Assembly (NCBI GenBank): GCA_023412005.1
Contig: JAEYOE010000012.1
Coordinates: 324,693-388,692 of the forward strand
DNA from: Bacillota bacterium
GTDB taxonomy: Bacteria > Bacillota > Clostridia > Christensenellales > SZUA-584
DNA: 64,000 nt
Direction of reading: 5' to 3'
Part shown: piece after piece, positions 1 through 64,000 of the stretch
How the letters are laid out: each line of letters begins with the position of its first letter
How positions within the stretch are numbered: position 1 is the stretch's first letter
The notes under the pieces: model-generated
Database searches by the model: none
What the model saw: the letters and a program-made list of their open reading frames with translations, nothing else
Told to the model about the DNA's origin: nothing
Translations under genes and position numbers: made by a program

Positions 1-1187
1 TCAACACGCATCATCATCTGTATCAAACGTTTACACGCAATTTGCCCAAGGTGCAGAATATGGAGCTGTTTGACTGGCTCGTCACGCTCTACGAAATATG
101 GCGCGGGCTTAACGATGACTGCGTTTATTACAGCACGCTGACCGGCATTGGCGAGCTGGCCAAATACGGCTGTACAACGTGTATGGACCATCATTATGTA
201 TTCCCAAAAGAAGGGTCCGATGAATTCATTGACCGACAGTTTGCGGCGGCTGACCAAATCGGCGTGCGGTTTCACGCGACGCGCGGCAGCATGTCCAGAG
301 GCAAAAGCGACGGCGGTCTCCCGCCGGATGATCTGGTGCAAAGCGTCGACAAGATTTTGAGCGACAGTGAACGGCTCGTGAAGAAATATCACGACACATC
401 GCGGTTTGCGATGCATCAGGTGTCGCTTGCGCCGTGCTCGCCGTTCAGCGTCACAACAGAGCTGCTAAAAGAATCTGCCGTGCTTGCGAGACGGCTTGGG
501 GTGCGGCTGCACACGCACTTGTGCGAAACGATGGACGAGCAGCAATACTGCATGGAGACGGTGGGCATGCGCCCGCTTGACTATATGCGCGAATGCGGCT
601 GGGTCGGCCCAGATGTTTGGTTCGCGCACGGCATTTATTTTAACGACGATGAGCTCAAGGTGCTGGCAGAAACGGGAACCGGCGTTGCGCACTGCCCGGT
701 GTCGAACATGAAGCTGGCATCCGGCGTGTGCCGCATACCCGATATGCAGCGCCTCGGCGTGCCGGTGGGGCTCGCGGTGGACGGCAGCGCCAGCAACGAC
801 TGCTCAAACCTGATGGCGGAGATTCGCGCGTCGTATCTGGTAAACAGGCTCACCTACAGCAGCACCGCGCCAACAGGGTATGATATTTTAAAGCTCGCGA
901 CAATCGGCAGTGCGAAAGTGCTCGGGCGCAGTGATATCGGGTCTCTCGAGGTCGGCAAAGCGGCGGATCTGTTTATGATCGATGTGGATATCTTGGAGCT
1001 GGCGGGCACCTCGCTTGATCCGGGGGGGCTGCTCGGTACCGTTGGGTATTCGCGTCCGGCCAAAATGGTGATGGCGAACGGTAAAATCATCGTGCAGGAC
1101 GGGCAGCTCACCGGTATCGATGAAAAGCAGGTGTTCGAAAAGTCGAATCAACTTGTTGCCGAGATGCTCGTAAAGGCATCAAAATAA
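1..1187 (+). CDS. Amidohydrolase, TRZ/ATZ (guanine / 8-oxoguanine deaminase-like) family; 5' end lies off the window
   Basis: The frame is open from nt 3. NTHHHLYQTFTR gives the HxH metal motif before the tracked Met at 42. HTHLCET, GVAHCPVSN and AVDGSASND motifs fit this metallo-hydrolase family. Confidence 0.8.
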   Translation, partial: NTHHHLYQTFTRNLPKVQNMELFDWLVTLYEIWRGLNDDCVYYSTLTGIGELAKYGCTTCMDHHYVFPKEGSDEFIDRQFAAADQIGVRFHATRGSMSRGKSDGGLPPDDLVQSVDKILSDSERLVKKYHDTSRFAMHQVSLAPCSPFSVTTELLKESAVLARRLGVRLHTHLCETMDEQQYCMETVGMRPLDYMRECGWVGPDVWFAHGIYFNDDELKVLAETGTGVAHCPVSNMKLASGVCRIPDMQRLGVPVGLAVDGSASNDCSNLMAEIRASYLVNRLTYSSTAPTGYDILKLATIGSAKVLGRSDIGSLEVGKAADLFMIDVDILELAGTSLDPGGLLGTVGYSRPAKMVMANGKIIVQDGQLTGIDEKQVFEKSNQLVAEMLVKASK

Positions 1188-1231
1188 TCAATTAAGGTAC
1201 TTATGTCAGTGCAATGGTAAGTTGCTAATTT

Positions 1232-1351
1232 CGGTCATCCTGAGGAGCGAGCGACGACTATGTAGTGGATCAGTTTCTGTTGCAACAGATTTTTTCCACT
1301 ACGTAGTCACTTTGCTACACTCGTTCACTACGACTGTGGAATGAATGACCG
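1232..1351. repeat. Imperfect palindrome of about 120 nt centred on CTGTTGCAACAG, with arms GACTATGTAGTGGA / TCCACTACGTAGTC
   Basis: Read directly. Outer arms are CGGTCAT / ATGACCG. A third motif copy, TCCACTTCGTAGTC, lies at 1472-1485. Confidence 0.6.
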
Positions 1352-1524
1352 TTACCATAGCTTTTCGTTTACTATGATGATTTAGTGCTGAAGATTCCTT
1401 AAAGCGTAAGCGATCGACTAAACGGTGGACAGAATCCCCTTTTCTACAAAGCGTTTTTTATGGGATTTTAATCCACTTCGTAGTCGACAGGCTCGGAATG
1501 ATAAATAAACCGAAAGAGGGTATC

Positions 1525-2754
1525 ATGACGCTTCGAAACGACGCTGACCTGATCATCGCAGAAGCCATCCAATCGGCGCTGCCTGACGCGGCGGTGAAGC
1601 GGGCGCTGAAAAACAAAAGCTTCCCGGGCCGCGTGTTTTTGGTGGCGGTTGGCAAAGCAGCCTGGCAGATGGCTTCGGCAGCGGCGCAGCAGCTGGGCAG
1701 CGCGCTGACGCAAGGGGTTGTGATTACCAAATACGCGCATTCACTCGGAGATATCGCACGCGTGCGCGTGTATGAAGCCGGGCACCCGGTGCCGGATGAG
1801 AACTCGTTTAGAGCGACCGGAGAGGCGCTGAGGCTGACATCCGGGCTGCGCGCCGACGACACCGTGCTGCTGCTGCTCTCGGGCGGCGGTTCGGCGTTGC
1901 TGGAGCAGCCGATAATACCTGCTGAGGAGCTGCAGTCTATCACAGCGCAGCTATTGGCCTGCGGCGCGGATATTGTGGAAATGAACACGGTGCGTAAGCG
2001 GCTGTCCGCCGTGAAGGGCGGGCGGTTTGCACTGCATTGCAGGCCTGCAAGCGTGGTTGCGGTCGTGCTGTCGGACATTATCGGCGACCCGCTGGATATG
2101 ATCGCCTCAGGGCCGGCGTATCCCGACGCGTCCACCTATGAGCAGGCAATGCAGATTGTGAATAAGTATGGCCTTAGGTTCTCGCAGCAGGCGCTGAAGA
2201 GCCTTCAAACCGAAACGCCCAAGACTCTCGATAATGTGGAGACGCAGGTGACGGGCAGCGTGAAGCAGCTGTGTGTGTCGGCAGAGAAAACGTGTATTCG
2301 GCTCGGTTACAAACCGGTGGTGCTGACCGACAGCCTGTGCTGCACCGCGCGGGATGCGGGCAGCTTTCTCGCGTCTATGGCGCGGTATCATGCGAATACA
2401 GATGAGTCGCTGGCGTTCATCGCGGGCGGGGAGACAGTGGTGAAGCTCACGGGCAGCGGCAAAGGCGGGCGTAACCAGGAGCTGGCATTGGCTGCTGCCG
2501 CGGGGATTGACGGCCTTAAAAATACGGCGGTGTTTTCGGTAGGGTCAGACGGCACGGACGGCCCGACCGACGCGGCGGGCGGGTTTGCCGACGGCAGCAC
2601 AGCCCAAGCGCTGTTGAGAGCGGGTGTTTCTATATTCAGCGAGCTGGACAAAAACAACGCATATTTTGCGCTGCAGCAGTGCGGCGGGCTGATCATCACA
2701 GGCCCGACCGGCACGAATGTGAATGATTTGTCGGTATTGTTGATAAAACGATAA
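1525..2754 (+). CDS. Glycerate 2-kinase / hydroxypyruvate reductase family (DUF4147 + MOFRL)
   Basis: GGETVVKLTGSGKGGRNQELALAAA and GSDGTDGPTDAAG are MOFRL-type motifs. I prefer the ATG at 1525 because of the AGAGGG SD; the alternative start is 1498. Confidence 0.85.
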   Translation: MTLRNDADLIIAEAIQSALPDAAVKRALKNKSFPGRVFLVAVGKAAWQMASAAAQQLGSALTQGVVITKYAHSLGDIARVRVYEAGHPVPDENSFRATGEALRLTSGLRADDTVLLLLSGGGSALLEQPIIPAEELQSITAQLLACGADIVEMNTVRKRLSAVKGGRFALHCRPASVVAVVLSDIIGDPLDMIASGPAYPDASTYEQAMQIVNKYGLRFSQQALKSLQTETPKTLDNVETQVTGSVKQLCVSAEKTCIRLGYKPVVLTDSLCCTARDAGSFLASMARYHANTDESLAFIAGGETVVKLTGSGKGGRNQELALAAAAGIDGLKNTAVFSVGSDGTDGPTDAAGGFADGSTAQALLRAGVSIFSELDKNNAYFALQQCGGLIITGPTGTNVNDLSVLLIKR

Positions 2755-2874
2755 TAATCGAGAAGATAACCGGAACAATCCTATCGATTTTATCGTTTGA
2801 TCAACGTTGATATCTTACGCAACCAAGATGCCTAGGACAGGAAAATGATCTTTATTATAAAGGAGAAAAAAGAT

Positions 2875-3273
2875 ATGAAAAAGGTTATGTTAACGGTGCT
2901 GACGGTCATGATGGCAGCCGTTATGATGATTGGATGCGCGGCTCCTGCGGCAGCTTTGGCCAAGGTTTACGACGAGGATGACAACACCATTTTTGCGAAA
3001 CCGGGCGAAGAGTTTACGATTAAGCTCGATGAAAACCCGACAACAGGCTACCAGTGGAGCTATGCAATCACTGATGGAAAAATCGTATCACTCAGCAAGG
3101 ATGAGTTTGTGACCGACGAAGCTGATAAGAACGTGGATGGCGCGGGCGGTCAGCGGGTCTTAACGTTCAAAGCAAATGCTGCAGGAAATACTACCATCAA
3201 TATGGTTTACGAGCGCAGCTGGGAGAAGAACGAGGATGACGAAAAGCTCTCGTTCGAGATTGAGGTTAAATAA
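2875..3273 (+). CDS. Chagasin-family (I42) cysteine-peptidase inhibitor, lipoprotein
   Basis: NPTTGYQW and GAGG loops are typical of chagasin/ICP. The signal peptide carries a lipobox (MMIGC). An AAGGAG SD sits 9 nt before the ATG at 2875. Confidence 0.8.
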   Translation: MKKVMLTVLTVMMAAVMMIGCAAPAAALAKVYDEDDNTIFAKPGEEFTIKLDENPTTGYQWSYAITDGKIVSLSKDEFVTDEADKNVDGAGGQRVLTFKANAAGNTTINMVYERSWEKNEDDEKLSFEIEVK

Positions 3274-3375
3274 GAAACAAAATCAAATAACGAAAAGATA
3301 GACATCGTTAGCTTGCTGATAAACGCCTTGATATATCATTGCTTTCCGTAAGTATGCCATTTTGGCAAATTCGAC

Positions 3376-3410
3376 AAATAAAAAACGCGCTTTGCCCAAG
3401 CGAAGCGCGC
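3376..3410 (-). terminator. Intrinsic terminator of xpt
   Basis: On the minus strand the stem GCGCGCTT..AAGCGCG is followed by TTTTTTATTT. Confidence 0.75.
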
Positions 3411-3420
3411 ATAATGTCGT

Positions 3421-3993
3421 TTATTCGCGAAACTGCACCGTTTGGTTTTCCATGCTGTCGATAATCGCAAGGCTTTGCACATTGTAGCCGGTATTCCGAA
3501 GATGATCGCCGCCCCCTTGGAAGCCTTTTTCAATCACCACGCCGATACCCACAACGGTGGCTCCGGCCTGTTCGCTGATATCCAGCAAACCTTTTTGTGC
3601 CTTGCCGGTCGCGAGAATATCATCAATTATTAATATGCGGTCGTCCGCTGTTAAAAAGCGTTTTTCGAGAATCACGGTATAGTCTCTGCCGCGGGTATAG
3701 CTGGTTACGTTTGTTCTGTATACGTCGCCGTCGATGTTCTTGCTCTCCGACTTTTTGGCGAAAACGATCGGTACATTAAAATACATGGCGGTCATACAAG
3801 CCACGGCAATGCCGCTGGCTTCAATTGTGATCACTTTGGTGATGGGCTGTCCATCAAAGAGACGCTTGAATTCCTTGCCGATTTCGTTGAGCAGACCGAC
3901 ATCAATCTGATGGTTTAAAAAGCCGTCTACCTTGATGATATGACCGTCTTTGATGCGGCCGTCTTTGCGGATCCGTTCTTTCAAAAGCTCCAT
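3421..3993 (-). CDS. xpt: Xanthine phosphoribosyltransferase
   Basis: Full-length Xpt-like protein: MELLKERIRKDGRI...VDGFLNHQID, with the PRPP loop ILIIDDILATG. Confidence 0.9.
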   Translation of the reverse strand: MELLKERIRKDGRIKDGHIIKVDGFLNHQIDVGLLNEIGKEFKRLFDGQPITKVITIEASGIAVACMTAMYFNVPIVFAKKSESKNIDGDVYRTNVTSYTRGRDYTVILEKRFLTADDRILIIDDILATGKAQKGLLDISEQAGATVVGIGVVIEKGFQGGGDHLRNTGYNVQSLAIIDSMENQTVQFRE

Positions 3994-4110
3994 AGATACC
4001 CCTTATGCAAACTTATTTTTATCATTATACCGCAGTATTAAAACTTTGGAATAGAAAACGCGAAAAATGTTCGGGTTTACGTGGATGAAATATTGGAATT
4101 TGTCAAACGG

Positions 4111-4149
4111 TAAAGAAAAAGAAGCGCCATCAGCGAAAAACGGCGCTTC
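4111..4149 (-). terminator. Intrinsic terminator of the cheW-mcp unit
   Basis: Stem GAAGCGCC (4121-4128) pairs with GGCGCTTC (4142-4149). On the minus strand it is followed by TTTTTCTTT. Confidence 0.8.
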
Positions 4150-4163
4150 TTATCGGACTATCT

Positions 4164-6152
4164 TTAATACTTCCCAAAATCCTGGGCGCTTAAATCAATA
4201 TCTGCTGAGCTGTCTGAAGACAGCATTTTTGATGCACCTGAGATTTGGCCGCTGCTCAGTTTAAACTGAGCCACCATTGTTTTTAGCAGATCGGCCTGGC
4301 TCGAAAGCTCTTCGCTGGCTGCTGCCGCCTCCTGTGCGGTGGCAGAGTTGGTCTGCACCACCTGTGAGAGCTGCTCAATGCCTTGGTTCACCTGCGAGAT
4401 ACCTGTGGCCTGCTCGCCGGATGCCGCCGCAATGTCGCCCACCAACGCCGCCGCTTTTTCCACGCCCGAGACGATGTTTGCGAGCGCTGCCGCTGTTTGA
4501 TCGGCGATCTTCGTGCCCGCGGCGACTTTGGCGATGGAGCCTTCGATAAGCTCTGTTGTTTCCTTGGCCGCCTCGGCACTGCGGGCTGCGAGATTTCTGA
4601 CCTCTTCAGCCACCACAGCAAAGCCTTTACCGTGTACACCGGCTCTCGCGGCTTCCACCGCCGCATTTAAAGCGAGTATGTTGGTTTGGAACGCAATGTC
4701 GTCGATCACCTTGATGATTTTGGAGATATTTTGAGACGACTCGCTGATCAGACCCATCGCATCCTGCATCTCTTTCATCTGATTATTGCCGTATGCTGCA
4801 TCGTCTTTCGCGGCGGAGGCCAGTTCGTTGGCTTTGCCCGCGTTAACGGCATTCTGCTTGGTTTGCTCTGCGATTTGCGTAAGCGATACAGACAGCTCTT
4901 CGATAGAACTCGCTTGCTCCGTAGCCCCTTGAGAGATGGTCTGGCTGCCCGAGGATACCTGACCGGTTCCGGCAGACACCTGCTCGGCAGCGCCGTTGAT
5001 TTCCAAGAGCGTTTGATTCAGCGATTGCACGATCATATTGATCGACTGCTTGAGCGCGATGAAATCACCCTTGTAATCGGAGCTGATGGAAACAGTCATA
5101 TTGCCGTTCGACATGGCACCGAGGACGGCCGAGATTTCAAAGATATATTCTTTTATCGATTCAATGCCGCCGCAAAGATTTTTCGCAATTTCGGTAAACA
5201 GCGAGTGGAGTGCAGCAGTATCGGCATCCGCTTCCGAAACGACAATATCACACAAAAGCTCGCCTCTTTCTAGCCGCTGCAAATTGACGAGCAGTTTATC
5301 AACTTCTGCATTCTGGTACTTGCTTTGTTTTTCTGAGATTACACGTGCCGCTTCTATGTTTTTAAACGCCGTTCTGACTTCGCCGTCGATGGTGGCGGCC
5401 AATTGCCCGGCTTCGTCCTTCGATTTAACATTTAGCGGTGCATCCAGATCACCCGATGCGATAGCTTTGGCGCATACGGCTGTCGCCGCTATCGGCTTTG
5501 AAATCATTCTTGATATCGCAATACCGAGGATAATGGCGATTAAAAAAACAATGCTGGCGACAATAACCGTTATCAACATGACACTGTCTGTCAACGTTGC
5601 ATTCGCATCGGCTTTATTTTTGGCATCCTGGGTCTTTGCGCTTACAATCGCATCAATAGCATCCTGCTCTGCTTTTGCGGCAATGCCCGCCGGGCTGTCT
5701 TCAGCGAGCATCGCAATGGCTTCTGAATCGTTGCCGGAGCGAATAGCGCTGATGATTTCGCCCTCAAGTGACCTGAATGTTTTATTCGCTTGGACAAATG
5801 TGTCGAATAGCGATCGCATTTCAACAGAGAGAATCTTTTTTTCAAACTCAGCTGACATTTCATCGATTACAGCGTGTCTCTCTTCCAACTTAGTCAATTC
5901 GGCTTCAATCAAATCAGGATCATCAAGCAAAATAGCCTGACGGTAGTTAACACGTTGACGCTGGAACGACTCGCTTATTTTTGCCATTTCCTGAATCGGA
6001 ACTGTCATGTTCTCATACATCTCCATATCGGACCTGTCGAGCGTATTAATGTTGATAATGCTGTAAACCGCCATACCCCCTGTTAACAAAGCGACCAGAA
6101 TAAAGCTGATAAGTAGTTTCGTTGCGATCTTTAAGTCTTTGAACCTTTTCAT
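4164..6152 (-). CDS. Methyl-accepting chemotaxis protein (4-helix-bundle sensor, HAMP, unassigned insert, second HAMP-like segment, signalling domain)
   Basis: Two TM segments and the conserved tip [27 protein letters not shown]. The C-terminus is DFGKY. The start overlaps the cheW stop (ATGA). Confidence 0.95.
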
Positions 6153-6658
6153 GATTTTACCCTCTCTTTAATTTCGTTGAATCTGTTAACTTCTTCGTCC
6201 TGAAAAAGACTTTCGCAGTTAATAAGAATAATGATACGATCATCGCTTTTGCCTATTCCCGCGATATAGTTTTTGCGGATGCTTGTGCGAATGTTTGGTG
6301 GGGGAGAGATGTTTTCACTGCTTATGGATGTGACCTCGGCGACTTTGTCAACAATTAAGCCCACGGATAGATCTGCTGTGTCAATAACGATAATACAAGT
6401 TCTTTCGGTGTCTTCGGCTGCTTCTTTTTTAAACTTGAGCCGAAGATCAATCACGGGGATGATTTTACCCCGCAGGTTAACAATGCCTCGAATGTAGTGG
6501 GGGACTTCGGGCAATCGGAATACCGGCTGCATGCTGATGATTTCGGTCACATAACCGATATCAACGCCGAATTCCACTTCGCCGAGGGCGAACGTTAAAA
6601 AACGTCCGTTTTCTGTGCCTTCATTTTGCTGTGACTGATTGATTTGAATACGTGTCAT
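6149..6658 (-). CDS. cheW: Chemotaxis coupling protein CheW
   Basis: CheW fold motifs [18 protein letters not shown] and [18 protein letters not shown] prefer the ATG at 6658 (AGAGGGGAG SD); the tracked upstream extension runs through a palindrome. Confidence 0.9.
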
Positions 6659-6684
6659 ATGTACTCCCCTCTTTAAAATAATGC

Positions 6685-6710
6685 AGTGCATCCAACCGGT
6701 TGGATGCACT
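6685..6710 (-). promoter_or_regulatory. Perfect 26-nt palindrome AGTGCATCCAACCGGTTGGATGCACT in the cheW leader
   Basis: Read directly (13+13 nt, no mismatch). It lies between the candidate -10 element and the SD of cheW. Confidence 0.6.
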
Positions 6711-6715
6711 TCTCA

Positions 6716-6746
6716 TTATATCGTTAGGGACGATGTCAACTTAAGC
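6716..6746 (-). promoter_or_regulatory. Candidate sigma-D/FliA-type promoter of cheW-mcp
   Basis: The minus strand reads CTTAAG-16 nt-CGATATAA, compared with the Bacillus sigma-D consensus TAAA-N15-GCCGATAT. Confidence 0.45.
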
Positions 6747-6917
6747 TAAAAATAAGTAGATATACATAAAAATAATTAATATATGAGAAAATAACCCAAA
6801 TAAAATAATTAAGAGAAAGAGAATTATTAAAGATCTCATATACTTATATATATAATAATATGAAAATAATATTTATTATGGCTTGATTATGGTCTTTTTC
6901 CGACGTATGATGAAAAC

Positions 6918-7508
6918 ATGAAAAAACAAAGCATATTCGACGCTGCATGTGAATTGTTCGCAATAAAGGGCTATGACGGATGCTCCATTCAGGATATTGC
7001 CGATAAGGTGGGGCTTCACAAAGCGACAATATATAATTATATAAAAAGCAAAGACGATTTGTTTTTGGCCGTACTGGAACGAGAGCTCGGCGGCTATGAA
7101 GCGGCCGTTCAAAAAGCCGTTGATGCTCATACTGATGAGTGCTTAGAAAAGATACTCTATGCTATTGTGATCTCTATTGCTGACTACTCGAATTTTACGC
7201 GGCTGCTCTTGTGGAAAAAAACGCAGCTGATGACATTATGCACAGAAGAAGTGAGTATTCGCCGACTTTCCCGCGACTTATTGTATGAGAAGAATAATAA
7301 GATTAGGGATATATTAAAAAACGTATTAGTTAAAAAAAACATCGATTTAAGCAGGCCCGAAGTTAAGACGCTTATCAACTCTTATTATATTTTCTTAATG
7401 AATGTATTGGAATGGATGCTTTTAAAAGAATGCTGTAAGCAAAAAAATGTAAAGTCTATGATAAAAGACTTGTGGTATAACTTTTGGAACGGATGCAAAC
7501 TGGCATAA
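6918..7508 (+). CDS. TetR/AcrR-family transcriptional regulator
   Basis: N-terminal HTH: FDAACELFAIKGYDGCSIQDIADKVGLHKATIYNYIKSKDDLF. Confidence 0.85.
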   Translation: MKKQSIFDAACELFAIKGYDGCSIQDIADKVGLHKATIYNYIKSKDDLFLAVLERELGGYEAAVQKAVDAHTDECLEKILYAIVISIADYSNFTRLLLWKKTQLMTLCTEEVSIRRLSRDLLYEKNNKIRDILKNVLVKKNIDLSRPEVKTLINSYYIFLMNVLEWMLLKECCKQKNVKSMIKDLWYNFWNGCKLA

Positions 7509-7666
7509 TCGGCAAGCATAGAAAGCGGTTTCAGCCAGCCGGTTTGTTGTTCCTTTACAGCAGCCTTTTTTATTTTTATCTAATTTCCTGTAAAAGAAGA
7601 CAAAAATGAATCCACCATTGCAAAATAATAGATATAAGTATATAATAATGACAAATAGCATAAATA

Positions 7667-9487
7667 ATGTCGCAAAAATCGCCAAAATACGCGCTCAAAA
7701 ATGAAAAGGATACAAGAAGCATGGTTTTGAATAAGAGAGATAGTGAAGTGAGCATTCATTATAGCGACGAAAAAACCAAAAGCATTCATTGGATATTGTA
7801 TATTGTTTGTGCGTTTTTTTATTTATGCTTAAATGCAGCCGTCATCCGCATTTCAGATATGCCCAGTGATACGGTTATTTTCAATATCAGCAAGTTTACC
7901 CTCAGCGGGCTGGCGGCGCAGGGGCAGGTTATCGCTGTGATACTGTTGACGTTGAATCCGCTGAAAAGAAGCCATCAGGCAGCATTGGTTCTTTGCGCCA
8001 TTACAAGTGCCGTTTCACTGGTGACCGTCCTGATGAGAAGAAATTTCGATGCCATGCCGGGGGTCATTGTACCGCTTACATCAGGTGCCATGAGCATCAT
8101 TATCAGCAATTACGCCAAGCGCCTGAAAAGCCAGCTGAACAGAGTTGTTGAATACAGCAGAATCGTGAAGCGAAACGAGGAAATGCTGCAAACACTGGCC
8201 TATTACGATACGTTAACCGGCTTGCCCAACCGAAAAGCGCTGATGGATCAGATCGACAGCCTGACGAGCCGGAAGGATGGGGCCGGCTTTTATCTTGTGT
8301 ATATCGATATAGACGATTTTAAGAACATCAACGACACAATGGGACACAGCGTCGGTGATACCGTTTTGAAAAGCGTGGCACAGCGCTGGCAGCAGGTTTG
8401 CCATCATGAAGATTTATTTGCGCGGGTGGGCGGTGACGAATTCATTGTTCTCATTTGTCATGAGGTGTCCGCCGTACAGCTTCACGATTATCTGCATAGG
8501 TTTTATGATGCCGTCAAGGTGCCCATTCGTATCGGACGCGTCGACTTTCATATCGGTATCAGCTTTGGCGTTACCAGATACCCGCATGATGGGGATAATG
8601 CCGAAGAGCTGCTTAAAAATGTCGATATTGCGCTTTACAAAGCGAAGAAGCATGGAAAAAACGATTATCAGTTTTTCAGCAATGCATTGAAGGTTGAAGT
8701 CTTAAGAAAGATCCGGCTAGAAAACGATCTGATGTCGGCTGTCGGCAATCAGGAGCTGTTTTTAGTCTATCAGCCGCAGTATCACTGCGGGTCTTTGAAG
8801 CTGCGGGGTTTTGAAGCACTGATCAGGTGGAGACACCCGGAACTAGGATTAATCAGCCCGATTGAGTTTATTCCGATAGCGGAAGAACTCGGGATGATTA
8901 ACGATATTGGCAAATGGGTGATCAAAGCCGCTTTGGAATCGTTTGTTAAGCTGCGGCAAAGCGAAAAAATCAATACAATGCTATCGATCAATATATCCGT
9001 TAAACAGCTTCTCGATCTCTCTTTTGTCGCAATGGTCGGCGATATACTCAAGAAAACCGGATTTGAAAGCCGTTATCTTGAATTTGAGATTACCGAATCT
9101 GTGTTTATTTCTAGTCCCGATTTTGTTATCGGTGTGATGAATAAACTCAAAGAATTGGGCATCGGGATCGCACTTGACGACTTCGGGACAAGATATGCGT
9201 CACTCAACTATCTGCAAATGCTGCCCATCAACATATTAAAAATTGATAAAACCTTTATTGATAAGATCGCGCCGTCACATCTGATGACGGGGGCGATTAT
9301 TTCTCTTTCTCATATGCTGGGCTTCGAAGTGGTGGCGGAAGGCGTGGAACAGCAGCAGCAGATGGATTACTTAACAGCGCAGCACTGCGACTATATTCAA
9401 GGATACCTTTTAAGCCGTCCGGTGGAGGAGCAGCACTTACCCGATATATGCAAAGAGTCGTATGAAGGTCTGCTGGCATCTCAATAA
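7667..9487 (+). CDS. Membrane-anchored GGDEF-EAL protein (diguanylate cyclase / c-di-GMP phosphodiesterase)
   Basis: Several N-terminal TM helices. The GGDEF motif is intact (RVGGDEFIVL). EAL motifs are intact (FEALIRW, EITES, DDFGTRYASLNYL, EGVE). The start is uncertain; the alternative ATG is 7721. Confidence 0.9.
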   Translation: MSQKSPKYALKNEKDTRSMVLNKRDSEVSIHYSDEKTKSIHWILYIVCAFFYLCLNAAVIRISDMPSDTVIFNISKFTLSGLAAQGQVIAVILLTLNPLKRSHQAALVLCAITSAVSLVTVLMRRNFDAMPGVIVPLTSGAMSIIISNYAKRLKSQLNRVVEYSRIVKRNEEMLQTLAYYDTLTGLPNRKALMDQIDSLTSRKDGAGFYLVYIDIDDFKNINDTMGHSVGDTVLKSVAQRWQQVCHHEDLFARVGGDEFIVLICHEVSAVQLHDYLHRFYDAVKVPIRIGRVDFHIGISFGVTRYPHDGDNAEELLKNVDIALYKAKKHGKNDYQFFSNALKVEVLRKIRLENDLMSAVGNQELFLVYQPQYHCGSLKLRGFEALIRWRHPELGLISPIEFIPIAEELGMINDIGKWVIKAALESFVKLRQSEKINTMLSINISVKQLLDLSFVAMVGDILKKTGFESRYLEFEITESVFISSPDFVIGVMNKLKELGIGIALDDFGTRYASLNYLQMLPINILKIDKTFIDKIAPSHLMTGAIISLSHMLGFEVVAEGVEQQQQMDYLTAQHCDYIQGYLLSRPVEEQHLPDICKESYEGLLASQ

Positions 9488-9680
9488 AAGGATAAAAAAT
9501 CACGTCAACAAGCAGAATATTGTCCGTCGGGAAGTAAATCGTTAAAATTCTGCTATTATGGTTTGTGGCAGAAAAAATAGCCAGTTGCTAGAATATACTT
9601 ATGATCGTTTGCTATGTTTTGTTTGCAGTCAGCCAGACAACAAACGTTCGGTTTAATAATTATAAAGCGAGGTATCTTCT

Positions 9681-10997
9681 ATGAAAGAATATTTCTCCGG
9701 CGTCCCCAAGATTCAGTACAAAGGAAAAGATGGTGACGCGCTGTCTTTCAAATTCTACAACCCCGACGAAAAAATCGGCGGCAAAACGATGAAAGAGCAT
9801 TTGAAGTTTGCCATGTCATACTGGCATACGCTTTGCGGAAACGGTGCGGACGTTTTCGGAATGTCGGGCACGATGGACAAAACATTCGGCGGACTTACCG
9901 AGCGGGAAATTTTTGAGCATAAAGCTTATGCGGGTTTCGAGCTGATGGATAAGCTCGGCATTGATTATTTTTGTTTCCATGATCGTGACATAGCGCCCGA
10001 AGGAGCCACTTTGTCTGAAAGCAACGCGATACTTGATGATTTTATATCGCTGCTGGAAAAGCTGATGAACGATACCGGCAAGAAGCTGCTTTGGGGGACT
10101 GCCAATCTGTTCAGCAATAAACGGTTCCTGCATGGCGCAGCAACCTCATGCAACGCGGACGTGTTTGCGTTTGCGGCGGCACAAATTAAAAAAGCAATGG
10201 AGTGCACGAAGCGACTGAACGGCGATGGGTATGTGTTCTGGGGCGGCCGCGAAGGCTATACCACGCTGCTCAATACCAAGCTCGGGCTGGAGCAGGACAA
10301 TCTGGCGCGTATGCTGACAATGGCATGTGATTATAAAAAGGTTATCGGCTTCGAGGGCGATTTTTACATTGAGCCAAAGCCGATGGAGCCGACAGCGCAT
10401 CAGTACGATTACGATGTGGCGACCGTGCTGGCTTTCCTGCGTAAAAACGGCCTTGAGAAAGATTTCAAGATGAACGTGGAAGCCAACCACGCCACACTCG
10501 CAGGCCATAGCTTTGCGCATGAACTGCGCGTGGCGCGTGAAAACGGCGTGTTCGGTTCGATTGATGCGAATCAGGGTGAGGTTTTCAACGGCTGGGATAC
10601 TGACAACTTCCCGACCAACGTGTATGATATGTCGCTGGCCATGTACGAAGTTATCAAAGCCGGCGGCTTCACCAAAGGCGGCACCAACTTCGATTCCAAG
10701 CTGCGCCGTGAATCCATCGCACCCGAAGATTTGTTCCGCGGTTACATAGTGGGTATGGATACGATGGCGCTCGGCTTTAAGATTGCGCACAAGCTGATTG
10801 AAGACGGCCGCATTGATAAGTTCGTGGAAGACCGTTACGCCAGCTACAAAACCGGCATCGGCGCGAAAATCGTCAGCGGTGATACCGATTTCGCTTCGCT
10901 CGAAAAATATGCGCTGGAAATGGGCGAGGTAAAGACGAATTCGAGCGGTTCGCAGGAATACCTCGAAGGGATCATCAATTCCGTGATATTCGGTTAA
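9681..10997 (+). CDS. xylA: Xylose isomerase
   Basis: Full-length class II XylA of 438 aa, with FCFHDRD, WGGREGY, EPKP and NHATLAGH motifs. Confidence 0.97.
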
Positions 10998-11025
10998 TAC
11001 ATATATAAGGAAGTACAGCAACACT

Positions 11026-11059
11026 GCCGCATCGTTTTTTATCGCGATGCGGCTTTTTT
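11026..11059 (+). terminator. Intrinsic terminator after xylA
   Basis: Stem GCCGCATCG / CGATGCGGC followed by TTTTTT. Confidence 0.8.
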
Positions 11060-11178
11060 GCGGGCTTAGCCGTTTAACATGGGCCGGAAGATACAGCCGG
11101 TTTTGGCTAGACTGCTGACAAAGATTATTCGTGTCATGGCTGTGAAAAGCAACAAATCCGGTCGTCCGGTCCGCTTTT

Positions 11179-11236
11179 GAGGACGACTGCCTAAGTGGAC
11201 GAATCTCTGTTGCGACAGACTCTTATCCGCTTGCGG
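11179..11236. repeat. Diverged copy of the CTGTTGCRACAG-centred hairpin element
   Basis: GAGGACGACTGCCTAAGTGGACGAATCTCTGTTGCGACAGACTCTTATCCGCTT aligns with 1242-1300. The AAGTGGA / TCCGCTT arms are retained. Confidence 0.4.
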
Positions 11237-11421
11237 GTGCGCAAAACAGGTTGCGTCCGGTTTTCTGGGATGGATTATTTTATCATTAAAAAAATCCAGA
11301 TCAAAAGAGGCATGAGAAACATATGTTAAAAAAAAGCATGACCATCACAAATTTCACTATTCATGAATTTTTACTTATAGTTTAACATGACATCATTAAA
11401 AACATAAGGAGGAACCCCTAG

Positions 11422-12588
11422 ATGTCTAAAAAAATAGGCGGTCTGGTTTTAGCGCTGGTTCTGCTCGTTGCTGCTTTTGCGGCTTGCACAGCTCCGGCGA
11501 CTTCGTCTGCTCCTGCAGAGAGCTCTGCTGTTGCTCCGTCGGAAGCTCCCGCAGAAAGCTCCGCTGCTGCGCCTTCGGATGATTCCGGCGCTGGCAAAGT
11601 TGTTGGCGTAACAATGCCGACAAAGTCTCTCCAGAGATGGAATGAAGACGGTGCGAATGTGAAGGCTGCATTGGAAGCCAAGGGTTACACTGTTGATCTT
11701 CAGTACGCTGATGAGACACAGGCAATGCAGAACAGCCAGATTGAGAACCAGATCACCAAAGGTGTGGACGTTCTCGTTATCGCGTCCATCGATGGTGGCG
11801 CTCTGGGCGGCGTTCTTGAACAGGCTAAGGCTGCCGGAATTCCGGTTATCGCTTACGACAGACTGATCACCAACACCGAAGCGGTTGACTACTATGCAAC
11901 ATTTGACAACTACGGCGTTGGCAAAATGCAGGGCGAATTCATCGAAAAGGCTCTCAAACTTGCTGATGGCGAAAAAGGACCCTTCACGATGGAATGCTTC
12001 GGCGGTGACCCGGGCGACAACAATGCGAAACTGTTCAACAGCGGCGCAATGGACGTTCTTCAGAAGTACATTGACAGCGGCGTGCTCGTCGTGAAGTCAA
12101 AGCAGACTGAGTATCCGGGCGAAATCGCTATCACGAACTGGAAAGCTCAGGGCGCTCAGGACAGAATGGACAACCTGCTGACAGCTTACTATGCGGACGA
12201 GAACATTAACGTAGTGCTCTCCCCGAACGACAGCTTGGCACAGGGTATCGTTGCTTCTCTGAAGGGTGCTGGCTATGGCACAGCTGATAAGCCGTTCCCG
12301 ATCATCACAGGTCAGGACTGCGACAAGATCAACGTGGGTCAGATCATCCGCGGCGAGCAGTCGATGTCCATCTTCAAGGATACCCGTGTTCTTGCGCAGC
12401 AGGTTATTGCGATGACCGATGCTATCCTTGCCGGAAAAGAAGTTCCTGTGAACGCTGAGTACGACAATGGCAAGATCAAAGTGCCGTCCTTCAACTGCGA
12501 AATCAAATTCGCTGACAAGGACAACTGGAAAGCGCTTCTTGTTGACACTGAATACTACAAACTGTCTGATATTCCGGATGCAAAATAA
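11422..12588 (+). CDS. chvE: Multiple-monosaccharide ABC transporter substrate-binding lipoprotein (ChvE-like)
   Basis: Lipobox AAFAAC. Long colinear similarity to Agrobacterium ChvE (DLQYAD, VLVIASIDG, VIAYDRLI, YYATFDN, DNLLTAYY, SIFKDTR). Confidence 0.9.
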   Translation: MSKKIGGLVLALVLLVAAFAACTAPATSSAPAESSAVAPSEAPAESSAAAPSDDSGAGKVVGVTMPTKSLQRWNEDGANVKAALEAKGYTVDLQYADETQAMQNSQIENQITKGVDVLVIASIDGGALGGVLEQAKAAGIPVIAYDRLITNTEAVDYYATFDNYGVGKMQGEFIEKALKLADGEKGPFTMECFGGDPGDNNAKLFNSGAMDVLQKYIDSGVLVVKSKQTEYPGEIAITNWKAQGAQDRMDNLLTAYYADENINVVLSPNDSLAQGIVASLKGAGYGTADKPFPIITGQDCDKINVGQIIRGEQSMSIFKDTRVLAQQVIAMTDAILAGKEVPVNAEYDNGKIKVPSFNCEIKFADKDNWKALLVDTEYYKLSDIPDAK

Positions 12589-12603
12589 ACTGTAATGAGG
12601 GTA

Positions 12604-12635
12604 AATGGCGGCAGCAACGCTGCCGCCATTTTCTT
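12604..12635 (+). terminator. Stem-loop / partial terminator after the binding-protein gene
   Basis: Stem AATGGCGGCAGC / GCTGCCGCCATT followed by TTCTT. It sits inside the operon, before the ATPase gene. Confidence 0.65.
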
Positions 12636-12709
12636 AAATTGAGAATGAAAAGGCTTATATTGAGCCGTTAAGCGGATACGTTTAAGTTTTTTAAACAAGG
12701 AGTGGTCGC

Positions 12710-14263
12710 ATGTCGGAATACATACTGGAAATGGACAATATCACAAAGGAGTTTCCCGGTGTCATCGCTCTTAAGGATGTAACATTTAATGTTAAAAAAG
12801 GCGAGATACATGCACTGGTTGGTGAGAACGGAGCGGGTAAATCCACACTCATGAATGTTTTGAGCGGGATATACCCTTTTGGTACTTACACGGGGAACAT
12901 TATATTCAAGGGAACAGAGTGCAGGTTTAAAAATATACGCGACAGTGAAGGGGTGGGTATTGCCATCATTCATCAAGAACTCGCGTTGAGTCCGTATATG
13001 ACGATAGCGGAGAACATATTCTTAGGGAACGAAAGAGCCAGCAAAGGCATCATCAATTGGGATGAGACCAACAACAAGGCAACCGAACTGATGGAGAAGG
13101 TTGGGCTCAAGGAGAAACGCAGTACATTAATCAAGGATATCGGCGTCGGCAAGCAGCAGTTGGTTGAAATTGCTAAGGCTTTGTCTAAAAACTGTGAGCT
13201 GTTAATATTAGATGAGCCAACGGCAGCGCTCAACGATGACGACTCAAATCATCTGCTCGAACTTTTAAAGCAGCTTAACAAAGAGCAGGGACTGACGTGT
13301 ATCATGATTTCGCATAAACTCCATGAAGTCATTAAGATCGCAGATAACATCACTGTTCTGCGGGACGGCAAAACCATTGAAACGATGCCAAACGATAAGG
13401 ATGTTAACGAAGGCCGGATTATCAAGGGAATGGTTGGCCGAGAAATGATGGACCGCTTCCCGAGACATCAGGCGAAAATCGGTGAAATAGGTTTTGAGAT
13501 TCAGGATTGGGTGGTGCATGATCCGCTTGATGAGGAGAGGGTCGTTATCAACCATGTCAATTTGAATGTGCGTAAGGGCGAGATTGTCGGGCTGGCCGGG
13601 CTAATGGGCGCGGGCAGGACAGAGCTGGCCATGAGCGTTTTTGGCAGAGCATACGGCAAAAAGATATCCGGCAAGCTGATAAAGAACGGCGAAGAAATTG
13701 AAATGCACACTGTCGGCAAGGCAATTGAAAAGGGTATTGCCTATGTGACTGAGGACAGAAAAACAGCCGGGCTTGTTCTGATTCAGGATATTAAGAGCAA
13801 CATTGTTCTTGCTAATCTCAAAGCGATAAGCAAAGGTTCGGTTGTCAACGGTGATGAGGAATTGCTTGTCGGTAAAGAATACCGCGAGAAACTCAGTATC
13901 AAATCCTCAAATGTGTTTCAAAAGGCAGGCAACCTGTCCGGCGGCAATCAGCAAAAGGTGGTACTCAGCAAATGGATATTTGCCGATCCCGATGTGCTGA
14001 TACTGGACGAACCGACACGCGGTATCGACGTCGGCGCCAAATATGAGATATACAAGATCATTCTTCAGTTGGCGGAAAGCGGCAAGTGTGTGATCATGAT
14101 CTCATCCGAACTGCCTGAAATATTGGGAATTACAGATCGGCTATACATTATGAACGAAGGGCGTATCGTCGGTGAAATGCAGACCAGCGAAGCAACGCAG
14201 GTGGGCATTATGTCAACTATCATTCAAAGTTCTGCCGAAGGCTACAGGGGGAATAAAAAATGA
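12710..14263 (+). CDS. mmsA: Sugar ABC transporter ATP-binding protein with duplicated ABC domains (MmsA/GguA-like)
   Basis: Two Walker A / LSGGNQQK signatures. SD AAGGAG. Confidence 0.93.
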   Translation: MSEYILEMDNITKEFPGVIALKDVTFNVKKGEIHALVGENGAGKSTLMNVLSGIYPFGTYTGNIIFKGTECRFKNIRDSEGVGIAIIHQELALSPYMTIAENIFLGNERASKGIINWDETNNKATELMEKVGLKEKRSTLIKDIGVGKQQLVEIAKALSKNCELLILDEPTAALNDDDSNHLLELLKQLNKEQGLTCIMISHKLHEVIKIADNITVLRDGKTIETMPNDKDVNEGRIIKGMVGREMMDRFPRHQAKIGEIGFEIQDWVVHDPLDEERVVINHVNLNVRKGEIVGLAGLMGAGRTELAMSVFGRAYGKKISGKLIKNGEEIEMHTVGKAIEKGIAYVTEDRKTAGLVLIQDIKSNIVLANLKAISKGSVVNGDEELLVGKEYREKLSIKSSNVFQKAGNLSGGNQQKVVLSKWIFADPDVLILDEPTRGIDVGAKYEIYKIILQLAESGKCVIMISSELPEILGITDRLYIMNEGRIVGEMQTSEATQVGIMSTIIQSSAEGYRGNKK

Positions 14264-15477
14264 ACAAACTGAAAGATATGATCAGCCGCAATACGCGGCA
14301 ATACGGGATGCTGTTCGCCTTGCTTGTCATCATGATCTTTTTCGGGATTATGACGGGCGGCAGCTTAATATGGCCGAGAAATGTATCAATGCTCGTGCGT
14401 CAAAACAGCTATGTTTTGATACTGGCCACAGGCATGATGCTCTGCATTCTCACGGGCGGCAACATCGACTTATCTGTCGGTGCGATTGTGGCTCTGGTCA
14501 GCGCGATGTCGGGGCTCATGGGCACAACGCTTGGCTTGCCCGCATGGCTGGCGATTATCATCGCTTTAATAACCGGTCTGCTGGCCGGCATGTGGCAGGG
14601 CTTCTGGATCGCGTTTGTCAAGGTTCCGCCGTTTATCACGACACTCAGCGGTATGTTGGTTTTTCGCGGACTCAACAACATTATTCTTGACGGGCAGACA
14701 TTGGGTCTTCCAGATCTCTTCAAGGTGATCGGGGGCGGCTCAGTTCCGGATGTCATGCCGAAAACTGTGCCGGATTTTCTCGGTATCGGCAGCTTGCTTA
14801 ATCTCGAAAACAAAGTGGAGTTCCTGAATGTCACGACGCTGATTGTCGGACTTGTGCTTTCTGTCATTTACGTCCTTTATTTGTTCTGGAACAGAAGAAG
14901 CAAACTGGCGCGCGGTTATGAAGCGGCTTCGTTCAAGTCGGTTGTTGTGAAGGCTGTTGCGTTCTTCCTCATTATCAACATCTTCTCTTACTGGCTCGCT
15001 ATGGACGAAGGTATCCCGATCCTGCTGATCGTGGTCGCTCTTGTTTTCGCGGTCTACACTTTCATTGCAACCAAGACGATCCCCGGGCGCCACCTATACG
15101 CCATGGGCGGCAATATAAAGGCAGCCGAGCTTTCAGGCATCAACACAAAAAAGATGATGTTCCTCGTGTATTCGAACATGGGGCTGCTCTCGGCGATCGC
15201 CGCTATCATTGTTGCAGGCCGGTTGAATGCTTCTTCGCCAAATGTCGGCACAAACTATGAGCTTGATGCCATCGGCGCGTGCTTCATCGGCGGTGCTTCA
15301 GCATACGGCGGTATCGGCACCATCTGGGGCGCCATGGTTGGCGGCTTCATCATGGGTGTTATGAACAACGGTATGTCGATACTCGGCGTTGACGTGTTTA
15401 TTCAGTTGGTTGCCAAAGGGCTCGTTGTGCTGCTCGCGGTTGCTTTTGACACATACACGAAGTCCAAATCAAGGTAA
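14260..15477 (+). CDS. mmsB: Sugar ABC transporter permease (MmsB/GguB-like)
   Basis: Polytopic membrane protein. ATGA overlap with the ATPase gene. Confidence 0.9.
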   Translation: MNKLKDMISRNTRQYGMLFALLVIMIFFGIMTGGSLIWPRNVSMLVRQNSYVLILATGMMLCILTGGNIDLSVGAIVALVSAMSGLMGTTLGLPAWLAIIIALITGLLAGMWQGFWIAFVKVPPFITTLSGMLVFRGLNNIILDGQTLGLPDLFKVIGGGSVPDVMPKTVPDFLGIGSLLNLENKVEFLNVTTLIVGLVLSVIYVLYLFWNRRSKLARGYEAASFKSVVVKAVAFFLIINIFSYWLAMDEGIPILLIVVALVFAVYTFIATKTIPGRHLYAMGGNIKAAELSGINTKKMMFLVYSNMGLLSAIAAIIVAGRLNASSPNVGTNYELDAIGACFIGGASAYGGIGTIWGAMVGGFIMGVMNNGMSILGVDVFIQLVAKGLVVLLAVAFDTYTKSKSR

Positions 15478-15670
15478 AACGAATCATCTTGTTCGTTATC
15501 AATTCTGACTGCGGACAGGATTGCCAAGAAAGGCCTGAAGAACAGCTGTCAATACAACTGTTTGGATGGCCTTTCTGATATAACCGGGCTTATCTCTGTT
15601 GCCCTCATCGCGTTTGTGTTATAATTCACACAGATACATCCAGTAAAAAATTAAAGGCAGGTTTCGTCGA

Positions 15671-16222
15671 ATGAAGGCTAAGATAACTCATTCAAAGGCC
15701 GGTGAAACGCAGTTGAATTACATCCGAATATACGACAAGCAGCTTTTTCGTTTTCGCATTTTAAAAAAAATTATTGAGGACGCTGGCAATCAAGCCGTAT
15801 TGCTGATTGATACGAATCAAAGCTTATATAAAAATTCCGGCCTCGGTGTATTGGATGGCCTGAGTCAAGCGGGAATAGAACCCGCTGTCATTAAAATTCC
15901 TGTTAACTCGAAATCATTCTTCGGCGTCCAAGTTAACTTCTTAAGCAAAAGTCAAACAGAGTATTTGATTTGTCTGGAGCTTAAGGACCAGCCGCTTACC
16001 GAAAAAATATTTGGCCCTGTGTCTGTATGCGACATTGCGGTGGGTATCAATCAGACAGAACCGATAACCAACCAATTCGGCATGGCCGGCACAGAACCAA
16101 TGATGCTGCTGAAAACCAGCTTTAAGAACTATGTTTACGATTCTATACTGTGTCAATGTATGAACAGCAACTTTGATTTTGCACGATATCTAGGGGAAAT
16201 CGCTGATGAAATGGGTTTATAA
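15671..16222 (+). CDS. Hypothetical 183-aa cytoplasmic protein at the head of the xylose sensor operon
   Basis: Open frame with no signal peptide and no motif I recognise. Its 3' end overlaps the next gene by 17 nt. The SD is weak. Confidence 0.4.
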   Translation: MKAKITHSKAGETQLNYIRIYDKQLFRFRILKKIIEDAGNQAVLLIDTNQSLYKNSGLGVLDGLSQAGIEPAVIKIPVNSKSFFGVQVNFLSKSQTEYLICLELKDQPLTEKIFGPVSVCDIAVGINQTEPITNQFGMAGTEPMMLLKTSFKNYVYDSILCQCMNSNFDFARYLGEIADEMGL

Positions 16223-17201
16223 AACGGCTTTCGGGCTGCTGGTGGCCGTAACAATGGCCGCGGCAGCAGGGTCGTTGTATTTGTATTCACGAGTGAATAG
16301 TATCAATACAACCGAGAGGTACGAATTCCGAAACTATCCTGAGTTTTATTTTTCGTTGATTTTCAACACTCAGGATGATATTTACTGGAAAGAATTTAAG
16401 GAAGGGGCTACCGACGCTGCCAAGCTGTTTAATGTTGCCGTGGAATTCAACGAGGTTCCGGGCCCCGAGAGCAAGGCGAAAATTGTCGAATATATCAACA
16501 TCGCCGTGCAATCGAAGATGGACGGCATAATTGTAACCGGAGAGAGCACTGAAGAGTATAACGAAGCCGTCAGACAAGCCGTCGAATCGGATATCAATGT
16601 GCTTGTGGGCAAGTACAATGCGCTGGAAAGTGACAGAGTGGCTGAGGTGGGAACCAACAGTTATGAATATGGCGCTGATGCCGCAAAACTAATTCTGGAG
16701 CTTGAAAAAGAAGAGGAAGATTCAATTGATCTCGCGATTATACTGTCTGAGGATTTTGTTCAGGATGATGCAATGAACCCGTCACAGAACATGATCACCG
16801 GAATCAGCAAGAAACCCATCAATATTGTCAGTACGTCGTATGGCAAAAGTGGTCTTTTAGGCGCCGAAGACCGTATACGCACCACGCTGACAGAGCATCC
16901 CGATATTGATGTGATTCTTTGCACGAATGCAAAGGATACCATATCTGCTGTCAACGTTATCAGAGAGCGTAATTTGGTTGGCAAGGTTGAAATTGTGGGA
17001 ACGGGTATGACAGAGCAGATTATAGACTATATCAAAAAAGGCGTGATATTCGGCGTGATCGACAGGAAGGGTTATGAAGCCGGTTATGAAAGCGTGAAGG
17101 CGCTGTATCAAAGCATGGGCGGAACGTTTTCCAATAAGTTTATGGACATTAACACCAACACCTATACCGCCGAGAATATCTCGAGTTATGTGAAGCCATG
17201 A
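16206..17201 (+). CDS. Membrane-anchored periplasmic-binding-protein (type I) sensor component
   Basis: A single N-terminal TM helix followed by a PBP type I fold. SD AGGGGA. The stop overlaps the kinase start. Confidence 0.8.
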   Translation: MKWVYKTAFGLLVAVTMAAAAGSLYLYSRVNSINTTERYEFRNYPEFYFSLIFNTQDDIYWKEFKEGATDAAKLFNVAVEFNEVPGPESKAKIVEYINIAVQSKMDGIIVTGESTEEYNEAVRQAVESDINVLVGKYNALESDRVAEVGTNSYEYGADAAKLILELEKEEEDSIDLAIILSEDFVQDDAMNPSQNMITGISKKPINIVSTSYGKSGLLGAEDRIRTTLTEHPDIDVILCTNAKDTISAVNVIRERNLVGKVEIVGTGMTEQIIDYIKKGVIFGVIDRKGYEAGYESVKALYQSMGGTFSNKFMDINTNTYTAENISSYVKP

Positions 17202-18748
17202 AAACGAAGATGTTTAACAAGCTGACAGGAAAAGTGTTTCACAGCGTGCGAACGCGTATGATTCTTGTTTATGTGCTAACGACTGTGCTTATGAGCATCA
17301 CAAGTGTGTTCATTCTTGTGATTTCGGGAAACCTGATCACGCAAATGGATGATATGTTTTCCGCAAACGTTCAAATTGAAGAGTTCATGGGAACAATGCA
17401 GAAAGTTGATGCGAATCTCGCGACGTATTTGAGCAGCGACGATTCTGACAGCCTGCTTGACTATTACAGAACAAGAGATGTCTTGCATGAACAGGCAGGC
17501 CGGATGTTCGATGCAAAGCGGGGTAATTACGATCAGGACGACTTAATTTACAGAGACATTTCCAACATGGTCGAGTCTTACATTGACAAGACGGATATGG
17601 CGGTAAGCAACAAACAGCTTGGCGATGCCGATCAATACATCACTCATTATTCCAAAGCCAATGAGGTTGCGGATTATATCAAGACATATGCGGATCGGCT
17701 CAATTTAAGCAAGGTGAGAATGAACACCACGCAATATCTGGGTATGGCTGATGATTTAAAGACACTGAGCTTCACCAATATCATTTTGATTGTTAGCGTG
17801 ATTTTGCTCAACATTATTATGATTACGAACATGACATACAAAATGACGCACCCGATTATAAAACTCGCGTCGTCGGCGGAGGAGATATCCACCGGCAATT
17901 TTGATATCGAAGATATTGAGGTGGCATCAAAAGACGAGATCAGCATTATGGCGGGTGCCTTTAATGCCATGAAGCACAGCATTAAAGAATACATCAGCGA
18001 GCTTCATGACAAAGCAGATACAGAATCTCAGCTGCTCGAGCAGCAAATCGAGAATCTGAAAATTCAGTCACTGCTGGTGGATGCGCAAATCAAGGCATTG
18101 CAAATGCAGATCAATCCGCATTTTTTGTTTAATACGCTCAATGCCGGTATGCAGCTTGCCATGCTGGAAGGGGCCGAGCGCACATCCGGTTTTCTTGATG
18201 ACATATCGAAAATGTTCCGCTACAATGTAAAAGGATTAAACCGCAAGGTGAAGCTCAAGGAAGAGATCGATTCTGTGCGTGCTTACAGCAACCTGATTTA
18301 TGTGCGGTTTGGCGATATTATTAAATTCAACTACAACATCGATTGCAGCGTGCTTGATATTGATGTGCCGCCGTTGATTATTCAGCCGCTTGTGGAAAAT
18401 GCGACGATTCACGGCATCGGCAATTTGGAGCAGGGCGGTACAATTTCTATTTCAATTGAAAATGACGAGGACTGCGTGCGCATTTCAATTGAGGACGATG
18501 GAATAGGCATAAATGAAAGCACAAAGCAAAAGATATTGGATTGTGAACTGTTCGACAGCGAAAAATCGGGGCATACCACAGGAATCGGTATTGCGAATGT
18601 TGTGCAAAGGCTGCGGTTGTTTTTCGGCGTTGAAGATGTGATTGAGATTAACAGCAGCCCAAACCACGGAACTGAGATTATACTGAAAATTCCGCTTTAT
18701 TCAAATTATAAAATATCGTCGGATGAGGAGAATGACCAAAATGTATAG
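17198..18748 (+). CDS. Sensor histidine kinase, His_kinase (LytS/YesM) type with HAMP
   Basis: QINPHFLFNTLN H-box and HATPase motifs (ENATIHG, DDGIGI, GIGIANV). Two TM helices. Confidence 0.9.
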   Translation: MKTKMFNKLTGKVFHSVRTRMILVYVLTTVLMSITSVFILVISGNLITQMDDMFSANVQIEEFMGTMQKVDANLATYLSSDDSDSLLDYYRTRDVLHEQAGRMFDAKRGNYDQDDLIYRDISNMVESYIDKTDMAVSNKQLGDADQYITHYSKANEVADYIKTYADRLNLSKVRMNTTQYLGMADDLKTLSFTNIILIVSVILLNIIMITNMTYKMTHPIIKLASSAEEISTGNFDIEDIEVASKDEISIMAGAFNAMKHSIKEYISELHDKADTESQLLEQQIENLKIQSLLVDAQIKALQMQINPHFLFNTLNAGMQLAMLEGAERTSGFLDDISKMFRYNVKGLNRKVKLKEEIDSVRAYSNLIYVRFGDIIKFNYNIDCSVLDIDVPPLIIQPLVENATIHGIGNLEQGGTISISIENDEDCVRISIEDDGIGINESTKQKILDCELFDSEKSGHTTGIGIANVVQRLRLFFGVEDVIEINSSPNHGTEIILKIPLYSNYKISSDEENDQNV

Positions 18749-20318
18749 TCTGATGGTGTTTGATGACGAACAAATCGTCATAGAATCGGTTAAGCACATC
18801 GTGGATAATGAATTCACGAACATCCAGGTGACGCAGACGGCGCGCTCGGGCCGGGAAGCGATAGAAAAGGTGCGGCTGGAGCGTCCAGATATCATTTTGA
18901 CCGACATTCGGATGCCGGGCATTAATGGCCTTGAAGCCGTCAAGGAGATTAAGAAAATACACCACAATATCAAATTCATCATCATGTCGGTGTATGAGTA
19001 TTTTGAGTTTGCACAGCAGGCTGTGGAGCTCGGTGCCTGCGAATATTTAACCAAGCCGGTTAATCGCGCGCGGCTGGTGGAAACGCTGGAACGCATTGTG
19101 CGCGAGCTGGATGAGGAAAAACGCAAGTTCGATCAGGAATTGGAGACTAAAGAGAAACTGGACAAAATGCTTTCTGTTTTGGAGCACAGCTTTATTTATT
19201 CACTGCTGCTTTCTCAGGAAGCGGATATCGGCCGCTATAAAGAGCTTTTTGATATTCAATGCGAAACAGGCTACATATTTATTTTAACCTTTGGCGAACG
19301 ATCTTATCAGGAACAAGGCGTGGCTTTGGGTGACAGTGTTCAAAATCAAAAATTCTATACATTTTTCAGAGACAGCCTCAAATACAAAAGCAAATGCATT
19401 GTGGGGCCGGTGATGCTTGATCGCGTCGTGGTATACGTGGCGCAAAGCGTCGAAGATGAATACACACAGCGTGTGGCAGCCATCTCAAACATTGAAAACA
19501 TTGTTAGAAAAATTGAGCACAAGTACAATATGAAATTCAAGGTGGGAATCGGGAAAATCCACTCGGACAGAGATATCCTCATTTCGTATCAAGAAGCTTT
19601 AAAAGCGCTAAACCATACTGAAGGGCAGAAAATCATTCATATTGACGACATCGCACCGAACATTTCCACAATGGGGTTTGAGATGTTCGCGGAGGAAAAC
19701 AGACTGATAAAGGCGATTGAAAAAGGAGACGCGCAGCTTTGTCTTTCCATCTTGACGGATATGTTCAATAAGTATGATAATATTATGGAACAAGAAGGTG
19801 TCCGCAACAGACTTATTGAAATAGTGATTGTGGCACATCGGTTGGCCATGGAAAGCGGCGTGGAGAACGACAAGTGCATTGAATACTCCGATTATTTGTC
19901 TCAACTGCTTGGATGCACCTCTCGGCTGGCGTTTGAGCAGATGCTGATTGAAAAAATCGGCGGCATCGCGCGCCGCATCAGCCGGTCGAAAGAAAAAACC
20001 ATCGGCTTTATTGTGGATAAAGCCAACAAAATCATTGGTGAACGCTTCAATCAGGAACTGACACTTGATGATATCTCTAAAGAACTTTACATAAGCCCGC
20101 AATATTTCAGCAGGCTTTATAAACAGGAAATGGGCACAAACTTCATAGAAAAGCTGACAGCTGTACGTATGGAAAACGCAAAGAAACTGATGAAGAGCGG
20201 TGAGTTGTCAATAAAAGAAATATGCTATATGTCGGGATACAGCGACCCCAATTACTTCAGCAGACTTTTTAAAAAATTCGAAGGCGTATCTCCGTCAACC
20301 TACCAGAAGCAAATTTAA
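18741..20318 (+). CDS. YesN-type response regulator (REC + AraC HTH)
   Basis: REC motifs (VFDDE, ILTDIRMPG, KP). C-terminal AraC HTH (YFSRLYKQEMG...GYSDPNYFSRLFKK). I prefer the ATG at 18741 (GAGGAG SD). Confidence 0.9.
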   Translation: MYSLMVFDDEQIVIESVKHIVDNEFTNIQVTQTARSGREAIEKVRLERPDIILTDIRMPGINGLEAVKEIKKIHHNIKFIIMSVYEYFEFAQQAVELGACEYLTKPVNRARLVETLERIVRELDEEKRKFDQELETKEKLDKMLSVLEHSFIYSLLLSQEADIGRYKELFDIQCETGYIFILTFGERSYQEQGVALGDSVQNQKFYTFFRDSLKYKSKCIVGPVMLDRVVVYVAQSVEDEYTQRVAAISNIENIVRKIEHKYNMKFKVGIGKIHSDRDILISYQEALKALNHTEGQKIIHIDDIAPNISTMGFEMFAEENRLIKAIEKGDAQLCLSILTDMFNKYDNIMEQEGVRNRLIEIVIVAHRLAMESGVENDKCIEYSDYLSQLLGCTSRLAFEQMLIEKIGGIARRISRSKEKTIGFIVDKANKIIGERFNQELTLDDISKELYISPQYFSRLYKQEMGTNFIEKLTAVRMENAKKLMKSGELSIKEICYMSGYSDPNYFSRLFKKFEGVSPSTYQKQI

Positions 20319-20330
20319 GGGAGGTTTTTC

Positions 20331-21374
20331 ATGAAAAGAATCACAGTGGTTGCGATGGTGCTGCTGATGCCGTTATTGTTTGGCTGCCAATCCGCCCAAG
20401 TCTATAAGAACGACGACGGTGTTATTAAGATTGGATTTATGACGGATACGATGACGGTGGAGAGATGGGCCAGAGACAGGGACATTTTCGTCAAAAAGGC
20501 GGAAGAACTCGGAGCCACCGTGACTGTTCAAAACGCCTACGAAGACAGTGAACGTCAAAAGAAAATCGGAAAAGAAATGATCGATGAGGGCGTGGATGTT
20601 TTGGTGGTGGTTGCATACGATAAAGATTCGCTGTCGGATTTGGTGAAGTACGCTCAAAGTCAAAACGTTAAATTCATTGCGTACGACAGGCTGATCATGA
20701 ATGCCAATGTGGATCTTTACATTTCGTTCAACAATTACTCGGTGGGCCAGCTTATGGCGCAAAAGGCGGTGGAAAATGTTCCGAAGGGCAACTATCTGAT
20801 TCTTAACGGCCCTGAAACCGATAACAATGTCTCGATGATCAACAGCGCCTGCAGCGAGGTATTGGACCCGTATGTCAATGCCGGTGATATTAAAATAGTG
20901 GGCAAAACGTTTATCGATGCATGGCGCGATGAGGTGGCCTATGAATATGTCAGTGAGAAAATTGGCGAGGGGGTACACATTGACGCAATTATAGCGGGGG
21001 ATGACAGACTTGCGGAAGGTGCCATCAACGCGTTAAGTGAAAACCGGTTGGCCGGCAGTGTGTATGTAACCGGGCAGGATGCAGAGCTTGGGGCGTGCCA
21101 GCGGATAGTGGAAGGAACGCAGCATATGACGGTGTATAAGCCGATTGGTGTGCTGGCAGAGGGGGCCGCTGAGATTGCCGTAAAAATGGCATTAGGCGAA
21201 AAACTATCGAATGCGGGCACAATTAACGACGGGACGTATGATGTGCCGTATATCGTATACGAACCCACACCGGTGACGCGTGAAAACATCAACGATGAGA
21301 TCATCAAAGGCGGGTTTTACACAATTGAGCAAGTGTACAAGAACGTGACCGACAAAAGCTTGTGGCCAAAATAA
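20331..21374 (+). CDS. D-xylose-binding lipoprotein, XylF/XylFII-like
   Basis: Colinear with E. coli XylF (ERWxxDRDIFVKKAE, GVDVLV, AYDRLI, YISFNN, GQDAELxxxQRIxxGTQxMTVYKPI). Lipobox LLFGC. Confidence 0.9.
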   Translation: MKRITVVAMVLLMPLLFGCQSAQVYKNDDGVIKIGFMTDTMTVERWARDRDIFVKKAEELGATVTVQNAYEDSERQKKIGKEMIDEGVDVLVVVAYDKDSLSDLVKYAQSQNVKFIAYDRLIMNANVDLYISFNNYSVGQLMAQKAVENVPKGNYLILNGPETDNNVSMINSACSEVLDPYVNAGDIKIVGKTFIDAWRDEVAYEYVSEKIGEGVHIDAIIAGDDRLAEGAINALSENRLAGSVYVTGQDAELGACQRIVEGTQHMTVYKPIGVLAEGAAEIAVKMALGEKLSNAGTINDGTYDVPYIVYEPTPVTRENINDEIIKGGFYTIEQVYKNVTDKSLWPK

Positions 21375-21419
21375 AAAACAGCAGGCCGATACTCAAATCG
21401 TGTCGAGCCTGCTTTTTTG
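21374..21419. terminator. Bidirectional terminator between the XylF-like and LacI-fusion genes
   Basis: AAAAAAC-AGCAGGC...GCCTGCT-TTTTTT, with an A-run on one side and a T-run on the other. Confidence 0.75.
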
Positions 21420-21425
21420 TACCGT

Positions 21426-23666
21426 TTAATGAGAAACCAATGCGGTCAGATCTTTATGAAGTGCCGACATCGCTGTATCGGTTGGTGTGTTATGCTGCAA
21501 AATATCCATGATGTGCTTGTAGATCAGCGCTTCAATTACGTTAACCGGCACCAATGAGCCATCCGGCTTGCGGACGGATTTACGCTGAACATTGCCGGGA
21601 TACGATTTGTATATCAGCGGCAGCCACGGGTAGTGATTGGCCAGTTCGTCGTTTGTGTAAACGTTCTTCAAAGGAGACTGACCATCGAGAATTGTGAAGT
21701 ATTTGCTCATATCCGAATCGCACGTCCACGCAATAAACTCAAGAGCTGCCGAAGGGTCTTGATTGGTGGAAGGCACCGCCAGACCCCAACTGCCGAGCAC
21801 AGAATGGTTTCCGGGCAGATTGGCATAGCCGATTTTACCGATGATCTTCGATTTTGCAATGTTGTTGACATCCGCAATAAACGCCGCGAAACTCACCAAC
21901 ATCGCGATCTTTCCGAGATAAAAATCCTCGACGGTTTTTTCGACGTTATAGGAAAGCGTTTGAGGCGGCGCATATTTGAATGCCTCGACAAGGCTGTTGA
22001 CACTCTTTTTGAATGCTGACGTGGTGACGAGCGGGTTCCCGTCGTCATCGAACACGCAGGTGTTATAAGCCCACACGCGTGAGAGCAGCTCGGGCAGCAG
22101 ATGCGCGTTGTTGCGCGCCGAGAAGGCGGTTCCGTAATCCACCGGAGACAGCGGGTTGATTGATTTCGTAAAAAAGCTGCTGATGACATTGAACTCAAAC
22201 CAGGTTCTCGGCACACGAAGCTTCGTTCCGTATTTTTTTTCAAACAGCTCACACAGCCTCGGGTTTTCAAACAAATCACGGCGATAGAGCAAAAATTGCG
22301 GCCCAAACAGAAACGGTATACCGAAGTAACGGCCGTCTGTCTTACCGACTTTCTCCGCAAGACCGTCAAGAAAAACGGATTTGTCGATAAAGCTTGACTT
22401 GATATGATCGCTGATATCCATTAGAACATTCTCTTCCACCAGAATATCCAGCCATGGGTTATCATACATACACACATCAAAGCCCGAAAGATAATCTTTA
22501 TCCATGAGCCTTGAAAGCAGTTCGCCGTGCTCGCATAAAGTCACATCCACGTCTATTCCGGTTTTTCGCGTAAAGACGGAATGGGTGCGGATAATACCAT
22601 GCGCATTGGGCGAATCGAGAAACAGAACGCGCAGTGTTTTTTCAATTGGTTTGCGCGGGCTGACCGGTGCCTTGCTCGCTTCGAAAAGATTCTTGCCTAT
22701 GATTTTGTCGTTGAGTATGATCTGCTGTTTCTCGAACATTAACGGGCTGTCGATATTGTTGAGCATCAGTTTTGCGGCCTTTGTCCCTAAATAATAGGCC
22801 GGCCGCATGGTGAATATAATGTTGTTATATTTTAGTATGCTCGACAGCGTTTCCTGACCGATTGACACCATAACCATGTCATCATACAGCGAAATTCCGG
22901 CGAGATAGGCCGCCTGCTCCAAACCGTTGGTTAGCAGCTGAGATGTGGATATGACGGCCTGCGGCGAATAATCCTGAAAAAGAGATATGCCGGTACGAAA
23001 GGCCTCTTCTTTGGTCATATTGATGTGACGAATCAGATTGGGGTCAGTCTCAATATGGCGTTCATGAAAGAAGTCGCGGTAGGCCTTTGCATACTTTTGT
23101 TCACAGGAGAAGTGCTCCTGCCCGGCCACCAGTGCAATTTTGGTGCAACCGTTGTCATACAACTGGTTTAACAGGTAAGTCATTGTTTCATACTGGTTGA
23201 AGGAAACGTAATTCGAATCGTATGACGTGACTTTTCTGTCGATGAAAAGCATAGGGATGTCGGTTAAGTTGTCGTAAAAAGCGTGCTCTTTCAGACAAGA
23301 CATGATAATAAGCCCGCCGACGTTTTTCCTTAATAGGTTGTTCACAATGGCTGTTTCGGTCTCGGGGACATCACCGGTCAGTGAAAGATTGACATAATAG
23401 CCGGCTTTTTTAAACTCGGCTTCAATGCCTTCAAAGATATAGCTGTAATAGTGCTCGGACGTGTTCGGCAGCACAACACCAATTTCCATATTGCTGTTGG
23501 AACGAAGATTTTTTGCGTATGGATTGGGTCTGTAATTCAGCTCGTCGATCGCTGCTTTAATCTTGTCGGCTGTATCAGCCATCACATGCTTGGCTCCGGT
23601 TAAGTAATTGGATACAGTGCCGACAGAAACCCCGGCGAATTTTGCCACATCTTTTATTGTGCTCAT
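21426..23666 (-). CDS. LacI-family regulator fused to an extra family-1 solute-binding-protein domain (746 aa)
   Basis: HTH MSTIKDVAKFAGVSVGTVSNYLTG, then a LacI-type PBP core to about aa 330. From about aa 345 there are SBP_bac_1-like motifs (LLYRRDLFENP, PRTWFEF, LGSWGLAVPSTNQDPSAALEFIAW). No signal peptide or TM helix. Confidence 0.85.
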   Translation of the reverse strand: MSTIKDVAKFAGVSVGTVSNYLTGAKHVMADTADKIKAAIDELNYRPNPYAKNLRSNSNMEIGVVLPNTSEHYYSYIFEGIEAEFKKAGYYVNLSLTGDVPETETAIVNNLLRKNVGGLIIMSCLKEHAFYDNLTDIPMLFIDRKVTSYDSNYVSFNQYETMTYLLNQLYDNGCTKIALVAGQEHFSCEQKYAKAYRDFFHERHIETDPNLIRHINMTKEEAFRTGISLFQDYSPQAVISTSQLLTNGLEQAAYLAGISLYDDMVMVSIGQETLSSILKYNNIIFTMRPAYYLGTKAAKLMLNNIDSPLMFEKQQIILNDKIIGKNLFEASKAPVSPRKPIEKTLRVLFLDSPNAHGIIRTHSVFTRKTGIDVDVTLCEHGELLSRLMDKDYLSGFDVCMYDNPWLDILVEENVLMDISDHIKSSFIDKSVFLDGLAEKVGKTDGRYFGIPFLFGPQFLLYRRDLFENPRLCELFEKKYGTKLRVPRTWFEFNVISSFFTKSINPLSPVDYGTAFSARNNAHLLPELLSRVWAYNTCVFDDDGNPLVTTSAFKKSVNSLVEAFKYAPPQTLSYNVEKTVEDFYLGKIAMLVSFAAFIADVNNIAKSKIIGKIGYANLPGNHSVLGSWGLAVPSTNQDPSAALEFIAWTCDSDMSKYFTILDGQSPLKNVYTNDELANHYPWLPLIYKSYPGNVQRKSVRKPDGSLVPVNVIEALIYKHIMDILQHNTPTDTAMSALHKDLTALVSH

Positions 23667-23732
23667 TGTACTCCGCCTCTGATAAATTCAATACATTATA
23701 AAATATAAAAAAACAAAAATCAACAGATTTAA

Positions 23733-23744
23733 TGAAACGTTTCA
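23733..23744. promoter_or_regulatory. Candidate LacI-type operator O1, TGAAACGTTTCA
   Basis: Perfect 12-bp palindrome with the AAACGTTT core used by the PurR/RbsR-type LacI subfamily. It lies about 70 bp upstream of the regulator start. Confidence 0.55.
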
Positions 23745-23797
23745 AAAATAATCTTATTAATAGATAATAAGCAATACAAACGCGAAAATTGTCTGGA

Positions 23798-23811
23798 TTG
23801 AAACGATTCAA
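23798..23811. promoter_or_regulatory. Candidate LacI-type operator O2, TTGAAACGATTCAA
   Basis: Imperfect palindrome (TTGAA/TTCAA arms) 22 bp upstream of the -35 element of the ABC operon promoter. Confidence 0.45.
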
Positions 23812-23832
23812 AAGAAATTTAAATGAATACAA

Positions 23833-23860
23833 TTGACTTTTTTTCTGGATGCTTTATAAT
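23833..23860 (+). promoter_or_regulatory. Sigma-A-type promoter of the ABC / rare-sugar operon
   Basis: TTGACT-16 nt-TATAAT. Confidence 0.6.
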
Positions 23861-23963
23861 TTGTTTAGCAATAAAGAATATCAAAATGATGCAAATGCCA
23901 TTACAGCAGAAATACTGAACTTAATACAAATTAGATTTTCGATGAGACGAAAGGATAACAATC

Positions 23964-25454
23964 GTGGCTGAAGTATTGCTTGAAATGACCGGTATTCAAA
24001 AGTACTTTCCAGGTGTTCACGCATTGGACAACGCTGCTCTTTGTGTGAACAAAGGTGAGGTGCATGCACTCGTGGGAGAAAACGGGGCAGGCAAATCAAC
24101 GCTGATGAAGGTGCTGTCGGGTATTTATAAAAAGGACGGCGGCTCGATCAAATTCCGGGGCAACGAGGTAGAGCCGACAGACCCAAGACACGCTCAGACG
24201 CTCGGCATAGGTATTATTCATCAGGAACTGAATCTGATGCCGCATCTGACGGTTGCTCAAAACATCTTTATCGGCAAGGAACCGACAAAGGGACTGTTTA
24301 TTGACCAAGGCTCTGAAAACAAGCAAGCCAAGGAGATGCTTTCGGCACTGAACATAGACATTGACCCGTCTATTAAAGCCGGCAGGCTGACGGTGGCGAT
24401 GCAGCAGATGGTTGAAATCGCCAAAGCGCTCTCGTATAACAGCGAGCTGTTGATTATGGATGAGCCGACAGCGGCATTAACCGAAAGTGAAATTCAGGAG
24501 CTGTTTAAAGTCATCCGCGACTTGCGGGATAAAGGACACGGCATCATCTATATTTCACATCGTTTGGATGAACTGCCGCAAATCAGCGACCGTATTACCG
24601 TTATGCGTGATGGCCAATATGTAGGCACTGAGGAAACCAAGGCGGTGACCAAGGAAAAAATCATCAGCATGATGGTGGGACGCACGATTTATGAAAAGCC
24701 CAAATCGCACAGCACGGTTGAGGCAGATGCGCCCGTTGTTTTAAAAGTTGAAAACTTAATAGCCAATAACGTCAAAGATGTTTCGTTTGAGCTTAGAAAA
24801 GGCGAAATACTTGGGTTTGCTGGGTTAATGGGTGCGGGGCGCACTGAGACCATGCGCGCTCTGTTTGGGGCTGACCCCACAGTAAGCGGAAACGTTTATG
24901 TCGATGGAAAGAAAGTCCACATCAAATCGCCGAACGATGCGATATCACACGGTATCTGCTATTTATCCGAAGACAGAAAAGCCTTTGGTCTCACAGTTGG
25001 GTTAAGCGTAAGAGACAACTGCGTGTTGGCGTCTATGGACGAATTTATGAGGGGCCCTTTTACGAATGATAAAAAGATCGACGCAATAACGGAAGAATAC
25101 ATAAAAAAGATTGATATTAAGACGCCGTCGGGCAAACAGCTGGTCAGGAACTTATCCGGCGGCAATCAGCAAAAGATCGTTATAGCCAAATGGCTTATCA
25201 GAAACAGCGATATTCTGATATTCGACGAGCCAACGCGCGGCATCGACGTTGGGGCCAAGCAGGAGATATACAAGCTGATGAATGCGCTGGCTTCCGAAGG
25301 AAAATCGATCATCATGATATCGTCTGAAATGCCCGAATTGCTTCGTATGAGCGACAGACTTGTTGTAATGTGTGAAGGCAGTGTCACTGGTGAACTGGAT
25401 ATCGCCGAAGTCACACAGGAAAAAATCATGACTTTAGCAACAATGAATATGTGA
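23964..25454 (+). CDS. Sugar ABC transporter ATP-binding protein (RbsA-like, duplicated ABC)
   Basis: GTG start with an AAAGGA SD. Two Walker A / LSGGNQQK signatures. Confidence 0.93.
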   Translation: MAEVLLEMTGIQKYFPGVHALDNAALCVNKGEVHALVGENGAGKSTLMKVLSGIYKKDGGSIKFRGNEVEPTDPRHAQTLGIGIIHQELNLMPHLTVAQNIFIGKEPTKGLFIDQGSENKQAKEMLSALNIDIDPSIKAGRLTVAMQQMVEIAKALSYNSELLIMDEPTAALTESEIQELFKVIRDLRDKGHGIIYISHRLDELPQISDRITVMRDGQYVGTEETKAVTKEKIISMMVGRTIYEKPKSHSTVEADAPVVLKVENLIANNVKDVSFELRKGEILGFAGLMGAGRTETMRALFGADPTVSGNVYVDGKKVHIKSPNDAISHGICYLSEDRKAFGLTVGLSVRDNCVLASMDEFMRGPFTNDKKIDAITEEYIKKIDIKTPSGKQLVRNLSGGNQQKIVIAKWLIRNSDILIFDEPTRGIDVGAKQEIYKLMNALASEGKSIIMISSEMPELLRMSDRLVVMCEGSVTGELDIAEVTQEKIMTLATMNM

Positions 25455-25463
25455 GGTTAATGT

Positions 25464-26450
25464 ATGGAAACCAAAAGTGTAGCAAAAAAAAGACTTGATT
25501 GGACAAAATTATTGGCGCCGGCTGTTCTTGTCATATTGTACATCTTTTTCTCGGCGTTCGGTAATAATTTCTTCTCGGTAGATTACTTGGTCAATATTCT
25601 CGACGGATCTTACTTCATCGGCTTTATGGCCATCGGTGTGACGTTCGTTATCATCACAGCCGGTATTGATCTTTCACTCGGCACGAATATGATGTGTGCG
25701 GCGCTGCTTGGCGGCTATGCGTTTAACAACCTTGGGTGGCCGATGGGTGCCTGCCTGCTTCTTGTTATTCTGACGGCAACCGTTATGGGCTTTTTAAACG
25801 GTATCATGGTTGCTTACCTAAAGCTGCCTCCGTTCATTGCCACATTGGGCATGATGATGATCGGTATGGGTTTTGGTGCCATTGTGACCAAGGTTCAAAC
25901 CATGAGATATCCGACATTCGGAACGCCGGAAGGCTGGTTCAAGAATGTGTTTTACAAAACGGCAGATGGCATTCCGCTCGGCGCTATCTGGCTGGCGGCG
26001 TTCATCATTATCGCATTCCTGCTGCTGAATAAAACAAAATTCGGCCGGTATACATTTGCGATCGGTTCCAACGTGGAAGCGGCGCGTCTGTCGGGTATCA
26101 AAACCCGCCCGTGGCTGACGGCAGTCTACACATTCTGCGGTTTTTGCAGCGGTCTTGCAGGCGTGATGTACGCAGCGGTGTACACCTCCATCATTCCTTC
26201 CACCGGTAACGGCCTTGAGCTTCTCGGTATCGCGGGCGTGGTTATCGGCGGGACGAGCATGAGCGGCGGCACCGGCACGCTGGTCGGCACCATTATCGGT
26301 GTGTTCATCATGAGTGTGCTCAAGCAAGGGCTTATGTCGATGGGGCTGCAGAGCCATTGGCAGACGTTCTTCACAGGTATCGTCGTTATCGCGGCTGTGC
26401 TGCTTGACCAGTACCGTATCAGAAAAGGCAATCAGGTTAAAAAGGCATAA
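25464..26450 (+). CDS. Sugar ABC transporter permease (RbsC-like)
   Basis: Polytopic membrane protein with GIDLSLG and GGTSMSGG motifs. Confidence 0.9.
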   Translation: METKSVAKKRLDWTKLLAPAVLVILYIFFSAFGNNFFSVDYLVNILDGSYFIGFMAIGVTFVIITAGIDLSLGTNMMCAALLGGYAFNNLGWPMGACLLLVILTATVMGFLNGIMVAYLKLPPFIATLGMMMIGMGFGAIVTKVQTMRYPTFGTPEGWFKNVFYKTADGIPLGAIWLAAFIIIAFLLLNKTKFGRYTFAIGSNVEAARLSGIKTRPWLTAVYTFCGFCSGLAGVMYAAVYTSIIPSTGNGLELLGIAGVVIGGTSMSGGTGTLVGTIIGVFIMSVLKQGLMSMGLQSHWQTFFTGIVVIAAVLLDQYRIRKGNQVKKA

Positions 26451-26524
26451 AGTTACCGTTTATTGGTACAATGAATGACATCCTCGGGAATTTCCCGTTG
26501 GACAATAAAGAGGAGGATATAAAC

Positions 26525-27670
26525 ATGAAAAAAGCTCTATTGATGATGCTGACATTGGCAATGGTATTGTCTCTGGTTGCGTGCGGAGCACCGCAGACGT
26601 CTCCTTCGGCCAGCGAATCCGCTCCTGCTGAATCTTCGGCAGTTGTCTCGGAAGAACCGTCGGCTGAAGCACCTGCTGCGAAGCCGTACATCGCAGTTAT
26701 CTCCAAGGGTTTCCAGCACAAGTTCTGGCAGACAGTGCTTGCTGGCGCAACCGATGCTGCTAAAAAGTATGATGTGGACATGTCGTTCGACGGACCTCCG
26801 TCCGAGTCGGATATTCAGGTTCAGGTTGACATGGTGAACGCAGCTCTTGCGAAGAACCCTGCAGCTCTGAGTCTTGCGGCTCTTGATACCGAATCCTTAA
26901 ACGAGCAGCTCAACACCTGCATCGAGAAGAAGATTCCGGTTATCGGTTTTGACTCCGGCGTTCCGAATGCTCCCGAAGGCGCTATCGTTTCCACAGCTTC
27001 CACAGATAACGAAGCTGCCGGCGCTCTCGCAGCTGAAAACATGTATGCGAAAATCAAAGACGCTGTTGCCGGTGCTTCCAAGAGCAAACCCGTTGTGATC
27101 AGCGTTATCAGCCAGGATGCAACATCTGCTTCCATCACAGGCCGTACAACCGGTTTTGTGAACAAGATGTTCGAGCTTTGTGATGCGGCTCAGTCCGGCC
27201 TTGTTGCTGTGACCGGCCATGACAAATGGGCGAAAGCTTCCAGCGGTGATGTTGCGGTTGAAATCCTTGTTTCCATCGCGGCTTCCACCAGCGTAACAGA
27301 CTGCCAGACGGCTGCTCAGGCTGTTCTTTCCAAGAACCCCATTGGCGTGTTCTGCACAAACTCCGGTTCTGTTGATGGCATGCTGGCTGCAACGACCGAC
27401 GGTTCTGACCTTGACCGTGCAAGCGGAAAATACAAGAACGTTATCGTTGTTGGTTTCGACTCCGGCGCAACGCTGCTGAATGCAATCGAAAAAGGCTGGT
27501 TCGATGGTGCTGTGACACAGGATCCGTACATGATCGGCTACTTGGCGATTGAACTCGCTGTGAAGACTCTGAACGGCGAAAAAGTTGAGCCCCTTGTTGA
27601 CACAGGCTGCAAGTACTACACAGTTGACAACATGAAAGACGAAGACATCGCGAAACTGCTGTACGAATAA
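26525..27670 (+). CDS. Sugar ABC transporter substrate-binding lipoprotein (PBP type I, RbsB-like)
   Basis: Lipobox LSLVAC. An AGGAGG SD precedes the ATG at 26525. PBP type I fold. Confidence 0.88.
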   Translation: MKKALLMMLTLAMVLSLVACGAPQTSPSASESAPAESSAVVSEEPSAEAPAAKPYIAVISKGFQHKFWQTVLAGATDAAKKYDVDMSFDGPPSESDIQVQVDMVNAALAKNPAALSLAALDTESLNEQLNTCIEKKIPVIGFDSGVPNAPEGAIVSTASTDNEAAGALAAENMYAKIKDAVAGASKSKPVVISVISQDATSASITGRTTGFVNKMFELCDAAQSGLVAVTGHDKWAKASSGDVAVEILVSIAASTSVTDCQTAAQAVLSKNPIGVFCTNSGSVDGMLAATTDGSDLDRASGKYKNVIVVGFDSGATLLNAIEKGWFDGAVTQDPYMIGYLAIELAVKTLNGEKVEPLVDTGCKYYTVDNMKDEDIAKLLYE

Positions 27671-27695
27671 GCATTTAGACAATCTAGGTAGATGG

Positions 27696-27716
27696 GGGCA
27701 GCCGTAATGGCTGCCC
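27696..27716 (+). terminator. Stem-loop after the binding-protein gene (no clear T tract)
   Basis: GGGCAGCC-GTAAT-GGCTGCCC. Confidence 0.4.
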
Positions 27717-27797
27717 TCACTGCTAATATGAAATTTTTGTGAAGAAATGAACAAAACCTGTTCGGGAATGATTTGAAAAAGGAATGGGGTTAAGAAT

Positions 27798-28244
27798 ATG
27801 TTACTAGGCATACCCAAGTTATTATCACCTGAAATTATCGCAACATTATGTGAAATGGGCCATAGTGATGTCATTGTCATCGGTGACGCAAACTTTCCGG
27901 GAAAACGCTTTGCGACAGAAGGCGGCTGCAAGTTTTTACGTGCAGACGGACTATCCGGCACAGCGCTGCTGGAAGCGATACTGTCCGTGATACCTTGCGA
28001 TACATACACAGAGCATCCCGTTAAACTGATGCAGACGATGGACTGTGACCGTGATTTGAAAATACCCATTTGGGATGAATACAAAAGCATCGTCGCGAAG
28101 CACGATTCGCGTGGCGACAAAGCCATCGGATTTGTTGACAGATTCGATTTTTATGATCAGGCAAAGCAATCATATTGTATTATTCAGTCCGGCGAAGAAG
28201 CGATTTACGCCAATGTTATGATTCAAAAGGGAGTCATCAAATAA
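27798..28244 (+). CDS. RbsD/FucU-family sugar mutarotase
   Basis: MLLGIPKLLSPEIIATLCEMGHSDVIVIGDANFP is the typical FucU/RbsD N-terminus. Confidence 0.85.
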   Translation: MLLGIPKLLSPEIIATLCEMGHSDVIVIGDANFPGKRFATEGGCKFLRADGLSGTALLEAILSVIPCDTYTEHPVKLMQTMDCDRDLKIPIWDEYKSIVAKHDSRGDKAIGFVDRFDFYDQAKQSYCIIQSGEEAIYANVMIQKGVIK

Positions 28245-29755
28245 TGGCCGGGGAGTTGTTGCTTGGTATAGATATTGGAACAAGCGGCTGCAAGATCGCA
28301 TTGTTTTCGCGGGACGGAAGCGTTATATGCTCGGATACAGAAGAGTATCCGGTTTATTATCCTGCGCCAGGGTTTGTTGAGCAGGATCCGGACGAATGGT
28401 GGGAAGCCATCTGCCGCGGCACAAAGAAGCTCATCGAGCGAAACAGCATCAATACGGCTGAAATTGCCGGTGTGGGTGTAGACGGACAAAGCTGGGCGGC
28501 GATCGCTGTAGATGAAAACGGTGATGTGCTGACCCGCAATCCGATATGGATGGATACAAGATCTGAATCAATATGCCGGGAGCTCAATGAGTCGGTGGGT
28601 GAAGATCGGCTATTTGCCGTGTCCGGCAATCCGCTAAAAGCGCAATACACAACCGGAAAGATTATTTGGTACAAGAAAAACAAACCGGATGTTTATAATA
28701 AAATTAACAAGATACTGCAGTCGAACAGCTATATCGTTTACCGAATGACCGGTGTGATGAGCCATGATATGTCACAAGGTTATGGTCTTCATTGCTTCAA
28801 CATGAAAAAGGGCACATGGGACATGCAAATGTGCAGCGCGCTCGGCATTAACAGCAGCGTATTGCCGGATCTGGCGGCATGTCACGACGTTGTGGGCACC
28901 ATAAGCAAAAGTGCCGCGGCAAAAATGGGGCTGGTTGAAGGCATTCCGGTGGTTGCGGGCGGCTTGGATGCCGCATGCGGAACACTGGGAGCCGGCGTGC
29001 TGGAGCATGGGCAAACGCAGGAGCAGGGTGGGCAGGCAGGCGGTATGAGCATCTGCCTGAAAGAATACTGTGCCGACAAACGTTTGATACTGGGCTATCA
29101 TGTGGTGCCAGATAGATGGCTGCTGCAGGGCGGTACAACGGGCGGCGGCGGCGTGATGCGCTGGTTTCACGAGCAGTTTGGGTTTGAAGAGCAGCTTAAA
29201 GCCGCGCAAACGGGCGGTTCCTCCATGGCGCTGCTCGATGAACTTGCAAATACAGTGCCTGTCGGTTCAGATGGCGTGGTGTTTTTGCCATACATGGCCG
29301 GAGAACGCTCTCCCATTTGGGATGAAAAAGCCAAAGGTGTATTCTACGGGCTGGATTATTCAAAAACGAAAGCCCATCTGACGCGTGCGTTGATGGAAGG
29401 GGCAGCTTATGCGCTGCTTCATAATATTGAAGTGGCTGAAGGTGCCGGTGCCGCTGTCGGGACGATGCGCGCCATGGGCGGTGCAGCAAACTCACGTTTC
29501 TGGACGCAGATGAAAGCGGATTTGACCGGAAGGCCGATTGAGGTTCCGGGCTCAGATACCGCAACAACCTTGGGCGCTGCTTTGCTGGCGGGCGTTGGTG
29601 TGGGCGTTTACAGCGATTTTGCCGAGGCTGTTTCCGAAACGGTTAAGGTGAAAAGAACGCACGAGCCAAACAAGCAGCTAAAAGAAGAATACAATCGCGG
29701 TTACAGCACATATTTGGCGCTTTACGCCGCGTTGAAAGATTTAATGCATCAGTAA
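28244..29755 (+). CDS. FGGY-family carbohydrate kinase (xylulokinase-like; substrate unknown)
   Basis: LGIDIGTSGCK phosphate-1 motif and FGGY C-terminal motifs. TAATG overlap with the FucU-like gene. Confidence 0.88.
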   Translation: MAGELLLGIDIGTSGCKIALFSRDGSVICSDTEEYPVYYPAPGFVEQDPDEWWEAICRGTKKLIERNSINTAEIAGVGVDGQSWAAIAVDENGDVLTRNPIWMDTRSESICRELNESVGEDRLFAVSGNPLKAQYTTGKIIWYKKNKPDVYNKINKILQSNSYIVYRMTGVMSHDMSQGYGLHCFNMKKGTWDMQMCSALGINSSVLPDLAACHDVVGTISKSAAAKMGLVEGIPVVAGGLDAACGTLGAGVLEHGQTQEQGGQAGGMSICLKEYCADKRLILGYHVVPDRWLLQGGTTGGGGVMRWFHEQFGFEEQLKAAQTGGSSMALLDELANTVPVGSDGVVFLPYMAGERSPIWDEKAKGVFYGLDYSKTKAHLTRALMEGAAYALLHNIEVAEGAGAAVGTMRAMGGAANSRFWTQMKADLTGRPIEVPGSDTATTLGAALLAGVGVGVYSDFAEAVSETVKVKRTHEPNKQLKEEYNRGYSTYLALYAALKDLMHQ

Positions 29756-29768
29756 AGGAAAAATAGAA

Positions 29769-30818
29769 ATGAAAGCAGCAGTTGTCGTTGCAAATGAAGA
29801 TGTGAGGTATATGGATATCGAGGAGCCTCAGGTAAAGCCGGGCACCGTTAAGGTTAAGGTCGCGGTATCGGGAATCTGCGGTTCGGATATTCCGCGCGTA
29901 CTGGAAAACGGCGTGCACTTTTACCCGATTGTGCTCGGTCATGAGTTTGCCGGTGTGGTGGTGGATACTGGGGAAGGCGTAACGTCCGTTAAGGTCGGAG
30001 ACAAGGTGGCGGGCGCACCGCTCGTGCCCTGCATGGCTTGCGGTGATTGTCAGAAGGGCAATTACGCGCTCTGTAAGCATTATAGCTTTATCGGCTCGCG
30101 TCAGCAGGGCAGCAACGCGGATTACGTTGTGATTCCCGAACGCAATGCTGTTGTGTTCGATCCATCCATAAGCTATGAGCAGGGGGCCATGTTTGAGCCG
30201 TCAACAGTGGCGCTTCACGGTGTGCTGCAGTGCGATTACCGCGGCGGCGGCACGGTGGCGATATTGGGCGGCGGCACCATCGGAATATTCACGCTTCAAT
30301 GGGCCAAATTGCTCGGCGCGAAGAAAACCGTGGTTTTCGATATCAGCGATGAAAGGCTGGCGCTGGCAAAAAAATTGGGCGCGGATGCCGTTGTCAACAC
30401 GCTTAAAGACGGGTTTATGGAAGAAGCGCTGTCGTATACTGACGGCAGCGGTTTTAACTACGTGTTTGAAACAGCCGGTGTAACAATCACGATGAAAATG
30501 GCTTATAAGCTGGCTGCCACAAAAGCGCATGTGTGCTTTATTGGTACACCGCATGCCGACTTAACGTTCACCCCCGCCGAATGGGAGAACATGAACCGAA
30601 AGGAATTCAGGCTGACAGGATCATGGATGAGCTACAGTGCGCCATTTCCCGGCGTTGAGTGGACCATGACCGCCGAGTATTATGCGCAGGGCAAGCTCAA
30701 ATTTGACGAAGGCCTGATCGGTGAGCGCATACCGATGGAAAACGCGCAGGAAGCGTTTCAGATGTTTAAAACGCCGGGAGCGGTTAAAGGCAAGATACTA
30801 CTCACAAACAATATTTAA
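29769..30818 (+). CDS. Zn-dependent dehydrogenase, galactitol-1-phosphate 5-dehydrogenase (GatD)-like
   Basis: Colinear with E. coli GatD: GICGSDIPRVLENGVHFYPIVLGHEFAG, HYSFIGSRQQGSNADYVVI, LTGSWMSYSAPFPGVEW. Confidence 0.8.
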   Translation: MKAAVVVANEDVRYMDIEEPQVKPGTVKVKVAVSGICGSDIPRVLENGVHFYPIVLGHEFAGVVVDTGEGVTSVKVGDKVAGAPLVPCMACGDCQKGNYALCKHYSFIGSRQQGSNADYVVIPERNAVVFDPSISYEQGAMFEPSTVALHGVLQCDYRGGGTVAILGGGTIGIFTLQWAKLLGAKKTVVFDISDERLALAKKLGADAVVNTLKDGFMEEALSYTDGSGFNYVFETAGVTITMKMAYKLAATKAHVCFIGTPHADLTFTPAEWENMNRKEFRLTGSWMSYSAPFPGVEWTMTAEYYAQGKLKFDEGLIGERIPMENAQEAFQMFKTPGAVKGKILLTNNI

Positions 30819-30832
30819 AGGAGGAAATAAAA

Positions 30833-31843
30833 ATGGAAACGATTGATCCGAAAAAGGTTCCGCAAAGAACGTTATACGACGGAGGCAAAATGCCCTGCAT
30901 CGGCATGGGTACGTTTGGTTCCGATCGGTTTACGCCCGACCAGGTGTCGGCCGCAGTGGCCGGTGCGATTAAAGTCGGTTACCGGATGTTTGACTGTGCA
31001 GCGGTATACGGCAACGAAGACATGATCGGCGATGTGTTTCAGGACGCATTCGACAAAGGTATCGTTAAGCGCGAAGAGCTGTTTATCACAACAAAGGTAT
31101 GGAACAACATGCATGGCCGCGGCGATGTGCTGATTTCAATGGCCAAAAGCTTAAAAGACCTGCATCTTGACTACATCGATGCGTTTTTCGTTCATTGGCC
31201 GTTTGCGAATTACCATGCACCGGGGTGTGACGGTGATGCACGCAACCCTGAGTCTAAGCCGTTCTCGGTGGAAAGATTCATGGCCACCTGGCGGCAGTGC
31301 GAGCGGCTTGTGGACATGGGATTAACAAAATACATCGGTATGTCGAGCATGACGATACCCAAGCTGGAAGCCGTGCTGCCGCTGTGCCGCATTAAACCGG
31401 CTGTGATTGAGATGGAATTGCACCCGAGCTTCCAACAGCCTGAGCTTTACGACTATATCGTCTCCAAGGGAATCGCCCCGATTGGATTTTGCCCGATCGG
31501 TTCGCCCACACGGCCTGACCGCGACAAGACGGAAAATGACGTTGTGGATATTCAAATGCCTGAGGTTGTGGAAATCGCGAAGGCACACGGTGTGCATCCG
31601 GCGGTGATCTGCCTCAAATGGGCAGTGCAGCGCGGCCAAACCCCGATTCCGTTCTCGGTGTTTGAGAACGAATATACGAGCAACTTAAAGTGCGTGACTG
31701 AAGACCCGCTGTCGGATAAAGAGATGGATTTAATCAAAGCGGCCGATAAAAATTGCCGCCTGATTAAGGGCCAGGTTTTCCTTTGGGAAGGCGCCAAGGG
31801 CTGGGAAGATCTTTGGGATTTGGATGGAACGATTACAAAATGA
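30833..31843 (+). CDS. Aldo/keto reductase
   Basis: The AKR catalytic tetrad context is present (FDCAAVYGNE, TTKVW, VHWP). SD AAGGAGG. Confidence 0.88.
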   Translation: METIDPKKVPQRTLYDGGKMPCIGMGTFGSDRFTPDQVSAAVAGAIKVGYRMFDCAAVYGNEDMIGDVFQDAFDKGIVKREELFITTKVWNNMHGRGDVLISMAKSLKDLHLDYIDAFFVHWPFANYHAPGCDGDARNPESKPFSVERFMATWRQCERLVDMGLTKYIGMSSMTIPKLEAVLPLCRIKPAVIEMELHPSFQQPELYDYIVSKGIAPIGFCPIGSPTRPDRDKTENDVVDIQMPEVVEIAKAHGVHPAVICLKWAVQRGQTPIPFSVFENEYTSNLKCVTEDPLSDKEMDLIKAADKNCRLIKGQVFLWEGAKGWEDLWDLDGTITK

Positions 31844-33114
31844 ACACAGCAGAGTATTTCAATAAGTTAATTAAAGACCAGAAGAACGGCAGCGACAAAG
31901 CCATATGCTCGATATGCAGCGCGAATGAATTTGTGCTGGAAGCGGCCATGGAAGACGGGCGAGACAACGATTTGATGGTGCTGATTGAAGCAACGGCGAA
32001 TCAGGTTAACCAATTTGGCGGTTATACGGGCATGCTGCCCGATGACTTTATGGCCTTTGTCAGACGCATTGCGAAAAAGGTAGGGTTCGACGAAAGCAGG
32101 CTGATTATCGGCGGCGATCATTTGGGGCCGCTGACATGGCAGGGCGATACCGAGGCCGTGGCCATGGAAAAAGCCGAAGAATTGGTTCGCCAATATGTAT
32201 CAGCCGGGTTTTCTAAGATACACCTTGATACCAGCATGCGTGTTGCGGATGATTCAAAGACGGAGCGCCTTTCAGACGAGACGATCGCGCGGCGCGCGGC
32301 GCGCTTGTGCGCGGCAGCAGAGGCAGCCGCAAAGCAGGAGAAGCCGGTGTATGTGATTGGCAGCGAGGTGCCTGTGCCGGGCGGTGCTACAGAAAACGAA
32401 GACAGCATTGCCGTTACGTCGCCTGACGATTTGAAAGCGACGCTGAACACCTTTAAAAAGGCGTTCGCAGAAAAGGGCCTGAGCGATGCGTTGACACGCG
32501 TGGTTGCGGTTGTTGTGCAGCCGGGCGTGGAGTTCGCGGATAACACGATCATAAAATATGATGCATTAAAAGCCAAAGAACTGATCAACTGTGCGAAAAG
32601 CCTTGACGGCATTGTTCTGGAAGGGCACTCCACCGATTATCAGCCAAAGGCAGCGCTCGATATGATGCGCCAAGACGGCATCGCGATTTTAAAGGTGGGG
32701 CCGGCGCTGACATTTGCACTGCGTGAAGCGCTGTTTGCGCTTGAGGATATGGAACGTATTTTGTATCCGTTCTCGCCTGCGGGTGGTTACTCGTGCTTCC
32801 GGGATGTGTTGGAAGGCTGCCTGATGGCCGATGAAAAGTACTGGAAGAACTATTATCACGGAAGCGATCAGGACAAAGCATACGCGCGAAAGTACAGTTT
32901 GTCTGACAGATGCCGGTATTATCTCGACACCGAAACGATCAAAGCTGCGATAGAGCGGCTGATTACGAATATCAACGCCTGTGAGCTGCCTTTCGGTCTG
33001 CTGTCTCAGTTTTTTCCCGCCCAGAAGGAGAGAATTCTGACGAGCGAGAAAAAAGTGACAGCACAGATGCTGATTAAAGAGCACATTAAAGATGTGATCA
33101 AAACATACAGGTAA
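31840..33114 (+). CDS. GatZ/KbaZ/AgaZ-family protein (tagatose-bisphosphate aldolase non-catalytic subunit / tagatose-6-phosphate 4-epimerase family)
   Basis: ICSICSANEFVLEAAME, IEATANQVNQFGGYTGM and GGDHLGP motifs. ATGA overlap with the AKR gene. Confidence 0.85.
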   Translation: MNTAEYFNKLIKDQKNGSDKAICSICSANEFVLEAAMEDGRDNDLMVLIEATANQVNQFGGYTGMLPDDFMAFVRRIAKKVGFDESRLIIGGDHLGPLTWQGDTEAVAMEKAEELVRQYVSAGFSKIHLDTSMRVADDSKTERLSDETIARRAARLCAAAEAAAKQEKPVYVIGSEVPVPGGATENEDSIAVTSPDDLKATLNTFKKAFAEKGLSDALTRVVAVVVQPGVEFADNTIIKYDALKAKELINCAKSLDGIVLEGHSTDYQPKAALDMMRQDGIAILKVGPALTFALREALFALEDMERILYPFSPAGGYSCFRDVLEGCLMADEKYWKNYYHGSDQDKAYARKYSLSDRCRYYLDTETIKAAIERLITNINACELPFGLLSQFFPAQKERILTSEKKVTAQMLIKEHIKDVIKTYR

Positions 33115-33144
33115 CAGACGCGTAACTGTATTTCGCAGAGTTAT

Positions 33145-33188
33145 TAAAAAAAGACTCACTAACTTTGTTCAGATGAGTCTTTTTTTTG
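33145..33188 (+). terminator. Intrinsic terminator of the rare-sugar operon
   Basis: AAAAAAGACTCA...TGAGTCTTTTTTTT. Confidence 0.85.
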
Positions 33189-33245
33189 TTGATTGAACCG
33201 AAAACAGGGCCTATTTAAATCTCTTGAAGACCGGTTTGGCCTGCG

Positions 33246-33274
33246 TTGACAATTGGGTGGCTTAAGTTTATCAT
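33246..33274 (+). promoter_or_regulatory. Sigma-A-type promoter upstream of the second sensor operon
   Basis: TTGACA-17 nt-TATCAT. The -10 element lies in the left arm of an 11-bp inverted repeat, GTTTATCATAA (33266-33276) / TTATGATAAAC (33299-33309). Confidence 0.45.
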
Positions 33275-33531
33275 AATAACATGTAATTAACTTAAGATTT
33301 ATGATAAACATTTGCTTTCGGCACGGGATAAGGCTAAGAATACCATAGGCGACCTCTCATTGATATCAACTGAAGAATCAACGATAAATGAATAAATCAT
33401 GTGCGGGGAAGCCATTGAGTTATTTATATATGTAGAAAATCAATTCTTTTTCAGAAGCCATTTGAAAAGCAGCAGGGTATGTATGTGAGCATATAAGAGA
33501 ACAGACACATCAACCAGAAGGGAACATGAAT

Positions 33532-35148
33532 ATGTTTAAGGTCTTTCTTGTCGAGGATGAAATTGTGGTTCGTGAAGGCATCCGAAACAATATTGATTGG
33601 GAACAGTATGGCTTTATTTTTGCCGGTGATGCACCGGACGGAGAGCTTGCGTTGCCGTTAATACGTCAGATACAGCCCGACCTTATTATTACGGATATCA
33701 AAATGCCTTTCATGGATGGGCTTTCTTTGATTGATATTATTCGCAAAGAGCTGCCGAAGACTAAAATTGTGATAATCAGCGGATATGATGATTTTACCTA
33801 TGCTCAGCAAGCCATTCATCTTGGTGTGGAGCAATATTTGCTCAAGCCGGTTATAAAAGAAAAAATGGTGGAGATTCTGATTGATCTGCATAAGAAAATG
33901 GATGCCGAATTCCAGATGCAAGAATACATTGCAAGGTTTCAACGCGAAGCTCAGGAGTATGAGACTTTTTCGCGCCGTCGGTTTTTTGAGCAAATTATTG
34001 CAGGAAATTTAAGCGTCTCTGAAATTTCCGAGACCGCGAAAGCCTTGGGAATCGACGTGAATGCACCATGTTATAATATTGTGCTGTTTTCACTGAACAG
34101 CGCCGGATATGATGGCAGCACGCCGGAGAGTTATACAGACACACTGGCGGTGGTGCAGGATCATTTCAGAAAGCTGATCGTCAGCCATTCGGAGCTTATA
34201 CTTTTCAATTGGAATGTGACGACATACGCTGTGTTGATTAAGGGCAGTCACGAAGAAATCGAGAATCTTACGAAGAAATGCGTTAACGACATACAAAACT
34301 GCTGTGCCATGGCTGGCGGTGATGTCGATTGGCACGTTTCATACGGGTCGCCCGTATCTCGGCTCAACGCCATTCCGGCTTGTGCTGCGGAGGCAAGCCG
34401 TATACTGTCATACCGATATCTTTGCCCGGAGGAGCATCTGCTGACTGAAGCAAGCATATGGAGTTTGAGACAGCAGAACGATTTAAAAGAGAACGAGCAT
34501 AAAACGGAGATTGATCAAGAGTGTGTCAGAAAATTTTTAAGCAATGGTGCAGCAGAAGAAATTGACCGTTTTATCGATCAGCTTCTGGAAAGCGCCGGAG
34601 AGGAAAATGTTTCGCTGCCGTTGTTTTGCAGGTATCTCGCATTAACGGTTTATTTTGCCTCCAGTGAATATTTGAATTCAATTGGCTGCCGGGCCGAGAG
34701 CTTTTTGTCTGCGGAGCTGCGTCCGAGCGACAGCGCATCCACGCCGGAGGAAGTCAGAAAATTTGCACGCCAAATTTTAGAGAAGACGATCGTTCTGCGA
34801 GACAGTGAAAGCAAAAAGCAGCAGCGTCAAATGCTGACGCTGGCGATTGAGTTCATCGAAAAGCACTACCCGGACGAATCCATTTCGCTCGATCGTGTGG
34901 CCAAAAAAGTGAACATCAGCCCGAATTACTTCTCAGCTATGTTCAGCCAGGAGGTGGGGCAAACCTTTGTGGAATACCTCACAAGCAAACGAATTGAAGA
35001 GGCCAAGCGGCTGCTTCGTCAAACGGACAAGCGTTCAAATGAGATTGCATTTTCGGTGGGATATAAAGACCCGCATTATTTCAGCTTTGTATTTAAAAAG
35101 GTTTCAGGCTGTACACCCAGTGAATACCGCAGAGGGGACAAGCTGTGA
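33532..35148 (+). CDS. YesN-type response regulator (REC + AraC HTH)
   Basis: REC motifs (LVEDE, IITDIKMPFMDG, KP). AraC HTH (YFSAMFSQEVG...GYKDPHYFSFVFKK). I prefer the ATG at 33532 for SD spacing. Confidence 0.9.
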   Translation: MFKVFLVEDEIVVREGIRNNIDWEQYGFIFAGDAPDGELALPLIRQIQPDLIITDIKMPFMDGLSLIDIIRKELPKTKIVIISGYDDFTYAQQAIHLGVEQYLLKPVIKEKMVEILIDLHKKMDAEFQMQEYIARFQREAQEYETFSRRRFFEQIIAGNLSVSEISETAKALGIDVNAPCYNIVLFSLNSAGYDGSTPESYTDTLAVVQDHFRKLIVSHSELILFNWNVTTYAVLIKGSHEEIENLTKKCVNDIQNCCAMAGGDVDWHVSYGSPVSRLNAIPACAAEASRILSYRYLCPEEHLLTEASIWSLRQQNDLKENEHKTEIDQECVRKFLSNGAAEEIDRFIDQLLESAGEENVSLPLFCRYLALTVYFASSEYLNSIGCRAESFLSAELRPSDSASTPEEVRKFARQILEKTIVLRDSESKKQQRQMLTLAIEFIEKHYPDESISLDRVAKKVNISPNYFSAMFSQEVGQTFVEYLTSKRIEEAKRLLRQTDKRSNEIAFSVGYKDPHYFSFVFKKVSGCTPSEYRRGDKL

Positions 35149-36587
35149 GCACTCTTTCAAAATTAAAAGTTAAAAATGAAAAAACAACGATGCACAGCAA
35201 GCTATGGAAGATCATATTAATCGTCGCGATTCCGTTGATGGCGGTGATATTTGCGATTTCGTCAATCGCTGTTGGGTACGCGCTGCAGTACAACGCGATT
35301 CTGAACAACGTCACGACAGCTGCGGATTTTAATCAGGACTTTACCAATGATATCAAATCAAAAATGTACTATTATGTGATTGAAAGCCAGTATTCGGACG
35401 GTCTGCCAATCGAAGAAGTTAAGTCCGCTGAGACGCTCGCACAAAAGCTGATTATGACGACGGCGGAAAAGGACAGCCTTCGTGCCATCAACAGCGTGCT
35501 GAGCTTGTGCCATAATCTCGAGGAAACAATATATCAGATTGCGGACACGAAAGGCTACGATGCCAAGATGGCCTTGCTGAATAACGATTTTAATATGATG
35601 GCCGATCTGATTCAGGAATATGTGTATACTTATGTTTATTATGAGGCCGTGCATCTTGATGATCTGCAGACTGCTATGATTACCAATATGGTCGTTGTGA
35701 TGGGCATCATATTTGTTTTGTCGCTGGTGCTGCTTTATATACTTTTAACGCATTCAAGAAAACTCAGCGCCAAAATTGTTGACCCGATTGACGAAATCTG
35801 CCTGCGCCTTGAGGAAATTGGCAAGGGTGATTTACTGGTTTGCGAACCGATTCAAGCGGACGTGGAGGAGGTTCAGCTGCTTTCTTACGGCATAGAGAGC
35901 ATGGTTGGGCATTTAAAGCTGCTGATTGAGAAGAACGCGGAGCAGGAAAAACAGCGCAGAAGCACCGAACTGGCGCTGCTTCAGGCGCAGATTAATCCGC
36001 ATTTTCTCTACAATACATTGGATACCATCGTGTGGCTGATCGAATCCGGGGAGATCAGCTCAGCTGTGACCATGGTGTACAGCCTGTCGAATTTCTTCCG
36101 TTTTTCGTTAAGCCGAGGAAAAACCGTCATCACACTCGCCGAGGAAGAACAGCATATTCGAAGCTATCTGGAAATCCAGCAGATGCGCTACCGTGATCTG
36201 ATGGAATATAAAATTGACATTCCCGATGAACTGAAAAAGAACATACTGCCGAAACTCACCCTGCAGCCCTTGGTGGAAAACGCCCTGTATCACGGTATTA
36301 AAATAATGCGCCGAAAAGGCATTATCAGAGTGACCGGCAAAGAGCAAGGCCAAAACATGATTTTGGAGGTAACCGATGATGGCTCTGGTATGTCGGAGGC
36401 GCGTTTGCAAGAGATACGGGCATCCCTCGAAAAAGAAATGAGCGACGGCTTCGGCCTCAGAACGGTTCATCAAAGAATTCAGATATTGTTTGGTACAGAA
36501 TATGGTTTGAGAATGGAAAGCGCCCCGGATGTCGGCACGAAAATTATCGTGACGATTCCCATGCAGACGATGGATAAGGAGAAGTGA
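35145..36587 (+). CDS. Sensor histidine kinase, His_kinase (YesM) type
   Basis: QINPHFLYNTLD H-box and HATPase motifs. The GTG start overlaps the regulator stop. SD AGAGGGGA. Confidence 0.88.
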   Translation: MSTLSKLKVKNEKTTMHSKLWKIILIVAIPLMAVIFAISSIAVGYALQYNAILNNVTTAADFNQDFTNDIKSKMYYYVIESQYSDGLPIEEVKSAETLAQKLIMTTAEKDSLRAINSVLSLCHNLEETIYQIADTKGYDAKMALLNNDFNMMADLIQEYVYTYVYYEAVHLDDLQTAMITNMVVVMGIIFVLSLVLLYILLTHSRKLSAKIVDPIDEICLRLEEIGKGDLLVCEPIQADVEEVQLLSYGIESMVGHLKLLIEKNAEQEKQRRSTELALLQAQINPHFLYNTLDTIVWLIESGEISSAVTMVYSLSNFFRFSLSRGKTVITLAEEEQHIRSYLEIQQMRYRDLMEYKIDIPDELKKNILPKLTLQPLVENALYHGIKIMRRKGIIRVTGKEQGQNMILEVTDDGSGMSEARLQEIRASLEKEMSDGFGLRTVHQRIQILFGTEYGLRMESAPDVGTKIIVTIPMQTMDKEK

Positions 36588-36589
36588 CC

Positions 36590-37585
36590 ATGAAACTGAA
36601 AATAATGGCGGCCGCTGTGTGTATTGTGGTGTTGTTCTGCGGATGTTCTGAAGAAGATCAGACATTGACGGAGACAGACAAGCAACAGCCTATTGTGGTT
36701 GGGTTTTCACAGGTCGGTGCGGAATCTGAATGGCGGGTGGCCAATACAGAAAGCATCAAAGCCGCACTGAGCGAAGAAAACGGATATGAGCTGATTTTTG
36801 ACGACGCCAGAAATGAACAGGAAAATCAGATCAAAGCCATCCGTACCTTTATACAGCAAGATGTAGACTACATCGTGTTCTCTCCAAGAGTTGAAACAGG
36901 CTGGAATTCGATACTGCAGGAGGCGAAGGATGCCGGCATACCGGTGATTGTGACAGATCGCTATATTGAAACTGCGGACGAGGAACTGTATTCGGCTTAT
37001 ATCGGGTCCGACTTTCGTGAAGAGGGGGAAAAAGCCGTTGAGTGGCTGAAGAATCTGTTGAGGAAACAGGGGAGGACAGAAGAATCTATTGGAATTGTTC
37101 ATATCCAAGGAACACTTTCATCCTCTGCACAGATCGGACGCACCGCCGCGCTGGAGCAGGCTGTCGGCGAAAATCCAAACTGGAGAATCATTGCACAGGA
37201 GGATGGGGACTTCACGCGAGCCAAGGCTTACGAAGTCATGGGCGAAATTTTGAGAAAAACGCTCGATATCGACGTTGTTTACTGCGAGAACGATGGTGAA
37301 GCGTTGGGCGCAATCGACGCGATGAAAGAGATGGGGCTGGACTGCAACGTGAACGGCGGCGTCATTGTTATTTCGTTTGATGCCACAAAACGGGCGCTTG
37401 AATACTGCATGGAGGGAAAAATCGGCCTGACGGTGGAATGCAACCCGCTTCAGGGCCCGTATGTTGACGAAATCATACAAAAACTGAATCGTGGGGAACC
37501 GATAGAACGGCAAAAATTTATTGATGAGACCCAGTTTGACTTCTTCAACGTTACGCAGGACATCATTGACAGCAGAAAATATTGA
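36590..37585 (+). CDS. YtfQ-like sugar-binding lipoprotein, sensor partner
   Basis: Lipobox LFCGC. VGFSQVGAESEWRVANTESIK and QENQIKAIRTFIQQDVDYIVFSP are colinear with E. coli YtfQ. Confidence 0.85.
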   Translation: MKLKIMAAAVCIVVLFCGCSEEDQTLTETDKQQPIVVGFSQVGAESEWRVANTESIKAALSEENGYELIFDDARNEQENQIKAIRTFIQQDVDYIVFSPRVETGWNSILQEAKDAGIPVIVTDRYIETADEELYSAYIGSDFREEGEKAVEWLKNLLRKQGRTEESIGIVHIQGTLSSSAQIGRTAALEQAVGENPNWRIIAQEDGDFTRAKAYEVMGEILRKTLDIDVVYCENDGEALGAIDAMKEMGLDCNVNGGVIVISFDATKRALEYCMEGKIGLTVECNPLQGPYVDEIIQKLNRGEPIERQKFIDETQFDFFNVTQDIIDSRKY

Positions 37586-37842
37586 CGATTCCATAGTGGC
37601 CTCGGATCAATAACCTTGTCATGCGTGCGCAATAAATTGACGGTTTGGTTCTATGCCGATCATTCATGCAGTAATAATACATATACATAGATACTGATAC
37701 TGCGAAAATAGATTCATACAGATTCCACAACAGAGAATACTATTCAAAAAACCATATATTACGAAGTTTAATAGAAAAAAGCGGAAAAATTAGCGTGGAA
37801 AATAGATAATTATCACAAGTTTATAAAAAGATTAGCTCAGTT

Positions 37843-37892
37843 GGGTTTGCTATTTACTCAATATAGTTGAAATATTTACGGGGTTTGCTTAC
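37843..37892 (+). promoter_or_regulatory. Direct repeats GGGTTTGCT (x2) and TATTTAC (x2) upstream of the transporter operon
   Basis: GGGTTTGCTATTTAC (37843-37857) and TATTTACGGGGTTTGCTTAC (37873-37892), about 90-140 nt before the ytfQ-like start. Confidence 0.35.
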
Positions 37893-37981
37893 CATTATTG
37901 TTTTTCATTTGTTCGATTGTTAAAATAGACTCATTCTCTGATGTATAACGTCAAGAATAAAATCTGAAAGGAAATCGAATT

Positions 37982-39028
37982 ATGAAAAAACTGTTGGTAG
38001 TTCTCATGACTGTTGCAATGGTGTTCGGCCTTATCGCTTGTGCCGCACCTGCTGCGAGCGAACCGGCATCCGCCGAAGTATCTGAATCCGTTGCTCCTTC
38101 TGCGGAAGAATCTGCTGAATCTTCTGCACCCGCCGAACCGGCTGGCGAGATCAAAGTTGGTATCATCAACAATCCTCCGGCTGAATCCGGCTATCGCGCG
38201 GCGAATGTAGCTGACTTCGAAAAAGTTTTCTCTAAAGAAAACGGATACGCTGTTTCGACATTCTACAGCCTGAAGAACGATGAGCAATTGAATGCAGCAA
38301 GTCAGTTTATCACCGACGGTGTGGACTATCTGCTCATTTCTGCTGCTGCAACTGATGGTTGGGAAGCCGTTCTGACCAGCGCTAAAGAAGCCGGCATCAA
38401 AGTGTTCCTCTTCGACCGTATGATGAACGTTGATGAGAGCATGTATGAAGCTGCTGTCGTTTCCGACATGGCTAACCAGGGCACAACAGCTGTGGAATGG
38501 CTGAAGGCTCAGAAACTTCCTGAGTACAATGTTATCCACATTCAGGGCGCAATGGGCAGCGATGCTCAGATCGGCCGTACAGCTGCGCTGGATGCTGAAT
38601 TTGCAGCCGGCACAATGAAGAAGGTTGTTCAGCAGACCGCAACTTGGGATGAAGCCGAAGCGAAGAAAATTGTAGAAGCTGTCATCAATTCCAAAGAGAA
38701 GTTCAACGTTATCTACGCTGAAAACGATGGTATGGCTAAGGGCGCGGTTGCTGCTCTTGACGAAGCCGGTATCACCCACGGCGTTGGCAAAGACGTTGTC
38801 GTTATGGGCTTCGACTGCAACAAGTGGGCACTCAGAGAGCTGCTTGCTGGCAACTGGAACTATGACGGACAGTGCAGCCCCTTCCAGGCAGCTGTTATCG
38901 ATGGCATGATCAAGGATCTCGAAGCTGGCAAGACGCTTCCGTCCAAGAAGGTTATTTCTGAAGAAAAAGGCTTTGATGCAACGAAGCTGACACAGGAAGA
39001 CATCGATACTTACGGCCTCGGCGAATAA
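37982..39028 (+). CDS. ytfQ: ABC transporter substrate-binding lipoprotein, YtfQ (furanose-binding) family
   Basis: Lipobox GLIAC. PBP type I fold, paralogous to the sensor protein at 36590. Confidence 0.85.
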   Translation: MKKLLVVLMTVAMVFGLIACAAPAASEPASAEVSESVAPSAEESAESSAPAEPAGEIKVGIINNPPAESGYRAANVADFEKVFSKENGYAVSTFYSLKNDEQLNAASQFITDGVDYLLISAAATDGWEAVLTSAKEAGIKVFLFDRMMNVDESMYEAAVVSDMANQGTTAVEWLKAQKLPEYNVIHIQGAMGSDAQIGRTAALDAEFAAGTMKKVVQQTATWDEAEAKKIVEAVINSKEKFNVIYAENDGMAKGAVAALDEAGITHGVGKDVVVMGFDCNKWALRELLAGNWNYDGQCSPFQAAVIDGMIKDLEAGKTLPSKKVISEEKGFDATKLTQEDIDTYGLGE

Positions 39029-39067
39029 CATCTACACCTAAAAACAGGGACGACGTAATAAGTATGT

Positions 39068-39116
39068 GCGGTGCTGAGTATGCGGATAATCTTTGCATAC
39101 TCGCACCGCCGTCTTT
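39068..39116 (+). terminator. Strong stem-loop / partial terminator after the binding-protein gene
   Basis: GCGGTGCTGAGTATGC / GCATACTCGCACCGC followed by CGTCTTT. It covers the tracked upstream start (39093) of the ATPase ORF. Confidence 0.6.
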
Positions 39117-39152
39117 ACGAAAACTCCAATGCTTAAAGGATGGTTAATACCT

Positions 39153-40673
39153 ATGCAAAACGACATCGTTTTATCCATGCGGAAAATATGCAAAGCATTC
39201 CCGGGTGTACGCGCTTTGCAGGATGTGGATTTCACTCTTCGTAAAGGCGAAATTCACGCCTTGATGGGTGAGAATGGAGCCGGCAAGTCAACCTTAGTTA
39301 AAGTCATAACAGGCGTATACCCGAAAGATTCAGGTCAAATCCACATAGCGGGTATTAACAAAGAAATAAATGTCAAATCACCTCAAGAAGCTCAAAATTT
39401 GGGCATCAGCACGGTTTACCAGGAAATAACACTTTGCCCTAACCTGACAGTGGCCGAAAATATGTTTATTGGCCGGGGCAGTTATCGTTTCGTCAATTGG
39501 CGTTCCATGATCAAGAAAACATCAGACATATTAAAAAAGCTTAACATTCCTGCCAGAGCCACGCAGCAGCTTGCCACTTGCTCATTGGCTGTGCAGCAAA
39601 TGGTGGCTATTGCGCGCTCCGTCGATATGGATTGCAAAGTGCTCATCCTCGACGAACCGACATCCTCGTTGGATGAACATGAAGTTGAAAAACTGTTCTC
39701 TCTTATGCGCGAACTCAAATCTCGCGGTGTCGGCATTATCTTCATAACACATTTTCTTGAACAGGTTTATGAGGTGTGCGACAGGATCACTGTTCTGCGG
39801 AACGGTGAGTTTGTAGGAGAATACGAAATAAAGGATCTGCCGCGCGTACAGCTTATATCAAAGATGATGGGCAAAGAGCTAGACGATATATCAGATCTGG
39901 AAAGTAAAAAGGAATTTCACGCCAGGCTGGATGAAACGCCCGTATTCGAGGCTTCCGGTTTATCCAGCGCAGTGGGAACGAAGGCGTTTGACTTTAAAAT
40001 TCACAAGGGAGAAGTTAACGGTTTTACCGGCCTTCTTGGCTCCGGTCGCAGTGAAAGCGTCCGCGCGATATTTGGTGCAGATAAAGTGACGGGCGGCAAG
40101 GTGAAGGTGAACGGCAAAAATGTTTCAATAGCTAAACCCAAGGACGCTATGAAAAATGGTATTGGGTATCTGCCTGAGGATAGAAAGAAGGACGGTATCG
40201 TAGAGGATCTGTCAGTGCGTGAGAATATTATACTCGCATTACAGGTGATGAAGGGGTTTTTCAAGCCGTTTTCAAAATCTGAAGCAGAAGCCTTTGCGGA
40301 TAAGTATATCAAGCTTTTAGGAATAAAAACGGCTTCAACGGATACACCCATCAAATCACTGTCGGGCGGCAATCAGCAAAAGGTTATTCTTGCGCGCTGG
40401 CTGCTTACAAATCCACAGTACCTTATCTTAGATGAACCGACACGCGGTATTGACGTGGGTACAAAAATCGAAATACAAAAGCTTGTACTTAAGCTTGCTG
40501 AAGAGGGCGTTAGCGTTACGTTTATTTCATCCGAGATTGAGGAGATGCTTCGCACTTGCTCACGGCTCATCGTTATGCGGGATCGCAACATCGTGGGAGA
40601 ACTCCGCGGCGATGACTTGACGCAAGCCAACATTATGCACACGATTGCGGGGGAGGCAGCTCAAAATGGCTAA
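39153..40673 (+). CDS. ytfR: Sugar ABC transporter ATP-binding protein (YtfR-like)
   Basis: Two ABC domains (GENGAGKST, LSGGNQQK). I prefer the ATG at 39153 (AAAGGA SD, downstream of the hairpin). Confidence 0.9.
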   Translation: MQNDIVLSMRKICKAFPGVRALQDVDFTLRKGEIHALMGENGAGKSTLVKVITGVYPKDSGQIHIAGINKEINVKSPQEAQNLGISTVYQEITLCPNLTVAENMFIGRGSYRFVNWRSMIKKTSDILKKLNIPARATQQLATCSLAVQQMVAIARSVDMDCKVLILDEPTSSLDEHEVEKLFSLMRELKSRGVGIIFITHFLEQVYEVCDRITVLRNGEFVGEYEIKDLPRVQLISKMMGKELDDISDLESKKEFHARLDETPVFEASGLSSAVGTKAFDFKIHKGEVNGFTGLLGSGRSESVRAIFGADKVTGGKVKVNGKNVSIAKPKDAMKNGIGYLPEDRKKDGIVEDLSVRENIILALQVMKGFFKPFSKSEAEAFADKYIKLLGIKTASTDTPIKSLSGGNQQKVILARWLLTNPQYLILDEPTRGIDVGTKIEIQKLVLKLAEEGVSVTFISSEIEEMLRTCSRLIVMRDRNIVGELRGDDLTQANIMHTIAGEAAQNG

Positions 40674-41724
40674 AGCATTTAAGAAGTTTTCGAAATCTCA
40701 ATTGGTTGTTCCATTGTTTGCGCTGTTATTACTGATTGTATTTAACTTGATAAGGGATCCCGGGTTCTTCTCAATAGCTCTTACTTCCAATAATGACGGC
40801 AACACGGTTCTTGCAGGGAATTTGATCAGCATTCTGAACGGTGCATCCGAGCTGGCTATTTTGGCAATCGGCATGACGCTGGTGACAGCATCGTCGAAAG
40901 GACAGGATATCAGCGTCGGCGCAGTGGCCGCAATCGCAGGCAGTGTTTTTGTCAGTGTGCTGCGTGCGAATGAAATAACAATGCCGATTATTCTTCTCGC
41001 CTTTTTGGCAAGCTGTGTGGCCGCCCTTCTTTGCGGCTTGTTCAACGGCACTTTGGTTGCCGTGTTTAAGATTCAGCCGATGATTGCAACTTTAATACTG
41101 TTCACCTCCGGACGATCCATCGCGTACTGGATAAACGGCGGCGCGACGCCGACTGTTGACAGCCCGTTGCTTGGGAATATCGGCAGTTTTATTCCGGGAA
41201 TCCCCATTCCTGCACCCATTATTATCGTTATTGTATTCGGGGTGTTGGTTTCGTTAATCTTAAGGTTTACCAATCTTGGTCTGTACACACAATCGGTGGG
41301 AATCAACGAAAAATCCTCCCGGTTAAACGGTATCAATGCGACATGGATAAAGATGTTATCATTTTTAATACTGGGTGTCTGTACAGCGATGGCGGGTTGT
41401 ATCACCGTCAGCAGAATCGGGCTTATCAACCATGAAACCATTCTTCAGGATATCGAGCTGGATGCCATTTTGGCAGTCGCCATCGGAGGAAACTCTCTAG
41501 GAGGCGGAAAATTCAGCATAGCCGGATCGGTAGTCGGGGCATACATCATTCAGGCGCTGACGGTTACACTATATGCCATGAAGGTTCCATCGACAGCAAT
41601 ATTTGTCTTCAAGGCAATGATTATAGTTATCATCGTTGTGATGAGTTCGCCAATTACCAAGAAACATGTCTTCCAGCTGCGTGATAAACTGTTTGGAAAA
41701 TCGACGAAAGTAACGGAGAACTAA
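40666..41724 (+). CDS. ytfT: ABC transporter permease (YtfT-like)
   Basis: Polytopic membrane protein. A GGGAGG SD precedes the ATG at 40666, which overlaps the ATPase gene end. Confidence 0.88.
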   Translation: MAKAFKKFSKSQLVVPLFALLLLIVFNLIRDPGFFSIALTSNNDGNTVLAGNLISILNGASELAILAIGMTLVTASSKGQDISVGAVAAIAGSVFVSVLRANEITMPIILLAFLASCVAALLCGLFNGTLVAVFKIQPMIATLILFTSGRSIAYWINGGATPTVDSPLLGNIGSFIPGIPIPAPIIIVIVFGVLVSLILRFTNLGLYTQSVGINEKSSRLNGINATWIKMLSFLILGVCTAMAGCITVSRIGLINHETILQDIELDAILAVAIGGNSLGGGKFSIAGSVVGAYIIQALTVTLYAMKVPSTAIFVFKAMIIVIIVVMSSPITKKHVFQLRDKLFGKSTKVTEN

Positions 41725-41728
41725 AAAT

Positions 41729-42844
41729 ATGACAAGTATAAAAGGTTTATTTGCCGGAAAGCCGGGGCAAAAAAGCAAGGAGCCAATTTCCAACACCAAT
41801 TTGCTCATGACCATAACGGTTTGCACCTTCATTGGCATGTATGTGCTTGGCATGATTGTCTGGGGCGGCGGTTTCTTGAATCCTCAGCAGTTCCTTGATA
41901 TTTTCAATAACAATGCGTTTCTCATCGTCATCTCCTGCGGTATGACCATCGTTATGGTTACAGGCGGTATCGATATATCGGTGGGTAAAATAACAGCGCT
42001 GGTGACGATGGCGTGTGTTGTATACCTGCAAGCGGCTGAAGGTGGCACCATTATCGGTTCGGTGGGCATCGCTTTGGGAATCGGAATACTGTTCGGGCTG
42101 TTTCAGGGGTTACTGGTCGCCTATTTAGATATACAGCCCTTTATTGTGACATTAGCGGGCATGTTCTTTGCAAAAGGCATGATAACCATCGTCAGCGCAG
42201 TTCCGGTTACCGCCGGCAACGAGGTTTTTAAGGCGCTGAAGGATTTTCGAATCGTTGTTCCGGGTATCGGCTATTACGGGAAAAACGGTAATTTTATTGC
42301 CGCAAAGATTGAGCCCGGTGTTATCATCGCCATCGCTGTCGTTATCGCCATATTCGTAATAATGAAATGGACGCGCTTTGGACGCAACCTCTATGCGGTA
42401 GGCGGAAACAGCCAGAGTGCGTTAATGCTCGGTATCAATGTTACACGCACTAAATTCTATGCCTATTTGCTTTGCGGGTTGTTAGCCGGAATCGGCGGCT
42501 ATGTTTATCTGCTGCATACCGGTGCAGGAAACTATTCCAATGCGACGGCCGCAGAAATGCAGGCGATTGCAGCGGCCATCATCGGCGGAACTCTGCTAAC
42601 CGGCGGTGTCGGCAATGTCATCGGTACGGTTTTCGGGGTGCTGACTTTAAAGACTATCAGCAACATTGTGCTGGCATCGGGGTTGAAGGAACCCTATTGG
42701 CAGAGCATTACCGTGGGGCTTATGCTGTTCTTCTTTATCGTACTGCAGAGTGTGGTGTTGTCTATTCGTGAAAAAGGCGGCTTTAAAAAAGCTGTCAGCA
42801 CGAAGGGCAGTCAAGCAGCAAAAGACAGCGGTTTATCATCTTAA
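41729..42844 (+). CDS. yjfF: ABC transporter permease (YjfF-like), second permease
   Basis: Polytopic paralogue of the preceding permease. A two-permease layout is typical of ytfQRT-yjfF. Confidence 0.88.
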   Translation: MTSIKGLFAGKPGQKSKEPISNTNLLMTITVCTFIGMYVLGMIVWGGGFLNPQQFLDIFNNNAFLIVISCGMTIVMVTGGIDISVGKITALVTMACVVYLQAAEGGTIIGSVGIALGIGILFGLFQGLLVAYLDIQPFIVTLAGMFFAKGMITIVSAVPVTAGNEVFKALKDFRIVVPGIGYYGKNGNFIAAKIEPGVIIAIAVVIAIFVIMKWTRFGRNLYAVGGNSQSALMLGINVTRTKFYAYLLCGLLAGIGGYVYLLHTGAGNYSNATAAEMQAIAAAIIGGTLLTGGVGNVIGTVFGVLTLKTISNIVLASGLKEPYWQSITVGLMLFFFIVLQSVVLSIREKGGFKKAVSTKGSQAAKDSGLSS

Positions 42845-43158
42845 CGAATGATGATTAAATCAGAAAACGATTCGTTTATGTATGAGCAGTATCGGCCATA
42901 TCGTTCCAGCTATCATATTCAGAATAAACGATGTTAATTAATACTTATAAAAGCTATCACCCGGCATTAGATTCCTCCAATGTCGGGTGACAGCAAGATG
43001 AGACATAAGGCTGGGCATCGCCCGGCCTTGTGTAGTTAAAACATAAATAAAAGAACACAAAAGAAAATAATCATAAAAAAACCGAACATAAACGTTGCTC
43101 CTTTGGGCATTGTTATTGTATTATAGAAAAGAGAAAGAGATAAAAAAGAGGAGGACAT

Positions 43159-44751
43159 ATGGATACAAAGGCAGATAAAATCGCGCTGGAAAACGGCGAA
43201 ACGTATCTTGGCATAGAGCTGGGTTCTACACGTATCAAAGCGGTGCTGATCGACAAAAATCATAATCAGATCGCTTCGGGCGGCCACACGTGGGAGAACC
43301 GCTTTGAAGACGGCAAATGGACCTACTCTCTTGACGATATCTGGAACGGTATACGCGACTGCTATGCACAGCTGACGGCAGATGTCAGCAGCAAATTCGG
43401 CGTAAAGCTGAGCACCGTCGGTGCCATCGGCGTATCGGCCATGATGCACGGATACATGGTGTTTGACTCAGGCGATCAGCTGCTGGTGCCTTTTCGCACA
43501 TGGCGCAACACCATCACCGGTGAAGCGGCTGAGAAGCTGACAAAGTTGTTTGGATTTAATGTGCCGCAGCGGTGGAGCATCGCGCATTTGTATCAAGCCA
43601 TATTAAACGGTGAACCGCATGTGAAGGACATCAGATTTTTAACAACGCTGGCGGGCTACATTCACTGGCAGCTGACGGGCAAAAAGGTGCTGGGTATCGG
43701 CGATGCGTCGGGCATGTTCCCTCTGAGCAACACCACGAGATTGTATGACGAGAATATGCTCAGCAAATTCGATGAATTAACGCAGCAGCTTCCGTGGAAG
43801 CTGAAAGACATTCTGCCCGGCATACTGCCCGCCGGAGAGAATGCGGGCGTTTTAAGCGAAGCGGGTGCCAAGATGCTGGATCCGACAGGCGCGCTCAAAG
43901 CCGGAATTGCAATGTGCCCGCCCGAGGGCGATGCAGGCACCGGCATGGTTGCAACGAACAGTGTGCGCCAGCGCACCGGCAACATCAGTGCGGGAACCAG
44001 CGTTTTCGCGATGATTGTTATGGAAAAGGCACTGAAATCTGTGCATCCGGAGGTGGACATGGTCACCACACCGTCCGGCGATCCGGTAGCGATGGTGCAC
44101 TGCAACAACTGCCTTGGCGATTTGGATGCTTGGGTGAAGCTGCTCGGCGAAGCGGGCAAGCTGCTGGGCGCGGAATTTGATACAAAGACACTTTACAATA
44201 AACTGCTGAACAATGCGCTGAACGGCGATGCGGATTGCGGCGGCTTGCTTTCATACAATTACATTTCGGGCGAGCATGTTACCGAGCTCGAACAAGGGCG
44301 TCCTTTATTTGTTCGCATGCCGGACGCATCGTTCTCGCTTGCGAATTTTATGCGCACGCATCTTTATTCGTCGCTTGCATCACTCAAAATAGGTATGAAG
44401 ATACTGCTGGAAGACGAAGGTGCTGCAATCGATTCAATCACGGGTCATGGCGGATTCTTCAAGGATGCCAACGTGGGCCTTCGGATAATGGCGGCTGCTA
44501 TGGGCGCACCGGTTACCGTGATGTCCACGGCGGGCGAAGGTGGCCCGTGGGGCATGGCGATACTCGCGGCGTACATGATGAATAAGCAAGGCAAGTCGCT
44601 TCCCGATTATTTAAGCAACTGTGTTTTTGCAAGCAGTGAACGCACAACAGTTGCGCCGCTTGCGGAAGACATTGAAGGCTACAAAGCGTTTGTAAAAAAA
44701 TACGAGGCGGGTCTTGATGTGGAACGCAAGGCCGCAGAGAAATTGCATTAA
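43159..44751 (+). CDS. FGGY-family kinase, probable L-ribulokinase of the clostridial AraK type
   Basis: [16 protein letters not shown] motif. The position directly upstream of araA-araD supports the call. SD AGAGGAGG. Confidence 0.75.
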
Positions 44752-44790
44752 TTCAAACAATATATACGAAAAAAATAAAAGGAGATTGAT

Positions 44791-46251
44791 ATGGCTTATA
44801 AGTTTTGGTTTGTGGTCGGTTCACAGCATTTGTACGGCCCAGAGGTGTTAAAAGAGGTTGCCGCTCACGCGCAGACAATGGCGGACGGTTTCAATTCGGA
44901 TAAAAAGATCCCCTTTGACGTGATTTCCAAAGGCGTGGTGACCACGCCGGATGAGATTAAAGAGGTGTGTGTTGCGGCGAATGCCGATGCTGACTGTGCC
45001 GGTGTGATCACATGGATGCATACGTTTTCACCGAGCAAAATGTGGATCGGCGGTCTGACAATACTCAACAAACCGTATCTGCATTTGAATACGCAGTTCA
45101 ACAAGAATCTGCCGTACGACACGATTGACATGAACTTCATGAACACCAATCAGTCAGCCCATGGCGACAGAGAGCACGGCTTCATAACAGCCAGACTCAG
45201 AATGAAACGCAAGGTCATCTGCGGATATTGGGAAGACGATGCGTTCAGAACGCGTATCGGCGGCTGGATGAGAAGCGCTGTGGGCGCAATGACCAGCAAG
45301 AGCCTTAAAGTGATGCGCCTTGGCGACAACATGCGCTATGTGGCGGTGACAGAGGGTGATAAGGTGGAAGCGGAGAAGGTGCTCGGCTGGAGCGTCAACT
45401 CGTATGGCGTGGGCGTTCTTGTGGATCTCGTCAGCAAGGTGACAGATGCTGAAATTGAGGAAAAGGTTGCGGAGTACAAGAGTCAATACGACATCAAGAC
45501 AGATAACATGGATGCCGTGAAATATCAGGCCAGGCTGGAAGTTGCACTGGATAAGATGCTCAAATCCGGCGGCTTCAGTGCCTATACCGATAGCTTTGAA
45601 GATCTGTTTGGTCTTGATCAGCTGCCGGGTCTCGCCTCGCAGAATCTGATGAGCAAAGGCATTGGTTTCGGAGCCGAAGGGGACTGGAAGCAGGCAGCGC
45701 TGCAGGCAGTGATCGGTGCGATGTCTCAGGGGCTCACCAAAGGGTATTCGTTCATCGAAGACTATACCTATCACTTTGAAAACGGAAATGAAGCGGTGCT
45801 GGGCGCGCATATGCTTGAGATATCACCCGCTATCGCAAAGGATAGACCCGCGGTGGAAGTGCATCCGCTGGGCATCGGCGGCAAGGCTGACCCCGCACGG
45901 CTCGTGTTTGAAGGCAAAGAGGGCGAGGCGATCCTCGTGACGCTGGTGGATATGGGCGGACGGTTCCGCATGATCGTGCACGATGTCAAAGCGATATCGC
46001 CGATGGGCAGGATGCCGAATCTGCCGGTGGCCAGTGTGATGTGGCGGCCGATGCCGGACATGATTACGGGCAACGAGGCATGGATTCGCAGCGGCGGCAC
46101 ACACCACAGTGTGATTTCGTACGATCTGACGGCCGAGCATATGGCAGACTTCGCTGAAATCATGGGCATTGAGTTCGTGCACATCAGCAAGAGCACCACA
46201 ATCGACGATATCAAGATGAAGCTCGCGCTGGGCGATGTGATTTGGAGCTGA
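44791..46251 (+). CDS. araA: L-arabinose isomerase
   Basis: Colinear with E. coli AraA ([13 protein letters not shown], WMHTFSPxKMW, [15 protein letters not shown]). Confidence 0.96.
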
Positions 46252-46255
46252 AACA

Positions 46256-46948
46256 ATGCTGGAGAAATTAAAACAGGAAGTTCTCAAGGCCAATCTTGAT
46301 CTGGTGAAATACGGGCTTGTTCTGCTCACATGGGGCAACGTCAGCGCGTATGATGAAGAGACAGGGCTGGTGGTGATAAAGCCGAGCGGTGTGAGCTACG
46401 ACACGATGACTGCCGATGATATGGTCGTGGTCGATCTGGATGGCAACAGGGTGGAAGGTACGCTCAACCCCTCATCCGACACGCCGACACACGTGGAAAT
46501 ATACAAGGCGTTTAAGGGTGTAAAGGCCGTTGTGCATACGCATTCTAAATGGGCAACGAGCTGGGCGCAGGCAAACAAGGATATACCGGCGCTCGGCACA
46601 ACGCACGCGGATAATTTTTACGGCGCTATACCGTGCACCAGACGCATGACCGAGACGGAAATCACGGGTGCGTATGAGAAAGACACGGGCAGCGTGATTA
46701 TCGAAACGTTCAACGGGCGCGGAATCGACCCGCTGCAGGTCAGCGCGGTTGTTGTGGCAAACCACGGGCCGTTCAGCTGGGGAACGTCGTGCACAAAGGC
46801 TGTCGAGAATGCGGTGGTGATGGAATACGTTGCCGAAATGGCGTATATCGCAACGGACCTCAATGCCGGAGCCGACATTCAGCAGGTGCTGCTCGACAAG
46901 CATTTCTTGCGTAAGCATGGCAAGAACGCCTATTACGGGCAAAAGTAA
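46256..46948 (+). CDS. araD: L-ribulose-5-phosphate 4-epimerase
   Basis: LKxxVLxANLxLxKYGLVxxTWGNVS and HTHS motifs; 230 aa. Confidence 0.95.
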
Positions 46949-46976
46949 AATTGGACAACATATTTTTATAAAGTAT

Positions 46977-47019
46977 AGCCCTGTTCATAGGCAAAATGCC
47001 TATGAACAGGGCTTTTTTA
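46977..47019 (+). terminator. Intrinsic terminator of the ara operon
   Basis: 16-bp stem AGCCCTGTTCATAGGC / GCCTATGAACAGGGCT followed by TTTTTTATT. Confidence 0.9.
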
Positions 47020-47132
47020 TTCATCGCATAACCAGGAGATTGAATTTTAAACCATGTTCAATGAATGTTAAGTGAGAAAAGTTAATCTGTTTGTGTTACA
47101 TGAATCTAAATTTGATTTTAGGAAATTTGTGC

Positions 47133-47573
47133 ATGAATCAGACTGACTTTTCACAACAGAAAATATTGGTCGTGGATGACAACACGCACTATTTGAGGCT
47201 GATCGAAAGGATATTACAGATCAACTGTTATCAGAACATTATGACATTAACAGATCCTCAAAATGTGGTGGATACATACAAAAGCTTAAAACCGGATTTA
47301 TTGCTGATCGATATACAGACGTCAAGCATTAACGGGCTGGATATTTTAAATGAGCTGCGCAAGGAAAAAAGAGACGAACGGCTGCCCGTCATCTTGTTTA
47401 CTGAACAAAAGAATGCGGATCAAATGGTGAAAGCATTGGAGCTCGGCATTCAAGATGTTATCGCAAGGCCTTTCAGCCAAAAAGACGTTTTGTTAAGCAT
47501 CAGCAGCTTCTTTGAAGCAAACAGGTGCGCTGCGCAAGCGAGTTATAAAGCATTTCACAATTTTCATGAATAA
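47133..47573 (+). CDS. Single-domain CheY-like receiver protein (atypical: Arg replaces the conserved Lys)
   Basis: VVDDN, LLLIDIQT and ILFTEQ are present. The usual K-P-F motif reads ARPF (AGG codon at 47466-47468). The start is uncertain (47091, 47100 or 47133). Confidence 0.75.
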   Translation: MNQTDFSQQKILVVDDNTHYLRLIERILQINCYQNIMTLTDPQNVVDTYKSLKPDLLLIDIQTSSINGLDILNELRKEKRDERLPVILFTEQKNADQMVKALELGIQDVIARPFSQKDVLLSISSFFEANRCAAQASYKAFHNFHE

Positions 47574-47842
47574 GCAAAATACAATTAAAAAACTTTGAGG
47601 TTATCAAGTATAGAAAAGGGAGGGGTGTGGTGACCACGCTGAAAAACATGATTTAAAATCATAGCGCGGACGGCTTATCCTCTCGTTTCAAATCCTAAAA
47701 AAAACTGTATATATAATAGACATGAAACTCGCCTGACCAGCTCTAAGCGAATGGAACAAGGCAGGTTTTTTGATGTTTGTAGATTTTTATAAACCTGCAG
47801 CATATTTGGTGAAACACCAAGGTTAATGAAAAGGTATTATTA

Positions 47843-49129
47843 ATGAAAATAATAAAAAAGATAAGACAAAGCTTGGAGATTAAAAGCTTGCTGACGCTGA
47901 TGATGCTCGGTATGGCTCCGCTGATCTGTTTCGGTGTTATCAGCATCATCAACTTAGCATCACTGGCTCGGAAAAACGGATTGGATATACAGCGCAACAT
48001 CAACATCAGCATCATCATATTGGTAGCACTGATTGCCATAGTGTCTATAATTATCGCCATTTATCTCGTTAATGTCAGAAGACGAATTGTCTATCCAATT
48101 AAAACGATGATAGCAGCATTCAGAAATCTGCAGGATGGCAACATCACCAACAGTGAAAAATTGACAATCAAATCTGAGGACGAAATTGGCGAGCTTGGGA
48201 TGCTGTTTAATGCATTTATTGATGCGCGAGAGGATATCACTCTGCAGCAGAAGCTCGAAAGAAAGCTGAATGAGCAGAACAGAGAGCTTCAGGAAGCCAT
48301 GGTCATGCTGAAAAGCACGCAGCTTCAGATGGTTCAGCAGGAGCGGCTCGCGGCTATCGGTCAACTGGCGGCCGGCGTGGCGCATGAAATTAACAACCCG
48401 CTCGGGTATGTGAGCGGCAACGCGGATATGCTGAAAATATATGTTCAGCGTTATGAAAGCATATTGACAGATATGCGCCGATTGATGAAGGAACAGCAGA
48501 ATCAAAGTTCTTGCTGCGTTTATCTGGACGATGTTTGGGAGCAAAGCAAAATAGACATGGTGATTGCGGATATGCCTGACCTGATGAACGACATTACCGA
48601 AGGGCTCAAGCGCATAGCCGCTATTGTCAACGGGCTGAGAGGGTTCTCCAGAAACAATCTCATAGAGGGCAAAGGCACCTATGATTTGAACGAAGGGATT
48701 AGAACGACATTGTTGGTTGCCAACAACGAAATAAAGTACAATTGCGATGTGGGCCTTGAGCTGCTTGATATTCCGCCCGTTTATGCGAACGGCGGGCAGA
48801 TCAATCAGGTGCTGCTCAATATCATCATCAATGCATCTCACGCGATTCGTGCGAAGTTCGCAACTGAAAAAGGGCTGATTACGATAAAGACATACACGCA
48901 AGACGACAAGGCCTTCTGCAGCATCAGCGATAACGGATGCGGCATGTCAGAAGAGGTGAGAAGCCGAATATTTGAGCCGTTTTTCACCACCAAGCCGGTG
49001 GGGCAGGGCACAGGGCTGGGGCTCGGTATTGTGTACGATATCATTTGTAAGCAGCATGATGGCAGTATAGATGTGACATCAACCCTTGGCGAAGGCACAT
49101 GCTTTGTGTTTTCGCTTGCGGTTAAATAG
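47843..49129 (+). CDS. Sensor histidine kinase (2 TM, HAMP, HisKA, HATPase_c)
   Basis: H-box AAGVAHEINNPLGYV. N, G1 and G2 boxes present (NIIINASHAI, DNGCGM, GTGLGLGI). The extracytoplasmic loop is very short. Confidence 0.9.
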   Translation: MKIIKKIRQSLEIKSLLTLMMLGMAPLICFGVISIINLASLARKNGLDIQRNINISIIILVALIAIVSIIIAIYLVNVRRRIVYPIKTMIAAFRNLQDGNITNSEKLTIKSEDEIGELGMLFNAFIDAREDITLQQKLERKLNEQNRELQEAMVMLKSTQLQMVQQERLAAIGQLAAGVAHEINNPLGYVSGNADMLKIYVQRYESILTDMRRLMKEQQNQSSCCVYLDDVWEQSKIDMVIADMPDLMNDITEGLKRIAAIVNGLRGFSRNNLIEGKGTYDLNEGIRTTLLVANNEIKYNCDVGLELLDIPPVYANGGQINQVLLNIIINASHAIRAKFATEKGLITIKTYTQDDKAFCSISDNGCGMSEEVRSRIFEPFFTTKPVGQGTGLGLGIVYDIICKQHDGSIDVTSTLGEGTCFVFSLAVK

Positions 49130-49142
49130 GCGGTCAAAAACG

Positions 49143-50312
49143 ATGAAGAAGATTCTTGTGGTTGATGATGAAATAGCGATACTCAATGCGTTGCGCCGTG
49201 TACTGCAGAATTTAAACTATGATGTGATGATTGCAGATAACGGTCTCAAAGCATTGGAACTGATGGCTGAGCAACCGGTTGATTTGATAATCAGCGATAT
49301 GAGAATGCCCGGTATGGGCGGCTATGAGCTGCTTTCCCATGTAAAGGATCTGTATCCGAACACAGTCAGGATAATTTTGAGCGGCTATGCGGACGAGAAA
49401 ATTGTGATGAAAGCACTGCTGACAAACATCGCGAGAACTTATCTTTTTAAACCGTGGGATAATACTAAGCTGGCCGAATTAATCGGCTATCTGTTTGATA
49501 CGGAGAAACTGCTTCAAAGCAATTTGCTGTCGATGATCAACAACGCGGAGGATCTCCCCACGATACAATCAAGCTTCAGTCAAATCACATCGTTGATTGA
49601 TCAGGACGCCGAAATTGCGGTGGTGGCCAAGGCGATTATGGAAGACCAGACGGTTGCGGGAAAGATACTTCACATCGCGAATTCGGCCTTTTACGGATTG
49701 AAAACGGGATCGGTTTTGGAGGCCATTAAGTATCTCGGGCTCAAGGCCATTCGTGATATCGTGCTGTCAACGCCGATTATGGATTTGTTTAAAGCGTCGG
49801 GGCCGCATGCCATTATTATGGATAAACAGTGGAACCATGCGTTTTATACCAACAAGGTGCTTGTTTTTTTGTATGAGAAATTTTTTCGCAAAAACCTACC
49901 GGAAAGCGAGGGTAATGCAGGGCTTCTGCATAATATCGGCTGTGCGTTTCTGATTAAGCACCGGTATAGAGATTATATGTCAGTCAGAAAACGGGCATCA
50001 TTGGAGTCAATCATAGAAAGTGACCTCGAGCGAGATTCTTTGGGATTCACGCACTGTGAAGCGGGCGGGTATCTGTTAAGCTGGTGGGATCTGCCTTACC
50101 CGATTGTGGAATGTGCGCTTTATCATCACGCTCCCTTCGACAAGCGCATTATCAACAAAGAGCTGGTGATGGCGGTGCATCTGTCTCAAAAGCATGCCAC
50201 CGATCTGATGGGCGAGAAGAATCTTGAGCACTTTTATACCGAGGTTTATGATGCACTGTCAGTAGACCAAGAAAAATTTGAAAGGGCAATTGCCGGTATA
50301 AGCGAACCATAA
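49143..50312 (+). CDS. Response regulator with an HDOD output domain (REC-HDOD)
   Basis: REC motifs (VVDDE, LIISDMRMPGMGG, LFKPW), followed by an HDOD-like region (LPTIQSSFSQITSLI...AGKILHIANSAFYGL). Confidence 0.85.
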   Translation: MKKILVVDDEIAILNALRRVLQNLNYDVMIADNGLKALELMAEQPVDLIISDMRMPGMGGYELLSHVKDLYPNTVRIILSGYADEKIVMKALLTNIARTYLFKPWDNTKLAELIGYLFDTEKLLQSNLLSMINNAEDLPTIQSSFSQITSLIDQDAEIAVVAKAIMEDQTVAGKILHIANSAFYGLKTGSVLEAIKYLGLKAIRDIVLSTPIMDLFKASGPHAIIMDKQWNHAFYTNKVLVFLYEKFFRKNLPESEGNAGLLHNIGCAFLIKHRYRDYMSVRKRASLESIIESDLERDSLGFTHCEAGGYLLSWWDLPYPIVECALYHHAPFDKRIINKELVMAVHLSQKHATDLMGEKNLEHFYTEVYDALSVDQEKFERAIAGISEP

Positions 50313-50332
50313 AAATATCAAGGTATCAATGC

Positions 50333-50363
50333 AGCGGCGCCGTCAAGGGCGGCCGCTTTTTTT
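50333..50363 (+). terminator. Intrinsic terminator after the REC-HDOD gene
   Basis: GC-rich stem AGCGGCGCC / GGCGGCCGCT followed by TTTTTTT. The stem covers the stop codon of the convergent transglutaminase gene. Confidence 0.75.
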
Positions 50364-52619
50364 AATTATGCGCGCAAAAAAGTAGCCGAAGAAACCAAGC
50401 TCATGGCGCAGTTGCTTTTCCAAATCGGTGTAAAATTCCGACAGCAGCCGGACATCTTCCTCGGTTGGCTCCTTGCAGCCAAAACGCATCTTCATAACGG
50501 GCAGAAATAATTCGAAAATGTGTTGCGGGGTAAGCTTTTCTTCCAGCCGCAGCGCAAAACTCTGGATGGTGTCTGACGGGTGCTGATGAATACCCATACA
50601 AGCTGCCTGATGCAATATCTTGCGGTAATACATCGTCAGCCGGTCTCCGGGGGTTGTATACTTATGCTTTGTATCGTATCCGCTTCGCTGAAGGCTGATA
50701 TACCGAATGATGAAAAAGAAGATGACCGCAGCCAAAAAGCCCGCTAACAAGATGAGCAGCACGAGCAGAGCAGGAGGGATACCGTCATTTTGGGCGAATA
50801 ATGGGCTCGAATCCAAAGCTGTTTTCGGCGCGGACGAAGAAATCGGCGGTATAAAGTCGGATTCTGACGTATTCGTATCGACAGTCGCGTCCTCGTCTGC
50901 ATTCCACCCCGTCGCATCGAACGGAACCCAGCCAATACCCCGAAAATAAACCTCTGTCCAGGCATGCGATGTCGCATTGGTGGCGACATAGTCGGTATCC
51001 GATTTGGAATATGGGCTGCTCTTTAAGCCAAACCCAATCACATAGCGCGCAGGTAAACCGACGCATCGGGACATTACCGTCATGGCGCTGGCAAAATAAA
51101 CACAGTATCCTTGGCGGTATTCCAGAAACGAAGCCACGAAATCCTCATCTTCCGTCGGATTGCCAGGTGTCAGTGAATATGTGCAATGGGTATTCAGCCA
51201 GTTTTTAATCGCAAGGGCTTTCTGATAGGGGGTGACGCAGTCTGTGGTGATCGTGCGTGCCGCTTCGCTAACCGATGGCGGCAGCGAGGCCGGAAGCGAC
51301 AGATATGCGGTGCTGACGGGATCGATGGAAGGGTCTGGAGCATCCATAGCCAGAGCTTCCAACGCAAGCATATTGTTATCATAGTTGTCTGCTTCTGTGT
51401 TGAAAACAACCGTGTCAAACGCGTAACTGAACTGCCCCTGAGTGTTAAGAGTGAACAGTTCTGCCTGATTATTGAAGTACAAATCAGACGTTTCGGGTTT
51501 TTTGCTGGTGACGGTCAGCAGCTTGCCCGCAATAAACAGTGTGCGCCCCTTCAACGTACCGGTAACTTCAAACGAGGCCGGCATTGTGACCGCATCAATA
51601 AGCTTCGCGGCCTCAGGGCTGACGCCGTCCGGCAGGTTCAAGCAAAAGGCGTTAACTTTTTGGGAGCTGCTGAAAATACTTTGATACCTATGACGCTGAC
51701 GAGAATATGAATCGTACCATCTGGTTCCGTCGTAGGCATCGAACACAGCGCCGGTTAACCGAACGGGTGTAGACGTATTAACACTGAGCACAATGTCGTT
51801 ATTTGCGGTGATGTTTCCGCCCAGCCTGTTTTCCAATGGTGAGAAACCGGTTACTCCCATGTTAAAAGACCCGTCTGCAGGCGATTGATTCTGACTAAAA
51901 CCCAGATAGTCAGAAATGTCCGAAACGGCATTGACCAGCGGTTTACATTGCCAGTCTTTATTATTGGCGGGCGCGATAAGAAAAACAGCCAAAAGCAAAA
52001 CAGGCATCAGCATGATAGCCGAAATAGACAGCATGGCACTGGTGATTCCGTTTTTTTGCTGATGGCTTATTTTGTTGCCGCGCATTTTGGCGAGCGACAC
52101 AAACAAGACGAACAGCAGCATAATGACAATAGGCCACAACGCAGTGGATTGGCTTAAAGCTGCTGCAAGCAGCATAGCCAGAATAGCAGGGGGCAGTAAA
52201 TAGAAGAAAAACAATCGGCGATAAAACAAAAAGCCAAGGGCTGCCACCGGTAGAGCATAAAACGCATGAACGATAATAATGCTGCCGTCTGTTGAATACG
52301 GTAGCGTGTCTTTATAGCCGCTGACGCACCACGAAAAAAATCCGTTGATATACGCGGCCACTGCCTCGTCTGCCTCAAGCACGGCCGTGATAATCACTGT
52401 CAGCAGTATTGCGGCCCCCAAAAATGCCGGTAGTATCCACCATCTGCGCGAAAACAATATGACCAGCAACGTATCGGCAATCATCAGCAGCAGACATTCA
52501 CCCCAGCCGACATCCATGCGCAGCGCGGGAAAAAGCAGCGCGCAAAAAGCTGTGCCAAGCAGCAAGCTGCAGATAGCATCAGAAATCATTCCTGCGGTTT
52601 TTGAGCTCAGAAACGTCAT
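50343..52619 (-). CDS. Transglutaminase-like membrane protein (TgpA-like)
   Basis: Multiple N-terminal TM helices. Cys-His-Asp core context: GYCVYFASAM, SHAWTEVYF, VPFDAT. I prefer the ATG at 52619 (GAGGA SD overlapping the DUF58 stop). Confidence 0.88.
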   Translation of the reverse strand: MTFLSSKTAGMISDAICSLLLGTAFCALLFPALRMDVGWGECLLLMIADTLLVILFSRRWWILPAFLGAAILLTVIITAVLEADEAVAAYINGFFSWCVSGYKDTLPYSTDGSIIIVHAFYALPVAALGFLFYRRLFFFYLLPPAILAMLLAAALSQSTALWPIVIMLLFVLFVSLAKMRGNKISHQQKNGITSAMLSISAIMLMPVLLLAVFLIAPANNKDWQCKPLVNAVSDISDYLGFSQNQSPADGSFNMGVTGFSPLENRLGGNITANNDIVLSVNTSTPVRLTGAVFDAYDGTRWYDSYSRQRHRYQSIFSSSQKVNAFCLNLPDGVSPEAAKLIDAVTMPASFEVTGTLKGRTLFIAGKLLTVTSKKPETSDLYFNNQAELFTLNTQGQFSYAFDTVVFNTEADNYDNNMLALEALAMDAPDPSIDPVSTAYLSLPASLPPSVSEAARTITTDCVTPYQKALAIKNWLNTHCTYSLTPGNPTEDEDFVASFLEYRQGYCVYFASAMTVMSRCVGLPARYVIGFGLKSSPYSKSDTDYVATNATSHAWTEVYFRGIGWVPFDATGWNADEDATVDTNTSESDFIPPISSSAPKTALDSSPLFAQNDGIPPALLVLLILLAGFLAAVIFFFIIRYISLQRSGYDTKHKYTTPGDRLTMYYRKILHQAACMGIHQHPSDTIQSFALRLEEKLTPQHIFELFLPVMKMRFGCKEPTEEDVRLLSEFYTDLEKQLRHELGFFGYFFARIIKKSGRP

Positions 52620-52627
52620 GGTATTCC

Positions 52628-53794
52628 TCAAAATAAAATACCGCTCAAGCTGGCGGCAGCATCAGAACCGGGCTCCACAACATGGGTCGGCATCGTTGAT
52701 CCGGCTGTTTTTCCCCCAATCAATACCATTGAAGCAGCAATACTGGCAGAAAATAAGCGCAGAACCGTTTGTGTGACAGAGAGCTCCGGGTCGCGCGTCA
52801 GGATAAACAAAGATTTTGCGGCTGCTGCCTTAAATTGCACCTTTGTTATCGCGGCAGAGAAGTCGACAGTTTGCTCGAAGGGCAGCAAGGCCAGCGCGCG
52901 GCGAAGCACTTCGAAATCGGTAACGGAACGGCAACGGATGGGGGAGCTTATGCCGTGAGAACTCAAGAGGCTGACCGATTGGTTCTTTGTTAAGCAGTAA
53001 AGAGCGATGCACGCGGCGCATTCACAGACGGTATCCGCATAAATAAGCGCCTCTTCTCCACTGAGCCCATGAAGGCCGGTGTCTATCAGAATCACGATAT
53101 GCTCTCGCTCCGGAAATTCATACTGGCGGACATACAGCTGCCCCAACTGGGCTGATTTTTTCCAGTTGATAAGTTTGGCCGGATCCCCGTTTTGATAAAG
53201 CCGCGCGCCAGAAATGCTGTCGCCATGCTCGGCATGTTTCAAATAGGAAGCGCGGTGCATCTTTGAATCGGATATATGACTGGGCAGATTGCTGGGTATG
53301 CGTGCCCGCGGGAGCACAATCAGCTTAGGCATTCGGTAAAATGAAAACCGCCGCATATCAAAAGACATTGTGACAAGGCCGAATATATCGGTCACTTTGA
53401 TTCGGGTCATACCAACATTAAAATGACCTCGGTAAGGTGTGTTTACGGGTATTTCAAAAACCTGACCGGTATACGGTGCAAGGCTGAAAAGAAGACGGAT
53501 GTCCTCGTGAACTGACACGACGCTGACGTGAACCTCAATTAGCGACAAAGGCACCGGACGTTCGTTGACGATTTCTAGATGCAAAGAGGTGGCTTCTGCT
53601 TTTTCACGGGTCTTGTCGGACAATTCCTGCTGATATGAGAAAGAACGAAAAGTCCAATAGTTGATGATGATCATTGTGATAACAACCAGAAGCTGCGTTA
53701 AAAAAACAATGTAATAAATGCGCATGCCGGTATACATACCAAACAATAGGCATATCAGCATCACAGCATAATAAAATCCTCTTAAGGCTTTCAT
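52628..53794 (-). CDS. DUF58-family protein
   Basis: Two N-terminal TM helices. DUF58-type motif ARLYQNGDPAKLINWKKSA...YVRQYE. ATGA overlap with moxR. Confidence 0.85.
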   Translation of the reverse strand: MKALRGFYYAVMLICLLFGMYTGMRIYYIVFLTQLLVVITMIIINYWTFRSFSYQQELSDKTREKAEATSLHLEIVNERPVPLSLIEVHVSVVSVHEDIRLLFSLAPYTGQVFEIPVNTPYRGHFNVGMTRIKVTDIFGLVTMSFDMRRFSFYRMPKLIVLPRARIPSNLPSHISDSKMHRASYLKHAEHGDSISGARLYQNGDPAKLINWKKSAQLGQLYVRQYEFPEREHIVILIDTGLHGLSGEEALIYADTVCECAACIALYCLTKNQSVSLLSSHGISSPIRCRSVTDFEVLRRALALLPFEQTVDFSAAITKVQFKAAAAKSLFILTRDPELSVTQTVLRLFSASIAASMVLIGGKTAGSTMPTHVVEPGSDAAASLSGILF

Positions 53795-54741
53795 GACACA
53801 CCGGGGACTTTAATAGATTGAATGATCAGCTGCACGATATTCTCCGCTGTTTCATTTTCCTGCAGCGCTGTCAGGCTCAGCATCAAGCGGTGAGCCAGCA
53901 CAGGAGCGGCCATGGCTTGAACATCATCGGGCAGCGTGTAATGTCGGCCTTGCAGCATCGCATGAGCCATTGCCGCATTCATCAACGCCAGTGAGCCGCG
54001 CGGGCTGATACCCAGCGCAACACGGCTGTGACGGCGCGTGGCTTCGGTGATGGAGACGATATAATTCATCACCGCGTTTTCGCAAATAATACCCGCATGG
54101 CAGGCGCGCAGACGCATAATATCCTCAGCATCGGCAACGGGTTCCACAGAATCCATCGGTCTTGAGCCTTTATTGCGTTTTAATATATCAATCTCATCGG
54201 TCTTTTGGGGATAACCGATGGATAGCTTAAACAAAAACCGGTCGAGCTGCGCTTCGGGAAGCGGGTAAGTGCCCACATGTTCAACTGGATTTTGGGTTGC
54301 GAGTACAATAAAAGGCTGAGGCACGGGATGGCTGATGCCGTCAATCGTGATCTGACCCTCCTGCATCACTTCAAGCAAGCTGGACTGTGTTTTGGGGCTG
54401 GTGCGGTTAATTTCGTCAGCCAAAACAACCTGAGCCATCACACCGCCGAAAACAACGTCTCTTTCTCCGCTTGCAGGATTAAAAACCGTATACCCCGTGA
54501 CATCAGACGGCAGAACATCAGGCGTGAATTGTATCCGCCTGTACGAGCATTTTAATGAGCGTGCGAGGGCGGAGACGAGCGTCGTTTTGCCGACACCCGG
54601 TACATCCTCAATAAGCACATGGCCGCTGCAAATAAGCGCTGCCAAAATCATTTCAATAATGTTTTCTTTGCCGACGATAACCTTTGAAATGTTTTCTTTG
54701 ATGCGCGAAATCAGATCAAGGCCGGATGTGAGATTATTCAT
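53791..54741 (-). CDS. MoxR-family AAA+ ATPase
   Basis: Walker A EDVPGVGKT, Walker B LADEINR, and the ATQNP motif. Confidence 0.92.
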   Translation of the reverse strand: MNNLTSGLDLISRIKENISKVIVGKENIIEMILAALICSGHVLIEDVPGVGKTTLVSALARSLKCSYRRIQFTPDVLPSDVTGYTVFNPASGERDVVFGGVMAQVVLADEINRTSPKTQSSLLEVMQEGQITIDGISHPVPQPFIVLATQNPVEHVGTYPLPEAQLDRFLFKLSIGYPQKTDEIDILKRNKGSRPMDSVEPVADAEDIMRLRACHAGIICENAVMNYIVSITEATRRHSRVALGISPRGSLALMNAAMAHAMLQGRHYTLPDDVQAMAAPVLAHRLMLSLTALQENETAENIVQLIIQSIKVPGVS

Positions 54742-55121
54742 AATAAAACGTCCCTGTAAAAAAGTTTAATAATATTAATGTTTTCCACTATATTCTACTT
54801 CAAATTAAAGTATTTATCGAGAGTTTTTTTAATTGTTTAAAAACGGTAAAAAAAGATTGGAAGATCAGAAATTTGGGGGCTTACGAGGGCTGCCCGGCCG
54901 GGACAAGCCTTTTATAAGAGCAACCCTCGCCCTAATAAATTAGCGTATTCTACTTAACAGCAACTTAACAGGCCGGTAACACAACACAAAATTCCAACTA
55001 TCACGCAATAACAATTGTAATGAAAACCCTATAAAATGTAATATGTTTGTGTTTTGAAATGTATTTTCTGTTTAATAAATAATTAATTAATTAATATGGA
55101 AGTAAAAAGGAGATGGTGCAT

Positions 55122-57266
55122 ATGAAGTGGTTTTTAAATCGAAAGCTCAGTTTTAAGATTATTTCTGGTTTTTTGGTAATTGCCGTTATTGTTGCAGTGG
55201 TCGGCGCAATGGGTCTTCTGAGTATAACGACAATCAATAACGGAAACATAATGATGTATGAGGAAAATGTGGTTTCGCTGGAAAAACTGGCGGATATGAA
55301 TCAGCTGTATCAGCGGACGCGTGTGATCGTCAGAGATATTATTCTGCTTGACAAAGCGGAAGATAAACAAAGAGAAGTTGAGAATCTGGCAGAAAAGGAT
55401 GCCTCGATACAGGCCATTCTGGACGAGCTGAGAACATTCGTTAATCCGGATGAAGTAGGCAAAATTGATTCGCTGGAAAGCGGCTTGGCATATTATAAGC
55501 CTTTAAGGCAAGCGGTGATTGATCTTGCGCTGGCAGGCAAAGCCGCAGAAGCCTATCAGTCACTGGAAAGTGAAGCGACAGATGCTGCGGCTATGAAGGT
55601 TCAAAACGAGATCAGTGAATGGCAGACTTATACGGCAGATGAATCGCTCGCAGCATACAACGTGAGCCAGCAGGCAGCCGCTGCGGCTACGCTGACTGTG
55701 ATAATCATCATTGCCGTCGGCTTGATTATAGCCATACTACTGGGTTTGTTCATCTCTCGCCAGATCAGCAAGCCTGTAAGGTTTTTATCGGCTGCGGCCA
55801 AAAAGGTAGCAGACGGCGACATGAATGTCGGGATTATCAAATATGATGCAAAAGACGAAGTGGGGGACCTCGTCAGATCGTTCCGGCAGGTGATGAAATC
55901 GGTCCTGGGGCTGATAGAGGATATAAAACAACAAGGCGACGCGGTGATTCACGGGCGTTATTTTGAAAGGTTGAATACCGAAAACCAAAAAGGTGCATAC
56001 AAAGAAGTTCTTGATGGCGTCAATAAGCTGACTGACGCGTTTGTGAATGAAATTGATAAAATACCTATGCCGCTGATGAAAATTGATAAAGACTATAATG
56101 TACAGTTTATCAATGCGCATGCCGCCGCAATGGCAGGCAGAGATCAGCATGACATGTCAGCGATGAAATGCTACGACATTTTCAAAACAGACGACTGTGG
56201 TACAGAAAATTGTGCATGCTCACGCGCAATGGATACTCAAAGCGTTCAGCAGAGAGAAACCAACGCCCGCCCGATGGGTGAAATACGAGAGATCATGTAT
56301 ATTGGCGTTCCTTCATTCAAAGAGGGTGAGGTCATCGGTGCGTTTGAAATTATCAAGGATATGACGGACGTGAAAGCCGCGATGAGAAAAGGGCTAAAGC
56401 AGGCAGATGAGATGAAAGCGCTCTTGGCCGATGTTGATTTGGCTGCTCAGCAGGTTGCGGCAGGTACGGCTCAGGTATCGAGCGGCAGTCAGGCAATCTC
56501 TCAGGGTGCAACCGAGCAGGCAGCCTCCATTGAGGAATTGACATCAACGATCACACAAATTGCATCGCAAACACGGCAGAACGCACTCAGCGCCAATCAG
56601 GCCAATGAGATGTCGGAACAGGCCAAAGAGCAAGCGCAGCAAGGCAACGATCAGATGAGAGCGCTTCAGCAGGCAATGAGTGAAATCAACGAGTCTTCTG
56701 CGAATATTTCCAAGATCATCAAAGTGATCGATGACATCGCGTTTCAAACCAACATACTCGCGCTAAATGCGGCGGTGGAAGCGGCTAGAGCGGGCGTTCA
56801 CGGCAAAGGCTTTGCGGTGGTCGCAGAAGAAGTGAGAAATTTGGCGGCACGCAGCGCAAATGCAGCCAGAGAAACAACGGAACTCATTGAAGGGTCAATG
56901 AAAAAGACCGAGGTTGGAACAAAGATAGCCGATGAAACAGCGATAGCGCTGGCGCACATCGTTGATGTGGTCGGTAAGGCGGTTGAACTCGTGCGAGAGA
57001 TTGCGAATGCCTCCAATCAACAGGCGACGGCTGTGGGGCAGGTGAATATGGGCATAGAGCAGATGTCTCAGGTGGTTCAAACCAACTCGGCAACATCGCA
57101 AGAGGCTGCTGCTGCTGCTCAGGAGCTGTCGAGCCAGGCGGCTATGCTGAAAGACATGGTGAGTACATTCATGCTTAAGCAAAAAGGTGCGCAGACATTA
57201 GGGCCGCCAAGGGATGAAGAGCCATTACAGCTTGATCCGGATAAAGATGATTTCGGGAAATATTAA
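55122..57266 (+). CDS. Methyl-accepting chemotaxis protein (4-helix-bundle sensor, HAMP, PAS-like Cys4 module, signalling domain)
   Basis: Two TM helices, HAMP, a PAS-like segment with C-x8-C-x4-C-x-C, and the conserved MCP tip. The C-terminus is DFGKY. I prefer the ATG at 55122 for SD spacing. Confidence 0.93.
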
Positions 57267-57293
57267 TACAAATTGAAAGGCAAAACGCGTCAG

Positions 57294-57333
57294 CCGGTGT
57301 TAGCGGAAATCGCTTTCACCGGTTTTTCTTCTG
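57294..57333 (+). terminator. Intrinsic terminator
   Basis: CCGGTG...CACCGG stem with an inner AGCG/CGCT pair, followed by TTTTTCTTC. Confidence 0.75.
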
Positions 57334-57749
57334 TTGAAAACTTATTCAGTCCTATGAGTTCATAATACTGGTAATCATGACGACTGTGGAACGCTTGAAG
57401 GGCACCTATAAGCATGCTGCTCAAAAAAATATTTGAGTGTTTTATTGAAATGTTTTTAATCCAAAGAGCGGTTGCTGTTATGGAAGCGCAGTTTATTCAA
57501 TCATATTCTTTGACATTTAAGTTGCTTACACAGGGCAATTTTCGGTTATTTGGTTCTAAAAAGGCTGGATAAAACGATTTTAAAATAATTTTGGACGAAA
57601 ATATGGAAGCGCATCGCCACATCAGCTAACGTCAATAATCTCTCAGTTATTGTAATAATCAAAAAAATATTCATATAAATTCATTATGATTCCTGTTAAA
57701 TAGTCATTAATTAACACGATATAATAAGAGATGATCTTAAGAACTCTTG

Positions 57750-57778
57750 TTAAGTGTTCGTTAAGTCATAACGATTAT
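57750..57778 (+). promoter_or_regulatory. Candidate sigma-D/FliA-type promoter
   Basis: TTAAG-17 nt-CGATTAT. The same layout occurs upstream of the next MCP gene and of cheW. Confidence 0.4.
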
Positions 57779-57870
57779 GAATAAGAATAGAAAATGTTTC
57801 TTGGGTTGTGTGAACTTATTGCAACAGGAGATAAATTTTCGAGTAAGTCTATTTTTGAGGAGAGATAGAA

Positions 57871-60132
57871 ATGAAATCATTAAAAACAAAAATGATCGTG
57901 ATATTCTCGGTGACAATGTCGTTGGTGCTTGCTGCCATTGGCACGATAACGGTTATTAACGTCAGGAATATTATGGTGCCGCTGAACAACAATCTGACGA
58001 CTCAGGTTGTTAACGCAAGATCAGATGAACTCGGAAAGTATCTCAAAGGCATTGAGTATGAGATGAAAACTTGGTCGGAAGAAAATGTTGTAAGCTCGGG
58101 TGATGCCGATACCATTTGGGCTGAGCTGCAAAAAAAGCAGAGCAAGTTAAGGCCTGATTTTGAAATGCTTCTCTATTCTGATATTGACGGGAACTTCTAT
58201 TCATCTTTGGGTGGAAAAGGAACGATTGCGGACCGTGAATATTTTATGCAAATCAAGAATGGCAGCAGCTATAGCTTAAGCAATCCCGTAGAATCAAGAG
58301 CCACCGGAAAAACAATTTTTGTGGCGGCTCACGAAGTGAAAAATGAACAGGGTAAGCTTGTCGGCGTGATTGCCGCTACAATACTGCTCGATACGTTTAA
58401 CGATGTTGTTAACAATATTAAAATCGGAGAAAAAGGATTCGCCTGGATAACGGATTCCACCGGACTGATCATTGCACATCCCGATAGTGATATCCGTTTA
58501 AAGCTCAATGCGATCGAATCAGAAAAAAGCGGGTTTGTCGGCTTGGATGAAGTGGGTAAGAGCATGATGGCCGGTCAAGCAGGTATGAAAGAATACTTTA
58601 AAGCAGGTGAGAAAGCAATTTCCATATTTGCGCCGATTCCCGATACACCCAATTGGTCCATGGCATATACAATGTATGAAACAGAGCTGATGGCCCCCAT
58701 CGACAGTTTAACAACAACGATTTTGATCGTTATTGCTTTGGCTATATTGGTTAATGCCGCGATCACCTTCTTTGTTGCATCGAATACGGTACGGCCCATA
58801 AAAGCGACTGCCGAATGTGCGAAAGCGTTGGCAAGCGGCCATTTGGATGCCCCGCTTAGCGTTAAATCTAAAGATGAGATTGCTGAACTTGCACAAGTTT
58901 TAAATAATCAGGTTCGGCAGGCATTTAAGGACATCGAATCGGCAAAGGCCATCGCTGACAAACAGGCAAAGTATCAGGCGCAAGAGGTTGAAAAGGTGGT
59001 TGTGAACCTTGAACGGTTATCCCGCGGAGAACTGTACTGCGATATAACCGTTAATGAACCGGACGAAGATACGAAAGAACTATTCCGGGTTTATGATGCC
59101 ATTGCCTCTAACCTTCACAATGCAATCGGGTCAATGAGCGGCTATATCAGCGAGATTACCCAAGTGCTTGGCGAAATGGCAGATGGCAATCTTGATGTGG
59201 GAATCAGATCGGAATACAAAGGGGACTTTGTTAAGCTCAAAGAATCTATCAATGGCATCGTGCTTTCGTTGAACGAATTGATGAGCGAAATTAACACGGC
59301 ATCACAGCAGGTGGCTGCGGGAACCTCGCAGGTGTCGGATGGCAGTCAAGCCATTTCACAGGGCGCATCTGAGCAGGCGGCATCGATTGAAGAACTGACA
59401 GCGACGATTACCCAGATTGCAGCGCAAACAAGGCAGAATGCGCTGAGTGCAGGCAAAGCCAGTGAGATGTCGGAGCAAGCCAAAGACAGTGCGGTATCCG
59501 GCAACGATCAGATGAAGGCGCTGCAGCAGGCCATGTCTCAGATCAACGAGTCGTCCGCAAGCATATCAAAGATCATCAAAGTGATCGATGATATCGCGTT
59601 CCAAACCAATATCCTCGCGCTGAACGCAGCGGTGGAAGCGGCAAGAGCCGGTGTTCACGGCAAGGGGTTTGCGGTGGTTGCCGAAGAAGTGAGAAACCTC
59701 GCGGCCCGCAGTGCAGCGGCAGCCAAAGAGACAACAGAGCTGATTGAAGGATCGATCAAAAAGGCGGATGCCGGCACCAAGATAGCGGACGAGACGGCGG
59801 AAGCGCTGGGGCGTATTGTTGACGTGGTTGAGCAGACTGTGAAACTGGTGGGTGAGATTGCGGAAGCGTCGAACCAGCAGGCATCGGCAGTCGGGCAAGT
59901 GAACAGAGGCATTGAGCAGATGTCGCAGGTGGTGCAGACGAATTCGGCAACGTCTCAACAGACAGCAGCAGCGGCAGAAGAGCTTTCGAGCCAAGCCGCC
60001 ATGCTCAAAGAAATGGTCAGCAAGTTCACTCTCAGTGAAGCAAGTGCTGCGCATTTAGTCAGCGGCAGAGCCGATAACATGAATTTGGCGGAGCACTTAT
60101 CGCTTGCTGACAGTGATTTCGGTAAGTATTGA
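57871..60132 (+). CDS. Methyl-accepting chemotaxis protein (double-Cache sensor, HAMP, unassigned insert, HAMP-like segment, signalling domain)
   Basis: dCache-like periplasmic region between two TM helices, and the conserved tip. The C-terminus is DFGKY. Confidence 0.93.
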
Positions 60133-60157
60133 AAAATGGCCGATTGACTTGATGAGA

Positions 60158-60194
60158 GGGTTCCCAACATACAATGCGGGAACCCTGTCTTTAT
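60158..60194 (+). terminator. Stem-loop terminator with a weak T tract
   Basis: GGGTTCCC...GGGAACCC followed by TGTCTTTAT. Confidence 0.55.
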
Positions 60195-60287
60195 ATGAAA
60201 GGACCGGCGCAGGCTAAGAGAATAAAGTGTAATCAATTTTTAAAAAAGTACGATATAACAAAAAGGCGATCGGTCGTAAGGCTTTTG

Positions 60288-60316
60288 TTAAGTACTTGTT
60301 AAGGAATAACCATTAT
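60288..60316 (+). promoter_or_regulatory. Candidate sigma-D/FliA-type promoter
   Basis: TTAAG-17 nt-CCATTAT. A second possible -10 element, CGATATAA, lies at 60251-60258. Confidence 0.35.
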
Positions 60317-60413
60317 AAATTATATAGGAATTATTTATTGGATTGTATAAACCATATAACAATCATGTCATTTATTTACGAAAACATAATTTTTAAAAAA
60401 TGGAGATGGGAAA

Positions 60414-62714
60414 ATGAGAAAGAATATAGAACAAGCGAAAGAAATAAGGAAACGAGGCATTGGTAAGAAAATAAGCGCATTAATTATCAGTTCCGTTATT
60501 TTAGTAGTGTTCATTACGGTTGGGTTTTCGATAATTTCATTCATACAGCTTATGAAAGACAAAGCAAAGGTACAAGCCATAAAAGGTGTTGAAGGCCTTT
60601 TTCAACAAATCGACATGCAAAAAGCCAATGCTAAAGACATAGCGGCGCTGTTAGCAACGGATCAAAAAATAATCGACGGTGTACAGAAGAAGGATAAAGA
60701 TGCAATTAAGCAAGTGATGGCTGGAATTTCGGAAAACATTAATGCTGATTTCATCACATTTTCGGATGAGAACGGAACAGCTATCTTCAGAACCCATGAT
60801 CCTGAAAATTTCGGTGACAGTGTGATGGGTGAGGAAAACGTCGTAAGAGCCTTATCTGGTGAGGCCACAACACTCGTGGAAAAGGGGACGGCGATACCGC
60901 TTTCGGTAATCGCATCTTGTCCAATTAAAGATGATTCTGATCATATATTGGGCGTTGTATCAACAGGCACCAGACTTGATAACAATGATTTGTTGGATAA
61001 GAGTAAATCGGTACTGCAAACGGATTTAACAGTTTTTCTAGATAATATTCGCATTGCAACAACCATTGAAAAGGATGGAAAGAGGGTTATCGGCACCGAA
61101 CTCGATCCGAAAATTGCTGATGTGGTACTCAATCAAAAAAACAATTACTCAGGCGAAGCCGATATTATAGGGCAGAAATACATCACTTATTATTCACCAA
61201 TTCTCGATTCTGAAGGAAAAGCAATTGGTTTGTTGTTTGCAGGCCAACCTATGACGCAGTTCTACGCTGATTTAAGCCAGATATTGGTGATCGTTATGAC
61301 AATAGCTGTATTAACGATACTCTTTGTCGTTATTATTTCGGTTCTGATTATTAAAAAGAGCCTTACCAAGCCGCTTCGAGAGACATCTCAGTTGGCTAAC
61401 GAGCTTGCATCAGGAAATCTGGATCACACAATTCTTGTAAAAAACAGGGATGAGATCGGAGACCTCTCAAATATTCTCGATAAAGATGTTCGGCAGGCGT
61501 TTAAGAACATCGAATCGGCAAAAGCCATCGCTGATAAACAGGCAAAGTATCAGGCTCAAGAGGTGGAAAAGGTGGTTGTGAACCTTGAACGGTTGTCTCG
61601 CGGGGAGCTGTACTGCGATATAACCGTTAATGAACCGGATGAAGATACAAAAGAACTATTCCGGGTTTATGATGCCATTGCCTCGAACCTTCGCAATGCA
61701 ATCGGGTCAATGAGCGGCTATATCAGCGAGATCACCCAGGTGCTTGGCGAAATGGCAGATGGCAATCTTGATGTGGGAATCAGAACGGAATACAAAGGAG
61801 ACTTTGTTAAGCTCAAAGAATCTATCAACGGTATCGCAGTATCACTGAATGATGTACTCGGCGAGATCAACATTGCGGCACAGCAGGTGGCATCCGGCAC
61901 GTCGCAAGTGTCAGACGGAAGTCAGGCTATTTCTCAGGGCGCTACCGAGCAAGCCTCAGCCATTGAGCAGCTCACCTCAACTGTCACGGAAATTGCGGCA
62001 CAAACCAAGCAGAATGCGATGAGCGCAAGCAGAGCCAACGAAATGTCTGAAGAAGCGAAAAATAATGCCGTGAAGGGCAACGAACAGATGACGGCACTGC
62101 AACAAGCCATGGCGCAAATTAACGACTCATCCGCAAGCATATCGAAAATCATCAAGGTGATTGACGACATCGCTTTTCAGACGAATATCCTCGCGCTGAA
62201 TGCGGCTGTGGAAGCGGCGCGGGCCGGTGTTCACGGCAAGGGGTTTGCGGTGGTTGCCGAAGAAGTGAGAAACCTAGCGGCCCGCAGCGCGGCTGCGGCC
62301 AAAGAGACCACTGAGCTGATTGAAGGGTCGATTAAAAAGACTGAGGTCGGCACAAAAATTGCGGATGAAACAGCCAAAGCGCTGGAACAAATCGTAAAGG
62401 GCGTCGAGAAAGCCGTTGATCTTGTGGCTGAAATTGCGAGTGCATCCAATCAGCAGGCCACGGCTATCGGTGAAGTGAACAGAGGCATCGAGCAGATGTC
62501 TCAGGTGGTGCAGACGAATTCGGCCACGTCCGAAGAGACAGCAGCGGCCGCCGAAGAGCTCTCGAGCCAGGCAGCCATGCTCAAAGAAATGGTGGGTAAG
62601 TTTGAATTGACGGATGCAGCGGCGATGCCTTTAAAGCAAACCGCTCCACGCACTGAACCATACCAAGAAAAGCAAGGGATTTCGCTCGATGACGGCGATT
62701 TTGGAAAGTATTGA
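60414..62714 (+). CDS. Methyl-accepting chemotaxis protein (Cache-type sensor unlike its neighbour's, HAMP, unassigned insert, HAMP-like segment, signalling domain)
   Basis: Large periplasmic Cache-like region between two TM helices. The downstream part is paralogous to 57871-60132. The C-terminus is DFGKY. Confidence 0.93.
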
Positions 62715-62734
62715 TTCAATATTAGCCTGAAACG

Positions 62735-62777
62735 GGTTCCCGTGCAGCAAAAATGTGCGGGAACCTTACTTTTTCTC
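62735..62777 (+). terminator. Intrinsic terminator
   Basis: GGTTCCCG...CGGGAACC followed by TTACTTTTTCTC. Confidence 0.75.
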
Positions 62778-62786
62778 GATATAGTC

Positions 62787-62814
62787 TTGCATTATGCACA
62801 TGGTGTGGTATAAT
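62787..62814 (+). promoter_or_regulatory. Sigma-A promoter with an extended -10 element
   Basis: TTGCAT-16 nt-TGgTATAAT. Confidence 0.65.
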
Positions 62815-62840
62815 AAGACAAACTAAATGTTTGATATTGG

Positions 62841-62940
62841 CTTTTAAGCCGATAAAGGCAAACCCGGTGAAAGCCGGGGACGCAAAGCTATGGGGTCTAA
62901 ATCGCTCAGATATGACAGCCCGGCCACCGAAGATTAGAAG
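62841..62940 (+). promoter_or_regulatory. c-di-GMP-I (GEMM-I) riboswitch aptamer
   Basis: AAGGCAAACCCGGUGAAAGCCGGGGACGCAAAGCUAUGGGGUCUAAA...CCCGGCCACCGAAG carries the conserved class I blocks in order (GGCAAACC, GAAA tetraloop, GGGACGCAAAGC, CUAAA, ACCGA). Confidence 0.85.
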
Positions 62941-63132
62941 TTTTTTATTTGCGCCTAAACCCTGATTCGCAGGGTTAAATAGATGGGGAGAAATATCAAA
63001 CAGACGCACTCAAAACATAATACACCATGCGTAATGCAGGTTATTTGCACCACATTCACACCATATTCACACAAAGTGGCCGAGAAAACTCAAGCCCTCT
63101 CCTGACAAAGTTTGTATCCGAAAAGGCGAGGG

Positions 63133-63164
63133 AAAACCACAGCACACGCTGTGGTTTTTCTTTT
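63133..63164. terminator. Intrinsic terminator, strong on the + strand, shared with the convergent DUF1540 gene
   Basis: Stem AACCACAGC-ACAC-GCTGTGGTT followed by TTTTTCTTTT on the + strand. The minus strand has only TTTT. Confidence 0.8.
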
Positions 63165-63187
63165 GCGAACACAGCACCACGTATGCA

Positions 63188-63508
63188 TTATTTGGGGCGG
63201 TATGTCTCGCAATTGCAGATAACCGAATCATGCGCGTCGTCGATTTGAACATTTACCGCACGGCAGTGGAAAGACTTGTTGTAGGTGCATTGTGTGACAT
63301 TACAAGAAATACGCGGCATATGTCCCTCAAGCTCATCGCCGAACTCCGTATCTGCCGGCATCAAGGAAGCGGCTGCAAACGTGTTCTCTTTGGTGTAGGT
63401 ATCGCAGTACGTTTCTTGAGATGTGTTGCTGACCAGAATCATGTTGGCACTGCACCGCTCATGCGAATTATACACGCAGTCAGCGGCCTGGCATTTTAAC
63501 GATTTCAT
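63188..63508 (-). CDS. DUF1540 domain protein (two Cys-rich repeats)
   Basis: Repeats C-x2-C-x-YN...C (KCQAADCVYNSHERC and CNVTQCTYNKSFHC). An AAAGGA SD lies 9 nt before the ATG. Confidence 0.8.
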   Translation of the reverse strand: MKSLKCQAADCVYNSHERCSANMILVSNTSQETYCDTYTKENTFAAASLMPADTEFGDELEGHMPRISCNVTQCTYNKSFHCRAVNVQIDDAHDSVICNCETYRPK

Positions 63509-63907
63509 ACCGGTTTATCCTTTCGTTTCAAATCACCTCGCGGCCCAACTTAAGATTTTGAGCCGGAAACATAGCGGATAGCGGTGAATGCAATCGGGCA
63601 GCCGATGATCACTTGAATCCGTATGCTGATATTTTGTTTTTCTTATTATGTCTGCTGCTTAAAAAAATATGTGTGGCAGCAATAGCATCGCTAATTATGT
63701 CTAAAAATAAAATATTATGGATATTATTGTGAGAAGCAGACGGGCGCTATTGACAAGATATCGGGCACAATTATATAATGATTTTGGTCTACAAGGGCTG
63801 GAATTTCTTGAAGTACGTATTTATTCCCAATTAGACATAGAATAAATTGTCGGGTATGCGTTTTACTTTGTCCGGTATTTTCATTTTTATAGAATTGAAG
63901 GAGATTC

Positions 63908-64000
63908 GTGTTGGACATCAGTTTGTTAAAAGAAAAGAGTTTAATGGACTTGCGTGAAATTGCCAAAATGGCAGGCATAAAGTCGGTAACGAAGTTTCGC
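63908..64000 (+). CDS. 5' fragment of a Rho_N/SAP-like domain protein, possibly transcription termination factor Rho (continues off the window)
   Basis: AAGGAG SD followed by a GTG or TTG start. The N-terminus LDISLLKEKSLMDLREIAKMAGIKSVTKFR resembles Rho N-terminal helices. Only 31 codons are visible. Confidence 0.4.
   Translation, partial: MLDISLLKEKSLMDLREIAKMAGIKSVTKFR

Follow-up and report, generated by a model that had tools for sequence, protein, structure and literature searches.

A LacI-type regulator carrying a second, transporter-type binding-protein fold represents a widespread bacterial family and may sense its effector through the captured domain

LacI/GalR regulators serve as the textbook example of allosteric repression and are used widely in synthetic biology. 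Several other regulators also reuse a periplasmic-binding-protein (PBP) fold inside the cell as a one-component effector sensor. Escherichia coli XylR joins a PBP type I (PBP-I) domain to an AraC DNA-binding domain, and LysR-type regulators have an effector domain with the type II PBP fold. Transporter-type solute-binding proteins (SBPs) serve signaling rather than transport in the SBP-dependent "three-component" sensors, such as the XylFII-LytS-YesN type, ChvE-VirA, LuxP-LuxQ, and TorT-TorS, where a separate extracellular SBP acts on a membrane kinase. Bacillus subtilis AraR combines a GntR helix-turn-helix (HTH) with a LacI-type core (PMC1950556).

The regulator described here is encoded in a window of 64,000 nucleotides (the whole stretch of DNA that was analyzed) from a Bacillota bacterium. 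With LacI/GalR proteins such as CcpA, RbsR, PurR, and LacI it shares a LacI HTH, a hinge helix, a PBP-I core, and, beside a regulated sugar operon, an operator palindrome centered on CG, but it differs from them in about 400 extra C-terminal residues forming a second, type II binding-protein fold and in a divergent core without effector residues of the R197/N246/D274 type. AraR, XylR, and the LysR-type regulators each contain a single sensor fold, whereas this protein joins an SBP_bac_1 domain in tandem to a complete LacI regulator with its own PBP-I fold. Unlike the SBPs of three-component sensors, this domain lies in the cytoplasm, on the same polypeptide as the DNA-binding output. A literature search for a characterized LacI-SBP fusion found nothing relevant.

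The gene occupies positions 21426 to 23666 on the minus strand, running from an ATG, with a Shine-Dalgarno-like GAGGCGGAG about 8 nt upstream, to a stop codon at 21426-21428 with zero internal stops. The initial annotation had described one uninterrupted 746-aa frame comprising an N-terminal LacI HTH, a normal LacI core to about aa 330, and some 400 residues of a family-1 SBP, a layout that Pfam reproduces except in one respect. The translation opens with MSTIKDVAKFAGVSVGTVSNYLTG (aa 1-24), and the LacI-type HTH and hinge helix fill aa 1-58 (23493-23666, minus strand), with PF00356 matching aa 3-48 (E = 5.7e-16; 58.5 bits; cutoff, 27). In the LacI/GalR (PBP-I) core at aa 59-325 (22692-23492, minus strand), Peripla_BP_1 (PF00532) matches aa 60-305 (E = 3.2e-8; 33.8 bits; cutoff, 22.2), whereas Peripla_BP_3 (PF13377), which had also been expected, and Peripla_BP_4 (PF13407) stay below their cutoffs; with its effector residues replaced as well (see below), the core is present but not a normal one. 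A hypervariable tether of about 17 aa (aa 326-342; 22641-22691, minus strand), marked by low pLDDT and low identity, leads to a complete family-1 (CUT1) SBP fold at aa 343-746 (21429-22640, minus strand). SBP_bac_1 (PF01547) matches this part at aa 365-647 (E = 8.2e-21; 75.7 bits; cutoff, 26) and SBP_bac_8 (PF13416) at aa 365-670 (E = 2.9e-16), and the SBP motifs first noticed are all in place (LLYRRDLFENP, aa 459-469; PRTWFEF, aa 486-492; LGSWGLAVPSTNQDPSAALEFIAW, aa 624-647). The regulator reached none of the named NCBIfam equivalogs; against the CcpA equivalog TIGR01481 it scored 126.2 bits, with a cutoff of 442.35.

Structure prediction and Foldseek, which had been proposed as a check on the architecture, recovered a LacI-type fold in the N-terminal half and an SBP fold in the C-terminal half. 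The AlphaFold2 model has a pLDDT of 89.9 and a pTM of 0.79, and only two segments are of low confidence: the hinge (aa 51-57), where this is expected of a model that lacks DNA, and the linker (aa 330-336; pLDDT <50). The N-terminal half superposes on RbsR, CcpA, PurR, and LacI (Foldseek probability, 1.00); among solved structures, CcpA, RbsR, and PurR are nearest to the core, which hhalign aligns to PurR with a probability of 100%. The start of the SBP domain coincides with the first strand of a mature SBP, and in comparison with whole SBPs its best match is 5IAI (target-normalized TM score, 0.86), followed by MalE3, Lin1841, TMBP, and 4RYA. None of the best 50 matches listed was a PDB chain spanning both halves. 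The structure 5IAI, of Agrobacterium radiobacter Arad_9887, contains ribitol (PMC8468352), and 4RYA, from Agrobacterium vitis, was deposited as a sorbitol SBP (sorbitol/mannitol). The presence of two polyol-associated SBP structures among the closest matches fits an operon with dehydrogenase, kinase, and GatZ-like genes. The domain resembles CUT1 SBPs in its complete two-lobe fold, in the motifs YRKDLF, PxTW, and GGWxLGI, and in polar or aromatic residues at cleft positions. It differs from them in its low identity (~20%), in lacking a signal peptide or lipobox, and in being fused behind a DNA-binding regulator, and the neighboring transporter is of the CUT2 class with a PBP-I SBP of its own.

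The fusion is a stable family, neither a one-off nor an assembly artifact. About 424 clusters at 50% identity (E ≤ 1e-30) have the LacI-SBP architecture, and most of the best 150 of these are single full-length matches; at 90% identity, more than 120 homologue clusters of 720 to 790 aa each reach as low as 25% identity with the query. In species-representative genomes, the first 600 pattern matches include 394 relatives, from several phyla. The family is found in Bacillota, Spirochaetota, Chloroflexota, Calditrichota, Actinomycetota, and Planctomycetota, and some single genomes carry two paralogues. The two halves diverge alike in distant pairs (25% versus 28% identity), with 8 to 11% identity in the linker, and this comparison shows both halves to be under apparent purifying selection. 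The segment corresponding to aa 318-345 contains many K, P, and S residues and varies from 18 to 47 residues across the family (mostly 25 to 28). In the HTH region, 12 of the 58 positions are invariant across six subfamilies. The hinge helix YRPNPYAKNLRS (aa 45-56) fits Y-x-P-N-x-x-A-x-x-L and aligns with the hinges of LacI and PurR, its Y45 and A51 being invariant in the family. From the invariant HTH positions and the conserved palindrome described next, DNA binding is predicted to be retained.

Two LacI-type palindromes with a central CG lie in the region 23733-23811, which the initial annotation had singled out for a binding test, and adjoin the presumed regulated genes. Operator O1, AATGAAACGTTTCAAA (23731-23746), includes a perfect 12-nt palindrome, TGAAACGTTTCA (23733-23744), and is the sole zero-mismatch match in the 64-kb window. 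Operator O2, ATTGAAACGATTCAAA (23797-23812; TGAAACGATTCA at 23799), has one mismatch and lies 66 bp from O1. All 11 orthologous loci for which upstream sequence is available (within L002-L015) carry the 16-bp palindrome ATTGAAWCGTTTCAAT ahead of the gene, 18 to 104 nt 5' of the start codon or, in L009, overlapping it. Each of these loci has one operator, and none has a second at up to two mismatches, whereas the window has two. Other subfamilies have shifted half-sites, together with changes at recognition-helix positions 20 and 21. By consensus scan only, the best promoter-like site for the regulator gene is TTGATT-17-TATAAT (23695-23723, minus strand), with O1 9 bp upstream of its -35 box, and that for the divergent operon is TTGACT-16-TATAAT (11/12; 23833-23860, plus strand), with O2 22 bp upstream of its -35 box. 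Because both operators lie upstream of these best -35 boxes, the geometry would also be compatible with activation.

The presumed target operon (23964-33114, plus strand; Pfam and NCBIfam assignments) encodes a CUT2 ABC transporter, consisting of a dual-ATPase ABC subunit, a BPD_transp_2 permease, and a Peripla_BP_4 SBP, together with a FucU/RbsD-like mutarotase, an XylB-like FGGY kinase, a GatD-like Zn-dehydrogenase, an aldo-keto reductase, and a GatZ/KbaZ-like protein. The same genes are divergent from the regulator in orthologous loci. The transport SBP (26471-27670) is a PBP-I protein, which agrees with the early remark that the fused SBP differs in class from that of the adjacent transporter; a 409-aa antisense open reading frame overlapping it was discarded as spurious, an artifact of ORF calling. 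No CUT1 (BPD_transp_1) permeases are present at the window locus. A survey of architecture and neighborhoods, suggested at the outset, found mostly Rbs-type (CUT2) ABC transporters as neighbors: CUT2 transporter genes occur in 50 to 55 of 78 related loci, a CUT1 permease pair lies within six genes of the regulator homologue in 6 of the 78, and the catabolic neighbors vary by subfamily. The window also holds two SBP-dependent three-component sugar-sensor loci, at 16206-21374 and 33526-37585.

The two potential ligand sites differ in how they have been conserved. Pocket positions were assigned through alignments to LacI, PurR, and the E. coli maltose-binding protein (MBP), whose sequences were verified at landmark residues. 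MAFFT and hhalign agree in equating R197, N246, and D274, the effector triad of LacI, with Y192, S242, and G270 of the regulator. In five of six subfamilies, two independent alignments place Tyr or Cys, Ser, and Gly at these positions, the R197 equivalent being Tyr in the query and Cys in other subfamilies. Subfamily G17 is the exception, with Asp at the D274 and N246 equivalents, so the core pocket may still bind something. The classical triad, which is typical of the LacI/GalR family without strictly defining it, is thus lost here by both alignments. The pocket positions nevertheless vary less than other core positions (P = 3e-4) and are largely alike across subfamilies, although they carry subfamily signatures of their own; no excess of between-subfamily divergence was detected at them (P = 0.97).

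Cleft positions of the SBP domain were set through a profile alignment to MBP at 18% identity (hhalign probability, 99.1%). The invariant residues D402, W405, E526, and E712 align to the MBP ligand contacts A63, R66, Y155, and W340, and subfamily-specific residues fall at other contacts (G455 at E111, A521 at E153, P525 at P154, and 595-597 at W230/W232). Further invariants of the domain are D397, Q457, Y461, R462, D464, R530, W627, W647, Y679, P680, and W681. Within subfamilies, entropy is lower at cleft-equivalent positions than in the rest of the domain (1.02 versus 1.36 bits; Mann-Whitney P = 0.001), and the observed value was reached in 9 of 396 circular shifts. A strict filter for specificity positions left 10, too few to use, and a Jensen-Shannon score was taken instead; by this score, between-subfamily divergence is enriched at the cleft (Mann-Whitney P = 0.011), yet only marginally, with 28 of 396 circular shifts (~0.07) reaching the value. 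Cleft signatures are near-constant inside subfamilies and distinct between them; speaking against the cleft as sensor, subfamily G15 has a single signature despite two different gene contexts. The conservation within subfamilies and the invariant D/W/E/E set indicate that the cleft is probably a working ligand site.

We see about an even chance that the protein is a local LacI-type regulator that uses the captured SBP as an effector sensor, possibly its main one. It would bind the palindrome between its own gene and the divergent sugar/polyol operon as a homodimeric repressor whose DNA binding is modulated by an effector. On this view, a transporter SBP would have shed its export signal and come to form the C-terminal 400 residues, serving inside the cell as a captured "Venus flytrap" sensor. 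The SBP cleft, to judge from its conservation, would take up a sugar, polyol, or derivative present in the cell, for the window operon probably a hexitol or a ketohexose-like compound. The LacI core, kept because it dimerizes and connects to the hinge helix and HTH, would then relay cleft closure allosterically, and operator affinity would shift, with derepression as the most likely outcome.

It is extremely improbable that the gene instead encodes an exported or lipid-anchored transport SBP or represents two genes fused by a frameshift or assembly error. Source annotations do name transport SBPs, as NCBI and JGI call family members "extracellular solute-binding protein" or "multiple sugar transport system substrate-binding protein," and rare short relatives, such as a 422-aa stand-alone SBP-like copy (P0257) and a 369-aa LacI part (P0218), could be split forms or fragments. 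The N terminus, however, is the LacI HTH, and a sequence and hydropathy scan of the regulator found no signal peptide, lipobox, or transmembrane segment, as had been claimed. The highest 19-residue Kyte-Doolittle mean (1.72, aa 582-600) falls on a stretch matching the conserved SBP "GxxAM" segment (MBP 220-234), which is part of the globular domain in the model. CUT1 permease pairs are rare near the gene, and the single frame is preserved in hundreds of independent assemblies from several phyla, which answers the frameshift that the initial annotation had listed among possible refutations. With an HTH start, no export signal, and a conserved single frame, both possibilities are refuted for the window gene, and a cytoplasmic LacI-family protein with two different PBP folds is supported. 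Quite improbable, too, is an SBP domain that binds no small molecule and acts as a structural module, for oligomerization (O1-O2 looping) or for docking to a partner such as the cytoplasmic face of the ABC transporter, two roles that the initial annotation had also raised. The domain occupies the place of the LacI tetramerization helix, the window operators are closely spaced, CUT2 transporter genes are usually adjacent, and a pTM of 0.79 for 746 aa suggests that AlphaFold2 fixes the relative placement of the modules (estimated mean intermodule error, ~7 Å). Oligomerization for looping is weakened by the single operator in all 11 orthologous loci, and looping was rejected as a conserved feature on that ground. 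SBPs are known to dock on the outer, not the cytoplasmic, face of permeases, transporter adjacency is normal for any local sugar regulator, and docking is unsupported beyond co-location. Cleft-equivalent positions are moreover among the most conserved within subfamilies, and they include an invariant Asp/Trp/Glu/Glu set of the kind usual in sugar-binding pockets.

A stronger contender, though still unlikely, is the main idea of the initial annotation, a true two-input regulator in which the core pocket and the SBP cleft bind different small molecules and DNA binding integrates both; the core could, for example, respond to a shared metabolic signal and the SBP domain to a pathway-specific sugar. 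Both halves are under similar purifying selection, the LacI pocket shows the pattern of a common second ligand in being conserved and much the same across subfamilies, and in G17 an Asp still occupies the position of D274. CcpA proteins, which respond to global signals, are among the nearest structural relatives of the core, but the score against the CcpA equivalog is far below its cutoff. Small or hydrophobic residues replace the hydrogen-bonding triad in five of six subfamilies, and conservation of the pocket lining can be purely structural, as its positions lie at the hinge between subdomains. The conserved SBP cleft and the lost LacI triad therefore make us lean toward a sensor that has moved to the SBP domain over a clean two-input design. 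For the family as a whole, we tentatively propose, with slightly less than even confidence, that a LacI lineage of about 400 clusters in at least five phyla has ceded effector recognition to a captured SBP, its core remaining as a dimerizing relay or as a second input for a common signal.

The LacI-SBP family is widespread, unstudied, and mislabeled in databases as extracellular transport proteins, so in gut and anaerobic-digester Clostridia, Sphaerochaeta, and Flexilinea its members are miscounted when regulons and transporters are inventoried. If sensing does take place in the captured SBP, the family would be a natural tandem-sensor design within the best-studied repressor family. A LacI scaffold driven by, or combined with, a second, unrelated binding fold could reveal how an allosteric signal travels through an added domain, and such proteins could let the large ligand repertoire of ABC transporter SBPs be plugged into LacI-type switches.

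The regulator is encoded on the minus strand (21426 to 23666) by a reading frame of 746 codons with an ATG start, zero internal stops in the ORF list and translation, and an SD-like GAGGCGGAG 5' of the ATG. The initial annotation had described one uninterrupted 746-aa frame, which the translation bears out, and all the peptide motifs it quoted are found there. Pfam returned exactly the predicted domain set: LacI HTH (aa 3 to 48; E = 5.7e-16), Peripla_BP_1 (aa 60 to 305; E = 3.2e-8), SBP_bac_1 (aa 365 to 647; E = 8.2e-21), and SBP_bac_8 (aa 365 to 670; E = 2.9e-16). The LacI core had been called normal, but it is a weaker match than in ordinary LacI family members, and Peripla_BP_3 and Peripla_BP_4 score slightly below the Pfam cutoffs. 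None of the NCBIfam equivalogs was approached (CcpA model, 126 bits versus a cutoff of 442). No export signal was found in the regulator, whose N terminus is the HTH. Its sole hydrophobic peak (Kyte-Doolittle 1.72; aa 582 to 600) aligns with a conserved “GxxAM” stretch of SBPs (MBP 220 to 234) and lies inside the globular domain in the structural model.

An AF2 model built from 56 family sequences had a mean pLDDT of 89.9 and a pTM of 0.79, with low-confidence stretches limited to the hinge (aa 51 to 57) and the intermodule linker (aa 330 to 336). In Foldseek comparisons with the PDB, the N-terminal half matched RbsR, CcpA, PurR, and LacI, and the C-terminal half matched whole CUT1 SBPs, including 5IAI (TM score, 0.86), Thermotoga maritima MalE3, Lin1841, Thermococcus litoralis TMBP, and 4RYA; sequence searches concur. 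No PDB chain spanned both halves among the best 50 matches listed. 5IAI contains ribitol (PMC8468352), and 4RYA is a sorbitol SBP by its deposition title. SBP structures with bound ligand gave a slightly closer fit to the model than apo structures did (MalE3, 0.85 for 6DTQ versus 0.78 for 6DTR; Lin1841, 0.85 to 0.86 for 5YSD-F versus 0.82 for 5YSB), and the C-terminal domain, as modeled, is therefore a closed, intact flytrap. Independent placement of the 404-aa and 267-aa modules would give a pTM of only ~0.54 by our own estimate; because the observed value is unreachable in that way, AF2 predicts that the core and SBP modules are packed in a defined arrangement.

The LacI-SBP fusion is a conserved family and not an accident. 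A word-indexed search recovered at least 120 clusters (90% identity), some only 25% identical to the regulator, that share its length (720 to 790 aa) and Pfam set. When 1.84 billion representatives at 50% identity were scanned exhaustively with phmmer, 424 proteins reached an E value of ≤1e-30, and the majority of the best 150 matches were single full-length alignments. When the first 600 pattern matches in species-representative genomes were considered, 394 encoded relatives, from taxa including Christensenellaceae, Lachnospiraceae, Oscillospiraceae, Sphaerochaeta, Treponemataceae, Flexilinea, Calditrichales, and Actinomycetota, and the protein search added a protein from a Planctomycetota MAG. 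The regulator's own protein is in the searched collection, and the species representatives closest to it are MAGs of Christensenellaceae and Bacillota (64 to 75% identity). Paralogue pairs occur within several assemblies (L003/L071, L004/L076, L006/L080, and L058/L061). An assembly artifact, or a transport SBP, is excluded for practical purposes as the identity of the regulator. Two short database relatives were also seen: P0257, a signal-less 422-aa stand-alone SBP-like domain (36% identity to aa 342 to 717) beginning a few residues ahead of the first SBP strand, and P0218, a 369-aa LacI part stopping shortly past the linker. Natural splitting, frameshifts, or truncation at contig ends could account for them.

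Neighborhoods were surveyed by calling and clustering ORFs in 79 related loci and the window and annotating cluster representatives. The commonest neighbors form an Rbs-type (CUT2) importer (dual-ATPase subunit in 55 loci, BPD_transp_2 permease in 50, and Peripla_BP_4 SBP in 53), and CUT1 permease pairs, of the fused domain's class, occur near regulator genes in only 6 loci. Catabolic neighbors vary by regulator subfamily: FGGY kinase and Zn-dehydrogenase, often with an aldo-keto reductase, in G6, to which the window's regulator belongs; GH20b-like, ASRT, M24, and creatininase-like genes in G8; URO-D-like genes with or without a rhamnose-mutarotase-like gene in G13, G11, and part of G15; GFO/Idh/MocA and xylose-isomerase-like TIM genes in another part of G15; and DeoC, FGGY, OYE, XylTIM, and Zn-ADH in G17. 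ASRT-family small proteins (PF07100) adjoin the regulator in 10 loci (e.g., L018 to L023, L041, and L044) and URO-D-like proteins (PF01208) in 23 (e.g., L024 to L042 and L057 to L073); DUF4432, creatininase-like, and M24-peptidase-like genes also recur, and together these look like uncharacterized sugar-modifying pathways. In the window's divergent operon, the transporter genes are accompanied by genes for a FucU/RbsD-like mutarotase, a kinase resembling XylB (375.6 bits versus a cutoff of 380), a Zn-ADH similar to galactitol-1-P dehydrogenase, an aldo-keto reductase, and a GatZ/KbaZ-like protein. The set has the look of a pathway for a hexitol or ketohexose, the substrate being inferred only. 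A 409-aa antisense ORF (26897 to 28126, minus strand) overlapping the transport SBP and mutarotase genes misled the greedy longest-ORF gene caller and is almost certainly spurious.

The 297-bp divergent intergenic region holds two putative operators 66 bp apart, TGAAACGTTTCA (23733) and TGAAACGATTCA (23799), the only matches to the palindrome with at most one mismatch in the 64 kb. One ATTGAAWCGTTTCAAT-like palindrome is present in all 11 orthologous loci with upstream DNA (within L002 to L015), 18 to 104 nt upstream of the regulator start codon in 10 and overlapping the start in L009. Half-sites are shifted in other subfamilies (TTTAAACGTTTAA and TGGAACGTTCCA), and the few positions that are subfamily specific include 20 and 21 of the recognition helix. 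Under the best promoter-like hexamers of a consensus scan, each operator sits just 5' of a −35 box; with weaker alternative promoters, the operators would overlap the start site or lie downstream of it. LacI family precedent is the basis for assuming repression, with activation kept as an alternative mode.

Where the effector binds can be approached by comparing the two pockets. The core and the SBP half have diverged to the same extent (25% and 28% identity among distant pairs), and the length-variable linker is unconstrained (8%). Across the six subfamilies, invariant positions number only 3 of 267 in the core, versus 28 of 404 in the SBP half. With the SBP cleft defined by hhalign to Escherichia coli MBP (probability, 99.1%), D402, W405, and E526 are invariant and E712 nearly so (Asp in G8), at the ligand contacts A63, R66, Y155, and W340 of MBP, respectively. 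Subfamily-specific positions include G455 (MBP E111), A521 (E153), P525 (P154), and F596 and I597 (A231 and W232; the adjoining A595 corresponds to W230). Within-subfamily entropy is lower at cleft-equivalent positions (±1 residue) than in the rest of the domain (1.02 versus 1.36 bits; P = 0.001; reached by 9 of 396 circular shifts), and between-subfamily divergence is somewhat higher (P = 0.011; 7 positions among the top 30, permutation P = 0.02), though only marginally so by the circular-shift control (28 of 396). Per locus, cleft signatures are near constant inside each subfamily and differ between subfamilies, although G15 keeps a single signature over two gene contexts. Beside this patterned cleft, a purely structural SBP domain, serving oligomerization or docking, seems improbable.

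Core-pocket residues were matched to those of LacI and PurR in a MAFFT alignment and in independent hhalign alignments (probabilities, 99.9% and 100%). LacI R197 is replaced by Y192 (Cys in other subfamilies), N246 by S242, and D274 (PurR D275) by G270, and Ser and Gly hold the last two positions in the five subfamilies other than G17. At the canonical pocket positions, conservation exceeds that of the remaining core (P = 3e-4), with no excess of between-subfamily divergence (P = 0.97). Yet the core pocket has its own subfamily signatures, which runs counter to sensing by the SBP only, as does Asp at both the N246 and D274 equivalents in most G17 members (L060, L068, L070, and L072). Among the G17 loci listed (L064, L068, L070, L072, L074, L076, L078, and L079), L078 and L079 have Glu or Gln at the D274 equivalent. 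By these residues, the G17 core pocket may have remained a sugar site of the classical kind. A genuine two-input design is a plausible though less favored alternative. The remodeled cleft of the LacI core also holds conserved cysteines at aa 124, 188, and 192 (nt ~23089 to 23297, minus strand), with C124 the consensus in all six subfamilies and C188 and/or C192 in most; these could form a metal or redox site or be merely small hydrophobic residues.

The best-supported reading, held with moderate confidence, is that the protein is a local regulator of the LacI type, located in the cytoplasm. Its captured transporter SBP would serve as an effector-binding module, probably the one that sets specificity, and its LacI core would dimerize and relay to the DNA-binding headpiece. 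Binding-protein folds act as intracellular sensors in AraR, XylR, and LysR-type regulators, and the present regulator joins this idea to that of the LacI regulators; to our knowledge, the tandem of LacI core and SBP has not been studied so far. No characterized LacI-SBP fusion was found in full-text literature searches, which is absence of evidence only, many subscription papers being outside their coverage. The architecture is already visible in precomputed Pfam annotations under misleading names, such as “extracellular solute-binding protein” (e.g., WP_062280531.1 and WP_158351303.1) and “multiple sugar transport system substrate-binding protein”; UniRef uses “Transcriptional regulator, LacI family.”

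Other sugar loci flank the regulator, and a 606-aa GGDEF-EAL protein (7667 to 9487) lies upstream of them. A xylose-type locus (11422 to 21374) encodes a XylF-like PBP-I SBP, ATPase, and permease (11422 to 15477), followed by a TorT/XylFII-like PBP-I protein, a HAMP-containing PF06580 histidine kinase, a YesN-like RR-AraC regulator, and another XylF-like SBP, which scores 312 bits (subthreshold) against the XylF equivalog; its sensor genes resemble SBP-dependent “three-component” sugar sensors. In a further locus (33526 to 46948), a second such sensor (RR-AraC, PF06580 kinase, and PBP-I protein) precedes a CUT2 transporter and genes resembling araB, araA, and araD (FGGY kinase, L-arabinose isomerase, and class II aldolase). 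Given these two sensor loci, the neighboring sugar loci would use extracellular SBP sensing, whereas the regulator locus would use an intracellular SBP fusion.

Follow-up and report, generated by a model that had tools for sequence, protein, structure and literature searches.

No PTS, GatY-like aldolase, or PfkB genes were found across the whole 64 kb window (the entire DNA stretch analyzed), an absence that the original prediction had noted for the operon. The eight-gene set is a real sugar operon, and its carrier is an uncultured gut-type Firmicute. The eight ORFs are co-directional on the plus strand and span 23964–33114 (ORF check of the window sequence). Their tight packing was confirmed, as were the two predicted overlaps, TAATG at 28242–28246 and ATGA at 31840–31843, which were read directly in the sequence; the remaining intergenic gaps are 9, 74, 127, 13, and 14 nt. 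The predicted domain assignments of all eight genes agreed with Pfam and NCBIfam. The features of the locus are listed below.

21426–23666, minus strand: divergent regulator with LacI HTH, LacI-type sugar-binding domain, and, fused to these at the C-terminus, an SBP_bac_1 domain (Pfam, NCBIfam LacI-family matches)
23733–23744, no strand: operator-like perfect palindrome TGAAACGTTTCA
23799–23810, no strand: another operator-like site, TGAAACGATTCA, 23 nt 5' of the -35 box
23833–23860, plus strand: sigma-70-type promoter, TTGACT-16 nt-TATAAT
23964–25454, plus strand: CUT2 sugar ABC transporter ATPase, RbsA-like, with two ABC_tran domains (Pfam/NCBIfam)
25464–26450, plus strand: ABC permease, BPD_transp_2, RbsC/GguB-like (Pfam/NCBIfam)
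26525–27670, plus strand: lipoprotein solute-binding protein (SBP), Peripla_BP_4 (Pfam/NCBIfam, start re-assigned)
27696–27716, plus strand: GC-rich hairpin GGGCAGCC-GTAAT-GGCTGCCC without a T-run, 3' of the SBP gene
27798–28244, plus strand: RbsD/FucU-family mutarotase, FucU-like (Pfam/NCBIfam)
28244–29755, plus strand: FGGY carbohydrate kinase from a subfamily of its own; proposed role galactitol kinase, with D-tagatose 6-kinase as the alternative
29769–30818, plus strand: Zn-dependent MDR dehydrogenase, GatD-like, NAD type (Pfam/NCBIfam, structure matches, NJ tree)
30833–31843, plus strand: aldose-reductase-like AKR (Pfam/NCBIfam, residue check)
31840–33114, plus strand: GatZ/KbaZ-family protein, proposed D-tagatose-6-phosphate 4-epimerase (Pfam/NCBIfam, residue check)
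33146–33187, plus strand: intrinsic-terminator-like hairpin between an A-run and a U-run

The operon most probably converts a galactose-type sugar to fructose-6-phosphate via galactitol and tagatose-6-phosphate, with the ABC importer and the soluble FGGY kinase most likely standing where E. coli uses the PTS. The full six-step explanation, including the kinase before the dehydrogenase, was given a probability of about 0.45. A galacto-configured aldohexose would be imported by the ABC system, L- and/or D-galactose being most parsimonious, and galactitol itself may also enter in this way. Ring opening would be sped up by the FucU-like mutarotase, and the AKR would reduce the aldose to the meso-polyol galactitol, probably with NADH. 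The FGGY kinase would convert galactitol to galactitol-1-phosphate, the job of the PTS in E. coli; the NAD-dependent GatD-like dehydrogenase would oxidize this to D-tagatose-6-phosphate; and C4 epimerization by the GatZ-family enzyme would yield fructose-6-phosphate for glycolysis. That D- or L-galactose or galactitol is the substrate, which cofactors are used, and that the kinase acts before the dehydrogenase are all inferred here. The originally proposed gat-like pathway for hexoses or hexitols, independent of a PTS and fronted by an AKR and a mutarotase, is supported, its kinase-first order and substrate being tentative.

The passage from aldose through galactitol and tagatose-6-phosphate to fructose-6-phosphate is well supported by comparative genomics through the FGGY-MDR adjacency, the AKR, the interchangeable exit modules, and the presence of the mutarotase only with the AKR. 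About 60 loci with FGGY kinase orthologs from Clostridia, Fusobacteria, and Chloroflexota were compared. The FGGY gene directly adjoins the GatD-like MDR gene in 58 of 63 orthologous loci, the AKR is present in 43 of 50, and a tagatose-phosphate exit module (GatZ by itself, a GatY-like aldolase together with a 1-PFK-type kinase, or both) in 46 of 50. Mutarotase genes are confined to AKR-bearing loci (30/43 with AKR versus 0/7 without; Fisher p = 0.0008). All these co-occurrence statistics are inflated, since the loci are not phylogenetically independent. All nine genes, counting the divergent regulator, keep their arrangement in L002–L011 with 70–95% amino-acid identity and also in Flexilinea; operon synteny is kept in 11 related genomes, and the arrangement is not due to chance. 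What was observed directly is the gene content, the catalytic residues, the conserved synteny, and the interchangeable exit modules of the relatives. In Flexilinea (L089), the regulator, ABC, FucU, FGGY, MDR, and AKR genes are as in the window, and PfkB plus an aldolase replaces GatZ. The Lacrimispora partner aldolase scored highest against GatY models (375.6 bits), and its PfkB, with 329 bits (cut-off 216), falls in the 1-PFK family of phospho-ketose kinases. The annotation of a Fusobacteria plasmid (L081) lists FGGY, AKR, GatD, tagatose-bisphosphate aldolase, 1-PFK kinase, FucU, and aldose epimerase. In orthologous loci, a GatY-like aldolase and a Tag6P-kinase-like PfkB take the place of GatZ, which points to tagatose-6-phosphate as the common intermediate. 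The same uncharacterized gene module is common in Clostridia, and no papers describing it were found in the literature.

In the window, the GatZ-like protein keeps 7/7 signature residues (equivalents of E. coli GatZ C20, E44, D87, H88, E171, H257, and K279), and with no GatY it would have to act alone as an epimerase. This role as exit enzyme, originally suggested, is supported by documented GatZ-family 4-epimerases: GatZ and KbaZ are F6P/T6P C4 epimerases (PMC11907403), and TagE of rhizobia has this function as well (PMC9720028).

The MDR bears the catalytic Zn motif (C37...H58-E59), the structural Zn site (C88-x2-C-x2-C-x7-C), and Asp191 of the NAD type. Among solved structures, it matched E. 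coli GatD with 257 bits and the next with 150, xylitol dehydrogenase reaching 140. SD(I/L)PR, FIGSR, and SWMxYSxPxPGxEW are common to the MDR and GatD and missing from xylitol and butanediol dehydrogenases, and the two formed a clade in 156 of 200 bootstraps (78%) of a phylogeny built from 15 sequences by NJ only. All GatD-like homologs with inspected neighborhoods adjoin a phosphorylating system (PTS or FGGY kinase). The GatD-like group also includes the PTS-linked pentitol-phosphate dehydrogenases of Listeria, Enterococcus, Lacticaseibacillus, and Bacillus methanolicus, which share the SYSxPFPGxEW insertion and act right after a phosphorylating uptake step; however, they are 36–39% identical, carry HK and GSH in place of the PR and GSR of GatD and the window MDR, and feed the pentose-phosphate pathway. 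With E. coli GatD nearest to it, the MDR favors the kinase-then-dehydrogenase order, in which the FGGY protein would be the originally proposed hexitol kinase. This is not proven: the clade and, as indirect evidence, the shared motifs speak for it, but identity to GatD is only 39%, and the score against the GatD equivalog model is 314 bits, far under the 550 cut-off.

A serious rival, although on balance an unlikely one, places the dehydrogenase first: the MDR would oxidize AKR-derived galactitol to free D-tagatose, the FGGY protein would be a D-tagatose 6-kinase, and the GatZ-like enzyme would turn Tag6P into F6P. This follows the logic of Agrobacterium and Sinorhizobium, with FGGY replacing their ~320-aa sugar kinase. 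Their ABC-type galactitol/altritol/tagatose pathways oxidize the free polyol first, then phosphorylate free tagatose and epimerize Tag6P (PMC9720028). The S. meliloti TagABCDE and A. tumefaciens C58 D-tagatose/galactitol/D-altritol pathways share ABC uptake, cytoplasmic Tag6P formation, and a GatZ-family 4-epimerase yielding fructose-6-phosphate with no aldolase (PMC9720028, PMC11907403). Unlike the present operon, these pathways, as described there, contain neither AKR nor FucU, and their kinase falls in one family with the tagatose kinase of E. coli Nissle, its 963-bp "sugar kinase" gene being too short for a roughly 500-aa FGGY enzyme. Also in favor of this order are the MDR score under the GatD cut-off, the Faecalicatena operon L064 (ABC, aldolase, MDR with 62%, and PfkB), from which the orthologous FGGY is missing, and L014/L015, where a genuine XylB adjoins the AKR and would fit a free-polyol dehydrogenase. 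MDR and FGGY pairs elsewhere (xylitol, D-apiitol) likewise run dehydrogenase first. Against it, the MDR clusters with GatD, a polyol-phosphate dehydrogenase, and not with xylitol/sorbitol-type enzymes, the MDR stays coupled to the kinase in AKR-less loci too, and FucU never occurs without the AKR, which argues against FucU being a pyranase that supplies tagatose to the kinase.

The ATPase starts with GTG and scored 611 bits against the RbsA model (cut-off 745). The SBP ORF was called at 26471–27670; its true start is likely ATG 26525, which is preceded by GAGGAGG and yields the lipoprotein signal MKKALLMMLTLAMVLSLVAC. The best solved relative of the SBP is 4kqc (209 bits), and no equivalog cut-off was reached. 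The mutarotase matched Bifidobacterium FucU 3mvk with 150 bits and the L-fucose mutarotase model with 90, under the cut-off of 141. The lack of an SBP equivalog, the FucU type of the mutarotase, and a Blautia cluster bordered by genes for L-fucose isomerase and a further FGGY kinase would suit the same enzymes acting on D-altritol/D-talitol, D-talose/D-altrose, or an L-fucose-related sugar, the chemistry being only partly as proposed; D-altritol/D-talitol can also be oxidized to tagatose, and Agrobacterium uses altritol besides galactitol, as the title of Wichelecki 2015 indicates (cited in PMC9720028). We regard this as improbable: by chemical reasoning, 6-deoxy sugars cannot give a normal ketose-6-phosphate for GatZ/GatY, altrose and talose occur very rarely in nature, and galactitol is the only common hexitol leading to tagatose-6-phosphate.

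The FGGY kinase keeps the catalytic Asp242, and XylB is its best family model, with 375.8 bits, under the 380.25 cut-off. By its sequence it is not a standard xylulokinase, having GQSWA where XylB has GQMHG, although homologs are labeled "xylulokinase" in source annotations. To deny the FGGY family any polyol-kinase activity would be too broad, as glycerol kinase and erythritol kinase EryA are FGGY polyol kinases; a hexitol kinase, an activity for which the original prediction knew of no characterized FGGY subfamily, was not found in the searchable literature. In fungal oxidoreductive pathways (xylose XR-XDH-XK; D-galactose via galactitol), an aldose-reductase-type AKR forms a polyol, an MDR re-oxidizes C2, and an FGGY-type kinase follows. 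The fungal galactose route differs in reaching fructose by way of L-xylo-3-hexulose and sorbitol, not by way of tagatose-6-phosphate. A bacterial copy of the xylose route (AKR as xylose reductase, MDR as xylitol dehydrogenase, FGGY as xylulokinase, and the GatZ-like protein as an unrelated passenger) would agree with the XylB score, the "xylulokinase" names, and the aldose-reductase-like AKR; it is nevertheless very improbable given the sub-threshold score and altered motif, the MDR far nearer GatD than xylitol dehydrogenase, the separate genuine XylB in some loci, and the GatZ and/or GatY-like aldolase, in many cases beside a 1-PFK-type kinase, in nearly all loci, none of which a pentose route requires.

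The AKR has the full catalytic tetrad (D54/Y59/K88/H121), as was predicted. It lacks the canonical Lys/Arg binding the NADPH 2'-phosphate, as does its AKR family; the fungal reductases are NADPH-linked. Its best structure match scored 196 bits, and plant mannose-6-P reductase 7s5f (183) and sorbitol-6-P dehydrogenase 7s5i (169) came near enough to suggest, by likeness to the plant mannose-6-P and sorbitol-6-P reductases, a kinase acting on aldose C6, an AKR serving as aldose-6-phosphate reductase, and a GatD-like step to ketose-6-phosphate, but this is hardly credible, as the top matches are non-phosphorylated aldehyde and aldose reductases, FucU-type mutarotases act on free sugars, and FGGY kinases, to our knowledge, use ketoses, polyols, and sugar acids but not aldopyranoses.

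Compared with E. coli gatYZABCD, the proposed kinase-first pathway would share the GatD-like Zn-MDR, whose closest solved relative is GatD, the GatZ-family protein, and D-tagatose-6-phosphate as the putative hub, and relatives of the operon also have a GatY-like aldolase. It differs in lacking PTS EIIA/B/C and, in the window, GatY; in CUT2 ABC uptake with phosphorylation proposed for a soluble FGGY kinase; in the added AKR and mutarotase front end; and in its regulator, which is of the LacI type, whereas GatR is of the DeoR type. The E. coli Nissle 1917/B2 D-tagatose cluster resembles it in a CUT2 ABC transporter, a cytoplasmic kinase, a tagatose-bisphosphate-type class II aldolase, and an aldose-1-epimerase-family gene (PMC9720028), its exit module and epimerase being similar to the Lacrimispora and Fusobacteria versions, but it has no dehydrogenase, AKR, or FGGY kinase, and its substrate is tagatose itself.

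The operon is proposed to be a catabolic unit under the LacI-type regulator, a protein of 746 aa without a TM segment (sequence and hydropathy) that is syntenic with the operon in L002–L011 and L089. The operator-like motif is present in the equivalent intergenic region of 11/11 syntenic loci and nearly missing from the rest of those loci. The predicted promoter matched at 11 of 12 positions and was the best in the region. The terminator, predicted to be strong, is a plausible hairpin with a U-run but not an exceptionally strong one (-18.4 kcal/mol, z = -3.2). A simple terminator scanner overlooked it. The hairpin behind the SBP gene probably acts as an mRNA stabilizer or partial attenuator.

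Listing and translation of the open reading frames placed eight genes, all in one direction, at 23964-33114, and two start/stop overlaps were read at their junctions (TAATG at 28242-28246 and ATGA at 31840-31843), which bears out the eight-gene layout of the original prediction. The intergenic gaps measure 9, 74, 127, 13, and 14 nt. The promoter proposed earlier, TTGACT-16-TATAAT, is present at 23833-23860 and is the top match of the region, and folding of the 3' end gave a hairpin at 33146-33187 (-18.4 kcal/mol, z = -3.2). The operon and the divergent regulator gene are as follows:

21426-23666, minus strand: LacI-type regulator of 746 aa, with a LacI HTH and a LacI-type sugar-binding core followed by a complete SBP_bac_1 domain
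23964-33114, plus strand: operon encoding, by Pfam and NCBIfam domain calls, a two-domain ABC ATPase, a BPD_transp_2 permease, a Peripla_BP_4 SBP, an RbsD/FucU mutarotase, an FGGY kinase, a Zn-MDR dehydrogenase, an AKR, and a GatZ/KbaZ-family protein

The AKR, MDR, FGGY, and GatZ-like proteins all retain their catalytic residues. Judged by NCBIfam cut-offs, the operon proteins class as clear members of the GatD, GatZ, XylB, and FucU superfamilies but not as equivalog members. The operon had been predicted to lack a PTS, GatY, and a PfkB-type kinase, and no gene for a PTS, a class II FBP/TBP aldolase, or PfkB was found across the whole 64 kb window. The ABC genes fit the CUT2 monosaccharide (RbsABC-like) type, with a fused two-domain ATPase, a BPD_transp_2 permease, and a Peripla_BP_4 SBP; none of them reached a substrate-specific NCBIfam equivalog cut-off. 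For the SBP, the likeliest start is 26525, where a GAGGAGG ribosome-binding site and a LVAC lipobox are found. Between the SBP and mutarotase genes, the 127-nt gap contains a GC-rich hairpin without a T-run (GGGCAGCC-GTAAT-GGCTGCCC, 27696-27716), which could stabilise the mRNA or act as an attenuator and so raise SBP expression.

In the proposed mechanism, the FGGY protein would be a genuine galactitol (hexitol) kinase standing in for the galactitol PTS in a fully soluble gat pathway. The meso-compound galactitol would be a redox-neutral meeting point, through the pairing of an aldose reductase of the NADH type with a GatD of the NAD type, and both D- and L-galactose would be led into tagatose-6-phosphate (Tag6P) and fructose-6-phosphate (F6P). 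To the joint reading of an FGGY galactitol kinase, a redox-neutral galactitol hub, and a widespread clostridial route spread horizontally to Fusobacteria and Chloroflexota, we assign a probability of about 35%; if true, it would describe a previously unrecognised galactose/galactitol route, widespread in gut and rumen Clostridia. The operon resembles the E. coli gat pathway, but the PTS is replaced by an ABC importer and a soluble kinase; it also resembles the rhizobial ABC/Tag6P-epimerase pathways, but its kinase is of another family and an aldose-reductase front end is added. The searchable literature on L-galactose and galactitol in gut bacteria, and on galactitol and Lachnospiraceae, contained no description of the module. 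If confirmed, it would be both an oxidoreductive route by which bacteria bring galactose-type sugars into metabolism and a galactitol pathway that needs no PTS.

One Bacillota MAG encodes proteins 97-99% identical to those of the window, and the full nine-gene arrangement was found again in ten more Bacillota/Christensenellaceae MAGs. A habitat look-up yielded no more than a short Logan contig. Locus counts refer to loci with a kinase at least 49% identical to that of the window, many of which come from cultured Lachnospiraceae or from gut MAGs (rumen, horse, goat, and chicken). Cultured strains that carry the core module include Lacrimispora xylanisolvens DSM 3808, Clostridium boliviensis E-1, Murimonas intestini DSM 26524, and Anaerobium acetethylicum GluBS11. 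The GatD-like MDR gene lies directly downstream of the FGGY kinase gene in 58 of 63 loci; of 50 loci, 43 have an AKR, and 46 have GatZ, a class II aldolase, or both. The Lacrimispora locus has the order aldolase, FGGY, MDR, PfkB, aldose-1-epimerase, and AKR; the best-scoring models of its aldolase are GatY, and its PfkB protein exceeds the threshold score set for the 1-phosphofructokinase/tagatose-6-P kinase family. A Fusobacteria plasmid carries genes for FGGY, AKR, 'GatD', a tagatose-bisphosphate aldolase, a 1-PFK-family kinase, a FucU-size protein, and an aldose epimerase. The locus of the chloroflexotan Flexilinea sp. (L089, GCA_054814565.1, 824-12989) is essentially the operon of the window (MDR 77% identical): the fusion regulator, ABC genes, FucU, FGGY, MDR, and AKR are as in the window, with PfkB and a class II aldolase where the window has GatZ. 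This operon favours both horizontal transfer and a modular exit step. The module is widespread in gut Clostridia and appears, among the names seen, to carry generic or wrong annotation, and confirmation would correct a large block of gut and rumen Clostridia annotations ('xylulokinase', 'L-iditol 2-dehydrogenase', 'aldolase subunit'). In Blautia sp. (L092, 24-15279), an FGGY-MDR-PfkB-AKR cluster is flanked by genes for L-fucose isomerase, FucU, a second FGGY kinase, and a Fucose_iso_C-like protein, a hint that sugars of the L-fucose/L-galactose type may be involved. In Faecalicatena fissicatena (L064, 10675-17303), genes for an SBP, ABC proteins, a GatY-like aldolase, an MDR (62%), and PfkB were found; the only FGGY gene, 35% identical, lies in a separate upstream unit, and the locus breaks off at PfkB, so more genes of this operon may follow.

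The GatZ-like protein matches PF08013 with 565 bits (cut-off 26.7) over residues 8-423 and is full-length; it scores under the equivalog cut-offs of both TIGR02810 agaZ_gatZ (505.4 vs 568.8) and NF011626 GatZ (462 vs 579). E. coli GatZ and KbaZ were recently shown to interconvert F6P and Tag6P, with the signature residues C20, E44, D87, H88, E171, H257, and K279 listed for GatZ (PMC11907403). All seven are kept in the window protein when aligned to 2fiq, within the segments ICSAN, LIEAT, GGDHLGP, GSEVP, GHSTD, and ILKVG. A role as a stand-alone epimerase converting Tag6P to F6P would fit, because the window has no class II FBP/TBP aldolase and 15 of the 20 related loci containing GatZ likewise have no class II aldolase. 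In rhizobia, TagE carries out this epimerisation once tagatose has been taken up by an ABC system (PMC9720028). Among the 50 loci, GatZ alone occurs in 15, an aldolase without GatZ in 26, and both in 5, and PfkB is also present in 22 of the 31 aldolase-bearing loci. Since the Lacrimispora, Fusobacteria, and Flexilinea loci carry a PfkB or 1-PFK-family kinase and an aldolase and the window carries GatZ, the set of genes predicted to consume Tag6P is interchangeable: GatZ, a class II aldolase (mostly with PfkB), or both. D-tagatose-6-phosphate is the predicted substrate common to all these alternatives, and the swap of GatZ for PfkB and aldolase is a clean natural experiment on the draining of Tag6P.

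Within the overall route, two orders of the middle steps were weighed: kinase-first, in which FGGY acts on galactitol and the MDR on galactitol-1-phosphate, and dehydrogenase-first, in which the MDR makes free tagatose and FGGY phosphorylates it. The best NCBIfam model of the MDR is GatD; the metal sites are complete (catalytic C37 and H58-E59, structural C88/C91/C94/C102), and the Rossmann fold is of the NAD type (GGGTIG and Asp191). The kinase-first order, somewhat the likelier of the two, is favoured by E. coli GatD (4a2c) being by far the closest PDB structure (257 bits, next match 150, xylitol dehydrogenase 140), by the GatD-specific segments SD(I/L)PR, FIGSR, and SWMxYSxPxPGxEW shared by the two proteins, and by a single clade joining GatD to the MDRs of the window, Lachnospiraceae, and Fusobacteria in 156 of 200 NJ bootstraps (15 sequences). 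The MDR is thus more closely related to GatD than to free-polyol dehydrogenases. Moreover, all GatD-like homologues with an inspected neighbourhood adjoin a galactitol/pentitol PTS or an FGGY kinase; the homologue search for the MDR covered proteins of at least 74% identity, with three neighbourhoods inspected, all FGGY-linked, and no PTS genes were found near close MDR orthologues in any locus inspected. However, identity to E. coli GatD is 39%, the score against the GatD equivalog NF007642 is far below the cut-off (314.3 vs 550 bits), and a definition of the GatD phosphate site was not found in the searchable literature. The dehydrogenase-first order also agrees with documented ABC-type pathways, which phosphorylate free tagatose (PMC9720028), with the Faecalicatena operon, which has the aldolase, MDR, and PfkB but no orthologous FGGY, and with two loci in which a genuine XylB adjoins the AKR. 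Proteins named galactitol-1-phosphate 5-dehydrogenase also adjoin an FGGY kinase in S. meliloti pSymB (L082), R. leguminosarum (L083), and a Peribacillus plasmid (L087), each with an ABC transporter and a SorC-type regulator adjacent and, in Peribacillus, deoC. Their kinases are 24-27% identical to that of the window and hence of a different subfamily, so these pairs were rejected as characterised analogues; they look like a parallel, apparently uncharacterised pairing.

The FGGY kinase has both domains (PF00370, 215 bits; PF02782, 123 bits), and its catalytic Asp lies in GGLD242A, aligned with GGGD233N of XylB. It scores 375.8 bits against the XylB model TIGR01312 (cut-off 380.25), where a genuine XylB in another related locus (L014) reaches 488 bits, and 266.6 against 912 for the E. 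coli-type XylB model NF011601. Because the score is under the XylB cut-off and GQSWA replaces the XylB motif GQMHG in the alignment to 2itm, the enzyme does not class as a standard xylulokinase. A xylose XR-XDH-XK reading was rejected, given these differences from the XylB model and motif and the nearly universal tagatose-type exit genes. The enzyme would be either a galactitol kinase or a tagatose 6-kinase; no description of either specificity was found in the literature, and confirmation of one or the other would add a new FGGY substrate specificity. Literature on hexitol, galactitol, or sorbitol kinase, on galactitol with FGGY, and on galactitol-1-phosphate, FGGY, AKR, and tagatose together yielded nothing relevant. 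The original prediction ran from an aldose through a polyol, its phosphate, and a ketose-6-phosphate to F6P and is partly supported: its pathway class is strongly supported, and its hexitol kinase step is plausible but unproven.

The AKR matches PF00248 (169 bits) with a complete catalytic tetrad (D54, Y59, K88, and H121). In the segment IPKSxxxxR, the Lys and Arg hold the 2'-phosphate of NADPH; this clamp is missing from the window protein, which reads IPFSVFENE. Unexpectedly, the orthologues have IPFS(V/I)xExEY, with Lys replaced by Phe in 50 of 50 and Arg mostly by Glu. These changes point to an NADH-linked aldose reductase that works in tandem with the NAD-type MDR, and the pair may be redox-neutral on NADH, since the clamp residues are replaced and the MDR has the NAD-type Asp191. 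An apparently NADH-linked reductase with an NAD-linked dehydrogenase is relevant to tagatose production and to the cofactor imbalance met when sugar pathways are engineered. The mutarotase matches the RbsD_FucU Pfam model with 128 bits and scores 90 bits against the FucU equivalog NF011949 (cut-off 141); its nearest structures are the FucU proteins 3mvk and 2wcu. Mutarotase genes, of the FucU or aldose-1-epimerase type, are confined to AKR-bearing loci (30 of 43, against 0 of 7 without AKR), a contrast that is indicative rather than rigorous, as the loci are not independent. The confinement backs the earlier idea that the mutarotase feeds the AKR and supports an aldose as a physiological substrate. 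Chemically, galactitol and D-altritol/talitol are the only hexitols oxidising to tagatose; galactitol, being meso, is the product from either D- or L-galactose. There is a hint of L-galacto-configured sugars in the FucU-type mutarotase and in the fucose-isomerase genes beside the Blautia cluster, and one of D-galactose in the GalM-like enzyme of Lacrimispora; the Fusobacteria plasmid carries both mutarotase types.

The divergent regulator has no signal peptide and no membrane segment. It is unusual in having two ligand-binding modules in one repressor; SBP_bac_1 is an extracellular-type solute-binding domain. This fusion stays with the operon in the syntenic loci (L002-L011) and in Flexilinea (L089:824-3064). 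Between the regulator gene and the promoter the palindrome TGAAACGNTTCA occurs twice, and the motif recurs in the equivalent intergenic region of 11 of 11 syntenic loci. As these sites are kept there and hardly occur elsewhere in those loci, the protein is very probably the repressor of the operon. The two-component/SBP-like sensor systems flanking the operon on both sides appear to belong to other transport operons. Three sizeable open reading frames at 9681-10997, 15671-16222, and 37931-39031 (minus strand), of 438, 183, and 366 aa, had no Pfam match. The window is a sugar-utilisation island: upstream, within 11422-21374, another CUT2 ABC transporter (11422-15477) is accompanied by a set of its own, made up of SBP-like protein, histidine kinase, AraC response regulator, and SBP sensor (16206-21374). 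Downstream, an AraC-type response regulator, a histidine kinase, and an SBP-like sensor (33526-37585) precede a CUT2 ABC transporter (39093-42844) and araB-like FGGY, araA, and araD genes (43159-46948); the region 33526-46948 thus forms an operon for L-arabinose that includes a three-component sugar sensor.

Follow-up and report, generated by a model that had tools for sequence, protein, structure and literature searches.

A noncoding unit near the end of the 64,000-nt stretch of Bacillota DNA analysed here (the window) is, in the reading that we consider reasonably probable, self-contained, with a c-di-GMP-I riboswitch acting as a predicted OFF switch ahead of a structured RNA payload. The second messenger would here probably switch an RNA rather than a protein gene. 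A sigma-A-type promoter is predicted to start an RNA of ~345 nt. The first ~125 nt of this RNA would form the c-di-GMP-I riboswitch, and the remaining ~215 nt would form a structured domain that reaches to a terminator of its own. The unit and its convergent neighbour contain the following features.

62787-62814 (+): predicted promoter, from sequence; -35 TTGCAT at 62787-62792, 16-nt spacer, extended -10 TGgTATAAT at 62806-62814
62835-62854 (+): leader hairpin, UAUUGGCU-UUUA-AGCCGAUA, part of the ligand-free minimum-energy fold
62839-62950 (+): P1 extension and U-tract, with 62839-62847 paired to 62934-62942 around the aptamer and the U-tract at 62941-62950; candidate intrinsic terminator
62848-62932 (+): c-di-GMP-I aptamer (GEMM-I); Rfam cmscan, RF03167, 64.6 bits, E 5.6e-13
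62951-63128 (+): structured noncoding domain; 17 full-length copies, covariation
63129-63164 (+): intrinsic terminator of the noncoding RNA, AGGGAAAACCACAGC-ACAC-GCUGUGGUUUUUCUU followed by UU
63188-63508 (-): DUF1540 gene, encoding a cysteine-rich protein of 106 aa (Pfam PF07561, E 2.4e-13); convergent neighbour, outside the transcript

Promoter, aptamer and predicted switch

Transcription is predicted to start at ~62821, judging from the position of the promoter. An earlier reading made from the sequence alone (the sequence-only reading) had described this promoter as near-consensus. Its TTGCAT, 16-nt spacer and TGgTATAAT are present where that reading placed them, but the description does not hold for the -35 element, which matches three of six consensus bases. 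This limited agreement explains why the promoter is missing from the list of a consensus scan. Eleven compared loci all keep TTG in the -35 and TGnTATnnT in the extended -10.

A cmscan of the whole window returned one match only, at 62848-62932 (+), to a member of clan CL00126. The class I c-di-GMP aptamer recognised by the sequence-only reading, and the covariance-model search proposed there to check it, are both borne out, since the score of 64.6 bits exceeds the gathering score of RF03167 (59). One correction is that the top label is this GGC variant family rather than RF01051. A second CL00126 model, presumably RF01051 (gathering score 35), also scored above its own gathering score in the window and was hidden by clan competition. 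In the model alignment the aptamer has a three-helix junction, a GAAA tetraloop on P2 and a UCUAAA...UAUGA tetraloop-receptor-like motif on P3. The homolog alignment shows compensatory changes at four pairs of P2, and P3 is 93% paired.

RF03167 (c-di-GMP-I-GGC) gives the best score in the window, yet the variant-defining position is a G in the model consensus (GACGCGAA) and an A, A62884, in the window (GACGCAAA). All 16 homologs also carry A at this position. With the meaning of "GGC" taken from the Rfam consensus, a GGC-variant ligand specificity was rejected on this ground. Among the homologous aptamers the best model alternates between the two families, with scores of 65.9-83.1 bits where it is RF01051 and of 66.7-68.9 bits where it is RF03167. 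In our view the GGC label arises because related models compete, and it does not mark another binding site. The ligand-contact equivalents are G62857, A62884 and C62927, which we take to be G20, A47 and C92 of the Vc2 structure. G/A/C is the canonical pattern, and the three positions are identical in 16/16 copies (alignment A5). Because the site reads this way, we take it as canonical. By these features the aptamer is a genuine, ordinary member of the c-di-GMP-I class, and its ligand would be c-di-GMP.

The aptamer is enclosed by a longer stem. A P1 helix, CUUUUAA/UUAGAAG, had been proposed to abut a U-run; it exists and extends to 9 bp between 62839-62847 and 62934-62942, with U6-AUUU immediately 3' of the stem. 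Across 15 distinct homolog sequences, 98.5% of the cells in this extension are paired. Seven of the nine pairs vary one-sidedly and one varies two-sidedly, with pairing kept throughout, and some of the G-U pairs are replaced by G-C in L028 and L025. A U-rich tract directly follows the P1 stem in all 16 riboswitch-bearing copies. A terminator stem built around a structured insert of ~90 nt is unusual.

The leader hairpin occupies the 5' strands of both P1 and its extension, which makes it a candidate anti-P1 and hence a candidate anti-terminator. The ligand-free minimum-energy fold contains it both in the window and in all 16 homologs, and in this fold the U-tract has no abutting hairpin at all. 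By nearest-neighbour energy, aptamer plus P1 is less stable than the fold with the leader hairpin by 4-11 kcal/mol, a gap that nM ligand binding could bridge. The hairpin sequence is invariant among the copies, and for that reason it draws no support from covariation.

In our best reading, these elements make up a transcriptional OFF switch, most likely one that works with no separate expression platform. The leader hairpin would form first and hold the 5' strand of P1 (step 1). Binding of c-di-GMP would then allow the aptamer junction to close P1 together with its 9-bp extension (step 2). Because the closed stem abuts the U-tract, it could act as an intrinsic terminator and stop transcription near 62946-62950 (step 3). 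At low c-di-GMP the leader hairpin would win, no terminator stem would form, and the polymerase would reach 63164 to give the ~345-nt RNA (step 4).

The domain downstream of the switch

The riboswitch-domain unit recurs, in part or in full, at 19 related loci of uncultured Bacillota. The aptamer was not used to find them; the searches started from the DUF1540 neighbour or from a DNA pattern. When genomes were scanned with the neighbouring DUF1540 protein, 10 loci emerged in Bacillota/Clostridia metagenome-assembled genomes (71-96% protein identity), and all 10 have a c-di-GMP-I aptamer that is convergent with DUF1540 and lies ~260-310 nt from the gene end. A DNA pattern taken from the spacer's 3' end and run against metagenomes gave 12 matches, among which the only true homologs are L016 and L013. 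L025/L026, L028, L032 and L033 were reached through DUF1540 proteins of lower similarity (57-79% identity). Three loci (L029, L030 and L031) are partial copies at contig ends, and in L030 and L031 only the 3' end of the domain is visible at the contig edge. For L023, a Christensenellales locus with a DUF1540 protein at 56% identity, the 122 nt that follow the gene gave no match.

The whole unit, consisting of promoter, aptamer, U-run, domain and terminator, is present in 15 of the 19 loci with its order kept, and each locus has one copy. The noncoding part up to the terminator end is ~215 nt in the window, and the domain spans 200-260 nt among the whole-unit loci. The copies all belong to a single, rather narrow clade, within which rho is 76-98% identical, and part of the conservation and synteny could reflect shared ancestry. 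The carriers are all uncultured metagenome-assembled genomes.

The domain folds into a set of helices that recur among the copies. In the window these are as follows.

62952-62955 / 63125-63128 (+): closing helix, CGCC/GGCG
62959-62964 / 62970-62975 (+): hairpin, ACCCUG-AUUCG-CAGGGU
62985-62990 / 63097-63102 (+): long-range helix, GGGGAG/CUCUCC
63025-63030 / 63036-63041 (+): variable hairpin

Minimum-energy folds computed separately for the 17 sequences give the same elements: CGCC/GGCG, ACCCUG-AUUCG-CAGGGU, GGGGAG/CUCCCC, two peripheral hairpins and the terminator. The domain also has invariant unpaired blocks. The peripheral hairpins differ by clade, being GGAUGG/CCAUUC in L032, GGCAUG/CAUGCC in L013 and GGCAU/AUGCC in L025, and compensatory changes in these helices are plain by eye. 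In alignment A4, from which the tested fold itself was taken, so that the agreement is inflated, 92.6% of the cells of the proposed fold are paired, compared with 46-55% in slid controls and 89.0% in shuffles. Two-sided pair changes number 16 in A4, against 6-9 in slid controls and 7.4 +/- 1.8 in shuffles, and 0 of 500 shuffles reach 16. The single-sequence fold of the window domain has a z of -3.62. The many G-U pairs indicate that the functional strand is the plus strand. One arm of 27-32 nt is missing from the window, L001 and L032, and is on that account dispensable.

No Rfam match to the domain was found by cmscan at E ≤ 10 on 62700-63300 or at E ≤ 5 on five homologous loci; at relaxed E there were chance-level matches only, to the terminator hairpin. 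On this evidence the domain is best described as a conserved structured RNA and a candidate RNA class for which Rfam has no family. Its junction-rich architecture and invariant unpaired blocks suggest an RNA that works through its own fold.

The domain also occurs without the switch. In L013, from a bioreactor metagenome, the domain and terminator are convergent with a pair of DUF1540 genes, and an unrelated leader of ~50 nt with no U-run replaces the riboswitch. No aptamer was found in L013 by cmscan even at E ≤ 5. Upstream of the domain lies a promoter, ggTGGTATTTTAT, that looks homologous by eye. Because L013 has the domain and lacks the riboswitch, the domain can be seen as an RNA gene in its own right and the riboswitch as a control module that was added or lost. 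Within the unit, the domain would be the functional payload. Its mode of action would probably depend on its fold, whether it binds a protein or a ligand or works in trans, and not on long antisense pairing.

The convergent gene and alternative readings

The noncoding RNA and the DUF1540 gene meet at a strong hairpin. The sequence-only reading had this hairpin close the unit head-to-head with DUF1540. The hairpin does close the unit (63129-63164), but the arrangement is tail-to-tail, with 23 nt between the terminator end at 63164 and the DUF1540 stop codon (63188-63190). On the plus strand it has an extended stem of 15 bp (-25.5 kcal/mol, z -7.05). The terminator core, CCACAGC/GCUGUGG, is identical in 15/17 copies, and the stem of L025 carries one compensatory change from G-C to A-U. 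A terminator scan did not list this hairpin; we think that pairing between the A-tract and the U-tract lengthens the stem and so consumes the U tail under the rule of the scan. The hairpin forms on the minus strand too, where it is plausibly the terminator for DUF1540.

The unit converges on DUF1540 wherever both ends lie on the contig. Beyond DUF1540, as seen from the RNA, rho is divergent from it in nearly all loci. Upstream of the riboswitch promoter the gene differs between loci. It is an MCP gene in most of them, a TypA/BipA-like GTPase gene in L007 (judged from N-terminal sequence) and an AraD-like gene in L013 (judged by eye), and in L010 the upstream genes are homologs of the AAA (MoxR-like), DUF58 and transglutaminase genes of the window. 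L029 has a separate gene with its own promoter between the RNA terminator and DUF1540, and the 3' end of the RNA is unchanged.

A DUF1540 domain is carried by C. difficile CdeA, an exosporium protein (PMC7677010), and the neighbourhood hints, by association only, at spore biology. A sporulation-type promoter upstream of DUF1540, sought by eye, was dropped; the region is a second short DUF1540 gene in relatives.

Could the unit act on DUF1540 itself, by antisense or interference? Under this alternative, which we regard as unlikely, leaky read-through of 63164, or a duplex between the two RNAs at their complementary 3' terminator hairpins, would lower DUF1540 expression at low c-di-GMP. The constancy of the convergent gene beside a varying upstream gene speaks for it, as does a hairpin able to serve both strands. 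A distance of 256 nt separates the aptamer end at 62932 from the DUF1540 stop codon. Operationally, a riboswitch counts as antisense-acting when it is convergent with its target gene, on the other strand and no more than 500 nt away; the riboswitch of the window falls inside these limits, and c-di-GMP riboswitches are the class most enriched in this arrangement (PMC9943018). However, the two units are separated by a conserved terminator with its U-tract, and simple interference needs no domain of ~180 nt with covarying helices and invariant junctions. The intervening gene of L029 is evidence against a mechanism that needs a terminator shared with DUF1540. Conserved pairing of the domain with the ribosome-binding region at the 5' end of DUF1540 was not found by RNAduplex in 10 loci (z -2.3 to +0.6 against shuffled targets).

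Two further readings can be considered, neither of which we rate highly. One is that the RNA is a c-di-GMP sponge or buffer like the merRNA of Bdellovibrio, an abundant aptamer RNA, especially in its short terminated form, whose downstream part serves for stability only. A riboswitch RNA with no ORF (as in merRNA; PMC3627812) and a promoter with an extended -10 element would suit such a role. So would the location among c-di-GMP and chemotaxis genes: the sequence-only reading had listed four MCPs, CheW, a GGDEF-EAL protein and a REC-HDOD protein, and Pfam confirms three MCPs, the REC-HDOD protein and DUF1540 in the window. Yet the conservation of the domain in sequence and structure goes well beyond the needs of a stabiliser, and L013 retains the domain in the complete absence of an aptamer. 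Ligand-dependent termination at the U-run, if it occurs, would moreover part the bound aptamer from the domain. We consider a sponge improbable.

The other reading makes the domain a second sensor in tandem, with its closing helix beside the final terminator, so that two signals jointly decide passage of 63164. The domain is built much like an aptamer, with a closing helix, a multi-helix junction, invariant unpaired nucleotides and variable peripheral hairpins, and the terminator begins 1 nt after the closing helix. Tandem riboswitch logic gates with c-di-GMP-I aptamers are known (PMC9481103). A loop-to-3'-segment pseudoknot, between the UUCG of the H2 loop and CGAA at 63119-63122, is compatible with the sequences and 96.8% paired, but it does no better than shuffles and so lends no statistical support. 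An alternative anti-terminator pairing was not found by eye in the window sequence, and downstream there is nothing to regulate save the antisense strand of DUF1540. We give a second sensor little credence.

A protein product is the least probable output. ORFs were listed from 10 aa upwards on the sense strand of 11 copies and from 30 aa upwards on both strands of 17 copies, and none of them is conserved. The ORFs of the 17 copies disagree in position, frame, length and start codon, and the sole recurrent "ORF" is a translation of the aptamer. The sequence-only reading had also reported no gene here. It had noted the 73-codon frame at 63027-63248, which exists and is not conserved, and had overlooked a 40-codon ATG frame at 62983-63105, which is not conserved either; about half of the copies have AUA in place of its ATG at 62983. 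Spacer indels of 2, 4 and 27-32 nt are not multiples of three, and in the best-conserved spacer blocks none of the three codon positions varies. The alignment across genomes that had been suggested as a check on the spacer yielded covariation and no codon-like conservation. The 15 loci that keep riboswitch, spacer and terminator have no conserved ORF, which agrees with the earlier proposal that the riboswitch gates no protein gene in cis.

That the aptamer is the relic leader of a lost gene, or precedes an unrecognised small protein gene, is therefore hardly credible: many C. difficile c-di-GMP-I riboswitches do precede small hypothetical proteins (PMC11477304) and the window offers its two ATG frames, but these frames and indels are not those of a gene, none of the relatives has a conserved protein gene directly downstream that was lost here, and a relic would show no compensatory base-pair changes.

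The sequence-only reading had left three options, a c-di-GMP-gated sRNA, a ligand sponge and transcriptional interference with DUF1540. The gated sRNA fits best, with a domain that is under selection and occurs in L013 with no aptamer; the other two explain less. A more specific version of the gated RNA is that 62951-63128 is an undescribed structured RNA class, shut off by c-di-GMP through P1 as terminator and tied to the DUF1540/rho neighbourhood. Such an RNA might bind a protein or a ligand, or might be a second sensor. We offer this version tentatively, as possible though on the whole doubtful. If true, with the RNA class tied to a CdeA-like spore-surface DUF1540 protein, it would link c-di-GMP to a new RNA-based output in spore-forming Clostridia.

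Relation to known riboswitches and noncoding RNAs

To our knowledge, almost all known c-di-GMP riboswitches control protein genes, and RNA outputs are few, namely merRNA and the C. difficile antitoxin RNAs. The window aptamer shares its fold, the G20/A47/C92 positions, the GAAA tetraloop and the receptor-like motif with c-di-GMP-I riboswitches (RF01051) such as V. cholerae Vc2 and C. difficile Cd1. Class I switches of C. difficile such as Cd1 are reportedly mostly OFF switches, and the OFF logic predicted for the window matches this. A major difference from the Vc2/Cd1 type is the output, since the window has no downstream protein gene. A second difference is that it has no separate terminator hairpin; that role apparently falls to the extended P1 with its U-tract, in competition with a 5' leader hairpin. 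An expression platform apparently reduced to the P1 stem and a U-tract, with a competing 5' hairpin, would be a compact design.

A close likeness is to merRNA of Bdellovibrio bacteriovorus (PMC3627812), which, like the RNA predicted for the window, measures a few hundred nucleotides and contains a c-di-GMP-I riboswitch with no conserved ORF downstream. merRNA is defined by massive expression, comparable to that of structural RNAs, and has been reported only in Bdellovibrio (PMC3627812). Its downstream part has no described conserved structure, whereas the window, compared here from sequence, has a covarying domain that is found aptamer-less in L013. A payload that is a conserved covarying RNA domain and has no Rfam family would be a candidate new RNA class, and its sensor-less form in L013 shows how a riboswitch can be joined to an existing noncoding RNA gene. 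The partner of the domain, if found, would reveal a new c-di-GMP output in anaerobic Bacillota.

In arrangement the window comes nearest to noncoding RNAs under riboswitch control, namely EutX/Rli55 (AdoCbl) and C. difficile RCd11/RCd12 (PMC11477304). It has in common with them a 5' riboswitch that decides whether a noncoding RNA is completed, which for the window is a prediction. In C. difficile, c-di-GMP-I riboswitches precede the RCd11/RCd12 RNAs, and there is also one orphan riboswitch (PMC11477304). EutX and Rli55 sequester the regulator EutV through known hairpins, and the window domain is a different RNA. Like a functional noncoding RNA module of the EutX/Rli55 type, the domain exists in 17 full copies with covariation and in a riboswitch-less copy (L013), and is presumably functional. 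RCd11 and RCd12, both type I antitoxins, overlap a small toxin gene, whereas the neighbour in the window encodes the 106-aa DUF1540 protein. A type I antitoxin of this kind was rejected for the window, where the convergent gene is this Cys-rich DUF1540 gene and the opposite strand holds no conserved small ORF.

Antisense-acting riboswitches, such as the C. acetobutylicum S-box/ubiG and Listeria AspocR (PMC9943018), are likewise convergent with a gene less than 500 nt away, and the window agrees with them in position. It differs in that the riboswitch is kept apart from the gene by a strong, conserved terminator and by a structured domain, so that a long antisense transcript would not be expected. 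As a concept, a noncoding RNA gated by c-di-GMP has precedents; what appears new, from the sequences compared, is the downstream RNA family and a platform in which P1 itself would serve as the terminator.

Gene order around the noncoding RNA

In nearly all related loci the DUF1540 gene and rho are divergent. Because of this shared arrangement, rho, DUF1540 and the noncoding RNA are, by gene order, a conserved block. In the window the rho start is preceded, at a distance of about 125 nt, by a perfect promoter, TTGACA-18-TATAAT. Features of the window outside the noncoding RNA include the following.

49077-62714, genes for three MCPs, a REC-HDOD protein and AAA (MoxR-type)/DUF58/transglutaminase proteins
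63510-63700, - strand, degenerate remnant of a short DUF1540 gene
63750-63779, + strand, promoter upstream of rho
63909-64000, + strand, rho, N-terminal domain; the gene continues past the window end

The three MCP genes are consecutive and differ in their sensor domains (4HB-PAS, dCache_1 and dCache_3/sCache_3). The same stretch encodes the REC-HDOD protein, and the AAA (MoxR-type)/DUF58/transglutaminase cluster lies on the - strand.

Most relatives carry a short additional DUF1540 gene (54-81 aa) directly upstream of the 106-aa one; besides the window, the loci concerned are L002-L005, L007-L010, L013, L016, L025, L030, L032 and L033. In most relatives the short gene and the 106-aa one make up a two-gene operon. 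In the window and L001, the short gene is reduced to a degenerate remnant with some nucleotide similarity left.

Two unusual relatives

Two related loci, L013 and L029, have features of their own.

L013, 640-960, - strand, riboswitch-less noncoding RNA copy
L029, 1303-1713, - strand, region of an inserted gene for a 90-aa protein

The L013 copy sits behind a promoter that resembles the window's and looks homologous to it. It lies downstream of a gene that, judged by eye, resembles araD, and it is convergent with two tandem DUF1540 genes. In L029, where the noncoding RNA is partial (its upstream part is lost at the contig end), the inserted gene separates the terminator from DUF1540. This gene is equipped with a Shine-Dalgarno sequence and a separate, AT-rich region that resembles a promoter, and its product has a weak zinc-ribbon match (Pfam) and a hydrophobic stretch resembling a transmembrane segment.

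Variable and conserved parts of the RNA

Three elements of the RNA were compared among its copies, with A4 denoting the alignment of full-length copies of the domain.

63043-63096 region (A4 columns 153-184), hairpin-arm site
62966-62969 with 63119-63122, candidate pseudoknot
63129-63164, both strands, terminator

A 27-32-nt hairpin arm is missing in the window, L001 and L032 and present in the other copies; in L013 and L025 the arm is shorter and of a different kind. It looks like a dispensable peripheral element.

A possible 4-bp pseudoknot, which has no statistical support, would pair the first-hairpin loop UUCG with CGAA just 5' of the closing helix. L032 preserves the pairing through two one-sided changes; L025 has lost the 3' partner and has a shorter loop.

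Of the 17 copies, 15 share exactly the same core terminator stem, CCACAGC/GCUGUGG, whereas the adjoining DUF1540 proteins share just 57-96% identity with the window's. Judged from this comparison, conservation of the core stem exceeds a terminator's needs, and the stem may additionally be a recognition site.
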